Shown here: positions 1-64,000 of the stretch, one piece after another
Layout of the letters: the number at the start of each line of letters is the position of its first letter
Numbering within the stretch: the first letter of the stretch is position 1
NCBI GenBank assembly: GCA_030390025.1
Contig: CM059432.1
Coordinates: 46,068,001 to 46,132,000, forward strand
Length of the DNA stretch: 64,000 nt
DNA from: Squalus acanthias
Lineage: Eukaryota
Reading direction: 5' to 3'
The notes under the pieces: generated by a model
The model's database searches: none
What the model was told of the DNA's origin: nothing
The model's input: only the letters and a program-made list of their open reading frames with translations
Made by a program: the position numbers and the translations under genes

Positions 1-147
1 CACTTAATTCATTTCAGTATAAAAAATGTTTTGCTTTTATTTCATCTGTCAGCTAAATCCTGTAAAGCACAATATTGTGTTTCTAATTGTTTAATTCAGT
101 TCAAGGTTGGGTTGTCTACATTGTACAGTTAACATCACTAACACAGT

Positions 148-1353
148 GGGAGGAATTTTAACCTAAAAAATGGGTAGGTTTGGGTCGGGTGGGAAGTTAA
201 AGGGGGAAAAATTCGTTGCTTTGCGCCTCCTGTTAGCGCCCTAAGAAGGGGAGGAAGGCCTGCAATACTGCGGCGCGATGTGCCGGTGTGTGTGGCGCTG
301 CGGCACATAGCGCCACGATATTCCCTCGCAGCGCCCCAAGAGGGAGGTGGGGCGCTTCCAATAGTGCCACTCTTCCCTCTTGGGGCGCTACCACTCAATT
401 TCGGCCGTGGGGCGCTAATTTTTCCGGGGCGCGACTCAATTTTTCCCCCAAAGTGTTTAAAATCTGAATACTGACTGCAACCCACCTCCAACCCGCCTAC
501 TTCTGGTTTTAACAGAGGCGAGACGGGGACGGGCAGCCAACCCACTCCCAGGAGGCTGGTCGTGCATTTAAATATTATAATGAGGCTGGAAGCCTCTGAT
601 TTAACTTCCATTTTGAATTTAACCTTAGCTGGTTGGGTTTTGCAGGCCTTGTGAAACCCACCAGCTAATGGAAGGCAAGGACTGCTGGATCCAGGAGGTA
701 AGAGTCTTTACACTTACCTCCTGGATCCAGCGTCCCTACCTATTCCACCCCTGGCGATAGGAGACCCACTCATGAGGCCTCCGAACACCGCCCCCCCCAC
801 CACCCGGGCTCCGATCGCCCCCTCAGGCCTCCGATCCCCCAACGAGGCCTCCCACCCCGATGCTCCTCCTCCCACCTCCTGCTCCTCCTGGCCCCCCATG
901 CTCCTCCAGCTGCTGATCGTTCCCTAACCCCCGCTGCTGCCCCCCTGCCCCCCACCCTGCTCCTCTGGCTACCAATCGTTCTCCACCCCTTCCCCTGCTG
1001 CTTCCAGCCCCCAATCATTCTGGAACCCCTCCCCGTGCTGCTCCCGATCCCCGATCATTTCTGGCCCCCTCCCCGGCCCCCAATCGTTCCCGCCTCCCCC
1101 CCCCACCCTGTCCCACTCCTCCAACCTTCCCCGTGCTCCTCCTCGCAAGCCCTTCCTCTTTCCTCCCTGCGGCCTAGTGCCCCAGGCCTACCTGCCCATA
1201 GCCAGCCAGCCTCTCAATCTGGCTGGCTGTGGATGGGAAACACAGGTTTCCCATGCAAATAAGGCCCTGCCATTAAATTCACGTTCCCTCAGGTTTCCAG
1301 ACCGCTTCGGAGACCCCCCACTCCCAATCCGCCTCCCCATTAAAATTGAGGCC
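148..1353. mobile_element. Non-autonomous Harbinger-like DNA element (MITE-like)
   Basis: Imperfect TIRs gggaggaattttaa / ttaaaattgaggcc, flanks agt/att. Homologous in reverse orientation to 31777-32520 (shared gccagcctctcaatctggct). Contains nested element 202-449. Confidence 0.65.
202..449. mobile_element. Short GCGC-rich Harbinger-type MITE nested in 148-1353
   Basis: TIR gggggaaaaatt / aatttttccccc and 3-bp TSD AAA. Ends are homologous to 34243-35135 and 55532-56423. Confidence 0.8.
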
Positions 1354-1399
1354 ATTGTGAGTGTGATATTAACTACTTCCATCTTGTTATCGTTTTAGA

Positions 1400-1695
1400 C
1401 AAATTTTAGTTTTTTTTTCGTCCCTTCAATTTTCAGCCCAGGGATGCCTGTTGCCCTACCTGACTCAAGTGTCTATTCTTCATGTAAGTGTCTAACAGTA
1501 AGTTTTTACAAGCTGTTCTACCATGGGGGCATCACTGACCCAATATTATCCTTGTACAAAAAGCATATAAACACACTTTGGAGATCAGGATCCCTGGTGA
1601 AATTTTGTCTCTCTCTGCTGCCACCATGGCTGAGGTCAGCTAACTCAGCAGAGACCTGGGACTAAACCTGGCCTTTCTGGTCTATATGGTCCAAA
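1400..1695 (-). mobile_element. Old tRNA-derived SINE-like remnant
   Basis: Minus strand has a B-box-like ggtttagtccc followed by tctgctgagttagctgacctcagcc, and an A-rich tail near 1410. Confidence 0.35.
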
Positions 1696-2103
1696 CGTAT
1701 TAAAATAATATGTAGTATTATCTGTTCAGTTTCCCACAGACTGTTTCCAGTAATCTCAGGCAATTGGCCTTTAAACTTCCAGTTCACCCTGGATTAAACC
1801 ATAATCCTTTTAATGTTGAAAAAATAAGTGGAACATAATGGGAGAGCAAAAAATGCAACAGGTGATGGAGTCCCTCAGGGGAAGCCATTAACTGCATATG
1901 GGAACAGACTTGTTCAATTCATTGGCAGGGAGGCTTTGAAGATGTGGGGCCTCAGCAAAGTGAAGAAGTGTGCAGATGGATATGCAGATCAAATGGTGTG
2001 CACCATTTTAATCATATATTTCAAAGTTCCCATACACACATGTAATGAAAATATAATAACCAAGTCGACCAGTACACTCGTAAAAAATGTCCCCTTGTAA
2101 TCT

Positions 2104-4458
2104 TCACAGAGAAATAAGAATCAAGCGGTCTGCAAGCCCAGTGGGACAGAAACACTTTGCATAGCAACAAGCATCACTGATAGCATTTGTATTAAGTACC
2201 AGGACAGATACACACAGACAGACAAGAGAGGCACAGAGGGAGGCTGTAGGCCTATCTAAGAGGGAGTCAAACCTGGGACAGTGGCAGGAGAATAGAAACG
2301 TCGAGGAGTGCTGAAGAGTTGGGGTAGGGATTTGGGAGGGCAGAGTATCTGAGAGGGAAGGAATGAAAGGAGGCATGATGACAGGAGAGAGACGCCAGGA
2401 AGAGATAAAGAGAAAAAAGAAAAAAAGGGGGAGAAAAAAAGGGGAAATGGAAGTGATGGGTTTAATTAATGTTGTAGCTTCTACAGCTTTTTGTGGCAGC
2501 ATATTCCATGGACCTACCACCCTCTGAGTGAAGTAGTTCCTCCTCATCTCAGTTTTGAAAGAGCAGCCCCTTATTCTAAGACTATGTCCCCTAGTTCTCG
2601 TCTCACCCGTCATCGGGAACATCCTCCCCGCATCCACCCGATCCAACCCCTTCACAATCTTATATGTTTCAATAAGATCGCCTCTCATTCTTCTGAACTC
2701 CAATGAGTAGAGTCCCAATCTACCCAACCTCTCCTCATATGACCACCCCCTCATCCCCGGGATTAACCGAGTGAACCTTTTTTGCACTGCCTCGAGAGCA
2801 AGGATGTCTTTCCTTAAGTAAGGACACCAAAACTGTATGCAGTATTCCAGGTGCGGTCTCACCAATACCTTGTACAACTGAAGCAATACCTCCCTATTTT
2901 TATATTCTATCCCCCTAGCAATGAAAGCCAACATTCCATTTGCCTTCTTAATCACTTGCTGCACCTGCATACTAACCTTTTGAGTTTCGTGCACCAGGAC
3001 CCCCAGATCCCTTTGCACTTCAGTACTCTCCAGTTTCTTGCCATTAAGATAATAAATTGCTCTTGGATTTTTCCTGCCAAAGTGCATCACCTCACACTTT
3101 CCAGTGTTGTATTCCATCTGCCAAATCTCTGCCCACTTACTTAGCCTGTCTATGTCCCCTTGCAGGTTTTTTATGTCCTCCTCACTCACTACTTTCCCTC
3201 CCATCTTTGTATCATCTGCAAATTTTGATATGTTACACTTGGTCCCTTCCTCCAAATCGTTAATATAGATTGTGAAGAGTTGGGGACCCAGCACTGACCC
3301 CTGTGGAACACCACTAGTTACTGATTGCCAGTCTGAGAATGAACCATTTATCCCAACTCTTTGCTTTCTGTTAGATAGCCAATCCTCTATCCATGCCAGA
3401 ATATTACCCCCAATCCCGTGATTTTTTACCTTAAGCAATAATCTTTTGTGTGGCACCTTGTCAAATGCCTTTTGGAAGTCTAAATACACTACGTCCACTG
3501 GTTCCCCTTTATCCACTCTATATGTTACTTCCTCAAAGAACTCCAGCAAATTTGTCAAACATGACTTCCCCTTCGTAAAACCATGCTGACTTTGTCCTAT
3601 TAAATTATGATTATCCAAATGTCCTGTTACTGTTTCCTTAATAATGGACTCCAAAATTTTACCTACCACAGATGTTAGGCTAACCGGTCTATAGTTACCA
3701 GCCTTCTGTCTACTGCCCTTTTTAAATAAGGGTGTTACATTAGCAGTTTTCCAGTCTGCCGGGACCTTAGCGGAATCCAGGGAGTTTTGAAAAATTATTA
3801 CCAATGCATCTACAATCCCTACCGCCACTTCCTTCAAGACTCTAGGATGTAAGCCATCTGGTCCAGGTGATTTATCCGCCTTGAGTCCCATTATTTTACC
3901 GAGTACCACTTCCTTAGTGATTTTGATCGTGTTTAGCTCCTCTCCCCCTATAGCCCCCTGTTTGTCCAGTGTTGGGATATTCTTAGTGTCCTCTACTGTA
4001 AAGACTGATACAAAATATTCATTCAGTGTTTTTGCCATCTCCATATTTCCCACCATTAATTTCCCGGTCTCATCCTCTAAGGGACCAACATTTACTTTCG
4101 CCACCCTTTTTCTTTTTATATAACTATAAAAACTCTTACTATCTGTTTTTATATTTTTTGCTAATTTACTTTCATAATCTATCTTCCCTTTCTTAATCAA
4201 TCTTTTTGTTATTTTTTGCTGCCTTTTAAAGTTTTCCCAATCCTCTGTCCTCCCACTAGATTTCGCTACCTTATATGCCCTTGTTTTTAGTCGAATACTA
4301 TCCTTAATTTCTTTACTTAGCCACGGATGACTGTCCTTTCTTTTACACCCTTTTCTTTTCAGTGGAATATATTTTTTTTGGAAGTTGTAAAATAACTCCT
4401 TGAATGTACACCACTGATCATGTGTCGTCTTACCCTTTAATCTATTTTCCCAATCCAC
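2104..4458 (-). CDS. 784-codon ORF: intact CR1 reverse transcriptase domain read through into about 118 codons of flanking DNA
   Basis: ORF track 2104..4458 has no stops or frameshifts across the RT domain and no endonuclease domain. Expression is unknown. Confidence 0.5.
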   Translation of the reverse strand: MDWENRLKGKTTHDQWCTFKELFYNFQKKYIPLKRKGCKRKDSHPWLSKEIKDSIRLKTRAYKVAKSSGRTEDWENFKRQQKITKRLIKKGKIDYESKLAKNIKTDSKSFYSYIKRKRVAKVNVGPLEDETGKLMVGNMEMAKTLNEYFVSVFTVEDTKNIPTLDKQGAIGGEELNTIKITKEVVLGKIMGLKADKSPGPDGLHPRVLKEVAVGIVDALVIIFQNSLDSAKVPADWKTANVTPLFKKGSRQKAGNYRPVSLTSVVGKILESIIKETVTGHLDNHNLIGQSQHGFTKGKSCLTNLLEFFEEVTYRVDKGEPVDVVYLDFQKAFDKVPHKRLLLKVKNHGIGGNILAWIEDWLSNRKQRVGINGSFSDWQSVTSGVPQGSVLGPQLFTIYINDLEEGTKCNISKFADDTKMGGKVVSEEDIKNLQGDIDRLSKWAEIWQMEYNTGKCEVMHFGRKNPRAIYYLNGKKLESTEVQRDLGVLVHETQKVSMQVQQVIKKANGMLAFIARGIEYKNREVLLQLYKVLVRPHLEYCIQFWCPYLRKDILALEAVQKRFTRLIPGMRGWSYEERLGRLGLYSLEFRRMRGDLIETYKIVKGLDRVDAGRMFPMTGETRTRGHSLRIRGCSFKTEMRRNYFTQRVVGPWNMLPQKAVEATTLIKPITSISPFFLPLFFFFLFISSWRLSPVIMPPFIPSLSDTLPSQIPTPTLQHSSTFLFSCHCPRFDSLLDRPTASLCASLVCLCVSVLVLNTNAISDACCYAKCFCPTGLADRLILISL

Positions 4459-4460
4459 TC
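2461..4460 (-). mobile_element. CR1 LINE ORF2 fragment, truncated at both the 5' and 3' ends
   Basis: CR1 ORF2 motifs [43 protein letters not shown] and LVRPHLEYC. The CR1 3' UTR and tail are absent. Confidence 0.95.
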
Positions 4461-4589
4461 GTGTTCGGAGCAGCAGCCAAAACGTGCATGCAACTGGACA
4501 CAGGGAAACTCAAGTTACATAGGCCTAGTTACATTTAAAGAATATAGGATTCATATGTTCTAGTAATAAAGGGGAATAGAGAGAACATC

Positions 4590-5716
4590 AGAATATAAGA
4601 AATAGGAGCAGGAGTAGGCCATTTGGCCCTTCAAGCCTGCTCCACCATTCAATACGATCATGGCTGATCTTCTACCTCATCTCCACTTTCCTGCACTATC
4701 CCCATATCCCTCGATTCCTTAATATTCAAAAATCTATTGATCTCTGTCTTGAATATACTCAACGACTGAGACTCCACAGCCCTCTGGGGTAGAGAATTCC
4801 AAAGATTCACCACCCTCTGAGTGAAGAAATTTCTCCTCATCTCAGTCCGAAATGGCCAACCCCTTATTCTGAGACTCTGACCCTTGGTTCTAGCCAGGGG
4901 AAACATCCTCCCTACATCTACCCTTCAAGCCCTGTAAGAATTTTGTATGTTTCAATGAGATCACCTCTCATTTTTCTAAACTCCAGAGACTATAGGCCAA
5001 GTCTACTCAATCTCTTCTCATAGGTCAATCACCCCATCCCAGGAACCAGTCTGGTGAACCTTCGTTGCACTCCCTCTATGGCAAGTATATCCTTCCTTAG
5101 GTAAGGAGACCAAAACTGTACACAATACTCCAGGTGTGGTCTCACCAGGGCCCTATATAATTGCAGTAAGATGGCTTTACTCTTATACTCAAATACTCTT
5201 GTAATAAAGGCCAAAATACCATTTGCTTTCCGAATTGCTTGCTGTACCTGCATGTTAACTTTCAGTGATTCGTGTACAAGGACACCCAGGTCCCTCTGAA
5301 CACCAACATTTCCCAATCTCTCACCATTTAAAAAATACTCTGCTTTTCTACTTTTCCTACCAAAGTGGATAACTTCAGATTTCTCCATATTATATTCCAT
5401 TTGCCATGTTCTTGCCCACTCACTTAGCCTTCTATATCCCCTTGAAGCATCCTTGCATCTTCCTCACAACTTACATTCCCACTCAGCTTTGTATCATCAG
5501 CAAACTTGGATATATTACATTTGGTCCCCTCATCCATATTATTGATATAGATTGTGAATAGATGAGGCCCAAGCACTGATCCTTGCGGTACTCCACTAGT
5601 TGGAGCCTGCCAACTCTCTGTTTTCTGTCCGTTAACCAATCCTCAATCCATGCTTGTATATTACCCCCAATCCCATGAGCCCTAATTTTGTTTAATAACC
5701 TTTTGTGTGGCACCTT
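4590..5716 (-). mobile_element. CR1 LINE, 3' part (continues at 9055-10117)
   Basis: Frameshifted RT C-terminal ORFs ([15 protein letters not shown]) and a CR1 3' tail near 4590-4660. Interrupted with TSD acctt at 5712-5716 / 9055-9059. Confidence 0.92.
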
Positions 5717-8700
5717 GGCATCCAGCCGACAATGTGAAAAACTGCCCAGGTATGTCCTGTCCACAAAAAGCAGGACAAATCCAATCCGGCCAATTACCAC
5801 CCCATCAATCTATTCTCAATCATCAGCAAAGTGATGGAAGGTGTCATCGACAGTGCTATCAAGCGGCACTTACTCACCAATAACCTGCTCACTGATGCCC
5901 AGTTTGGGTTCCGCCAAGACAACTTGGCTCCAGACCTCATTACAACCTTGGTCCAAACATGGACCAAGGAGCTGAACCAGAGGTGAGGTGAGAGTGACTG
6001 CCCTCGACATCAAGGCAGCATTTGACCGAGAGTGGCATCAAGGAGCCCTAGTAAAATTGAAGTCAATGGGAATCGGGGGGAAAACTCTCCACGTCATACC
6101 CAACACAAAGGAAGATGGTTATGGCGGTTGAAGATCAATTATCACAGCCCCAGGACATCGCTGCAGGGGTTCCTCAGGGCAGTGTTCTAGGCTCAACCAT
6201 CTTCAGCTACATCATCAATAAGCTTCCCTCCAACATAAGGTCAGAAATGGGGATGTTCGCTAATGACTGCACAGTGTTCAGTGTCATTCGCAACCCCTAA
6301 GATAGTGAAGCAGTCCATGCCCGCATGCAATAAGACCTGAAAAAACACTGGCGGGCAAAATAAAGGAAAATCCCAAGGTGTTTTATAAGTATATTAAGGG
6401 CAAGAGGATAACCAGGGAAAGAGTAGGGCACATTAGGGACCAAAGTGGCAATCTGTGTGTAGAGCCGGAAGATGTAGTTGAGGTTTTAAATGAATATTTT
6501 GCATCTGTGTTCACTATGGAGAAGGACGATGTAGGCATAGAAATCAGGCAGGGGGATTGTGATATTCTTGAACAAATTAGTATTGAGAGGGAGGAGGTAC
6601 TAGCGGTTTTAGCGGGCTTAAAAGTGGATAAATCCCCAGGTCCTGACGAGATGTATCCCAGGCTGCTGTGTGAGGCAAGGGAGGGGATTGCAGGGGCTCT
6701 GACACAAATTTTCAGAAACTCTCTGGCCACAGGGGAGGTGCCAGAGGACTGGAGGACAGCTAATGTAGTACCATTATTCAAGAAGAGTAGTAGGGATAAA
6801 CCAGGGAATTATAGGCCAGTGAGCCTAACATCAGTGGTAGGGAAATTATTGGAAAACATTCTGAGGGACAGAATTAGTCTCCACTTGGCGAGGCAAGGAT
6901 TAATCAAGGATAGTCAGCGTGGCTTTGTCAGGGGGAGATCATGTCTAACCAATTTGATTTAATTTTTCGAGGGGGTGACGAGGTGTGTGGATGAGGGTAG
7001 TGCAGTTGATGTAGTCTACATGGACTTCAGTAAAGCTTTTGACAAAGTCCCACATGGGAGACTGGTCAAGAAGGTAAGAGCCCATGGGATCCAGGGCAAT
7101 TTGGTACATTGGATCCAAAATTGGCTTAGTGGCAGGAGGCAGAGGGTGATGGTCGAAGGTTGTTTTTGTGACTGGAAGCATGTGTCCAGTAGTGTACCGC
7201 AGGGATCGGTGCTGGGTCCTTTGCTGTTTGTAGTGTACATTAATGATTTAGATATGAATGTAGGAGGTATGATCAGTAAGTTCGCAGATGACACGAAAAT
7301 TGGTGGAGTGGTAAATAGCGAGGAGGGAAGCCTCAGGCTACAAGATGATATAGATGGGTTGGTCAGATGGGTTGGTCAGATGGGCAGAACAGTGGCAAAT
7401 AGAATTTAACCCTGAAAAGTGTGAGGTGATGCATTTTGGGATGACTAACAAGGCAAGGGAATACACAATGAATGGTAGGACCCTAGGAAGGACAGAGGAT
7501 CAGAGGGACCTTGGTGTGCATGTACATAGATCCCTGAAGGCAGCAGGACAGGTAGATAAGGTGGTTAAAAAGGCATATGGGATACTTGCCTTCATTAGCC
7601 GAGGCATAGAATATAAGAGCAGGGAGGTTATGATGGAGCTGTACAAAACGCTATTTAGGCAACAGCTGGAATACTGTGTGCAGTTCTGGTCGCCACACTA
7701 TAGGAGGGAAGTGATTGCATTGGAGAGGGTGCAGAGGAGATTCACCAGGATGTTACCTGGGCTGGAGCGCTTCAGCTATGAAGAGAGACTGGACAGGCTG
7801 GGGTTGTTTTCCTTAGAGCAGAGAAGGCTGAGGGGGGACCTGATTGTGGTGTACAAAATTATGAGGGGCATAGATAGGGTAGATAGAAAGGAACATTTCC
7901 CCTTAGTAGAGGTGTCAATAACCAGGGGGCATAGTTTCAAGGTAAGGGGCAGGAGGTTTAGAAGGGATTTGAGGAAAAACTTTTTCACCCAGAGGGTAGT
8001 TGGAATCTGGAACTCACTGCCTGAAAGGGTGGTAGAGGCAGGAACCCTCACAACATTCAAGAAGCATTTAGATGAGCACTTGAAACGCCATAGCATACAA
8101 GGCTATGGACCAAGTGCTGGAAAATGGGATTTGAATAGACAGGGCTTGATGGCTGGCGCGGACACGATGGGCCAAAGGGCCTCTTTCTGTGCTGTATAAC
8201 TCTATGACTCTATGACTGTATGACTCTATGACCTGGACGATATTCAGGCTTGGGCTGATAAATGGCAGGTAACATTCGCGCCACACAAGTGCCAGGCAAT
8301 GACTATCTCCAACAAGCGAGAGTCTATCCACCGCCACTTGACATTCAGTGGCATTACCATCGCCGAATCCCCAACTATCACAATCCTGGGGGTCACCATT
8401 GACCAGAAACTTAACTGGACCAGCCACATAAATACTGTGGCAACAAGATCATATCAGAGGCTAGGTATTCTGCGGCGAGTATCTCACCTCCTGACTCCCC
8501 AAAGCCTTTCCACTATCTATAAGGAACAAGTAAGGAGTGTGATGGAATATTCTCCACTTGCCTGGATAAGTGCAGCTCCAACAACACTCAAGAAGCTCGA
8601 CACCATCCAGGACAAAGCAGCCCGCTTGATTGGCACCCCATCCACCACTTAAACATTCACTCCCTCCACCATCGGTGTACCATAGCTGCAAAGTATACTA

Positions 8701-9054
8701 TCTACAAGATGCACTGCAGCAACTTGCCAGGGCTTCTTCGGCAGCACCTCCCAAACCCGCGACCTCTTCCACCTAGAAGGACAAGGGCAGCAGGCTCATG
8801 GAAACGCCACCACCTCCAAGTTCCCCTCCATGTCACACCCCATCCTGACTTGGAAGTATGTCGCCATTCCTTCACCGTCGCTGGGTCAAAATCCTGGAAC
8901 TCCCTCCCTAACAGCGCTGTGGGAGTACCTTCACCACACTGACTGCAGTGATTCAAGAAGGCGGCTCACCACCACCTTCTCAAGGGCAATTAGTGATGGG
9001 AATAAATGCTGGCCTTGCCAGCGACGCCCACATCTCATGAACGAATAAAAAGAA
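5717..9054 (+). mobile_element. Second CR1-clade LINE family ('family B'), 5'-truncated and interrupted by CR1 6340-8229
   Basis: RT peptides [22 protein letters not shown] and DQKLNW. 3' end ...ggccttgccagcgacgcccacat...gaataaaaa. TSD acctt. Confidence 0.9.
6340..8229 (+). mobile_element. CR1 LINE, 5'-truncated, with (tatgactc)n tail
   Basis: ORFs 6378-6962, 6975-7409 and 7354-8199 tile the RT. A 13-bp duplication near 7353-7384 shifts the frame. TSD gacctg at 6334-6339 / 8230-8235. Confidence 0.95.
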
Positions 9055-10117
9055 ACCTTATCGAATGCCTTCTGAAAATCCAAATACACCACATCCACTG
9101 GTTCCCCCTTATCTATTCTGCTAGTTACAACCTCAAAAAACGCTAACAGATTCATCAAACATGATTTCCCTTTCATAAATTCGTGTTGCTCTGCCCAATC
9201 CTATTATTATTTTCTAAGTGCCCTGTTACCACGTGCTTAATAATAGAATCCAGCATTTTCCCTACTACTGACGTCAGTCTAACTGGTCTGTAGTTCCCAT
9301 TTTCTCTCTCCCTCCTTTCTTAAATAGTGGGGTTACATTTGCTACCTACCAATCCGTGGGAACCATTCTAGAATCTATGGAATTTTAGAAAATGACAACC
9401 AATGTATCCGCTATCTCTATAGCCACGGCTTTCAAAACCCTAGGATGTAGGCCATCAGGTTCAGGGGATTTATCAGCTTTCCGTCCCATTAATTTCTCCA
9501 GTACTATTTTTTTACTAATACTAATTTCTTTCAGTTCCCCATTCTCGCTAGAGCCTTGGTTTTCCACTATTTCCGGGAAGTTCTTTGTGTCTTCTTCCGT
9601 GAAGACAGACACAAAATATTTGTTTAATTTCTCTGCCATTTCCTTATTCCCCATTATAATTTCTCCTGTCTCAGCCTGTAAGGGACCCACATTTATTTTT
9701 GCTAATCTTTTCCTTTTTACATACCTATAGAAGCTTTTACAGTCTGTTTTTATGTCTCTCGCTAGTTTACTCTCATATTCTATTTTCCCTTTCTTTATCA
9801 ATTTCTTGGTCCTCCTTTGCTGAATTCTAAAATCATCCCAATCCTCAGGCTTACTATTCTTTTTGGCAACATTATAAGCTTTTTCCTTTGGTCTAATACT
9901 ATCTTTAACTTCTCTTGTTAGCCACGGTTGGACCACTTTTCCTGTGGGGTTTTTGTGCCTTAAAGGAATGTATATTTGTTGTAAATTATGTATTAATTCT
10001 TTAAATGCTAGCCATTGCTTCTCTACCATCATATCTTTTAATATAGTTTCTCAATCTACCTTAGCCAACTCACCCCTCATACCTACGTAGTTTGCTTTGT
10101 TTAGATTTAAGATCCTA
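9055..10117 (-). mobile_element. CR1 LINE, 5' part of element 4590-5716
   Basis: ORFs 9385-10032 and 8931-9176 carry CR1 ORF2 motifs and resume exactly at AFDK|VPHK. Confidence 0.92.
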
Positions 10118-11239
10118 GAAGATACAATAGCAGCAAGTCCAGAGTTAAAGTCAGAGATCCCGTGGTGCGATAAAGTTGACATAGGTAGGGTGGAGCCAGC
10201 TTGGAGCATCGCCGAACTGATGTCGAGGCTCGGAGACAGGTGTGGAGCGCAAGTGAATACAGAAGCTATTTGAAGGGTAAAGTTTAGGTGGACTTACTGC
10301 TGGAGGTATTTCCGTGGGAATGAAGAGCCAGGAGGTGTGCAGAATCGATCGCAGTGCAGAAAAACCGTGGCGAAGTTGCAGGTCACCATAAGATGGACTA
10401 TGGCCCAGGAGGGTAAATTTCTGGCCAGGAACCAGACTGTAGCTGAAGCTGAAAAATCAGTAGGGCCAGTAGGACAGTCATAAGCTCAGCTGGTAACAGC
10501 AGTGGTGAGGGATGGGCTGTAGGCTAGACAAAGTTACCTTAAAACTTTAGCAACTGAATAGCAGATCAGAGATGACAGTAGTTGAGTTTTATAGTGTAGA
10601 AAGGCGCAGCCTTGACCTCCAGCGAAGTCCAGGAATTTGGAAGCCAAATTTGAGAAACGTTCCAGTGCTCGTGGATGAAAACAAAGAGCAGGCATGGTCG
10701 GGGGATGGGCAGTGGACAGTGGACCCAGGTAACTTTAAACTAGCAGTTAACTTGTATTTGGGGCTCCCTCTATTACAGCCAGGGGAACTTAAAGAGTGGA
10801 AAAGAGAAGATTGGGGAGAAAAGGCAAAGGATGGCAATGGATGGCCAAGGATAGAGCTGCACAGCAAAGGAGCTCCCTAGGGAGCTGCCAGCACAGGAGC
10901 CATCTTGAACACAGGCACCATCTTGAACACATGCTGCATGCTCTTTGTGAGTTGCATTGGGAATACAGATTTTACTACTTTCTATTAAAGTATGCAACAA
11001 CAGGCCAACAGTTCTTTGGGGGCTTCTACCAATCTCCTGCCAAAGTTATAGTGGGAGATCGGCGAAGCCCTGCAGAATTTCAGGGCCGTAACTGTCAATC
11101 CCATTCCTATCCAGATATTTATCCAAGACTCTTTAAAATAGATCATCAACGCAATATTGACTTCTTTTTGCTGGAATTTTTTAATGTATAACCATTACTC
11201 AGTGTGTAAAGTACTTATTTTAATCTCGAGTCTTATTTG

Positions 11240-11740
11240 AGATTTGTTAATTGTGATCTCAGACCCGCTACTTGCTGCAATCAGTCTAATTTGAATCATT
11301 TGATTACCTTTACATTATCCATGGCTCTCAAGACTTTAAATTCCTGAATTACGACTTGCTGTTATTTTTTTAAAGTCTACATCAATTCTGTGAATCCCTT
11401 TTCTAGATGTATAGCCCCAGGCCCTAGGACAATCCTTGTCAACCTTCTCCAAATCCTTTCCAATACGCCCAAGGCTTTTTGAAAACAGAATAGCCAAAAC
11501 TGTACACAAAATTACAAATGTGGTATTCACCAATCATTTACATAGATTAAAATCATTTGTTTCAATTTAGAATCAAATACCCTCGAGATTCATTCTAGTA
11601 CTTGATCAATCTTCTTCGTAACAGCTTTACATTGATAGGATATTTTCAGTGAATAGTCAATGATCACACCCAAATTCTTTTCTGTTCTTTGGTAATGGAC
11701 AACACTTTCTCATATGTACATATTTCTTGTTTCTGATTTT
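11240..11740 (-). mobile_element. Highly decayed old CR1 3' fragment
   Basis: The minus strand retains an LYK.LV.PHL..CVQFW-like stretch near 11490-11550. Confidence 0.5.
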
Positions 11741-11836
11741 CATCACTTATGGACCCATGCAAGAGAACTAATCATTGTTTCAAAGTAAAAGTTTAAAAAA
11801 AATATATTGGAGAACAAAATGCTAAGAAGAGGTCAT

Positions 11837-12646
11837 GGGCAAGAAATTGGGCTTGATAGCATCCGTTTTCTGGGTGCTATGAGTGCCGTTAGGGATCCAA
11901 AATGGTGTCCGCGGTGCGTGCACACACTTCTGACATGAAGCGTGCCGGATGTCATTTTAGAAAAGGGGTTAGCGTGCGCTAACTGAATGTACGCCGAAAG
12001 TATGCAGAGCAGGCAGATCATGACGCTCCATGCTCCAAGTGTGTTAATCTGAATTAAAAGCATAAAAAAATACTTAGCAGATCAGGTAGCATCTCGACCT
12101 GAGACGTTAACTCTGTTTCTCTCTCCACCGATGCTGCCTGACCAGCTGAGTATTTCCAGCATTTTCTGTCTTCTCAGAGGCCTTCCTTTACCAGCCAAAG
12201 CCTTGCAAGTGTCCAGCAGCACTCCCTGCAGCCCTGCACACTTTAAAAACTTTTAAAATCTATTGCACCAAGCCATTACTTCAATAAAATATTTTAAAAA
12301 TCCAAAAGCTGAAATCCAAACCTACCTGAAAGATGTGTGTGTCCCTTTAAGAAGCGCTGACAGCATCTCTGCAGGGCTGCTTCACGCATGCTTTTCTGTG
12401 CGCATTCAAGACACAGTGTAATGGAGAGCGAGAACATCCAAATTAGCAGTTGTGGCGTCAAATCAGGTGTTGCACGCCGATTGACGTCACAATCTGCTTA
12501 TTTTAATTTGAGAGACCAACGCTGTCAACAGCAGCGCTGTGGCCCTTACCAAAATGGCAGCCACTGTGTGCAGAAGTGAGGTGGCTGCCATTGTTTCTAC
12601 AAAACCGGCCTTAACAGCCGGCATTAAAGCATTGAATTTCTAGGCC
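11837..12646. mobile_element. Composite non-autonomous Harbinger derivative with an internal Penelope-like fragment
   Basis: Ends gggcaagaaatt / aatttctaggcc. The left about 200 bp resembles 57803-58000, and the right part aligns with 44730-45386. Confidence 0.7.
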
Positions 12647-14470
12647 ATAGAGATTAAAATGAGATAGAAGAAAGAGGCTTATGACAAATGTAAGGGTGAT
12701 AATATAGTAGAGAACAAAGCTGAATATAGAAAGTACAGAGGAGATCTAAAAAGGGGAATTAAAGGGGCAAAGAGAGTATGAGATTAAATTAGCAGCTAAC
12801 ATAAAAGCAAACCCAGAAGTATTTTATAAACATATAAACAGTAAAAGGGTAGTCAAAGGAAGGGTGGGGCTGATTAGGTACCAAAAAGGAGATCTTCTTG
12901 TGGAGGCAGAGGGCATGGTAGAGGTACTGAATGAATACTTTGTATCTGTGTTCACTAGAGGAGAAGATGCTGCCAATGTAGCAGTAAAGGAGGAGGTAGT
13001 AGCAATATTGGACAGGATAAAAATAGATAAAAACGGAGTACTTTAAAGGTTGGTAGTCCTCAAAGTAGAAAAGCCACCCTGTCCAGATGGGATGTATCCT
13101 AGGATAGTAAGGGAAGTGGAAATTGCTGAGGTTCTGGCCACAATCTTCCCATCCTCCTTAGATATGGGGGTGGTGCCAAAGGACTGGAGAATTGCAAATG
13201 TTACGCCTCTGTACAAAAAAGGGAAGGGTGATAAACCCACCAAATACAGGCCATAATTAAAACAGAAAATGCTGGAAATACTCAGCAGGTCACGTAGCAT
13301 CTGTGGAGAGAGAAACAGAGTTAATGTTTCCAGTCAATAACCTTTCGTCAGAACAGGTCAGTCAGCCTAACATCGGTGGTGGGGAAACTTTCAGAGACAA
13401 TAATCTGGGACAAAATTAATCGGCATTTGGAAAAGTATGGGCTAATAAATGAAAGTCAGTATGGATTTATTAAAAGAAAATCGTGTTTGACTAACTTGAT
13501 TGAGTTCTTTCATGAAGTAATGGACAAGGTTGGTGAGGGTAGTGCAGTTGGTGTTGTGTATATGGACTTTCAAAAGGCGCTTGACAAAGTGCCACGTAAT
13601 AGACTTGTTCGCAAAGTTAAAGCCCATGGGATTGAATGGACAGTGGCAGCATTGACACAAAATTGGCTAAGGGCAGAAAACAGAGAGTAGTGGTGAATGG
13701 TTGTTTATCAGACTGGAGGGAGGTATACAGTGGTGTTCCCCAGGAGTCGGCATTAGGACCACTGCTCTTTCTGATATATATTAATGACCTGGACTTGGGT
13801 ATACAGGACATCATTTCAAAGTTTGCATATGATACAAAACTTGGAAATGTAGTAAAAAATGAGAAGGATAGTAACAGACTTCAGGGGGACATAGACAGAC
13901 TGGTGAAATGGGCAGACACATGGCAGGTGAAATTTAATGCAGAGAAGTGTGAAGTGATGCATTTTGATAGGAAGAAACTAAGTGGTACAATTTTAAAGGA
14001 GCTGCAGGAAAGGAGAGACCTGACGTATATGTATGCAAATCTTTAAGGGTGGCAGGAAAGTTAAGAAGCTGTTAAAAAAGCATATGGGACCCTTGGCTTT
14101 ATTAATAAAAGCATAGAGTATAAATTCAAGGAAGTTACGCTAAATCTTTACTATTGGTGAATAGGCCTCAGCTGGAGTATTGTGTTCAATTCTGGGCACC
14201 ACACTTTCGGAAGGATGTCAAGGCCTTAGAGGGTGCAGAAGAGATTTACTAGAATGGTGCCAGGGATGAAGGACTTCAGTTATGTGGAGAAGCTGGAGTT
14301 GTTCTCCTTAGAGCAGAGAAGGTTAAGAGGAGATTTGATAGAGGTGTTTAAAATCATGAAGGGTTTTGATAGAGTAAATAAGGAGAAACTGTTTCCACTG
14401 GTAACCAGAGGACACAGATTTAAGGTGATTGACAAAAGAAGCAGAGGTTACATTAGAAAATATTTTTTAA
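12647..14470 (+). mobile_element. CR1 LINE (3' end displaced to 20041-20195)
   Basis: Broken RT ORFs across 12864-14460. Confidence 0.92.
13254..13352 (-). mobile_element. Penelope-like terminal fragment (family P1) with a degenerate hammerhead motif
   Basis: Same sequence as 23737-23833. Minus strand reads gttCTGACGAaaggttattgactgGAAAcattaac. TSD acagg(c/t)ca. Confidence 0.75.
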
Positions 14471-15019
14471 CAGTGCCCAGAATTTTCTGGGGGTCATGTT
14501 GGTGCGATCGGGTGGGAAATTTGAAATATGTTGGTGTGGGTCGGGAACTCACCGTCATCCCGCCCCCACGCGCCTTTCCCTTGGGCGCGTTTACCAGCAA
14601 GGCAGCGACCCTGAACGGCAGAGGCGGGCGATCTAATTTAAATCATTAACAGATACTCGTCAGACACTTACACTTAAGCGCCTTTTTAAACCTACCTTTC
14701 AAATTTCCCTGGATGACCACGGGAATCACGCAGCTCAGGAACCACATCTGTCTACCTGAGGCGGGAGTTGAGTAGCCATTGATCCAGCTGATTAGTTGAC
14801 AGCATGAAATGTACTATAAAAGATCCCACCTCACAGCTGATCACTCTCCCCAGGCAGAAGCTGTTGCTGACTGCATTCCCTGCACAGATTTTGCTTTATA
14901 GAGGCTTCAAGTGTTTCCAGCAAAGTCACCATCCAGTCTCACCTCATTAGTAGAACCTATCACACCACTGACAGACTGCTTCCGTCATCTCTACTTTACC
15001 TGCCATCTATTCCATCAGC

Positions 15020-16217
15020 ATGGGTGCTGCTTATACTGTCTCACCTTGGTCCTCAGAATCGGGCCAAGATGAGCCCCAACACCAGCAGCACCAGCCACAG
15101 CAGCAGCACCAACAACACCACCAACCTTCTCCTCAACCACCTGATGCTCCACAGTACAGAGGGCATCAGCGCAGGGCTGCACTGTGCCGGAGGCGATACC
15201 CCGAACATAGGGTATACAGGCAGAGGATGAGCTTCCTCAACATGATTGAGCAGCAGTGCCAAAGCAGGCTCAGGCTATCGCGCCAGGTCATCGCAGACAT
15301 TTGTAGCTTGCTGGTGCAAGACCTGCAGCCCAGAGGAGCAGGTGGACATGCCTTACCAGTGGCTGTCAAAGTCACCAATGCCCTCAAATTCTTTGCCTCA
15401 GGCTCCTTCCAGGGATCTGCAGCAGACATTTGCAGCATGTCCACAGATGCATCACATAGGTCACTGATGCCATGTTTCACAAGTCAGCCAATTATATCAA
15501 CTTTGTCACTGATGAAGCCAGTGTTACTGAGCGAATGTCCGGCTTTGCCACTCTGGCTGGCTTCCCACGGGTGCAGGGCATCATCGACTGCACACATGTA
15601 ACCATGAAGGCACCCTATCATCATCCAGGAGTGTTTGTGAACCGCGAAGGCTTCCACTCCCTCAATGTGCAGCTGGTCTGCAACCATACAAAGATCATCA
15701 TGCATGTGTGTGCCAAATTCCCTGGCAGCTGTCATGACTGTTTCGTCCTTCACCAGTCCACCCTCACTCAGCTCCTCCAAACAGATTTTCCGACTGGCTG
15801 CTTGGTGACAAGGGCTATCCACTGAAGACGTGACTCATGATACCCTTGAGGAGGTCAAGAACTGAGGCCGAGGAAGATATAATGAAAGCCACATTTCCAC
15901 CAGATGTGTCATAGAGCAGAGAATAGGCATGTTCAAAATGTGCTTCAGATGCCTTGACAGATCTGGGGAGCCCTTCAGTACGTACCAGCCGGGGTCTCCA
16001 GAATCATCATAGTCTCCTGCGCCCTGCACAACATAGCGCAGCAGCGAGGATTAGCGCTGCATGAGGAGCAAGGCACTGAGCGCACAGCCTCTTCAGAGGA
16101 GGAGGAGTAGAAGGAGGAGGAGCCTGAGGAATCGGTGGGCCAGATCCCAGCAGCACCCGAGCATATTGCTGCCCAGGAGGCCAGGGATGGGCACATCATG
16201 GCCAGATTTACTTAACT
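15020..16217 (+). pseudogene. Harbinger DDE nuclease (HARBI1-like transposase), frameshifted, with Q/H-rich N-terminus
   Basis: Motifs [50 protein letters not shown] and IEQ.IGM.KMCFRCL are spread over several frames. Confidence 0.93.
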
Positions 16218-16369
16218 TCATACAGTACACGCATATGGCTGCCACATGCTGTGCCAGGTTGGCCCTACCCCACAGCAACACCATAAAGCACCCCTACAAT
16301 GACCAAGCCATTCCTTTTACACTGACTACCATTGCTGGAGGTAACGTTATGTCTCACCATTCACTGCAA

Positions 16370-19300
16370 CTCACTAAGCCACTTCCAAAGGTGCACACAA
16401 ATTTGACTGTGCAGGGGCAGACTCGGCCATCGCTGTCCGAGGAGGCATCTGGGGCTCTGACTGAGGGGGTGGCATCGGGGGAGAAGTGTGAGCGCTTTGA
16501 GAGGAGCCCCCACTTCCATGTCCCCTTGCACCATCATCCCTCTCATGGGCCACCCGCACTTCCCTATTGCCAAGAGCTGGAGAGCACCTTGCTGCACATC
16601 ACTGATCAGTGGGGCCATGAGGACCCACGTCTATGCTGACATCCCTCCTACAGGTCTATGAGCGACTGCCATCTATTCTCCATAGGTACCATGTGCACCT
16701 GTGAGTGGTGCATTAGCTGCTCCATGCAGGTGGCTATCCTATCCATGGAAGAGCCTACAGTCGCCATTGCCTGCGACACAGTGGTGCTCATGTTGGAGAT
16801 GGATTCCTCCATTCTCTGCACATTTGCAGACATCGCGGTCACAAAACCTGTCAAAGCCTCCTGCAATTCTTGCTGCACCTCCAGGATCGCCCTCTTTCTG
16901 GATGGCCCCCGAGGCTCAGCATCTGCATGCAGCTGAGCAGAGCTGGGAGTGTCCTGGGCCCTCCAGCGAGGGGTCTCCACTGCTGTCCCTGTCTCCACCA
17001 TCTCCTCTTGCTCACTTTTGAGTTGTGAGACACCAGGGGCTCGATTTTAATTCCCGAGGCGGGTTGGAGTCGGGTTGCGTGGTGGGCGGGTTCGGGAGCC
17101 GCTTCCAGCGGGAACAGCTGCAGAGTTGCGATTTTTATTAAACTAGCTTGTTAAATTCATGGCGGCGCGCTGGCCGGTCCAATGAGTGGGATCGGGTCGG
17201 CTGGCTGCCTCTGATGACGTCATAATAGCTGCGGCTTTAAAAGCTGCCATCCAGCCTAAGCCTTTCTATTCTGGTTTCCTGGACTTGATTTAAATGCTAT
17301 AACTTCTTCCAGAGGCAAGGCAGCTCCTCGTTTTAATGATGAGTCCCTCCAAGTTCTTGTGGATGCTGTCAGAGGGCGCAGGGAAATTCTCTTCCCTCCT
17401 GATGGCCGGAGGAAGCCTCCTCAGCAGACCAAGGCAGCCTGGCTGCGCATTACTCAGAAGGTGAGCGCAAGGTCCATATATGCACGGTCATGGATCCAGT
17501 GCCGCAAAAGGTTTAATGATCTTGTGAGAACATCAAAAGTGAGTATCCCATCTCACTTGCCTTCACTCTGCTTCCCTTCTCTTCTCATCACCAGCACTCT
17601 GCGTTCTAAGCCTCCTCCATCACATTCCATCTTACTCTTACTTCCCTTGCACCCTTTCCTATCCATCTCTGTCTCTGCACTGAATCAGTTCAGCATCCTG
17701 CCTATGCACCCCTTATACTTGCTCTCACTGTCATGCAGTGACAACAACTAACAACGCACAGGGAGCTACCTTCCTCTTGGGACCTTACTCCATCTTCGTC
17801 TCACTCAAAGCTTCTATGGTAGGGATTAATCACACTCACTCCATCACTGTGGCTGAAACACCGCTTGTGTCCCTCCTTGCAAGAAAAGATAGCCCACAGT
17901 AAGAGGGAGAGTGCAATGACTGGAGAAGGAACACCTACCCTAGCAACATTGACCAGTGCTGAGGAGGCTGCTAACGAGATTGTTGGAGTTGGCGAGGACC
18001 TGGAAGTGGGCGATGGAGAGACGGGCACACTAGAGGAAGCTGGTGACATAATAGAGTTTCATCCCTCTCAGAAAGCAATGGAATATGATGTTCATAGAGA
18101 ATCGCTTTGTATCATCTGCTCAAAAGGATGTGTCTGCTACATCATTATCAGATGTCTAATTCAAGCCTTTACTCTCCCACAGGACCATCGAGCGCCCCCC
18201 TCCCCATGATCCAGGACAAAGACCCGGACATCTCCTCAGAGGAACCTGAAGCCTCTGAGGGAGCAGCGTCACCAGGACTCAGCGCAGCCAGCACCAGCGC
18301 AGCAACACACACCTCGTGGGGCCCTCGCGAGTTAGAGTAATGTTGCCACCTGGTCTATCACAGCTCACAAGTGAGCATCAGCAGATGGTGCAGACAGCGA
18401 CAGCAGTAGAGAGTCCTCTGCGGACGTCGCAGGACTCTCCTAGCTCTGCTGAGCTGCATGCAGATGCAGTGCCTTTGGGGCTACCCAAAAAAAGAGCGGT
18501 TCGTGAAATACAGGAACAAGTGCAGGTGTCTCTGGAAGGGTTTGCCTCCAGGGTTTGTGCGAGTATGGAGAGAATGAAGGAGTCCATCTCTAACATTAGC
18601 ACTGCCGTGGTGGAGGCAATGGCGCATGAAAGCACCACCATGGATAGGATGGCAACCTCTGTGGAAAGGATGGCTACGGCCATGGAGGAAATAAGTCGCC
18701 AGAGTCAGGAAAACATGGTGACTGTCAGAATAGAATTACACCTCTGGAGGAGCGATGGGCAGCTATTGAGCAGAGAGACCAGAGCTTCATGGATGTCCTT
18801 TTGATGAGGACTGCCAGTGCAGATACGGGTCCTCATCATCAGAAGCAGGAAAATGGGAAACCACTATGAAAATAGGATTAGCAAGGCAGTTAACAGGCCT
18901 TAACTACCTGTCCCACCGGTTGGAGATGGGTCAGTTTGGGAGTGCCTAAACAGACACTCACAAAAATCGGGTGGGGGCGGGGTGGAGGCGGGGTAGGTGT
19001 CTGAAGCCATTTTTCCCGATTTTCCCAACAGACCCGCCTCCAAACCCGCCTCCTCAGGGCTATTAAAATCGAGCCCCAGGTGACAACACTACTCTATCTC
19101 ACATGGCACCCATCGAGGTGTGTGTATCTGCACTGGTGCTGGGTGCGCTTATGTCTGGTGACGGTGCGTCCTCAGAGGCTGGAGGCTCCTCTGAGGAGTC
19201 CTCTTCCTCTTCCTCCTGGACAGTGGGGGCAGGGGCGGGGGGGTGCTCTTGATGGACCTGTGGGAGAGTAAAGAGCTGACTTAGATATGTCATATCAAGA

Positions 19301-20040
19301 ATAGGTACAGATACCATTATGCACATGATGACCATTCAGTGGCTGCTGACATCAGTCCTCATATGAGTGACTGCTGTATGTAATGCAGCTGTATGATATG
19401 TAATTCCGTCACCAGGTTGCTGAGATGTCCCCTCTCTCCGTCTCCCACCTCCAGCTGCTCAGCAACTCCAGATACTTCTAAGGCAGCCTACTCTGCTGTT
19501 GTAAGGTTTGCAAATGATGGAGGCCCACCTCCAATTCTCTCTCCCTCTCCCTCTCCCTCTTATTGTGGGCTCTCTTTTCTTGCAAGAAGGGAAAGAAGCG
19601 AAGGTTGAGTGAGAGTGATGGAGTGAGTGTAAGGAATGGATGGGTTAGATTTTTAGAGGGAAACTATGATGGAGTGGGGTGGCAATGCCAAGTGGCCTCC
19701 TTGTGTGTTGTTAGTTGGTATGATTGTTGGTATGGGTGGACGTGCAAGGTATGTTGGTGTAAGTAAGGATAGGCAGCAGCAGGGTTGGGAAGGCAGAGTG
19801 ATGGGGATGTGATGAGAGGCACAGCATGATGAAGTTGAGTGTGGCTTTGTACTCACCTTTCCTGATCTAATGAGAGCATTGAAACGTTTCCGGCGCTGCA
19901 CCCAGGTCCTCCTGATCATGTCCCTGCTGTTGACCTCCTCTGCAATTTGGAGCCAGGCTCTCTTTGTCTCCTGGGGAGGTCTCTTCTTCTCATTCGATGG
20001 GAAGAGGACCTCCCTGCGTGCTCTGACTCCCTCCACAAGC
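16370..20040 (-). pseudogene. Spliced Myb/SANT-like DNA-binding gene of Harbinger copy 1; exon 3 split by element 17037-19076
   Basis: LVEGVRARREVLFP...AWLQIAEEVNS...RTWVQRRKRFN with a gtgagt donor at 19856. Later exons match copy 2, including a coiled-coil-like C-terminus (ORF 16648-17001). Confidence 0.85.
17037..19076 (+). mobile_element. Nested Harbinger derivative encoding only the Myb/SANT gene
   Basis: Perfect 15-bp TIR gggctcgattttaat and TSD CAG; the empty site gacaccaggtgacaac is seen near 49052. Three Myb exons at about 17310-17538, 17883-18042 and 18183-18804. No nuclease. Confidence 0.93.
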
Positions 20041-20195
20041 AACTTTCAAAAGGGATTTGGATAAATACTTGAAGGGAAAAAATTACCGGGCTGTGGGAGT
20101 GGGACTAATTAGATAGCTCTATCAAAGAGCCAGCACAGGCACAATGGGCTGAATGGCCTCCTTCTGTGCCATATGATTCTATAACTCTATGATTC
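20041..20195 (+). mobile_element. CR1 3' end belonging to 12647-14470
   Basis: TFKRDLDKYLK, then gggctgaatggcctccttctgtg and a (ctatgatt)-like tail. Confidence 0.85.
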
Positions 20196-20762
20196 ATCGC
20201 TACAAATTTATGCGTCAAACCAGCAACTGGTTACAAAGTGAGGAACTCTAATTTTATAAAATTTGGCCTAAGTGAAACACAGCAAAACGAAAGCTTTCTT
20301 CGTTACAAAGAATCAAATTACACATGTTACAGAGGAAACGGAGCTGAATTGCCCTATTTTTCTTTCATTTATTTAACTTTAATTTGCCACTACAAACAAG
20401 GTATAAGTCTGAGTTCAAATGTAATTTGACATTTGTACGATTTTGATGTAAGGCCTCAGCTCCTACTTTCAATGATAATGAGATCTTCAATTAATAGTCT
20501 GACCTTTAATATTTCAAACATACCAATAAGAGAACTATTTTCATCCTTTACAGATCCAGACCTTTGATTACCATCGTTTGATGATTATGGATTTTTCTAA
20601 ACAGAATACTGCGTGTTCAGTTACTCAGTCTGGCATTTTTTATTTGTCGCTGTCTTTAAAGTTGCACAGCTAGGCATGGCTTCCCCAATTTCACTGAAAG
20701 GTATTAGGCAGATTTTCATCCCATCCACCTGGCTGAAAATATTTTGGCTTCCCGATTGTGAT

Positions 20763-21091
20763 GGGGCAACACGGTGGCATAGTGGTTAGCACTGTTACCT
20801 CACAGCGCCAGGGACCCGGGTTCGAATCTGGCCTCGGGTGACTGTCTGTGTGGAGTTTGCACATTCTCCCTGTGTCTGCGTGGGTTTCCTCCGGGTGCTC
20901 CGGTTTCCTCCCACAGTCCAAAGATGTGCGGGTTAGGTTGATTTGGCTATGATAAATTGACCCTTAAGTGTTAGGGGGTTTAAATACGTGGGGTTACGGG
21001 GATAGGGTGGGATATGTGTCGGTGCAGGCTCGATGGGCCGAAATGGCCTCTATCTGCACTGTGGGGATTCTGTGATTCTGTGATTCTGTGA
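20763..21091 (+). mobile_element. tRNA-derived V-SINE (HE1-like elasmobranch SINE)
   Basis: A box tggcatagtgg, B box ggttcgaatct, V-domain gtgtggagtttgcacattctccctgtgtctgcgtgggtttcctccggg, and a CR1-derived tail with (gattctgt)3. Confidence 0.92.
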
Positions 21092-21654
21092 CCATGGGCA
21101 GTCGGCATGACGCACAACTGACTTTGGGACGATGAAATTACACCCCCCAATGTTCACCTATTGCCTTCAATTATCACTTTGTACTCTTCAGAGTTCAGAG
21201 GTTCCTTCTGTACAACACTGCTTTCTGTATAGAGCTTCTCTGTCCAATGCTCTGTTCAGTAAACTGAGCATCCCCATTGTAATGCAATAATCAATTCATG
21301 TGAGCCTGGAGCTTGAAGTACATAACAGATAGCCTGGAACACATTGAAAGAAGGAAAAGATACTTGAGAAGAACATAATTGTTGGATAGTCACCAGTAGC
21401 CATTCACAGCAAAATAAATTATTGCATCCCCAATTAAGCTAATCAGAGCTTGCATATATTAGCTGAACCACTTGTTGCTCACCCTAGCTCTATTGATTAA
21501 TTTCTCCTTTTCTTGCTCATCTCCTTCCAATTTTCACTGTTTATATTCTCACTCTTTTATGAGTTCCTCCTTTATTTCTCAGTTTTATTTTGCTCTTCAC
21601 CTTTCCTTCCTGTTCTCTTTTGCTCTTTTCTTCCATCTCGTGCTCTCTTTCACA

Positions 21655-22930
21655 TCCAGGCAGGCCGTGAACTACTTGGACTGGTGGGGAACACTCGAGG
21701 CGGGCAGGCAAGTAGTGCAGGTGGATCAGAAAGCAGTTGGGCCGGGTGGGCATATCAACAAGCAGGCCAGAAAGCACTCAGGGCAGGCAGGAAGGTGGGC
21801 AGGCTGACAGGCCAAAAATGTGTTGCGGTACACAGGTGGGTAAACAGATGTGCCAATAAACATCCTGGGTGTGGGGGTCAGGCAGGCATGTGGGCCATTC
21901 GCACTTAGGATGCCCAGAGGACCAAATAGGCTGAAAGCTACTCAGACTGAATGGTTGAGCATACAGATCAGTAAGCTGATGGGCTAGGAAGCCATCTTGT
22001 CATCTTGCATTGGAGGCAATTCAGAGACGATTCACTAGGTTAATTCCAGAGATGAAGGGGTTGACTTATGAGGAAAGGTTGAGCAGGCTGGGCCTTTACT
22101 CATTGGAATTTAGAAGAATGAGAGGTGATCTTATTGAAACATATAAGATACTGAGGGGGCTCGACAAGGTAGATGCAGAGAGGATGTTTCCCCTCGTGGG
22201 GAAATCTAGAACTCGGGGGCATAGTTTCAGAATAAAGGGTCGCCCATTTAGAACTGAGATGAGGAGGAATTTCTTCTCTCAGAGGGTCGTAAATCTGTGG
22301 AATTCTCTGCCCCAGAGAGCTGTGGAGGCTGGGTCATTAAATACATTTAAGGTGGAGATAGACAGATTTTTGCAAGATAAGGGAGTGAAGGGTTATGGGG
22401 AGCGGGCAGGGGAGTGGCTTTGAGCCCTAAATCAGCCATGATCTTATTGAATGGCGGAGCAGGCTCGAGGGGCCGAGTGGCCTATTCCTGCTCCTATTCC
22501 TTATGTTCTTATGTACTTATGTTTTAAAAGATGGCTATGAGGAATTCAGGACAGGAAGACACGTGGGCAGACAAGGTGGATGAATAAGTGGTACAGCAGC
22601 TGGTATCTGAACAGATAGGAAAGGAAGCTGAGCAAGTGAACAGGCAGGCTGGTAAACACTCTGGGTGAGTGGGCAAGCAAGTAAGCGGGCCAATAGTACT
22701 CAGCATGGGCTGGCCAGCGAGTGAGTAAAACATGACTCTGGGTGAATAGGGGTAGGCTGGACTGTGAGGAGCTACAGACAAAGTGGGCCTGAAACAACAC
22801 TGAGCTGGCCAGACTACAAAGGATTCTGAGCTGATTGGAGCAGGCCAGAATGATTCCTGGGGGAAGAAAAGTGGGGCTTGCTTTGATTGATATGGACTGC
22901 AGTTAATTAGGTCGGACCAGGACATTTGCA
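21655..22930. repeat. Degenerate purine-rich GGGCAGGCAG-like low-complexity region, split by CR1 22007-22522
   Basis: Recurrent gggcaggcag, gtgggc and aagcag words on both sides of the CR1 insert. Confidence 0.4.
22007..22522 (+). mobile_element. CR1 3' fragment
   Basis: ORF 22010-22423 is the CR1 C-terminus, followed by a (ttcttatg)n-type tail. Confidence 0.95.
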
Positions 22931-23351
22931 GAAAGAAAATGGGTAATAAAGGCCAATCCAATATTACAAGCTCCAGCAAAGTACTCCAAATTGAGTATCA
23001 GGTTCCGACACAGGAATAAGCCTCTTTGGAATATTTTTCAGAGTTACAACATCGTACAAGCAACTCTATGAGTAAGAATAAGCATTTTTTTCTGGATGGT
23101 TTAATATTTTATACATTTCTTATATTATAAATGTAAAATGATTCAATTAAATTAAAAATTCAATGTGGTAGCTCAAACCAAATTCACAAACTTATTTGAG
23201 TGATTTGATTAGTCACTTCCTGCCACTTGCAAGTTCAGGGTTGATAGCTTTAAAAAATGGAGCAATCCATGCTCAGTTTTCTGCTGCTCATTTGTTCCTT
23301 ATTGATAGTCACTGATTATTGTTCATCACTAACTTTTGCCTTATTGGCGCG

Positions 23352-23732
23352 TAATCTTGTTTTCAAATCCCTTCATGTCCTCGCACCTCCCTATCTCTAT
23401 AGCTTCCTCCAGCCCTACAAACCTCCGATATCTCTGCACTCCTCCAATTCTGGCCTCTTGCGCATCTCCGATTTTCTTCGCTCCACCATTGACGACTGTG
23501 CCTTCAGCTGCCGAGGTCCTCAACTTTGGAATTCCCTCCCTAAACCTCTCCGCCTACATTGACATCTCTCTCCTCCTTTAAGACACTCCTTAAAACCTAC
23601 CTCTTTGACCCAGCTTTTGGTCAGCTGTCCTAATGTCTCTTTATGTGGCTCAGTGTCAAATTGTGTTTAATAATCACTCCTGTGAAGTGTCTTGGGAAGT
23701 TTTACTACGCTAAAGGCACTATAGAAAAGCAA
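23352..23732 (+). mobile_element. L2 LINE 3' end (tail continues at 24432-24448)
   Basis: LVFKSLH.LAPPYL...AFSC.GP.LWNSLP; the tail ...aaaggcactata...gttgttgttg is split by the Penelope-like insert. Confidence 0.85.
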
Positions 23733-23796
23733 AATAACAACAGAAAATGCTGGAAAAACTCAGCAGGCCAGGCAGCATCCGTGGAGAGAGAAACAG

Positions 23797-23833
23797 AGTT
23801 AACGTTTCAGGTCGAAGACCTTTCGTCAGAACT
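23797..23833 (-). ncRNA. Minimal type-I hammerhead ribozyme motif (left-arm copy)
   Basis: Exact reverse complement of 24281-24317. Confidence 0.75.
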
Positions 23834-24280
23834 GGAAAAAAGCAGGAAATGAAATTGATTTTAAAGCAAGTTTAGGGCTGGGAAAAGGGGGAGGGGATGA
23901 AAGAACAAAAGGGAAGGTCAGTGATAGGATAGAAAGCAGGAGAGATTAAGAGACATTGAGAGACATTAAGAGATATTCAAGGCAAGAGGAGGTGGAAATG
24001 GGACAGGTTGAGGAACAAAGGATGGCTCAGATGAAGTGTGAATTGCGCTGGCAGAATGAAAGACAGCACAATTCACACTTCATCTGAGCCATCCTTTGTT
24101 CCTCAACCTGTCCCATTTCCACCTCCTCTTGCCTTGAATATCTCTTAATGTCTCTCAATGTCTCTTAATCTCTCCTGCTTTCTATCCTATCACTGACCTT
24201 CCCTTTTGTTCTTTCATCCCCTCCCCCTTTTCCCAGCCCTAAACTTGCTTTAAAATCAATTTCATTTCCTGCTTTTTTCC

Positions 24281-24317
24281 AGTTCTGACGAAAGGTCTTC
24301 GACCTGAAACGTTAACT
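24281..24317 (+). ncRNA. Minimal type-I hammerhead ribozyme motif
   Basis: agtt CTGACGA a aggtc ttc gacct GAAA cg tt aact: stem I agtt/aact, stem II aggtc/gacct, palindromic stem III AACGTT, predicted GUU cleavage triplet. Confidence 0.78.
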
Positions 24318-24474
24318 CTGTTTCTCTCTCCACGGATGCTGCCTGGCCTGCTGAGTTTTTCCAGCGTTTTCTGTTGTTATTTCGGATTTCCAGCATCCGC
24401 AGTATTTTGCTATCGCACTATAGAAAAGCAAGTTGATGTTGTTGTTGTAACGCCTTTTAAGTGCGACACATTCA

Positions 24475-25240
24475 GGGTGAGATCTTTGAAAGGTGTGATG
24501 TGGCAGCTGCATTCTAAACATGTGCCAAGAATTTACGCTTTGGGTGCATTTGGCGAGCCGGGCACAAATTGCGCTCAAAATTGCGCTAGTTTTAAGAAAT
24601 TTTTGTTTTACTAAAGTTTACACTCAAGCTCATTTGTGTATCGACGAATGTAAAATCTGCCATGCACCAGAGCAATCAGTAAAAATTTGTATTAAAAAAT
24701 ATTCTATGATATATTTAAAAGTGGTAACCTGGTGCAGTTTTATTAATACAGCTGTAAATACGTTTATCACAAAAAAATAAGAATTTTTAATTGGAGTATC
24801 TAGTCCACCACCTGTGAGTTATCTGATTTTAAATAACTGAAAATTACTCTAAAAAAAACTATACAGAACCATTTACTGGTTACATTGGTGTACACTAGTC
24901 AGTTTCTTAGTAAATTAAAAAAATCTTTTAAAATGTGCCTATTAGTGTCCTTCTGCCTAAAAAAAGCTTAATTTTAAGAGCATCCTCGAAGGCCCAAAAA
25001 AGACGCAATTAACCCAAGCTCGCAATGGAGATTAATTCGATTTGGGGACGTGGCCCGTTTTGTGGGCGAGTCCGGCTTCCAACGCGATGTTTTTAAACTA
25101 TCGCAAAAGATCGCAGAAACTCGATTTGTGCTGGACGTAATTTGCATTTGAAATTCTTTGATTTTTTTTGTGCTGGTTTGGCTGATTTTGGGCCAATTGC
25201 ACTGAAACAAACCAGTGCAACCTAGCGGAAACTCCTGCCC
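24475..25240. mobile_element. Possible old non-autonomous DNA element
   Basis: CpG-rich ends around an AT-rich core. The right end ggaaactcctgccc resembles Harbinger TIRs, but the left TIR is unclear. Confidence 0.35.
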
Positions 25241-25967
25241 AAGGCCTTTAATTAGATGGACAAAAATATCTTGTGTAACAAGTTGTTTGTTCATGAAGAT
25301 AACTGTTAGTTGCTGCACTGACAATGTTCAATCTATTGAGGAATAAAATCACAAGCAGTGCCAGGCTTGAACAAGAATTGCGGATACTATGTTATGTTGG
25401 GATCAGAAACTCTATCAAACAGAAGGTAGAGTGCTCTTACAAACATACCACAAAGGATTGTAACTGGTCAGGGATGGTGTAAGGTTAGATGGGTATTAGC
25501 AATTTTGTTCCATTTACCATTGAGAGCAAGGGAAACCTTGTAAAACGGATTGTACAATCTCTGGAAGAAACACGTTTCATGGGCTGAGCAACCTTTGCTC
25601 ATTCATGTTTTCAATCTTAAATGGTTTGGTAGAGTTCTATTCTTGATCTCAATTTTGCTTTGTTTAGGTTTGCTTTAACCTAAAGATTCTAAAGATAATA
25701 GATCCATTTGCGTAGTACGGTTTCCATGGTGTTTTGAAAACCAGCTGCATCATTGGTTATTGTCAGTGCCCACCTTTAACCTATTGGCTTCACTGGATTT
25801 AACCAGATAATATTTGTTTGAAAAGAGAACTTTATTAATGTTGTTATGACATCATTGTTCCTTATTGAGTAATAGTTAAAAGCCATATGCAAAATTTTGG
25901 TTGGTCAGGTTAAATGATGGAAAAGTAAATGTTAAGAGGAATTGCTCTACCTAATTCTGAAGCTGTA

Positions 25968-26640
25968 AGAACATAGGAATTATGTTTCTTAGTGGGAACA
26001 TAAGGATATAGGTACAGGAGAAGGCCATTCAGCGCCTTGAGCTGGGTTTGCCATTCAATCAGATAATGGCTGATCTATATCTCAATTCAATTTACCCACC
26101 TTGGTTCTATATCCCTTAATATCCTTATCTCATAAAAATCTATCAATCTAAGTTTTGAAATTTTCAATTGACCTAGTCTTAACAACTTTTTGGGGGAGAG
26201 CGTTCCAGATTTCCACTACCCTGTGTGTGAAGAAGTGCTTCCTGACATCACCCATGAATGGCCTAGCTCTAATTTAAAGGTTATACCCCCTTGTTCTGGC
26301 CTACCCCACCGTGGAAATAGTTCTCTCTACCCCATCAAATCCTTTAATCATCATAAACACCTCAATTGGATGTTCTATACTCAAGGGAATACAAACATAG
26401 TCTATGCAAGCTGTCCTCATAATTTAGCTTTGTTATCATTCTGGTGAATCTGCAGAACACCGCCTCCAAGGCCAATATATCCTTCCTGAGCTGCGTGTCC
26501 AGAACTGAACCCAGTACTCCAGACATGGTCTAACCAGAGCTATATACAACTGTAGCATAACTTCCACCCCTTTCTATTCCAGCCTCCTTTGAGATAAAGG
26601 CTAACATTCCATTAACCCTTTCAATTATTTTTTGTCCACT
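25968..26640 (-). mobile_element. CR1 3' fragment, decayed
   Basis: CR1 tail and LVRPCLEYWVQFW-like sequence on the minus strand. Confidence 0.85.
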
Positions 26641-27202
26641 CATTTAATCTAAGGGAATTCAAAAGTCTTCTCTAGGCATCATCAGCAAAGTGATGGAAGG
26701 TGTCATCAACAGTGCTATCAAGCGGCACTTACTCACCAATAACCTGCTCACTGATGCCCAGTTTGGGTTCCGCCAAGACCACTCGGCTCCCGACCTCATT
26801 ACAGCCTTTGTACCAACAAGGACAAAGGAGCTGAATTCCAGAGGTGAGGTGAGAGTGACTGCCCTTGACATCAAGGCAACATTTGACCGAGTCTGGCATC
26901 ACGGAGCCCTAGTAAAACTGAAGTCAATGGGAATCAGGGGGAAAACGCTTCACTGGCTGGAGTCATACCTAGCACAAAGGAAGATGGTTGTGGTGGTTGA
27001 AGGTCAATCATCACAGCCCCAGGACATTGCTGCAGGAGTTCCTCAGGGCAGTGTCCTAGGCCCAACCATCTTCAGCTGCTTCAACAACGACCTTCCCTCT
27101 AACATAAGGTCAGAAATGGGGATGTTCGCTGATGACTGCACAGTGTTCAGCGCCATTTGCAACTCCACAAATAATGAAGCAGTCCATGCCCATAAGCAAC
27201 AA

Positions 27203-27422
27203 TGATGCGGATATGCCGGTGTAAAACTGGGGTGGACAAAAGTGAGAAGTCGCACAACACCAGGTTATAGTCCAACAGCTTTATTTGAAATCACAGGCTT
27301 TCGGAGCGGCTGCTCCTTTGTCAGGTGAAGTCCTTCACCTGACGAAGGAGCAGACGCTCCGAAAGCTTGTGATTTCAAATAAAGCTGTTGGACTATAACC
27401 TGGTGTTGTGCGACTTCTCACG
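27203..27422. mobile_element. Penelope-like terminal element (family P2) with fold-back structure
   Basis: Arms about 27242-27330 and 27333-27421 are reverse complements. TSD taagcaacaa. Homologous to 56709-56848. Confidence 0.85.
27335..27372 (+). ncRNA. Minimal type-I hammerhead ribozyme motif
   Basis: tcac CTGACGA a ggagc agac gctcc GAAA gc tt gtga, with palindromic stem III AAGCTT. The opposite-arm copy (27291-27328, minus) has a mutated core CTGACAA. Confidence 0.78.
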
Positions 27423-27560
27423 TAAGCAACAAGACCTGGATGACGTTCAGACTTGGGCTGATAAGTGGCAGGTAACATTCGCGCCACAGAAGTGCCAGGC
27501 AATGACTATCTCCAACAAGCGAGAGTCTAACCACCGCCCCTTGACATTCAATGGCATTAC

Positions 27561-27788
27561 TGACGTAAGAAAACTACTAGGCACTTGGTCTAAGCATTAA
27601 ACAAAGCTTTAATCAACTGTTTTACAACATTGAGGTCAAGTTGTGTACTTCACTAGTTCCTGTTAAGAAAGTCCTGCGCAAGCTGGGCCCATGCCCGAGT
27701 ATTTATACTCTCTCTGGACAGCGCCACCAGCAGGCCGCCCAGTATTATTTCATAAGTCATTTCCACATGAATGACAAGATTCATGTCA
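27561..27788 (-). mobile_element. Short solo LTR (228 bp)
   Basis: TGAC...GTCA termini and 5-bp TSD attac. The minus strand has TATAAA (27702-27707) and ATTAAA (27608-27613). Confidence 0.8.
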
Positions 27789-28644
27789 ATTACCATTGCC
27801 GAATCCCTCACTATCAACATCCTGGGGGTCACCATTAACCAGAAACTTAACTGGACCAGCCACATAAATACTGTGGCAACAAGAGCGGGTCAGAGGCTGG
27901 GTATTCTGCGGCGAGTGTGTCACCTCCTGACTCCCCAAAGCCGTTCCACCATCTACAAGGCACAAGTAAGGAGTGTGATGGAATACTCTCCACTTGCCTA
28001 GATGAGTGCAGCTCCAACAACACTCAAGAAGCTCGACACCATCCAGGACAAAGCAACCCGCTTGATTGGCACCCCATCCACCAGCTTAATCATTCATTCC
28101 CTCCACCACCAGCGTACCATGGCTGCAGTGTGTACCATCTACAAGATCCACTGCAGCAACTCGCCAAGGCTTCTTCGGCAGCACCTCCCAAACCCACGAC
28201 CCCTTCCACCTAGAAGGACAAGGGCAGCAGGCACATGGGAACACCACCATCTCCAAGTTTCCCTCCAAGTCACACACCATCCTGACTTAGAAGTGTATCA
28301 TTGATCCTTCGTCGTCGCTGGGTCAAAATCCTGGAACTCCCTACCTAACAGCACTGTGGGAGTACCATCACCACATGGACTGCAACAGTTCAAGAAGGTG
28401 GCTCACCACCACCTTCTCAAGGGCAACTAGGGATGGGCAATAAATGCTGGCCTTGCCAGCGATGCCCTGATCCCATAAATGAATAAATATATAAATAAAT
28501 AATGAACAGCTAGTAAGAGGCAGGGTGGGGCCGATTAGGAACCAAAAAAGAGACCTATGCACGGAGGCAGAGGGCATGGCTGAGGTACTAAATAAATACT
28601 TTGCATCTGTCTTCACTATGGAAGAAGATGCTGCTAAAGTCATA

Positions 28645-29489
28645 GGGCTGGATTTTGTCAATGGGAAGCTTTTGGAGGTGGGTCTGCTGCTTGCCGGCTT
28701 TCAATCCCGTCTCCATCAGCTTCTGACCAACCAGAGGGATTTTCCCCTGATTGACCTTGTTAAGCCCGCCCAGCAGGCTCAGCAGGCCAATTAGGGGGTA
28801 GTCATTGACAGAGCACGCCAACGTATGACGTGCCATCTGTCAAGATTTTTTGAAATAAGAAATATCAGCGTTTGACAGCTCTGTGAAGCTGTCAAACACT
28901 CACATTCTGTGTAGCTTGATGAGTTCTTGTGTTTAGGACTCATCAAACCTTTCAACTTTGCAGAAATCACCTGGCTGCTGGTTCGGAGGATCCAACAGCC
29001 AGTGTGTGAAATCTACAATGGAGATGTCGGGACTCCGGCTTCTCAGAGGCTGAAGGCTGTAGGCAGAAACAAAGGTAAGTGAACATTTTCTAACACTTTA
29101 CACTTACCTTACATACTTACTACTCCACACTTGCACCCATCACTCACCTCTACATTGCACTTTCAGACCCCTCCAACCCCCGCAGACCTCCTACTCATCT
29201 CCTCCACCCTGGTGGGGTTCCCCGAGGTCGGGAAGCCTGTACTTGGGAAGGTAAAATGGGAATAATCCTACTTTCTGCCTGTTAACTACCTGTTAACATT
29301 CAGTTAATAGGCTTTAATCCCTTTCCCGCCTTGAGGAGATGGGACCCGGGGCAGGACGGCTTCTCGCCTCCTGGCAAGAGAGCACAGAGGCGGGATGGGG
29401 GCAGGTTTGCCACCCGCCCCCAAATTCTGCAACTTTACCGACAGTCCCGCCTCCATACCCGCCTCCTCGGGGCTGACAAAATCCAGCCC
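28645..29489. mobile_element. Harbinger-type MITE
   Basis: Perfect 16-bp TIR gggctggattttgtca and TSD ATA, cleanly interrupting the CR1 frame. Confidence 0.9.
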
Positions 29490-29776
29490 ATAGTGAAAAA
29501 GGAGGTAGTGGAGATACTGGATGAGATAATAATTGATAAAAAGGAGGTACTAGAAAGGCTGTCTGGGGGTATATGTGCACAAATCGTTGAAGGTGGCAGG
29601 GCAGGTTGAGAAAGCGGTTAAAAAAGCATACGGGATAATGGGCTTCATAAATAGAGGTATAGAGTACAAAAGTGTGGAAATTATGATGAACCTGTATAAA
29701 ACACTGGTTTGGCCTCAACTGGAGTATTGTGTCCAATTCTGGGCACCACACTTTAGGAAGGATGTGAAGGCTTTAG

Positions 29777-31159
29777 TGTGAAGGAATACACCATATTCAG
29801 AAAAATACACCATCCTATGAAAGAATTTTGACTTTATTAAAACATGACAAACTGGGTTTGAAAATCTGAAAGCCTCAACAATCTAAAGCTGTAAACAGCA
29901 TACAGGCTTTTGAGATAAGATAAGTTGTTGACACTGAAACAATAGCCTTGTTGGAACAGAAGGTTGGAGGTTCCTAGAAGTCTGCAGCTGTGGAAAAAAG
30001 ACAGTTAAAGTGTCTTAAACCAACACTTCAAAATGAATCACATAAATTAAAGAAACATATGTCTTCGTAAAAATGACATCAAATGAAAGACAGGAGACAT
30101 AATTCTTCATGCAACCAGTTGAGGTAGCTAAGAAGACAATGATGCACCCAGTCGAGGTGTTCTAAATGCAAAAGATACAAACAGAAGACTTTCGTAAGAA
30201 TGACATCAATAGATGTACCAGACATCACACTGTTTTTGTGTTGAACTTGGAACACCTAGGAGACACGAAGTCTGTGTTGCAACCAGCTAAGGTGATTTAA
30301 GAATTGAATAGAAGACCTTCGTAAGAATGACATCAAATAGATACTTCTGTTACAACCGTTTTTTATGATAAACTTGAGACACCTACACAGCAGAAATAAT
30401 TCTGCAAGCTACAAGCTGAACTAACTTTAAGAATAGAAGGGGTCAACAGAAAAATGACTAGAGATAATTAACTTACATCAGCAGAAAACTTCAAAGGATA
30501 TACCACTGAGAAAGAGTATAAATATAGAACTTTCAAATAGGAAGATAGATTCGCTTGAAGGGGCAAAGCAGTTCTCAGGCTTCAGAGGCAAGCTCTGTAA
30601 GTTTTCAACTCTTTAAGTCTCGGGGATCAAAGGTATTTGTATTTGATTTTGGTGGATATCCTGGAATAAACTAAGAACTGTAAAAATGTAATGAAGTTAA
30701 GATTTGAGAATAAGGATCTCTGATAATAAGAATTGTAAGCTTTTGTATTTGGAACTGTTAATGTTGCGACTGAATCACCAACTGTAATTACATGTCGGTT
30801 CTTTAATAAATCTATATATATTTTTAGAATTGTCTCAAATAGTACTTCTGTATCAAACTCGCAAACTCAATCTCTGTACACTCTTTGGTGAGGAGTTGCA
30901 GAATTCTGAGGGAGTTTTCTAGACCCTCATAATATCCGAAAGGTTACAGTCTAGCTAAACTTATTAAAAGTGCTATCTGGAGGACGGTAACATCTTCAAG
31001 CTGTTCCTTTCCTTTAGGGAGAGATATTCTGGACCTTTAGACCCAATTAAGCGTCTTTAGGATTTGGCTACCTCTAACTTTAGTTGAAGGTGAACGTCTG
31101 GGGAATACGCCTGATCCGGGGTAGCCCAAAAGGGGCTAGGACTAGTAATAATCCTTTCA
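29777..31159 (+). mobile_element. Solo LTR (1383 bp), ERV- or Gypsy-like
   Basis: TGTGAAGGA...TCCTTTCA termini and 4-bp TSD ttag. TATAAA at 30517, AATAAA at 30805, and 127-bp-spaced U3 repeats. Confidence 0.85.
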
Positions 31160-31776
31160 TTAGAGAGGGTGCAGAAACTATTTACAAGAATGATTCCAGG
31201 GATGAGGGGCTTCAGTTTCATGGATAGACTAAAGAAGCTGGGGTTGTTCTCCTTAGAGCAGAGAAGGCTGAGAGAAGATTTGATAGAGGTATTCAAAATC
31301 ATGAGGGGTCTAGACAGAGTAGATAGAGAGAAACTGTTCCCATTGGCGGAAGGGCTAAGAACCAGAGGACACAGATTCAAGGTGATTGGCAAAAGAACCA
31401 AAGGCGACATGAGGAAAAACTTTTTACGCAGCGAGTGGTTAAGATCTGGAATGCACTGCCTGAAAGGGTGGTGGAGTCAGACTCAATCATGGCGTTCAAA
31501 AGGGAATTGGAAAAGTACCTGAAGGAAAAGAAATTTGCAAGGCTACGGGGAAGTGGGACTAGCTGAAGTGCTCTTGCAGAAAGCCGGCACGGGCTCGATG
31601 GGCCAAATGGCCTCCTCTGTGCTGTAGCCATTCTACGATACTATGGTTGTATGTCTCTTTGCAACTTTCTGCTCCCATCTGCATTACTTACTGTGCTGCC
31701 TAACTTAGTTGTTGTTGTTGCTGTTGTAACTTAGTGTCATAAACTTGATACAGAGAATAAGATGCATCGACACAAT

Positions 31777-32520
31777 GGCCCTGATATTAACGGGGAGGTG
31801 TGAAGGGAGCGGCGGGGCGGTTTTGCGGTCAGGAAACCTGGAAAAGCAGGTTTCCCTCAGGTCCTGCTGAATTTAATGGCAGGGCCTGATTACCATTTTT
31901 GAAATCTGTTTCCCAGCCGCAGCTAGCCAGATTGAGAGGCTGTCTGGCTATCAGGTGGGTAGGCCTGCAGCACCAGGCCGCAAACGGGGAGCAGAGAGGA
32001 GGAGGGAGAGATCGGGGGTCGGGGGTTATCGATGGGGTGGGGGGGGCCAGAGACATTAGGGGTCTGGGTGGGACATCGATGGGGAGCCCTGAAATATTGG
32101 GGAAGGAGGGAAGAAGATCGCAACGGGCCCATGGAAGACATGGGGGGGCCGGGAGGAGATCGCAGGCAGTGGAGTACATTGGGAGGGCATCTGATCGCTG
32201 TGGAGGTTAACAGATTTGCTTGGTGGGCCGGGGGGAAGTACTCCTACTCCCTTTAGCTGTCGGGTTTCCCGATGCCCGGGAAACCCGGCCGGCCAGTATT
32301 AAAGCTGGAAGAGAGATAAAATCTAAGGCTCGCAGCCTCATTAAAATATTGAAATGAGCGACCTGCCTCCTGAGAGCGGGTTGTTCACCCGCTCCCTTCC
32401 CGCCACCATTAAAACCAGAAGTGGGCGGGTTCGAGGCGGGTTGAGTTTGGGTTTGAGATTTTTTACATTTTTACTTCCCAGATGGCCCAAACCCACTTAT
32501 TTGGGGTACAGATTCCCCCC
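31777..32520. mobile_element. Non-autonomous element of the 148-1353 family, opposite orientation
   Basis: TSD AAT, imperfect GG..CC termini and shared internal sequence. Confidence 0.75.
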
Positions 32521-32719
32521 AATAAGGTGGATTCGCTGACTGGGCATTGCTGTCAAGAAGCACTGATTGGGAAATCACCAGCGTGCAGACCTTGACTTTC
32601 TGTCCATTAAAGTCATGGATCAAAAACCAGGGGCTGCAGGCCCACAATTTTCCAATCAGTGTTCCATGAGATCGTCGTTCTTCACCTTTGCCTGATCGGG
32701 AAATCGTCCCTCATATTAT

Positions 32720-33412
32720 TGTGTTCAATAACTTCAGTCAGGCTTTTGACCTGATGTCTTATGTAGTCATCAGGAAAAAGCTGGAAGCTATAGGGGTACG
32801 TGGCCTCTGGTAACTTGCATTTTATTCAGAATGTGTCCTCCATTTCCAAGATCTGTATAAGGATAGATAGAAAATTCAGTGAGCTTGTGGATGGGGGTGG
32901 GGGGGAGCTTTCTTCTTTATTTCCACACATAAATGGGCAGTCCCAAAGTGGAGAATCAAGAAAATTAAGTGGGAAGGGCATCTGTCAAATCCCCACCCTT
33001 CGAAATAGCCATTGAGATTGCTCTGCCCCATTTGCTTCAGGTGACAGCTGTCTGCTCATGAGCTGTATGAGAATCCTTGTCCTACTGCTTCCAACTACTG
33101 GTGATATGGGCTCATTCAGATTCAATATGGACTCAATATATTTTGGGAGCTACTGCCCCCTTTAAATTTGGCCCTGCTCATTTCAGCTGCTGCAGCATCA
33201 CCAGACATCCCTCCCCCACAATGGCGGACTCCCACTGAAGAGTGCTGGGTGTCCACCAGTAATATGTAATTAGCCCCAACCCAGTGAAATGGGATGGAGT
33301 CACCATGGAGACAGACTGTGGGCAGAAGCCCCAATCTGCTGCACTTCAGGTGGCAAATCTGAGTGGAAGGAATGAGGGATAGTTGTCCACTGTCACCCAT
33401 CCTATTTGATGC
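32720..33412 (+). pseudogene. Very old non-CR1 LINE RT remnant (RTE- or L1/Tx1-like), split by about 470 bp of unrelated DNA
   Basis: FNNFSQAFDLMSY..IRKKLEAIGVRG near 32725-32805 and GMRDSCPLSPILF near 33368-33407. Confidence 0.4.
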
Positions 33413-34221
33413 AGTCAGAAACGGGAGAATTTATCATGGGAAAAAGGAAATGGCAGAGCAATTAAACAAATACTTTGGTTCTGTCTTCACGGAAGAGGAC
33501 ACAAATAACTTCCCAGAAATGCGAGGGAACCAAGGGTCTAGTGAGAAGGAGGAACTAAAGGAAATTAGTATTAGTAAAAAAAAGTGCTGGAGAAATTAAT
33601 GGGACTGAAAGCCGATAAATCCCCAGGGCCTGATAATCTGCATTCCAGAGTGCTAAAAGAGGTAGCCATGGAAATAGTGGATGCATTGGTTGTCATCATC
33701 CAAAATTCTATAGATTATGGAACAGTTCCGGCAGATTGGCAGGTGGCAAATGTAACCCCACTATTTAAAAAAGGAGGGAGAGAGAAAACCGGGAACTACA
33801 GACCGGTTAGCCTAACATCAATAGTAGGGAAAATGCTAGAGTCTATTATAAAGGATGTGATAACAGGACACTTAGAAAATATCAACGGGATTAGACAAAG
33901 TCAACATGGATTTATGAAAGGGAAATCGTGTTTGACAAACCTACTGGAGTTTTTTGAGGATGTAACTGGTAGAATAGATAAGGGAGAACCAGTGGATGTG
34001 ATGTATTTGGATTTTCAGAGGGCCTTTGATAAAGCCCCACATAAGAGGTTAGTGTGCAAAATTAAAGCACATTGGATTGGAGGTAATATATTGGCATGGA
34101 TTGAAAATTGGTTAACAGACAGGAAACAGAGAGTAGGAATAAATGGGTCTTTTTCGGGGTGGCAGGCGGTGACTAGTGGGGTACCGCAGGGATCAGTGCT
34201 TGGGCCTCAGCTATTCACAAT

Positions 34222-35860
34222 GGCCCAGAAATTAAAGACTGAGGGGTAAAAATTCACTTGGTTGCGCCACCCGTTAGCGCCTTAAGAGGGCACTAATGGG
34301 GCGCAAAGCCGCTAACGCCCGGGCGCAGCGATGTTTGCGCCGCTCGAGAACTTAACTTGAGATTGTGCGGCGGCGCTAAAACTTACCGCTGCGACCACCT
34401 GCGCACGCAGATTGTGACGTCATTCCATGGTGCAACGCCCTTGGGGCGCCCCGTAGCGGAAATTGAGTGGCGCCCCCTGCCTTACCGCCTGGCGCTTCCA
34501 ACGACCAGAAGACTGGAACGCTATCAATCGCTGTGGGGCTGGGGGGGGCGCTATTTAAAGGGGGCCTCTTCCTGTCTTTTATTGTTGGTGGCATTTTTGA
34601 ACTACGCATTCTGAGAGAGAGAGGGAGAGACTTCTGGAGAGATTCAACGTTGTGTGAAGGAGTTTTGGGTACTGAGCAGCACTTTGCAGGTTCATTTTGA
34701 TTTGCCATTTCTTGTATCGATTTAGCAGAGACCGTGGGAGCTGCACTCTGAGCTCTTTGCCTGGTGCTCTCCATTGTTCTTTCCAGCACATTTGATGTGC
34801 AAGTCTCTCCAGGCCGAGATTCAAGGCAGCAATGAACAGGATGTGGATGGAAAGCAAGATTAACCATCCCCTTTAAGAACTGGCCCGTGCCATTGTGTGT
34901 GTGTTCCATTGCTGACTGACATTACATGAGCTTCGCCAGCGCTCCGAGTTAGCGCCTCACTGCTCGGCCTTTGCGCCTTAAGAGAGGTGTGCAGCGCCTG
35001 CTTTAGCGCTCCACTCACCTCCCGGGGCGGTAAAAGTGAAGTTTCCCGTCAGTGCCGATAATTAGCGCCAGGCGCTAATATTTGCGTCCGGACGATATTT
35101 GCGCCCCAAATGGGGCGCGACCTAATTTCTACCCCTGAGTGTTGACGTGGGGGTAAGGCTTCCCCGCGATATCTCACTCCGCACCTTCCTTTTTCCTCCG
35201 GGCCCACACGAACTTTAGTTTCAAGGCTGCAGCTGTGCAGTGTGTGCGTGACCGAGAGACGCAGTTAGTTCGTGCGAGCTCTGGGATCACGTGATTCAGT
35301 TAGAGCCAATGGCAGCACACCATCTTTCATTCATAGTTTTGACAGGAAGACCTGTCAAAGCTATGAATAATATACCCCCCCAAAAGAACAGCTAAACCTC
35401 AATTAAATTTAAAAAAAGCCATCACATTAATAAAATAAGTATAGTTAAATAAATTAACCACTTTAAACAAAAAATTAAATTTTTGAAAAAATTTAAAATC
35501 TTTTTAAAAGTTATAAAAATAAACTTACCTTTCTTTAAAGTCTCTAAAAAAGATAAACCTGTTGAAAAAAATTTAAAATAATACTTAATTAACTACTTAC
35601 CTTGTTAAAAGAGGGTCTTACGCCTCCTTTCTTTATGTGTAAAATCTTCCATGCTTACCTGCGCGTTCAAAGCACTAAGTGCACTGCATGCGCGCAGCCT
35701 GTAGCGCACACGCGGTTCACCTAGGAACCGCCCCCTTTTGAATTCACGAAGTGCCGGTTTCCCGCACATGTGCAGTGCATGCTGGAAACTGGCAATTGGA
35801 GACCTAAAACGCGAGAGTACACAGTGCGTACTCTCGCATATTAGGTCTAATTTTCGGGCC
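34222..35860. mobile_element. Harbinger-type MITE (same family as 38277-39019) containing nested element 34243-35135
   Basis: Termini ggcccagaaatta / taattttcgggcc and TSD AAT. Confidence 0.9.
34243..35135. mobile_element. GCGC-rich Harbinger deletion derivative
   Basis: TIR ggggtaaaaatt / aatttctacccc and TSD TGA. Reverse homolog of 55532-56423. Confidence 0.9.
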
Positions 35861-37949
35861 AATATATATCAATGATTTGGATGAGGGAACCAAATGTAAT
35901 ATTTCCAAGTTTGCTGACGACACAAAACTAGGTGGGATTGTGAGTTGTGAGGAGGATGCAAAGAGGCTTCAAGGCGATTTAAACAAGTTGAGTGACTGGG
36001 CAAATACATGGCAGATGCAGTATAACGTGGATAAATGTGAAGTTATCCAGTTCGGTAGGAAAAACAGAAAGGTAGAGTATTATTTAAATGGTGATAGATT
36101 GGGAAATGCTGATGTACAAAGGGACCTGGGTGTCCTTGTACACCAGTCACTGAAAGCAAACATGCAGGTGCAGCAAGCAGTTAGGAAGGCAAATGGTATT
36201 TTGGCCTTCATTGCAAGAGGATTTGAGTACAGGAGCAAGGATGTCTTACTACAGTTCTACAGGGCCTTGGTGAGACCACACCTGGAGTACTATGTGCAGT
36301 TTTGGTCTCCTTACCTAAGAAAGGATATACTTGCCATAGCGGGAGTGCAGCGAAAGTTCACCAGACTGATTCCTGGGATGGCAGGACTGTCGTATAAGGA
36401 GAGATTGGGTCGACTAGGCCTGTATTCACGAGAGTTTAGAAGAATGAGAGGGGCTCTCATTGAAACGTATAATATTCTGACAGGGCTAGACAGACTGGAT
36501 GCAGGGTGGATGTTTACCCTGGCTGGGGGGTCTAGAACGAGGGGTCATAGTCTCAGGATACGGGGTAGGACATTTAGGACTGAGATGAGGACAAATTTCT
36601 TCACTCAGGGGGTGGTGAACCTGTGGAATTCTCTACCACAGAAGGTTGTGGAGGCCAAGTCACTGAATATATTTAAGAAGGAGATAGATAGATTTCTGGA
36701 CACAAAGGCATCAAGGGGTATGGGGAGAGAGCAGGAATATGGTATTGAGATAGAGGATCAGCCATGATCATATTGAATGGTGGAGCAGGCTCGAAGGGCT
36801 GAATGGCCTACGCCTGCTCCTATTTTTTCTCTGTTTCTTTCTATGTTTCTATGCTTTCGTTGGATGATGTTGTGGGATTGGTTTTGAAGTGTCTGTTCCA
36901 AGTATTTCTGAAAGTAATATAACACTTGTTTTTTGTGCATCATATTGTATGGTTGGTGGACTCAGCTGGGAATCTAAAGGTAAATGTTATGGCATAGCTC
37001 TCCCAAATTAATGAATGGAAAATCATGAAGGGTGCAGATCAATATGCACTCACGTTATCCAAAGCTTTGCACCAAGCGCATTAACTTGTAAAATTTATAT
37101 CAGCATTGTTAGGTTGGCATTAAAAATAATTCTCAAGCTTTTTCTGAGATAAATCTTACTTGTTTGCACACTTTATTCTTACAGCTCCTTGTACAACAAA
37201 AAGAAATGTGTGCACCAATCCATGGAACATATCAAAGTCACTTTGAATAGAAAACTACTCCTGGCAGAGAGTTTTTTGGCATTAAACAAAAGTTGCACAC
37301 ATACAGAAATGCTTGATAATCTGCGCTTTAAGCACTGGATTCCTTGAGCAGACCTCCCACCTAATCAGAGAAGCAAAAATGTGAATGCCCCTAGGGTGAC
37401 TAGAATCAACAGATGGGCAATCACACTGAGAACAGATTGTACAAGAGGTATGGGGTGCAATACAATGTCACAGCACGCAGAATGGGAACTCTTGTACCAC
37501 AGCATTGTAGAGAAGTTGTATTTCATCTTTGTATTTTCCATGCACTATGTTTTGCTTTTTTATTCACTATCTTTCATCCTTAGCACAGATTTTTTTTCCT
37601 TTTTGAACCTCTTAATTTTGACTGTTGGGAATTAAAATGCAAACCAGGAAAGGTGCTTTATAGGTTTCTATTAAGATGAGCAAAAATAAATTCCTTTTGA
37701 AATATAATGGCCTATTTTGTTAGACCCTGCCAGCAGTCCAGGTTCTCATTGACGACAGGTGGATACCAGAAGAATCATGCACGATTTGCTACCTGTCAGT
37801 TTTTGTGACGTGTGATTTGCGGCAAATTAATGAAGCCATATGGCCTTCATTTACATCGATTAAAAATCAGGTCCTACATCAATTCTTGCATCTTCAGCCA
37901 AGATTTTTTCCACAGTGTGCACCTCGCTCATATAAAATGAGAGTCTTGA

Positions 37950-39778
37950 GAGTTGACCAGTTTAAGCCGAGTTCTTACCTATCCATTCCACTCTTACCTA
38001 TCTAGTCATAGACAGAGAATATCCTGCACTGGCTTCTCTTCTTGCCTCCACCCAAGTACCTCTGGAGTCCTCCAAGGATCTATCCTTGGCCCCACCTATT
38101 TCTCACCTACAGCGGCAACATCACCCAAAGACATGATGTCAGACTCCACATTTACGCTCACTACCACCTCTCTCGACCCCTCCATTGCCTTTATGTTGTC
38201 AGATTGCTTGTCCAACATCCAGTCCGGGATAAGCTGCGATTTCCTCCACTTAAACACTGGGAAGACCAAAGCCATTGGCCCAAAAATTCGTGAGGGAGCC
38301 TTCGTGCGAGGGTAAGGCTTCCCCGCGATCTCTCACTGCGCGCTGGCTTTTTCAGTCCGAGCTCGCACGAACTTGATGTTCTGGACAGCAGCTGTGCAGG
38401 GCTTCCGTATCCCACAGGCGTAGTTAATTCGTGCGAGCTGTGGGATCACGTGACTCAGTTAGAGCCAATGGCAGCACACCATCTTTCATTCATAGCTTTC
38501 ACATAAGTGCTGTGAAAGCTATGAATCTATACCCCCCCAAAAGAACAGCTAAACCTCAATTAAATTTTTTTAAAAAACCATCACATTAATAAAATAAGTA
38601 TAGTTAAATAAATTAACCATTTTAAACAAAAAATTAAATTTTTGAAAATGTTTTAAATCTTTTAAAAAGTTATAAAAATAAACTTACCTGTCTTTAAAGT
38701 CTCTAAAAAAGATATACCTGTTAAAAAAAATTCAAAATAATACTTAATTAACTACTTACCTTGTTAAAAGAGGGTCTTACGCCTCCTTTCTTTATGTCTA
38801 AAAAGTTCCATGCTTACCTGCGCATTCAAAGCACTAAGTGCACTGCATGCGCGCAGCCTGTAGCGCGCACGCGGTTCACCTAGGAACCGCCCCCTTTTGA
38901 ATTCACCAAGTGCCGGTTTTCAGCGCATGCGCAGTGCATGCAGAAAACCGGCAATTGGAGACAGAATACGCGAGAGTACACAGTGCGTACTCTCGCGTAG
39001 CGGCACTAATTTTTGGGCCATTGTCTTTGGTCCCCACCACAAACTCAGTTCCCTCACCCTTGCTGGCAACGGTTCATATTCGCTGAACCAGACTTGTAAC
39101 CTTGGCACCCTATTTGATTTTGAGCTGAGCTTCCTTCACAAAGACCGCCTACTTCCACCTCCATAACACTGCTCATCTTCGCCCCTGCTTCAATGTATCT
39201 GCTGCTGAAACCCTCATCTATGCTTTTGTTATCTCCAGACTTGACTATTTCAATGCTCTCCTGGCCGGCCTCCCATCTTTCATCCACAATAAACTTGAGC
39301 TTATCCAAAACTCTGCTGCCCGTATTCTAACCTGCACCAAGTCCCGTTCATCCATCACCCCTCTGCTCGCCGACCTACATTGGCTCCCGGTGGCTCAATT
39401 TTTAAATTCTCATTCTCCTGTTCAAATCCCTCCATGGCCCTGCCCCACCCTATCTCTGTAACCTCTTCCAGTCCTACAACCCTCCAACTCTGACCTCTCG
39501 TGCATCTCCAACTTCCTTTAGCCCATCATTGGCAGCCGTACCTTTAGCCATCTAGGTCCTCAGCTCTGAAATTCCCTCCCTAAACCTCTACACCTCTCTC
39601 TCCTCCTTTAAGACCTTCCTTAAAACTTACCTCTTTGACCAAGCTTTTGGTCACCTGTCCTAATATCTCCTCATTTGGCTCAGTGTCCATTTCTGTCTGA
39701 TTACAGTCCTGTGCAGCGCCTTGGGATGTTTTCCTGTTAAAGGTGCTATATAAATGTAAGTTGTTGTTGCTGTTGTTC
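37950..39778 (+). mobile_element. L2 LINE 3' portion, split by MITE 38277-39019
   Basis: SGVLQGSILGP, LNTGKTKAI, SRLDYFNALLAG and LIQNSAARIL motifs, with a (ttg)n tail. Confidence 0.88.
38277..39019. mobile_element. Harbinger-type MITE
   Basis: TIR ggcccaaaaatt and TSD ATT. Colinear with 35136-35860. Confidence 0.92.
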
Positions 39779-39783
39779 ATAAA

Positions 39784-41417
39784 TGTAAGGTTTCCAAAAT
39801 TTACAGATCCCCAAAACCTAAGGAAAAAGGACTTTGGAACTACCTCAGAGTGATAATATAGTATTTGAGCCTAACCTAAGAGACTGTAAGACCAAAAACC
39901 AAGTTTTGGCATTTTAAAACTATGTCTGGGCCTGTAAAGGAACAAGAGGTGGGTTCAACCTCTGTAAAAGCAGTTTTGGGTATTGCAGTTAATTGCAATG
40001 TCTGGGGAACCGGGATGACCTCACTCAAAGCCCCAGCAAGCATTAACATTTTGACAATAGACCCTAGGAGAAGACAGTCCCACACAAAACAACAGGTCCC
40101 ATCAAACCGATTACAGGGCCCATCAGGAAACATGCATAATACAGAGCACCCAGGACTAGGCTATAGACCAGCCTAGAAACCCAAAACACGAAACCAATCA
40201 CCAGCAATCAGCCAAGGAGATCGACAGGATGCAAACCATCCCAAAACCCATTTGACACTCACAGAGCAGTTACTGGTAACAGGCCCGCCAAATTCAGACA
40301 ATGAACTGAGCAGATTTGGCGGGTAGATAAGGCCATGTTCAATGGGTAAGAAGAAGGCCTGTTAAAAACCCAGTTAACGTGCTAGTAAGTCATTACCGAT
40401 TTGCGAGCCCGCCCACTTCAATTCTGTATAATTGAAGGCCCACCTAGCACACACGAGAAACACACACCACAGTTCAAGGTCGTTGGGTCGAGCAGTCAGT
40501 CGCAACCGGTGGTCATCAGAAGGAGAAGAGACCAAGAAGAAGAAGGCCCGAGCTGGAAGCGAGTCGGCATCGCTCACCACTCAGACACACCTGAGTCCAG
40601 CTCGCAAAGACACCACCTCGACGGACCTCCAACAACGGCCCCAACACAGTCACCCGGAGCAACAAGCAGCAACAAGTGACCGACGGCTCCACGAGGTCAA
40701 CCGACACACAAAACAAGGCCTAAAGCCATCGCGGAAACCAAAGGCCTCATGAAACCAATAACCGCGCATTACCCCCAACTGACCGGGTAATAGCAGGCCA
40801 CCGCGACCAACAAAGATCAACTCCAGGGAAGAAAACCCGAAGAATCGCAAAGTTTCCACACTACAAACTACTCCTGACTTACCCCTGGGTAAGATTTTCC
40901 CCAAAGACTCTAAGCCCTACTGCTAAACTAAAGAAATTGGGTACTCACCAGATAAATCCATAATGACATCCTACCGCATCAGCGGACTCGCGAAGACTGA
41001 CCAGAGACCCAGGTGAAGTCCTCTACTGCGTACGGGGTACGGCAGACACTAACCACCATAAACAGCGAACCCCAAAACCGCGATTTAGCCCAACTGTCAA
41101 AGGATTGGTGAGCATTATCCCTGGTCCTTCAAAACCTAACTTAGCTAGTAAAGTGGGGTTGGGAGGGGTGAAGTATTGTTCCACTGTCATTTCCCTCGCT
41201 TGTACCGAAGTGTTACCCACCTTTAGAGTGATAAGAGTGTTATTGTGTGTGTCTTACCTTTTAATAAAGATTGAAGTTCTTTCATTAAACTCAGTTGTCT
41301 GCTGCACCTTTTATCACAACCCCCAAATAAGTCCAAGGTCTAGAACCAAGGGAGTGGGAGCGATTCGAACCGCTCAGAAGTCAGAGGTAAAGCTGACATA
41401 AACCACCACCCCCTACA
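39784..41417 (+). mobile_element. Solo LTR (1634 bp), ERV- or Gypsy-like
   Basis: TGTAAGG...CCCTACA termini, 4-bp TSD taaa, AATAAA at 41263, and no coding motifs. Confidence 0.8.
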
Positions 41418-41649
41418 TAAAGGGAGATGTCAGTTTTAGTTGCTGAAAATTACATTCTAGTTTATTCGGTTTTGCTGGGTGTCCATCACTTTTGCATTTC
41501 TGGAGGTTTTTACCATCAATACTTTTCTTCATAACTCTTGCTTGTTACTGCTATTTAAAATTACAAACTGCAAGTTGGTGAGGGTCAAAATTTCCTTGGG
41601 GGGTTGATTTCATAAGGAGACAACAACTGTAGGTGCAACAATAATCAAA

Positions 41650-42150
41650 ATGTTTTGTCCGTTCTTGCACTTATAGACCCCCTTCCACACTTAACCGGTC
41701 ATGTTAAAAGAGGGCTGTCTTTGTTTGTCATTCTCATATTTCAAGACAGACTTGTCACTGAGTTATACCATCTGCTGCACGATAAGTTGCAGACAATCTC
41801 TGGAACAGGGATGGCTCTCGCCATAGAAATGAAGGTTACCACGGCATGAAGCTTTGATGTGACCAGATCATTCCAAGCCAACCCAGAAGACATCTGGCAC
41901 ATCAGACAGTCTGCAGTGCAATTATGTATCAGGTAAGTGACAAATGCTATTTCTGCAAGGGGCAGCACCTTCATCAAACATCATTATGCATGTCAATAGT
42001 CATTATCCAGAAAATAGCCATAATGCCTTCATCATGCAACAGTGCACTGCACCTGCATTTTTGGAAGGAAAAGAAACACTGGGGAATGCCTCGTAGGAGA
42101 TCAAGGTTATTCTCTGAATCCATGGCTGTTGATCTATTAACAACAGAGGA
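41650..42150 (+). pseudogene. Ancient Harbinger nuclease remnant
   Basis: LVTELYHLL..KLQ....MALAIEMKVTTA*SF....SFQ....DIWHIRQSAVQLCIR*VTNAI, and CLVGDQGYSLNPWLL. Confidence 0.8.
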
Positions 42151-42349
42151 ATACCTTGGACTGGAAGACTGAGCATCATTTGCCACCTTCACCAGCAAGA
42201 AAAGGGTACTGTCCAGCTTTGGTATAATGAAGGAGTGTCTGCAAAACAGCAATAGTTTTGTGAAGTACTTGAAATGGTACCTCCCAGCAGGTATGGTAGG
42301 TTTCAATTTAGTGCCATGGTTGATTAGCCCCACAACAAATGTATGCAAA

Positions 42350-42570
42350 AAGGAAGGATTGCAGTTATCTTTTTCCTGACCTCAGCAAACTTCTTCCTCA
42401 TCTACAACCAGGTATGGGAACCTGGGTGACGGCATTGACTCAGTCAGCAACCTCACCTTCGTGCAGCTGACATCTGTGCTTTTACTGGAGGGTGACCTTC
42501 AGCCCCAAATATAAACACGGTCCCTTCGTGCACTTCCTGCAGCAGAATCTCCAACACTTCAGCATCAAAG
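42350..42570 (-). pseudogene. Ancient Myb/SANT remnant convergent with 41650-42150
   Basis: Minus strand reads DAEVLEILLQEV...IFG...EVAD*VNAVTQV..TWL*MRKKF. Confidence 0.65.
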
Positions 42571-42771
42571 GGAGCAGTGCTGCCCACATGTCTCTACTGT
42601 GCTATTATTAGTGCACTTTACTGACACCACTATAATTTCTCATTTAATGAGTTAATCCTATAAGAGCTGTTGCCATGCCAAATGTTATGCTTTCCAGCCA
42701 AGTGTGCTATAGACCAGGCTTTCTGTGCCAGTTTTTCATGTGCAAGTAACCTAGTCAAAGTAGCGGGATAG

Positions 42772-42814
42772 GTGGGGGGGGGTGGTGGTGGGGGGGGGGG
42801 GGGGGGGGGCGGGG
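42772..42814 (+). repeat. Poly-G / (GGT)n tract
   Basis: Directly visible G runs. Confidence 0.9.
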
Positions 42815-42937
42815 TTGCTGCTGGTGTAGGTGCACATGTACAATGGGCCAAATAAACCCCATTTTTGCCACTCTTACAAAATTAAGTCTATAATATAGAT
42901 CTCTTAGTATCACAGTTGCAACAGTGGCTTTGAGCTC

Positions 42938-43015
42938 AAGATCAGCCATGATCTTATTGAATGGCGGAGCAGGCTCGAGGGGCCAAGTGGCCTATTCCTG
43001 CTCCTATTTCTTATA
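42938..43015 (+). mobile_element. CR1 extreme 3' tail
   Basis: gatcagccatgatcttattgaatggcggagcaggctcgaggggcc... Confidence 0.85.
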
Positions 43016-43118
43016 TATAAGGAGCAGCTCCAATTCTCTGGCCCAGCTCCATCAGAGCATGGTTACCCAAAAGTAATGGAGGATTGCGGAATTACCCATA
43101 TTGAGTTTTAATTTCCTT

Positions 43119-45386
43119 GGCCTAGAAATTCGAGTAGGCCAGAAACCTGCCGGTGCCACCGCGGGCCGAAGTTAATGGCCAGCGCAGTGAGAGTGAAGAC
43201 AGCATGGGTATTTTGGTGCTGCCTGCTGATTTACATTAGCGCAGCGCAAAACCTACAGTGCAAGTCTGTGTTTCGAGCGGTAGTCTCAGCAGGAGGCCCA
43301 ATGTAGTGTGGCCATAGCGTCCCTGGAGGAAGGCAGTGTTCTCTTACAGTTAGCCTGTCATTTTAGAAAGCAGTGTCGAGCCCTGAAGACAAATATACAT
43401 TAAAAATAATTCCAAAATGGCAGTCTTCCGCATGTAAAAAAATGGTGAAAGTGCTTCAGCACTAAGACAAATGGCTCAACAAGCCAAGGAAGGGGCACCC
43501 AGGGTCTCGAACGCAGCACTCCAGCTTTGTGCAGGGAGTCAACACTGCAAGAGAGGTCCTCTACCCACAGGGGCCAAGTGGCCCTCCAGAAAGAAGGATG
43601 TGGGACCACATCACCGAGGCCGTCACTGCCGGCAGTGTTGCCCCCATGACCTGGCTCCAGTGCCCAAAGAAGCTTCATGACCTCAGACCAGTGGTCAGGT
43701 CAGTGAATGCATCTTCAAAAGCTGTCTCCTACCAACTGCATTATTAGCCTCACACACTGCTTATTGCAAGACCCCCGCCCCCGTCATCACTCACCTACCA
43801 ACAATCTGAACCAAACACAAGGCACACCTCACATTACTAGTTTCACCTCATCCCCTTGGAGGATACGGTGTTGGCCATTTTTGGCAGGGGCATGGCTGAA
43901 CCCTTGGCCAGTGGCGGAGCTTAAAGGATTCAAGATACTGGTATCCTCATATGTTATTGTCCCTCTCACATCCAACTTCCCCCTCATTCGACAGTTTCTT
44001 CTGATTTACAAGGCGTGCATGGTGTAAGAATGCTCTTGCTTTCCCATCCTCCCCTCACCCTACCCACAGCTCTACCCTTGTGCCTTCCTCATTTTACACA
44101 CCCAAGAAATCCAGCCTGCCCAGCCAGTGGTTGACCAAGAAGAGGGAGAGGAGAGAGAAGAAGAAGAAGAAGAAGAAGAAGAAGAAGAAGAAGAAGAAGA
44201 AGAAACAACACCGTCACTCGATTTCACACTCCCAGCCACCAGCTCCTCAAGGTTGTCTTGCAAGGCCATCTGCAGTGTCCCCCACTGAAAGTCAACAGCT
44301 TTCCACCAGCCATGCTGCAGCCACTGGGGTAACATCAGTAGGATAGGCAAGGGCACACACAAGGCAGTCACTAAGAGAATGCACAAGGGTGATGAGTTGA
44401 GTTGATTTCTTGATGTCATATTAGATGGATAGATATATAATATTGGATTGGAAAGTTTGCTTTGTGGTGGCTTTTATTTCAGCATTGTGGCCAAGAGGAC
44501 GATGTGATGGTCAGTAACAGAGGGAAGGGAAGGTGTGGGCCTAATGTTGAAAGGGAATTGTGGTTGTGGTCACTGGTACCGCAGGCGGAAGACTCGATCC
44601 CGGATATCCCGGCCAGAAAGGGGCTGTTTGGGTTGCATCCTTCCTTCCACTTCCTCCTCTTCTGCATCTTCCTCTTCTGCGTCCTCCTCTTCTGCTTCTT
44701 CCTCTTCCCTCTGTGAGTGGATGCTGGAAATCTGAAATAAAAACATAAAATGCTGGAAATACTCAGCAGGTCAGGCAATATCTTGACCTGAGATATTAAC
44801 TCTGTTTTTCTCTCCACTGATGCTGTCTGACCTGCTGAATATTTCCAGCATTTTCTGTCTTCTCAGAGGCCTTCCTTTACCATCTGAAGCCGTGGAAGCA
44901 TCCAGCAGCACTCCCTGCACACTTTAAAAACTTTTAATATCCGGCGCAGACATGATGGACCTCCTTCTGTACTGTAAATTTCTATGATTCTATTGCAGCA
45001 AGCCACTACTTCAATAAAATATTTTTTTTAATTCCAAAGGCTTAAATCCAAGCTTACCTGAAAGGTGTTTGTGTCCCTTTAAGAAGCGCTGACAGTGAAT
45101 CTGCAGGGCTGTTTCATGCACGATTTTCTGTGCATGCTTGGGACCCAGCATTAAAGAGAGCGAGAACGTCCAAGTTTGCAGTTGTGGCGTCGAGTCAGAT
45201 GTTGCATGCCGATTGACGTCAATTTGCATTTCAGAAATCTGCGTTGTCAATGGTAGCGCTATGGCCCTTACCAAAATGGTGGGCGCCGTGTCTCGCGCCG
45301 GAAACAGCTGGAAGCGAGGCAGCTTCCATTTTTATTTGAGAAAACCAGCTTTAAAGGCCGACGCAAAGATAAGCAATTTCTAGGCC
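43119..45386. mobile_element. Internally deleted Harbinger: Myb/SANT pseudogene (+), nuclease C-terminus only (-), embedded Penelope-like fragment
   Basis: TIR ggcctagaaatt at both ends. MAQQAKEGAPRVSNAAL / VNTAREVLYP...TWLQCPKKLHDL at 43471-43698. Acidic nuclease tail on the minus strand near 44575-44710. P1 fragment at about 44719-44860. Confidence 0.85.
44156..44203 (+). repeat. (GAA)n microsatellite, about 16 units
   Basis: Perfect GAA run inside the acidic exon of the Myb-like gene. Confidence 0.95.
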
Positions 45387-45414
45387 CTTGTTTTTGAATA
45401 ATTGGTTAAATATC

Positions 45415-46065
45415 ATGGGGGTGGGTTGGTGGGAAGAGGGCGTGGGAGCCCAGTAATGGGCGATGAACCTGGCATGGCCAGGGACGTGGAGGTCCTCCCA
45501 ATCTTAACGGCCGGGCTTCATTTGAATAAATGTTTGCAGAGTCCCGCCCGACACCCGGCTAGATTGACGACCTGGTCAGCTGGTGGGAGTAGTCATCTGG
45601 TGGCAGGAGGCTCAGCCGGGGACCCCTGTGAACAGTCCCCAGAAGTCAATGGGTGGAGGGGATTCCCTGGCTTTGCGGTGGGAGGGTCAGTCGGGGTTTC
45701 CGTTGAATAAAATATTGTGGGGATGCCGGGCTGGGGAGCCCCAAGGACTCGTATGGGGCCTGGGGGGAGCACTCCTGCTCCTCCTGGCCCACAAGGAGTT
45801 CAAAGACAGGCAAAGTTTTAAAACTTACCTGGGCCTTTTCTGGCCAGTTGGTTGCTCCGCCGTATTGCTGCATGCTGGGCAGCAGACAGTGCGGGACTCC
45901 CCATACGATGTGCCGCCGATGACATCATTGGGCCGCAACATTTGAATCTTAAGTAGGCCCCTGCCTGCTTTCAGCATGAGCCTCGTCCGTGGCCTGAATT
46001 AACCCCGTGTCTGACCCTTTCCTGCCCATCGGGGGTTGGAGGGGGGGGTGGGTGGGGGGAGAGTT
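45415..46065. mobile_element. Non-autonomous MITE-like element related to 63193-63745
   Basis: cactcctgctcctcctggcccacaagg and gcagacagtgcgggactc match the reverse complement of 63415-63545. Ends are uncertain. Confidence 0.5.
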
Positions 46066-46787
46066 CACAGTAAACAATCAATATCAAGCCGGTTGATGCT
46101 AGGGTGCAATTATTTGTTAAATTCAAGTTTGTTAGGATTAATGGATTCAAAATTATCCAATTAGAACCCGCGTGAAGTAATCAACAGTCTTACTTGTCAC
46201 TTAACTGAGGGAAATGGACAAAACATTAGTTAATCCGCTAGCGGCCGGAATTTTCTCATTGCCGTGTGTGTAGGTTTGGAGGCGGGTCGGCTGTAAAAAT
46301 AGCGAAAATAGGCAGCGCGTCGGGAACCCACCGTCATCCCGCCTCCTCGCGCCTTTAACTCGGGCGATTCACCAGCGCGGCACGGACCCAATCGGGAGAG
46401 GCAGGTGACCTCATTAAACTCATTAAATGCTTGTTATAAGACCCTTTACAGGTTTTTTAACTGCAGCTTCTGAATTTAACGGCATGAGCAGGGGAAGCAC
46501 GCATCTCAGGAACCTCCCGTGAAAGGGAGGCGGAAGTTCAGTGGCCATTGTGTGAGGGCAATAATTGGCAGCTGGAAATATCAGATAAATAGACACATCT
46601 TACACCTCACTAGTTGCCTAAGGGAAAGGCTGTTGCTGACCCCATTCTGTGCACAGATTTAGGTTTCTGGAGTTTGCAGGTCATTTCTGCAACCACGGAA
46701 GCCACTCTCACCAGTTGCTACTCAGTATTAGAATATTGAGGGATTGTCCCTCTGATCTCCACTTCACCTGGCATCTACTACATCAGC

Positions 46788-47990
46788 ATGGGTGTCCCTT
46801 ATACTGTCTCACCTTGGTCCTCAGAATCAGACCAAGATGAGCCCCACCACCAACAACACCAGCAGCAGCAGCAGCAGCATCCACAACACCAGCCTTTTCC
46901 TCAACAACCTGATGCTCCTCAAGAGAGAGGAGAGCACCACAGGGCTGCAGCAACACAGGGTATACAGGCAGAGGATGAGCTTCCTCAGCATGACTGAGCA
47001 GCAGTGCTAAAGGAGGCTCAGGCTATTGCGCCAGGTTGTCGCAGACATTTGTAGCTTGCTGGAACATGACCTGCTGCCCAGAGGTCCTGGTGGACATGCC
47101 TTACCAGTGGCTGTCAAAGTCACCAGCGCCCTCAACTAACTTTGTCTCAGGCTCCTTCCAGGGATCTGCAGCAGACATATGTGGGATCTTCCAGTCGGCC
47201 ACCCACAGATGCATCACACAGGTCACCGATGCCATGTTTCACAAGTCAGCCAATTATATCAACTATGCCACTGATGAAGCCAATGTTACTGAGTGAGCGC
47301 TCAGCTTTGCAGCTCTGGCTGACTGCCCACGGGTGCAGAGCGTCATCGACATGAAGGCACCCCATCATCACCCAGGAATGTTTGTGAACCGCAAAGGCTT
47401 CCACTCCCTCAATGTGCAGCTGGTCTGCAACCATACAAAGATCATCATGCATGTGTGCGCCAGATTCCCTGGCAGCTGTCATGACTCTTTCATGCTGCGC
47501 CAGTCCATCCTCCCTCAGCTCTTCACACCGCCAACAGACTTACCGGCTGGCTGCTTGGAGACAAGGGCTATCCACTGAAGACATGGCTCATGACACCCAT
47601 GAGGAGGCACAAGTACTGAGGCCGAGGAGCGTTATAATGAGAGCCACATGTCCACCAGATGTGTCATAGAGCAAGCAATAGGCATGCTGAAGATGCACTT
47701 CAGATGCTCTGACAGGTCTGGAGCATCCCTTCAATACGCACCAGCCAGGTCTCCAGAATCATCGTCGTCTGCTGCACCCTGCACAACATAGCGCAGCAGC
47801 GAGGATTGGAGCTGCAGGAGGAGCAAGACACACAGCACACAGCCTCTTCAGAGAAGGATGAGGATGAGTACAGGCAGGTGGAAGACTAGGAGCAGGAGGA
47901 GGGGGAAGCCGAGATGCAGATGCCACCAGCAGCGGCGCACATTGCTGCCCGGCAGACCTGGGATGGCCTCATCAAGGCCAGATTTACTTA
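46788..47990 (+). pseudogene. Harbinger DDE nuclease, disrupted
   Basis: [41 protein letters not shown] and [11 protein letters not shown], with stops and frameshifts. Confidence 0.93.
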
Positions 47991-48289
47991 ACTTGCTCCA
48001 ATGCAGCCACTTGCCTGCCACATGCTGTACTAACTTTCTGTCCCCAACAACACCATAAAGCATCCCTACAATGACCAAGCCATTGCTCTCACCCAAAGGC
48101 TCAATGCTGGAGGTTAAATAATGTGTTACCATTCACTCCAAGTGACAAAGCCACTTCCAAGGTTTGAGGCAAAAATGGACAAGACCCAAAAGTGGTGCAA
48201 AGAAAAATATTTATGTGTCCAATCAAAACAACTGAAACTAACCTTTGTTGATACCCCCATGTGCTTACCCTTGTGCAACTATTTTTGTG

Positions 48290-49935
48290 TCATTTTTCAT
48301 TTGCGAGTGGCTTCAACAGAGGTAGTTGCAGCCTGCTCACTTCCCTGCTGCGATTGCATAGACACTTTTGGCGAACGTCCTCTGGGTTTTGGAGCCTGTG
48401 ATAGCCCTGCCAAAGTCTGCTCCTCCTGCGACTGTGCAGGGGTAGACTCGGCCATCGGGATCCGAGGAAGCATCTGGGGCTCTGATTGAGGGGGAGGCAA
48501 TGGGGAAGAAGTGGGAGTGCTTTGAGAAGAGCCCCCACTTCCATGTCCCCTCTCAGCATCCCCTCTCATGGGCCACCCGCACTTCCCTGCTAGCAAGGAG
48601 CTGGAGAGCACCTTGCTGCACAGCAGTGGGGCGATGGAGGCCCAAGTCAATGTTTACATCCCTCCTTGAGAGGAGGTCTATGAGCGCCTGCCATCTGCTG
48701 TCCACAGCTAGCATGTGCTCATGTGAGTGGTGCATTAGCTGCTCCATGCAGGTGGCCATCCTTTCCATGGAAGAGCACATTATCGCCATTGCCTGCAACA
48801 TGGTGGTGCTCATGTTGGAGATGGACTCCTCCATTCTCTGAACATTTGCAGAAATCGCAGCTGCAAAAGATGCCAGAGCCTCATGCAATTGTTGCTGCCC
48901 CTCCAAGATTACCCTCTTTCTCGATTGCCCCCCGAGGCTCAGCGTCTGCATGCAGCTCCACAGAGCTTGGAGCACCCTGAGCCCTCCAGCAAGGAGTCTC
49001 CACTGCGGTCCCTGTCAACACCACCTGCTCTTGCTCACTTGTGAACTGTAAGACACCAGGTGACAACTCTACTCTATGGCACAAAGGACCCACCGAGGTG
49101 TGCGTATCTGTGCTGGTGCTGGCTGCGCTTGGGTCTGTTGACGCTGCACCCTTGGAGCTGAAGGTTCCTCTGAGGAGTTGTCTTCCTCCTCTGGCTGGAC
49201 AGTGGGTGGGGGGGGCGGGGGGCAGTTGATGGACCTGTGGGAGAGTAAAGAGATGAATTAGAGTTGTTATAATAAGAATGGGTAACATTACCACTATGCA
49301 CAGAATGTCATTTCGCTGGCTGCTGACATGAGTCACCATGTGGCTTCATGAGATGTGATTCTGTCACCAGGTTGCTGGGATGTGCCCCTCTCTCCGTCTC
49401 CCACCATCAGCGTCTCTCGAGCTCCTGAAATTTCCAGAGCCGCCTCCTCTGCTGCTGTTAGAGGTGCAATGACTGGAGGGCCACCTCCGGTTCTCTCCCT
49501 CTCCCTGTTGTTGCGGGCTCCCTTCTCCTGCTAATGGGGTGGTTAGTCAGATGGGGTTGTGAGTATGTACATAGAGAGAGAGGGATGGGTGGACGTGCAA
49601 GGTATGTTGGTGTAAGGAATGATGTGCAGCAGTAAGCTTGGGAAGGCAGAGTGATGGGGATGTGTTGATGAAGGTGAGTGTGGTATTGCACTCACCATTC
49701 TAGAACTCCTGAGATCATTGAAGCGCTTCCTGCGCTGTATCCAGGTCCTCCTCACCACATCCCTGCTACTGACCTCCTCAGCAATTTCCAGCCAGGCTCT
49801 CTTTGTTGCTTGTAGAGGTCTCCTTTGCCGGTCAGCAGGGAACAGGACCTCCCTGAGTGCTCTGACAGCCTCCACAAGATTACGCAAGGAAGAATCTGAA
49901 AACCGGGGTGCAGCCCTCTGCCTTTGACTATCCAT
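48290..49935 (-). pseudogene. Three-exon Myb/SANT-like gene of Harbinger copy 2
   Basis: Exon 1 49935-49696 (MDSQRQRAAPRFSD...RKRFNDL, gtgagt donor), exon 2 49527-49368, exon 3 from 49234. GT-AG sites are intact; exon 3 is frameshifted. Confidence 0.88.
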
Positions 49936-50906
49936 GTTTCAAAAGTTTTATCTCTCCTCTGGCCTTTCTTTGTCATGTTCCACCCTCCTCTGGAAAGCTT
50001 CAAGTGAGTTCAGTGCAAGGCTGCTTTAAATATGGATGCTGGAAACGAGTCTACGGTGACATCATCAGACCCGCTCCATTTATTAAGGCCGGGAAATGTG
50101 CATGACTCTTTCAACTGGGGCCATTAAGTGAACGTCGCTCTGAGCAGCGCGTTGCTGACAACATTGTGTTTGGGACCCGTTACGCCGCCCACACGCACCC
50201 AACCTGACGCAAAGGTGAAAATTCCGGCCAATGACAAACCTTGGGCATGACAACAAAAGTGTTTGAAAAGCCAATTTGCCAACAAAGTTTAATCATCTGG
50301 AAGAGTAAGTCCCAGGTTTAATTGTGTGGTATGATGTGTCTACTGCCATGAATATCAGTCACCAAGCCTGTGGATGTCTCATTTATAGATCTTGAAATAT
50401 ATAATCCATTGTGTCAGATTGTTATCCAGTAACAATCTATGGTTGAAATTAATAAGGATTTTGAATTATATGAACTGCAAAGATTGTACATTCATGATAC
50501 TTCAGGACATCCTTGTACCATGTGAACTAGTTTAAATCTCTTGTCAGTTATTCCCAGTCCCCAATATTTGTTAAGCATTTCCAGATTGCCACTGAACTTT
50601 GCATAGACCTCAACATGTAATTTTCCTTATCAAACATAGCATGTAAGAACAAAGTAATCAATATGCTGTCCATTTCTCCTTTCAATAGTTATTTTACATT
50701 GCATTACTGGCATTGGATAATTGTTCAGTGGCACTATTTGCAGACACATTAATAATGCAAAAAATAACTACTAGTTGGCAGCTAGGGAAATATACACAAA
50801 GCATGACAGCACAATTAAGAACATCTGAAACCGTACCAAGTGACTGCTCTATTGGTAAATCGCCTTTGGGGACAGCTTAACTCAATATGAATTTTATTTA
50901 CTGTTT

Positions 50907-50965
50907 TCATAGAATCATAGAAATTTACAGCACAGAAGGAGGCCATTCAGCCCATCGTGTCTGTG
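50907..50965 (-). mobile_element. CR1 extreme 3' tail
   Basis: catagaatcatagaaatttacagcacagaaggaggccattcagccc. Confidence 0.8.
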
Positions 50966-51081
50966 TTTTTGGTCTTGGACTCATTTGTATATTTCCTCAA
51001 TAATGATTAAGACATTGAGAGGTTTTTTTTTTTGATTAGCCGGGAAACCTAAGAGTTTCCAAATCAAAATCTTAAGAAATA

Positions 51082-51490
51082 GGTGTAATAGTGTAATGGT
51101 TATGTTACTGGACGAGTAATCCAGAGAATCTGAGTTTAAATCCCACAATGGCAGTTAGAGAACTTCAATTCAGTTTTTTTAAATCTCGAAACATGAGTAC
51201 AAAGTAACCATAAAACTGTTGGATTGTTGTAAAAATCCAACTGATTCATTAAAGTCCTTTAGGGAAGAAAACCTGCTGTCATTATCTGTCCTGGCCTATG
51301 TATAACTCCACTCCCACACCAAAGTGGTTGACTCTTAACTCCCCTCTGAAGTGGCTTCGTAAGCCCTCACTTGTATCAAACTGCTAGTGATTCAAGAAGT
51401 AGGCCCATCATCACCTTCTCAGGGCAACTAGGAATGGACAATAAATACTGGCCTTGCCAGCGACGTCCACAAACTGAGAATGATTAAAAG
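51082..51490 (+). mobile_element. tRNA-headed SINE with a family B LINE tail
   Basis: A-box-like tagtgtaatgg and B-box-like gagtttaaatccc. The last about 100 bp match the family B 3' end. Confidence 0.8.
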
Positions 51491-51844
51491 AATATTCATT
51501 AAGTAGAATTTTTTTTTTAATTTGCATGCCTGAATGCTCACTCTTTCCCTGAAAAGGACAGAACACACTTACCCAAGCCCAAAGAGCTTAAACAAAGACT
51601 GACAAGAGCAAAGGCTTAGAGTGTTTGCATGAGTACACTGGTACACAGAGCACAGGTAATCTTCCATCACTTGTCCAACTGGGAGCAGCCTACTCATTAG
51701 GGCATGGGTCTGCAGTTTTATCTGGAATAGAGTAAGAAGAAGCCCAGGACCCAGCGACAGATCTACCCCACTAGGTCCCATCAATGATCTAGGTCAGCAG
51801 GTCAATCAGCAACAGTATTGTTGCACACTACAACAAAAACAATA

Positions 51845-53005
51845 ACATAAGAACATAAGAAATAGGAGCAGGAGTAGGCCATTTAATAAGATCATGGCTG
51901 ATCTGATCTTGGCCTCAACTCCACTTTTCTGCCTGTTCCCCATAACCCTTGACTCCCCTGTAGTTCAAAAATCTGTCTGTCTCAGCCTTGAATAGATTCA
52001 ATGACTCAACCTCCACAGCTCTCAGGGGTAGAGAATTCCAAAGATTCACGACCCTCTGAGAGAAGAAATTCCTCCTCATCACCGTCTTAAATGGGCGACC
52101 CCTTATTCTGAAACTTTGCCCCCTAGTTCTAGATTCCCCCATGAGGGGAAGCATCCTCTCAGCATCTACTCTGTCAAGCCCCCTTAGAATCTTATATGTT
52201 TCAATAAGATTAATGTCCTAGGCCCAACCATCTTCAACTGCTTCATCAATGACCTTCCCTCCAACATAAGGTCAGAAATGGGGATGTTCGTTGATGACTG
52301 CACAGTGTTCAGCGCCATTCACAACTCCTCAGATAATGAAGCAGTCCATGCCCGCATGCAACAAGACCTGGACGACATTCAGGCTTGGGCTGATAAGTGG
52401 CAGGTAACATTCGCGCCACAGAAGTGCCAGGCAATGACTATCTCCAACAAGTGAGGGTCTAACCACCTCCCCTTGACATTCAACGGCATTACCATCGCCG
52501 AATCCCCCACCATCAACATCCTGGGAGTCACCATTGACCAGAAACTTAACTGGACCAGCCACATAAATACTGTGGCAACAAGAGCAGGTCAGAGGCTAGA
52601 TATTCTGCAGAGAGTGTCTCACCTCCTGACTCCCCAAAGCCTTTCCACCATCTACAAGGTAGAAGTAAGGAGTGTGATGCCAATCCTTCATCGTCGCTGG
52701 GTCAAAATCCTAGAACTCCCTACCTAATAGCACTGTGGGAGTACCTTCACCTCATGGACTGCACCGGTTCAAGAAGGTGGCTCACCACCACGTTCTCAAG
52801 GGCAATTAGGGATGGGCAATAAATGATGGCCTTACCAGCGACGCCCACATCCCATAAACAAATAAAAAAAACTCTCATTCTTCTAAACTCCAGTGGGTAT
52901 AGGCCCAACCTACTCAACCTTTCCTCATAAGACAACCCCTTCATCCCAGGAATCAACCTAGTAAACCTTCTCTCAACTGCCTCCAATGCAAGTATATCCC
53001 TCCTT
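51845..53005 (-). mobile_element. CR1 3' fragment split by a family B insert
   Basis: ORFs 51915-52154 and 52870-52986, plus a CR1 tail. Confidence 0.9.
52214..52871 (+). mobile_element. Family B LINE 3' fragment with internal deletion
   Basis: Aligns to 27052-28490 without its inserts and ends in aataaaaaaaa. Confidence 0.9.
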
Positions 53006-53009
53006 ATAC

Positions 53010-53468
53010 CACAACAACTTGTATTTATATAGCGCCTGTAATGTAATTAAACATCCCAAGGCACTCCACAGGAGCGTTCTAAAACAAAATTTGACACCGT
53101 GTCACATACGGAGAAATTAGGGAAGACTTGGTCAAAGAGGTAGGTTTTAAGGAGCATCTTAAATGAGGAAAGTGAAGTAGAGAGGTGGAGAGGTTTACGG
53201 AGGGAATTCTGGAGCTTAGGGCCTTGGCAGCAGAAGGCACGGCCGCCAATATTAGAGCGATTAAAATTGGGGATCCACAAGAGGCCAGAATTGGAGGTGT
53301 GCAGATATCTTGGAGGGTTGTAGGGCTGGAGGAGATTACAGAGATAGAGGGGGGTGAGGCCATGGAGGGATTTGAAAACAAGGATGATCATTTTAAAATC
53401 AAGGCGTTGCTTAACAGTGGTGATGGGTGAACGGGACTTGGTGCGAGTTAGGACACGGGCAGCAGAGT
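53010..53468 (-). mobile_element. L2 3' end
   Basis: ORF 53047-53391 reads ILVFKSLHGLTPLYL...GGRAF...NSL, followed by a (ttg) tail. Confidence 0.88.
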
Positions 53469-53609
53469 GGGCTTATAGTAGATATTGGTTGACAGCTTAT
53501 CCGGTAGACTTTCCTGAATTTCAGGCAGTTAAAATGCCGAAACTGCCAATTAAAAGTGACATGGCCATCAGACAGTAGAAAAGACTTGCTAAGTACAAAA
53601 CTGTCTAGC

Positions 53610-53900
53610 CAAGTGATGGAGTGATGCAGCAGAAGAACACCTCACTATACAAGTGATGAATGAAAGGAGGGTTGCCTTGTTTGGCACTCCTGGGTATCCT
53701 ACCCTAAGAATGGCAGTATGCATGCCTGGGAGGAGGTAGAGCAACAATAAATGCCACCAGCATCGCCAGAGGACATCGGAGCATATGACGGCAATATTTA
53801 CAGAACTGCAAAAAGCTGCCACGGCAAGGCGATCAAATATTTCCCTATGCCAAGTAGACGGACAAAGCATGCTTGCCACAAAAGGTTCCTTCTCAACCTG
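53610..53900 (+). pseudogene. Decayed Myb/SANT-like remnant
   Basis: NERRVALFG...AWEEVEQQ*...RRTKHACHKRF across frames. Confidence 0.5.
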
Positions 53901-54460
53901 ATGCACATTGACTGCAAAGTACTCAGACAACCTTACAGTTTGTTCACGCTTACCATGCATAACCCTATTATAACAGGCCCCAGAAATGTCAGGTCACTGA
54001 TTCCATTAGAGGGGACAGCCCCCTGCTCAAACGGTAGCTTCGAGTAGGCAAGACCAAGCAGTCACCGCAGCAGCAGAAGCGACAGAACCAGTTGCAGATC
54101 CATCTATAAATCAGCACAAGGAAGTACAGGGCCTCCTCTATTCCAAATGGCTCCCACTGAGACCCAGCAGCCAACTACCTCATTTAATCTTTCCACTGGA
54201 GAGGCACTTAGAAGAAGTAGTAATATAGGATTGAGAAGATACACACTATATACTGTTACAAAGGTAAAGTTAAGAAAAAACAAAACTCACACACACTTAC
54301 CAGAAAAGGGGGAAATGAATTGATTGCATTTTATTTGGGCAGAGATTTTTCTCTGATGATTCAGAATAATATCGGAGCTTAGCAAAGCATGGCCATTCAT
54401 CATCATTAAAGTGGTGCAAAGGACAATATTAATGACAGTGGGCGTAATTTTAACTTGAAA

Positions 54461-54847
54461 GAACTTGAATTTATCGAGCTGCTTTCATGTTCTGAAGATT
54501 TCCCAAAGCGCTTTACAGCCAATTAATTATTTTTGAAGTATAGTCACTGTTGTCATATAGACAAACATGGTAGCCAATTTGCACATGGTAAGGCCACACA
54601 AACAGCAATGAAATGAATGACCAGTAAATCTGTTTTAGTGGTGTTGACTGAGGAATGAGTGTTGGCTCATGTGCCACGTCAACCAGCAGAAAGGACCTTG
54701 GTTTAATGTCTCATCTGAAAGGCAGCACATCCAACAATAAAGCATTGAAATGTCAGCCTAGAATATGTGCTCAACTCCTACAATGGGGCTTGAATCCTCT
54801 GTTCACTGACACAGAAGCAAGAGTTCTACCGCTGAGTCAAGCTAACA
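54461..54847 (-). mobile_element. Deu-domain SINE (SacSINE1/AmnSINE1-related)
   Basis: Minus strand has a tRNA head (gactcagcggtagaactcttgc...ttcaagcccca), a Deu-like core (gtgctgcctttcagatgagacattaaaccaagg) and an L2-like tail. Confidence 0.8.
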
Positions 54848-55531
54848 TTAATAGAGCTGTTAGTTAAAGTGTCAAGCTTTTGTGCATTGGTCAGGCCAGT
54901 GTAAATCACCTAGATATCCTTACTTCATTGTATTATAACAAATTTGGGGGAAGTTATGGGAATGTCATTCAACTATTCAAGAAAGAAGGGAGAGAAAAAA
55001 CAGGGAACTACAAGCCAGTTAGTCTGACATCAGTCATCAGGAAAATGCTGGAATCCATTGTTAAGGAAGTGGTATCAGGGCACTTAGAAAATCATAACAT
55101 GATTAGGCAGAGTCAACATGGTTTTATGAAAGGGAAATCGTGTTTGACAAATTTATTAGAGTTTTTTGAGGATGTAACTAACAGGGTAGATAAAGGGGAA
55201 CCAGTGGATGTCGTATATTTGGATTTCCAAAAGGCATTCGATAAGGTGCCACATAAAAGGTTACTACACAAGATTAGGGCTCACGGGGTTGGGAGTAATA
55301 TAGTAGCATAATTGAGGATTGGTTAATGGACAGAAAACAGAGAGTAGAGATAAACGGATCTTTTTCAGGTTGGCAGGCTGTAACTAGTGGGGTGCCGCAA
55401 GGATCAGTGTTGGGGCCTCAGTTATTTACAATCTACATTAATGACCTAGATGAAGGGACCAAGTGTAATGTATCCAAGTTTGCTGATGATACAAAGCTAG
55501 GTGGGAGAGTAAGCTGTGAGGAGAACACAAA

Positions 55532-56423
55532 GCGGGAGAAATTCAGTATCGCCCCGTTTGGGGCGCGATTATTGGCTGGGCGCAAAGTTTAACGCCTGGC
55601 GCTAATTATCGCCTCCGACTGCAAACCTGGCTTTTATCGCCCCTGGAGGTGATTGGAGCGCTAAATCAGGCGCTGCACACCTGTCTTAAGGCGCAAAGGC
55701 CGAGGAGCGAGGCGCTACCTCAGAGCGCTGGCGAAGCTCATGTGATGTCAGTCAGCAATGGAACACAGACATACTGATGCCAGCCAGTTCTTAAAGGGGA
55801 GGGTTGATCTTGCTTTCCATCCACACCCTGCTCATTGCAGCCTTGAATCTCGGCCTGGAGAGACCTGTACATCAAATCTGTTGGAAAGAACAATGGAGAG
55901 GTCCAGGGAAAGAGCTCAGAGTGCAGCCCCCACAGTCTCTTCTAAATTGATGCAAGGAAGATCAAATCAGAAAGAACCTGCAAAGTGCTGCTCAGTACCC
56001 AAAACTCCTCAACACAGCTTTGAATATCTCCTGCAGTCTCTCTCTCTCACTCAGAATGCGTGGTGCAAAAATTTTGCTGACAAAAAAAGGCAGGAAGCTG
56101 CCGCCTTTAAATAGCGCTCCCCCAGTCCCTTCCCGATTGCAAAACGCTCCCCTCAACCTGTCATTGCTAGCGGCAGGCGGTAAGACAGGGGGCGCCACTC
56201 AATATCCGGTCCGGGGCGCTACCGGGGCGTTGCACGCTCAACTGACGTCACGACCTGCGGGCGCAGGAGATCGTGGCGGTAGTGTTTAGCGCCGCCGCAA
56301 AATGTCTAGTCAATTTCGTGAGCGGCGCAAACATTGCTGCGCATGGGCACTAGTTGCTTTGCGTCCCATTAGCATCCTTTTAAGGCGCTAACAGGAGGCG
56401 CAAACCAACCGAATTTTTCCACC
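55532..56423. mobile_element. GCGC-rich Harbinger deletion derivative
   Basis: Imperfect TIR gcgggagaaattc / gaatttttccacc and TSD AAA. Homolog of 34243-35135. Confidence 0.88.
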
Positions 56424-56708
56424 AAAGAGTCTGCAAAGAGATATGGATGGATTAAGTGAGTGGGCAGTAAGGTGGCAGATGGAGTATAATGTAGGGAAAT
56501 GTGAGGTTATTCACTTTGGTAGGAAGAATAGAAAAACAGAATATTTTTTAAATGATGGTGTTCAGAGAGATTTGGGTGTCCTCATGCAAGAAACACAGAA
56601 AGCTAGCATGCAGGTACAGCAAGCAATAAGGAAGGCAAATGGCATGTTGGCCTTTATTGCAAGGGGGTTGGAGTATAAGAGTAAGGAAGTCTTGCTACAA
56701 TTGTACAG

Positions 56709-56848
56709 AAATGAGAAGGTTTACCTGACGAAGGGGCAACAGCTCTGAAAGCTCGTAATTTTAAATAAATCTGTTGGACTATAACCTGGTGTTGTGCGAC
56801 TTCTCATTTTTGTCCACCCCAGTCCAACACCGGCATCTCCGCATCATG
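56709..56848 (+). mobile_element. Penelope-like terminal element (family P2)
   Basis: 12-bp TSD acaattgtacag. Homologous to 27203-27422. Confidence 0.85.
56721..56758 (+). ncRNA. Minimal type-I hammerhead ribozyme motif
   Basis: ttac CTGACGA a ggggc aaca gctct GAAA gc tc gtaa: stem I ttac/gtaa, stem II with G-U pairs, predicted CUC triplet. Confidence 0.7.
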
Positions 56849-57802
56849 ACAATTGTACAGGGCCTTGGTGAAACTACACCTGGAGTACTGTGCACAGTTT
56901 TGGTCTCCTTATCTAAGGAAGGATATACTTGCCTTGGAGGCGGTGCAACAAAGGTTCACTAGATTGATTCCTGGGATGGGGGTGGGGCGGGGTGTCCTAT
57001 GATGAGAGATTGTGTAGAATGGGCCTATACTCTCTGGAGTTTAGAAGAATGAGAGGTGATCTCATTGAAACATACAAGATTCTGAAGGGGATTGACAGAG
57101 TAGATGCTGAGAGGTTGTTTCCCCTGGCTGGAGTGTCTAGAACTAGGGGGCATAGTCTCAGGATAAGGGGTAGGCCATGTAAGACCAAGATGGAGGAGGA
57201 ATTTCTTCACTCAGAGGGTTGTGAATCTTTGGAATTCTCTGCCCCAGAGGGATGTGCATGCTGAGCCTTTGAGTATATTCAAGGCTGAGATAGATAGATT
57301 TTTGGACTCTAGGGGAATCAAGGGATATGGAGATCGGGCAGGAAAGTGGAGTTGATGTCGATGATCAGCCATGATCTTATTGAATGGTGGAGCAGGCTTG
57401 AAGGGCCGTATGGCCTACTCCTGCTCTTATTTCTTATGTTCTTATGTTCTTAAATGAACAAAAGTCCTGTCATCATAAACTGCAATAGGTTCAGACGATG
57501 CTGAACCAATAACATTAAACTCCTTCTCAACATGCTATTTTATAGCTTTTAAGATCAGTTTTGAAGACAATGGGGTATATTTTTGAAGGTAAAGCTTCCA
57601 GCACAGAGCTTTGCCTGCCAGGAGTACAGTTCGGGAGATCAGGAGCCTGATGAAAATAGTGCAAATTCATAAAATCTGCCAATGATTGCTTTCTATAAAG
57701 TCAGATTTGATGAACTTGCTTCAGGAGAGTATCAGCAGCCTTCACACTGACAGTGCTGACAAGAGAGGTATCACAGTTGATTCACTTTTCATTACAAAAG
57801 AT

Positions 57803-60800
57803 GGGGAGAAATTGGGCTCTGTAGCGCCTGTTTTTTTAGGTGCTAAGTGGCCTCTTAATAGTGGAAAATGGCATCCGAGATGTTGATGCACACTTCCAAC
57901 GGGAAGTGCAGCAGACGCCATCTTGGTAAAGGATTTCTGCATGCGCACCTAACGACCGCCGGCAGCATGCAGAGCAGGCAGATTATGATATCAATCAGTG
58001 TGCAATGCTCATTTGATGCCCGTGCTGCTATTTTCAGACCTGTCTTAACCTTGCACAGCTGAACACAATGTTAAATGGCATGAAGGACCCCCCACCAGCG
58101 CTATTTAAAGCAATCATGAACTACTTACATGTTTGTTGCTGGATTATTTCTTCTGGCTGATGGTGCAATTGTCCGCATTTTTGGAGCTTTCCTATACTTG
58201 GCTAAAGTTTAAATAGTCTACAGGAAGTAGCCTGGCTGGTGCTGAAGTACTTTTTTGTTCATTTAAAATCTTGTGCTGAAACCAGTTGTTGACAGGCAAC
58301 AGCAAGGGTACTGGTGGAGTGGCAGGGGTGGGAGCAGGAATGTTGTCATTCTAAGAAAATGCTAGCAGGTTTATGCTCCATGGAGGCACTGACACTCTCC
58401 CGGGGCAGTGCCTCAGCAATCCTAATAATCTGTTGGAGGATAGATTGCTGAACTGCTGTGAGACTCTGGAAGCCCCTTTAAACAGTGGTTTCCAGAGCTA
58501 TGATGGCAGCAGTCTGAGCTTGCAAGGCAGGAGTCTGAGGTTCCACTGCAGCACTCAGACCTTTGATGGAAGCTGCCTGTGCTGCAATAGAAGCTGTGAA
58601 ATCGGCCATCAGACACTGCATCATGGTGGGTTCCACAGGTGTGCTGATGGAGATTCTTACTTTCTCCTTTGTTCTCTTCTGTTCCATGTTGGAAAGGATG
58701 GGCTCCAAGCTCTGCGCAAAACCCTGTGCCAAGCTGGTGCTGGACTCCTCCATACTCCTTGAAATTGAGCACAGGCTTTCTGACAGGCTTTCCAGTGCAC
58801 CAAGCATTTGGTTATGTACACCCATCAGCCTTCTTCTGTAGCTTGACCCATCGAAGTCCTCATCCGACTCCTCTGCAGCACATCTAGTGTGCGATCTATC
58901 CTTTCCTCCACCCTGGCTCCTGCTCACTTGTGCCCGGTGTCTCACCATATGCAGATCGCTCCTCTATCCCAGCTTCTAAGATATACGCAGTGTCAGTGTC
59001 TGAGCTGGGGGCTGCGAGTGTAAGATTGAGTGACAGTGTCTCCTCATCTTCACTGTCTTCTTCCTCTTCCTCCTCTGACTGGGAAGGTTCCAGTTCTTGG
59101 GTATCTGAAATGAAGCAGGGACAAGGGGTGGGTTGTGGTGAGGGGAGAGGAGAAAGTAAGAAGTGCATGCTTACACCATTTGCAGCTTCTAAATCAGAAG
59201 AGATTGTGGGATGAGGGAGAAGTGGGAGGAGAGAAGGAGGATTAGGTATGCAGATACCCTCATCATCAATTGCTTTAGCCTCGTCAGTGGCCACAGCCTC
59301 AGTGATGCCCCTTCCCATGATGGTCAGCACTGTCTTCTCCATGGGGGTTGAAACATGTAGTCGTGCTTGCCCTCTCCAATTCTTTGCTGCTGCCTCCTGT
59401 TATGTGCCAGCTTCACCTGCAAGAAAGAGGGAAGTGTGTCAGTGAATGTCCTGCAATATGTTTTGGTGATGTGGCTATCATGGGTGCCAGTGTGTGGGAG
59501 CTGTGAGTTGTGGGCGCATGTGTGCTAAATGTGTGAGGGTAAAATAAAACATATGGGCCCGGAATTTGTGGTCAGTAGCGAAGCAACAGCGATCACCACT
59601 GACCTTGAAGAAAGCTGCCCACAAAGATCTAGCGATCTCTGTGGCTTCAATTTCAGCTCTCCCGCCCTTAGTTTGAATCTGGAACCAAATCAACCAAATC
59701 ACCAGCGTCCAGCAACAGTGATGTCATTGAAGAATTCTCACAGGCAACAAACCAGGAAGTAAAATGCACAGATTACAAGTTACTTTTAATAAATTTTACA
59801 GAGAGCAAAATAAAGATTAGGACATACACATAGGATTAAGGTAGAAACTGAAATATCACAAACAAATTTGAAAAAAATAATTATATTAAAATCTCGTAAT
59901 TCTTAATCATATTAATCGGAAAAGCTGACATTCCACAAATATAAAATTAGTTTTTCAGGGCCAGAGCGGTTGTTCAGCCGTCAGTATGCCATTAAAAAAC
60001 CTAATTGCATCTCTTTCAACAAGGCTTAATGTCTGAGGGAGTTTTTAACAATGATATTCCATTGTAAAAGAGGAATTTTTCATCAGTTCAAGTGATTTGA
60101 ATTGATTGCCATCTCTGAGGAGTTCCACAGCGCAGCCTGTGATGGAGCAGTGAATCACTGACCGCAACTTCAGGATTTCCACGATTATCTGCGCAAGTGC
60201 TAAATCCTGAAGTTGCTGTCAGTTTCAGAGGGGTAATGACGGCGAACGTTGACAGTTTCGCCGTCATTACCACTGCAACATCCGACCATGAATTTTAGGG
60301 TTGAGTATTGATTGTTGGTAGATGGGTGATGGGGGTTTAGAGAATTGAGCAGTGGATGAGGCTAGTGGTGCAGTCGATAGGATATGCCATTTGAAAATGA
60401 ACTCACTCACCTTGACAACTCATGCGAGATCATAAAACGTCTTCCTGCACTGCATCCATGTTCTTGGAGCAACACTCCTGGCATTGACCTTCACCTCTAC
60501 TTGTTCCCACTGTCTCCTAAGCATATGTCTGCCCCCTGCAGATGCAGGATGTCTCTCCTTCTTTCCACCTCTTCCACCAAGATCTCCAGTGCATTGTTTG
60601 AAAACCTTAGTGCATGCTCTCTCACATGTTTAGCCATTGCTCAAAGTATTGCAGTCAAGACTCCTTTTTCAACAAACTCTCACCACTTCTTGCTGCCACA
60701 ATGCAACTCTCCTTTAAGAGGTGCAGGTTACCTTTAAGTAGTGCTAGCCACTCGCAATATTGAGCCCTCTGCTGATGCATACAGCCAATGAACAGCACGG

Positions 60801-60923
60801 GTAGTGCGGGCTGCATGCAGAAATCACATAAAAGAGCGAGCAGCATGAATTTAACATGCTGTCTGCAACACAATGAACGCGTAAATAGCATACCACGATC
60901 CTCACACCCGTCAATTTCTCCCC
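57803..60923 (-). mobile_element. Harbinger derivative with spliced Myb/SANT pseudogene and deleted nuclease
   Basis: 12-bp TIR ggggagaaattg. Minus-strand exons: MAKHVREHALRFSN.AL.ILVEEV... (about 60637-60411), about 59417-59258, and from about 59105 (acidic and coiled-coil-like). Confidence 0.85.
59556..60287. mobile_element. MITE nested in the Myb intron
   Basis: Imperfect termini ggcccggaatttg / caacatccgacc with flanking ATG. Internal 15-bp inverted repeat gcaacttcaggattt / aaatcctgaagttgc. Confidence 0.65.
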
Positions 60924-61019
60924 TGATGGAACTAGAACTAATATTCAGCAGTTTGGCTCTCAATAGATAGACGCAGAATATTAGCTTTTCTATATGACAT
61001 ATTGCTGTTAAGTGATTAT

Positions 61020-61801
61020 GAAGTTTGATTAAGAAGTTTGCAGATGATACAAAAATTGGCCATGTGTTTGATAGTGAGGAAGAAAGCTGTAGACTGAAGG
61101 AAGATATCAATGGACTGGTCAAGTCGGCAGAAAAGTGTCAAATTTAATTCAATCCAAAGAAGTGTGAGGTAATGCATTTAGTGAGGGCTAACAAGGCAAG
61201 GGAGTACACAATAAATGGTAGGATACTGAGAAGCATAGAGGAACATAGGGACTTTGGAGTGCATGTCCACAGATCCCTGAAGGTAGCAGGACAGGTAGAT
61301 AAGGTGGTTAAGAAGGCATACGGGATACTTTCCTTTATTAGCAGAGGCATGGGGCTGGATTTTGAATGACCCATGGAGTCGGGTTTGGAGGCGTGTGGGG
61401 GGTTAAATTTGCGGGGTCGGGGTATCCGACCCTATCCCGACTCCATCCCGCCTCCACGCAATTTTGACATAATCAGTCACGGGGTTCCCGATTCCGTCCT
61501 GCCTCCAAGAGGCGGGAGAGGCCATTAAAGCCCTTAACAAGCTCTAAATTGGCTCTGTAATGCCATTTTGAAACGCTGTAGCTAGTTTAACCCTCTTTTG
61601 ACGTGAAGCACGCCTGGTGTGAAACACTCCAGTGAAACCTGGCGGGAGCACAAGTGGATAGCTGACTATCGGCTGCAAGTCCACTATTACAACGGAGATG
61701 TGATGAAGGTATTAGTAGTAGTATTAGGTCTGAACATTGCCTCTGATGCTGCTGCATTGAATGTCTTCAGAGACTGCCTGGGAGGACTTACTTGGCAAAC
61801 A

Positions 61802-61836
<35 letters not shown>

Positions 61837-62725
61837 CTCCCCCCCCCCCCCCCCCAACCCCTCCACTCACATCAAAAGCCAGGCAGATCCTCTCTCACCA
61901 ACAGTCTCTGAGACTAGGCAGTCAGCAATGATGACATCATCAGAGGCGACTTTCAGACTGAAAACACTAATTAGTTCATGGGTTCCCACATGCTCCAACT
62001 CAATTGCCCAATTAAGTGAAAATTGCATCAGGCATCCACATTAATCTGGAGTCGGGGGGGTAACACGAAATGCGGATTACACGACCCCAACCCGACCCCA
62101 AGACAAAATCCAGCCCATAGAATATAAGAGCAGGGAGGTTATGCTTGAACTGTATAAAACATTAGTTAGGCCACAGCTAGAGTACTGCGTACAGTTCTGC
62201 TCACCACATTACAGGAAAGATGTGATTGCACTAGAGAGGGTACAGAGGAGATTTACAAGGATGTTGCCAGGACTGGAGAATTTTAGTTATGAGGAAAGAT
62301 TGGATAGGCTGGGGTTGTTTTCTTTGGAACAGAGGAGGCGGGGGGGAGACTTGATTGAGGTGTATTAAATTGTGAGGGGCCTAGATAGAGTGGATAGGAA
62401 GGGCCTATTTTCCTTAGCATAGAGGTCAATAACCAGGGGGCATAGATTTGAAGTAAATTGGTAGAGGATTACAGGGGAGTTGAGGAGAAAATTTTTCACC
62501 CAGAGGGTGGTGGGGGTCTGGAACGCACTACCTGAAAGGGTGGTAGAGGCAGAAACCCTCATCACATTTAAAAAGTACTCGGCTATGCACTTGGAGTGCT
62601 GTAACCTACAAGGCTACGGACCAAGAGCTGGAAAGTGGGATTAGGCTGGATAGCTCTTTTTTGGCCGGCATAGACACGATGGACCAAATGGTCTTCTTCT
62701 GTGCTGTAAATTTCTATGATTCTTT
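61020..62725 (+). mobile_element. CR1 3' portion split by a MITE
   Basis: KFADDTKIG...ISRG|IEYKSREVMLELYKTLVRPQLEYC, plus a CR1 tail. Confidence 0.93.
61352..62116. mobile_element. Harbinger-type MITE (TIR shared with 28645-29489)
   Basis: TIR gggctggattttg and TSD atg/ata. Contains (CT)n and poly-C at about 61805-61855. Confidence 0.88.
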
Positions 62726-63192
62726 GGATATCTTTCATTTTGATAACTTTATTTTTATGGGACATTTCAGTAAGTTCCCCCTTAATTTTGTATCTTATTC
62801 TCTTCTCTTTGTTCACTTCAGCTGACATCTGTAGCCAAGGGGACAGGCATATGGTCTGCTGCCAGTGCTGCCTTTAGCTTGCTGCCACAAAACACCAGAT
62901 ACTGTTTTTAGTGAAGCCCTTGAGCCTATACTTTACAGTCAGATATATCCCACACACTTTGTTGTGTTTCCCCTCTCAAAACAGGAATTCGCTTTTTGGT
63001 TTCCCTACATTAACATAAATACACAGAATTAACTACTTGAAATCTTTCAAAATATGCTAGCAGTAGCCTGCTTCATTTGCCAATTTTCTGCCTTTTTCTC
63101 TCCGCTCTCCTGAAGAAAGGTCTACCAGCACTTAACATCCTTCCGGTTCCTCACCCAATTAATAATTCTTCATCAGTGAACCTACACAGTAA

Positions 63193-63745
63193 GGTCTCAA
63201 TTTTAACCCCACTTGGCCAGCAAGATTGTTGCGTGGAAGGGGTTAAAATTAGACCGAGTAGACTTACTGGCCTGAAGTCACTCCGTTCCCACCCGATGCC
63301 ATTTTACCTTCATCGACTTTCAGGCTACAGGCCGGTAGGGGCCTACTTCACATTCAAAAGTTGTGGCCTGATGACGTAACTGGCGCTGCGACGTAATCTT
63401 AACCAAAAGTAGGAGAGTCCCGCACTGTCTGCGGCCTGGTAGCAGAACCATGGCGGGAAGTGTTGACTCACCAGAAGAGGCCAAGGTGAGCTTTAAAAAA
63501 CTACTTCTGGCAGAACCCCTTGTGGGCCAGGAGTAGCAGGCGTGTTCTCCCCAAGGCCCGTAAGGTGTTCTTGGGCCTCACCAGCCTCGGCCTCCCTTTG
63601 ATTGCAGGGGAATCCCCCCACCCCCGGATCCCAGACCCTTCCTCCCACTGACTGCCGGGTGTCGAGCGGGACTCTGGAAACTTTTATTTTAATGAGGCCC
63701 TGCCGTTAAGATCGGCAGGGCCTCGAAGTCCCCGGTCTTTAAAAT
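63193..63745. mobile_element. Non-autonomous MITE-like element
   Basis: Starts ggtctcaattttaa. Internal homology to 45415-46065. Confidence 0.55.
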
Positions 63746-64000
63746 TCTCATCCTTGTTTTCAAATCCCTTCATTGCCTCACTCCGCCCTATCTCTGTAAT
63801 CTCCTCCAGCCCCACAACCCTCCAAGATATCTGCACTTCTCCAATTCTGGCCTCTAGAGCATCCCTGATTTGAATCGCTCCACCATTGGTGGCAGTGCCT
63901 TCAGCTGCCAAGGCCCTAATTTCTGGAATTCCCTCCCTAAACCTTTCCGCCTCTCTACCTCTCTTTCCTTCTCTAAGACACTCTTTAAAACCTACCTCTT
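63738..64000 (+). mobile_element. L2 3' region, running off the window
   Basis: Aligns to 23352-23610 and 39400-39640. Confidence 0.88.

Follow-up and report, generated by a model that had tools for sequence, protein, structure and literature searches.

A Near-Perfect Palindrome with a Hammerhead Motif in Each Arm, Very Probably a Truncated Insertion of a Penelope-like Element

Introduction

The closest described counterparts of the locus reported here are insertions of EN+ Penelope-like elements (PLEs). The published signature of a PLE insertion is an inverted, tail-less copy together with a tailed copy, both lying inside a target-site duplication (TSD) (PMC3846280, PMC8557442). Pen2a_Av from A. 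vaga, for example, combines an inverted pLTR with a tail of 31 bp and a TSD of 9 bp (Arkhipova et al. 2013, PMC3846280). Palindromes at inverted PLE junctions have been ascribed in the same work to self-priming, with an antisense template being invoked whose nature is left unsettled there, and the formation of tandem and inverted PLE insertions is still called undefined in a later account (Craig et al. 2021, PMC8557442). In the anole, the PLE protein cuts and extends both target strands, and synthesis begins at two internal positions, one at each end of the tail; AT-rich DNA is preferred, and cleavage by the ribozyme is dispensable (Frangieh et al. 2024, PMC11167929). Moreover, opposite-strand hammerhead pairs 100–700 bp apart have been reported in Schistosoma, and cleavage by the minimal hammerheads (min-HHR) of PLEs is low even for dimers (Cervera & De la Pena 2014, PMC4209133). 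Animal non-LTR retrozymes have been described with a mean unit of 363 bp in one chondrichthyan (bioRxiv 10.64898/2026.07.22.740005), and siRNAs from inverted Penelope copies are known in Drosophila (PMC3681739).

Here we analyze a palindrome at 23716–24431 of a stretch of 64,000 nucleotides, hereafter the window, and propose that it is very probably a single young, dead-on-arrival, truncated insertion, in which the final ~350 nt of a highly abundant PLE are present as two head-to-head copies. The PLE insertion pattern and opposite-strand hammerhead pairs are both already in print; a search of the published literature, limited mainly to the main text of open-access papers, returned no description of this PLE family or of cDNA snap-back. 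The locus itself matters little, being one among very many truncated PLE ends.

Results and Discussion

Architecture of the Palindrome

Self-comparison of the sequence gave two arms (23732–24050 and 24064–24382) that are reverse complements of 319 bp each, with two mismatches (24046/24068 and 23748/24366) and a 13-nt loop between them (24051–24063), just as stated in a preliminary description of this DNA. A direct repeat of 17 bp, identical in both copies (23716–23732 and 24415–24431), encloses the palindrome, and an unpaired tail of 32 nt (24383–24414), present in the right copy only, separates the right arm from the right repeat. At 53333–53008, a copy of the host repeat runs uninterrupted and holds the duplicated stretch once; the left flank of the insertion corresponds to 53333–53024 of this copy, and the right flank to 53035–53008. 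As the two flanks match neighbouring stretches of the intact copy, the 17-bp repeat is a true target duplication, which upholds the TSD proposed earlier as an exact repeat in a host sequence continuous across the insertion. That the TSD sits in an L2 tail holds for its location near the tail of the host repeat; the name L2 is provisional, being taken from a C-terminal ORF2 peptide pattern upstream of other host copies and not from a library match. In addition, imperfect 10-bp tandem units common to both arms indicate that the arms share one template. The features are the following:

23356–23715, + strand: host repeat, presumably the 3′ end of an L2-type LINE, broken near its tail; 74–83% identity to three other window copies, continuous with 53333–53008
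23716–23732, + strand: TSD, left copy, 17 bp, whose last base also pairs with 24382; sequence repeat
23733–24050, − strand: left arm, very probably a tail-less and 5′-truncated PLE end with − as its sense strand; self-comparison
23797–23833, − strand: minimal type-I hammerhead motif with the predicted cleavage site after 23801; descriptor
23940–23977, no strand assigned: imperfect 10-bp tandem units, in both arms (mirror 24137–24174); repeat comparison
24047–24067, + strand: turn, a 4-bp inverted match of 24047–24050 with 24064–24067 that closes the 13-nt loop; contig ends, DNA fold of −3.0 kcal/mol
24064–24382, + strand: right arm, very probably a 5′-truncated PLE end with + as its sense strand; self-comparison
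24281–24317, + strand: minimal type-I hammerhead motif with the predicted cleavage site after 24313; descriptor, layout as in PMC4209133
24383–24414, + strand: probable PLE tail, 32 nt, right copy only; end points of family copies at 24382/24383 and 24415, with diverse AT-rich flanks in run X9
24415–24431, + strand: TSD, right copy, then the remaining host-repeat tail; alignment, with contig 17 of sequencing run X6 reaching exactly 24415

The window reads like a repeat-rich stretch of a vertebrate, by the look of its repeats a cartilaginous fish, and 33 of its frames resemble a CR1-type RT frame. Its longest open frame (801 codons, 2107–4509, − strand) carries RVT_1 and is of a CR1-type LINE. 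Harbinger-type remnants lie at 14972–19900 and 47297–49938, with DDE_Tnp_4 at 15460–15822 and 47297–47575, and Myb/SANT at 17260–17748, 19656–20045 and 49546–49938. Shorter imperfect hairpins were seen at 673–741, 35800–35848, 38488–38526 and 38903–38999, and those at 35800 and 38967 have a GC-rich core in common.

Hammerhead Motifs

The motif on the + strand consists of a 4-bp stem I (24281–24284/24314–24317), the core CUGACGA (24285–24291), an extra A (24292), a 5-bp stem II with a 3-nt loop (24293–24297/24301–24305), GAA, the palindrome ACGU (24309–24312) and U17, and its mirror occupies 23833–23797 on the − strand. The descriptor thus finds one motif per strand in minimal type-I layout, and a hammerhead motif in each arm, as noted beforehand, is confirmed. 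Core positions C3–A9, G12–A14, A15.1–U16.1 and H17 are all as expected, as are the extra nucleotide 9/10.1 and the palindromic 15.2–16.2, and the pair 10.1–11.1 is A-U instead of the typical, non-universal G-C (G-C or G-U in a second family). Across the 64-kb window the descriptor gave four matches, against none in 100 random 64-kb sequences of equal dinucleotide make-up; having been written after the motif was seen, it is independent only in its two matches (27339 and 56725) in the second family. There, stems I, II and III differ in their letters and the layout is the same, which makes these matches the better argument against chance. A scan with hammerhead models had also been proposed, and the Rfam models do not match the motif: no match in the whole window reached the gathering threshold, and up to E 10 there were 50 matches on the hairpin and two on the motif, with no hammerhead family among them. 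These sub-threshold matches are mostly to miRNA models and reflect the long hairpin, and the two on the motif are due to chance; a miRNA precursor was ruled out, as its Rfam scores lie below gathering and are structure-driven.

An ORF start at stem II was not evident in the three frames. In three copies of the two families (13255–13357, 27333 and 56719), the 5′ ends lie within ~3 nt of the 5′ edge of stem I and not at the cleavage site, which suggests that the RNA may start just upstream of the ribozyme and be copied uncut. An AT-rich, TATA-like stretch is found at ~24250–24256, 25–30 nt upstream of stem I.

Relationship to Penelope-like Elements

Five features of EN+ PLE insertions were examined, and to judge from the sequence the unit has them all: an inverted, 5′-truncated copy adjoining the 5′ end; a tail of 32 nt at one end (30–40 bp being typical), with two 3′ end points; an exact TSD, here of 17 bp; a minimal type-I hammerhead in the pLTR, as found by the descriptor; and membership in a dispersed repeat family. 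The defining feature, a link to an RT/GIY-YIG ORF, lies outside these five. A search for such ORFs had been proposed, and none of the first family, to which the palindrome belongs, was found in the window frames scanned or by protein search. Pfam returned no GIY-YIG domain in 142 of the 276 window frames of at least 70 aa (the 140 longest of 243 non-CR1-like frames and two RT controls, a set that short exons would escape), and detected RVT_1 in the two RT controls, DDE_Tnp_4 in two frames and Myb_DNA-bind_5 in three. A 57-residue frame over the hammerhead and tail, compared with longer proteins, gave 16 candidates, none at E 0.001. Pattern scans yielded no loci in metagenome contigs, viral contigs or prokaryote genomes, where a vertebrate repeat is not expected. 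A MITE-type DNA transposon was ruled out by the asymmetric tail, the 17-bp TSD and the palindrome taking up the whole length.

The first family has four further segments at three window loci, and is therefore a dispersed repeat. Its abundance was examined in four of 24 sequencing runs (two of organism A, one each of organisms B and D) aligned to 24016–27365, which takes in the loop, the right arm and the right flank, the left flank lying outside. What is said of loose ends (9,677 in all), joints (2,106) and pieces (501,415) draws on the 24, 15 and 32, respectively, that were listed. Summed contig depth, which is not copy number, was 5.8–6.6 million over the hammerhead bin (24240–24351) versus 7–23 in unique bins (25248–25919) in all four runs, and the repeat family is clearly very abundant in each of them. 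At the loose ends listed for run X9, the element is left by 490 contigs at 24382, by 473 at 24383 and by 449 at 24415, and the sequences that follow are AT-rich and agree poorly with one another (0.35–0.37); the count at 24415 is less telling, as the window leaves the element there anyway, and the low agreement is the informative part. Two family-wide 3′ ends, at 24382/24383 and 24415, bound the tail. Other copies (46 contigs in X1 and 97 in X6, at the loose ends listed) match the left arm, the loop and 24064–24067, and then continue into a shared, different sequence. Among the joints listed, inverted junctions at other loci connect 24059 to 24193, and 27265, 27278, 27293 and 27295 to 27333; two of them, 24059 to 24193 (depth 126–198) and 27293 to 27333 (depth 594–938), exceed the depth of a single copy by far and are amplified, both of them being confined to organism A. 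Since inverted junctions elsewhere sit at other positions, the mirror half appears to be built anew at each insertion.

Additional fold-backs are present in the window itself. The second family forms one 3 kb from the palindrome, inside an RT frame, with a 39-nt tail (27203–27241), 89-bp arms (27242–27330 and 27333–27421), a 2-nt loop and a 10-bp TSD (27193–27202/27423–27432); its tailed arm is without G8 and U16.1, and the motif of its tail-less arm is intact. Another copy, at 56697–56860 (element 56709–56848), has a 10-bp inverted stub (56709–56718) that mirrors 56800–56809 and begins at the tail boundary, a 39-nt tail and a 12-bp TSD. For the first family, 12057–12173 and 44719–44860 are offset inversions, two copies of one older junction, with 5′ ends offset by ~44 nt and ~480 bp of surroundings shared at 74% identity; this junction was carried as a passenger inside another repeat. 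Finally, 13255–13357 is a solo tail-less copy.

Age of the Insertion and Probable Empty Site

Both arm mismatches are CpG-type transitions (p ~0.001 if randomly placed, the site definition being partly circular). Of 12 CpG copies, 2 have decayed, the unpaired tail retains two CpGs, and the arms show no other difference, a pattern indicating arms that were identical at insertion and later decayed in methylated DNA. Contig 17 of run X6 (organism B), which has 312 nt and single-copy depth, aligns from 24591 to exactly 24415 and then continues with 135 letters unlike the element; it probably represents the empty site in organism B, whose flank is ~3% diverged. No contig of the organism-A runs X1 and X5, among the 32 of 501,415 pieces listed, covers the junction or 24455–24521, and these runs differ from the window at a few flank sites. 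Taken with the architecture, the hammerhead type, the tail boundaries and the run data, the decay of 2 of 12 CpG copies supports the earlier view of a young, protein-free, Penelope-derived unit.

Predicted RNA Consequences

The full hairpin is predicted at −634 kcal/mol on both strands and, whichever strand is transcribed, the antisense arm precedes the ribozyme. For a transcript that stops immediately short of the core, the prediction has 220 of 221 right-arm bases paired, and 253 of 254 once the motif is complete. A monomer fold with stems I and II comes out at +1.0 kcal/mol and, with the antisense arm removed, stem I has a pairing probability below 0.02 and stem II one of 0.85–0.89, all of these folds being equilibrium predictions and not kinetics. 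Dimeric hammerhead cleavage was reportedly dealt with by Lunse et al. in 2017; the present unit has no same-strand hammerhead partner for a dimer. With the ribozyme sequestered in the hairpin by an antisense arm made before it, there would be little room for cleavage to compete, and the hammerheads are predicted to be silent in read-through RNA. The hairpin in competition with self-cleavage put forward in the preliminary description finds no backing in these folds, nor in the missing dimer partner. If transcribed, the palindrome could possibly serve as a siRNA/ADAR substrate. Genomes of this kind hold many long near-perfect hairpins, which could feed dsRNA pathways if transcribed.

Alternative Explanations

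The possibility that the palindrome is an assembly artefact, a fold-back chimeric read, had been raised before, and the absence of a junction-spanning contig among those listed for organism A is what one would expect from it. However, the flanks differ between the two sides, and the exact TSD linking them makes the host repeat whole again; in addition, the tail is one-sided, the arm differences are CpG-type and a second family shows the same layout, making an artefact extremely improbable. It could also be argued that the insertion is older and that the arms were later homogenised by arm-to-arm gene conversion, as both depart together from the family majority at 3–5 of the 30 letters before 24029. 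Such shared departures are nevertheless explained by a common template; in addition, the unpaired tail keeps its two CpGs, the TSD is exact, and a relative ~3% apart in the flank has a probable empty site. We regard gene conversion as very improbable.

Two further readings would give the palindrome a life of its own, and we consider both highly unlikely. One holds that it is a functional hairpin-RNA locus, yielding either a 319-bp dsRNA for endo-siRNA/ADAR or, from outward pseudo-LTR promoters, short RNAs with hammerheads that pair in trans. The very stable hairpin on both strands and the two intact motifs would suit such a role, Drosophila Penelope inverted copies do give siRNAs mapping to their inverted parts (PMC3681739), and by prediction two molecules could fold together into one hammerhead (−11.6 kcal/mol). 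Yet stem I hardly forms even without the antisense arm (probability below 0.02), the minimal hammerheads of PLEs cleave poorly even as dimers (PMC4209133), and the neighbouring fold-back is without G8 and U16.1 in one arm. Moreover, no host gene domain was detected nearby among the frames scanned, which short exons would escape, and an insertion probably absent from a close relative offers no conservation. Incidental siRNA output, for its part, is compatible with a truncated PLE insertion as well. The other reading takes the whole palindrome for a non-autonomous family copied as a unit, retrozyme-like or a fold-back element. It can draw on some inverted junctions at other loci whose depth, among the joints listed, ranges from severalfold to some tens of times that of unique sequence and which are hence multi-copy, and on the old junction shared by 12057–12173 and 44719–44860. 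The latter two, however, travelled in another repeat (~480 bp of flank, 74% identity), junction positions vary between copies, contigs through the loop continue in native sequence and not in a mirror arm, and the direct tandem units that define non-LTR retrozymes (bioRxiv 10.64898/2026.07.22.740005) are absent. The term retrozyme-like, used in the preliminary description, does not fit a unit with no direct tandem whose junctions differ between copies.

Possible Insertion Mechanism

Taking the palindrome as a truncated PLE insertion, its formation can be pictured as follows. The RT/GIY-YIG protein of the element, supplied in trans, would nick the two strands of the target with a stagger of 17 nt. 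From the top-strand end, reverse transcription would be primed at the inner start site (the tail-less end), giving the left arm, and the bottom-strand end would prime at the outer start site and copy the tail. The left cDNA would extend 17 nt beyond the start of the present right copy, and its last 4 bases would fold back on a native inverted match and prime self-copying, giving the right arm, after which repair would join the ends. The hammerheads would be passengers of the pseudo-LTR.

Other copies read through the loop and 24064–24067 into shared sequence, and the loop and the 4 bases are therefore native to the tail-less copy. Within the reading as a PLE insertion, we somewhat favour such a cDNA snap-back. 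The turn hairpin counts against it, being weak (−3.0 kcal/mol in a DNA fold), and the stub and offset cases indicate that unequal two-copy joints do occur. A possible but less probable course is that two long cDNAs annealed through the same 4 bases, which yields an identical sequence. In general terms, we tentatively suggest, as something that may well be the case but is far from assured, that the two target ends are extended from different internal start sites, the inner giving the tail-less arm and the outer the tail, and that the antisense template of self-priming is nascent cDNA on a short native inverted match. If this were true in general, fold-back loops would nearly always be native to the tail-less arm, and turns would cluster at native micro-hairpins; the thousands of copies in such genomes could test this open step of PLE transposition. 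The locus would be a clean fossil of that step, its long native loop and 4-bp match showing which strand ran furthest.

Comparison with Known Systems

Non-LTR retrozymes (bioRxiv 10.64898/2026.07.22.740005) resemble the unit in a length of ~350 nt, the absence of protein, a type-I hammerhead and an origin from a PLE pLTR. They are, however, made of units in direct tandem, with two or more hammerheads on the same strand, whereas the pair here is inverted and comes with a TSD and a tail. Assignment to the non-LTR retrozymes was ruled out, as at least two consecutive direct tandem units with a complete hammerhead are required and here there is one per strand, inverted.

With the min-HHR (PMC4209133), the motifs have in common type I, a 4-bp stem I, the extra nucleotide 9/10.1 and a palindromic 15.1–16.1 without loop 3, and the spacing of the opposite-strand pair, ~460 bp, falls within the 100–700 bp of the Schistosoma pairs. 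They differ in A10.1-U11.1 instead of the conserved G-C and in a 5-bp stem II with a 3-nt loop, and are here predicted motifs.

Regarding Poseidon of Anolis carolinensis (PAc; PMC11167929), the likeness lies in AT-rich flanks, in copies with an uncut ribozyme being kept, and in two 3′ ends shared across the family, which lie past the hammerhead, here at 97 and 129 nt counted from where the core begins. Unlike in PAc, an ORF start at stem II is not evident.

The closest agreement is with EN+ PLE insertions (PMC3846280, PMC8557442), which show the head-to-head inverted copy, the one-ended tail, the TSD, the 5′ truncation and the junction palindrome found at this locus; the tail has 32 nt here and 31 bp in Pen2a_Av (PMC3846280). 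In contrast, the TSD is of 17 bp against the 8–10 bp quoted for A. vaga (PMC3846280), the palindrome is without an ORF, and the two copies are of near equal length, the whole insert being one hairpin. Finally, where PMC3846280 invoked an antisense template, the loop at this locus points to cDNA as the strand that folds back.
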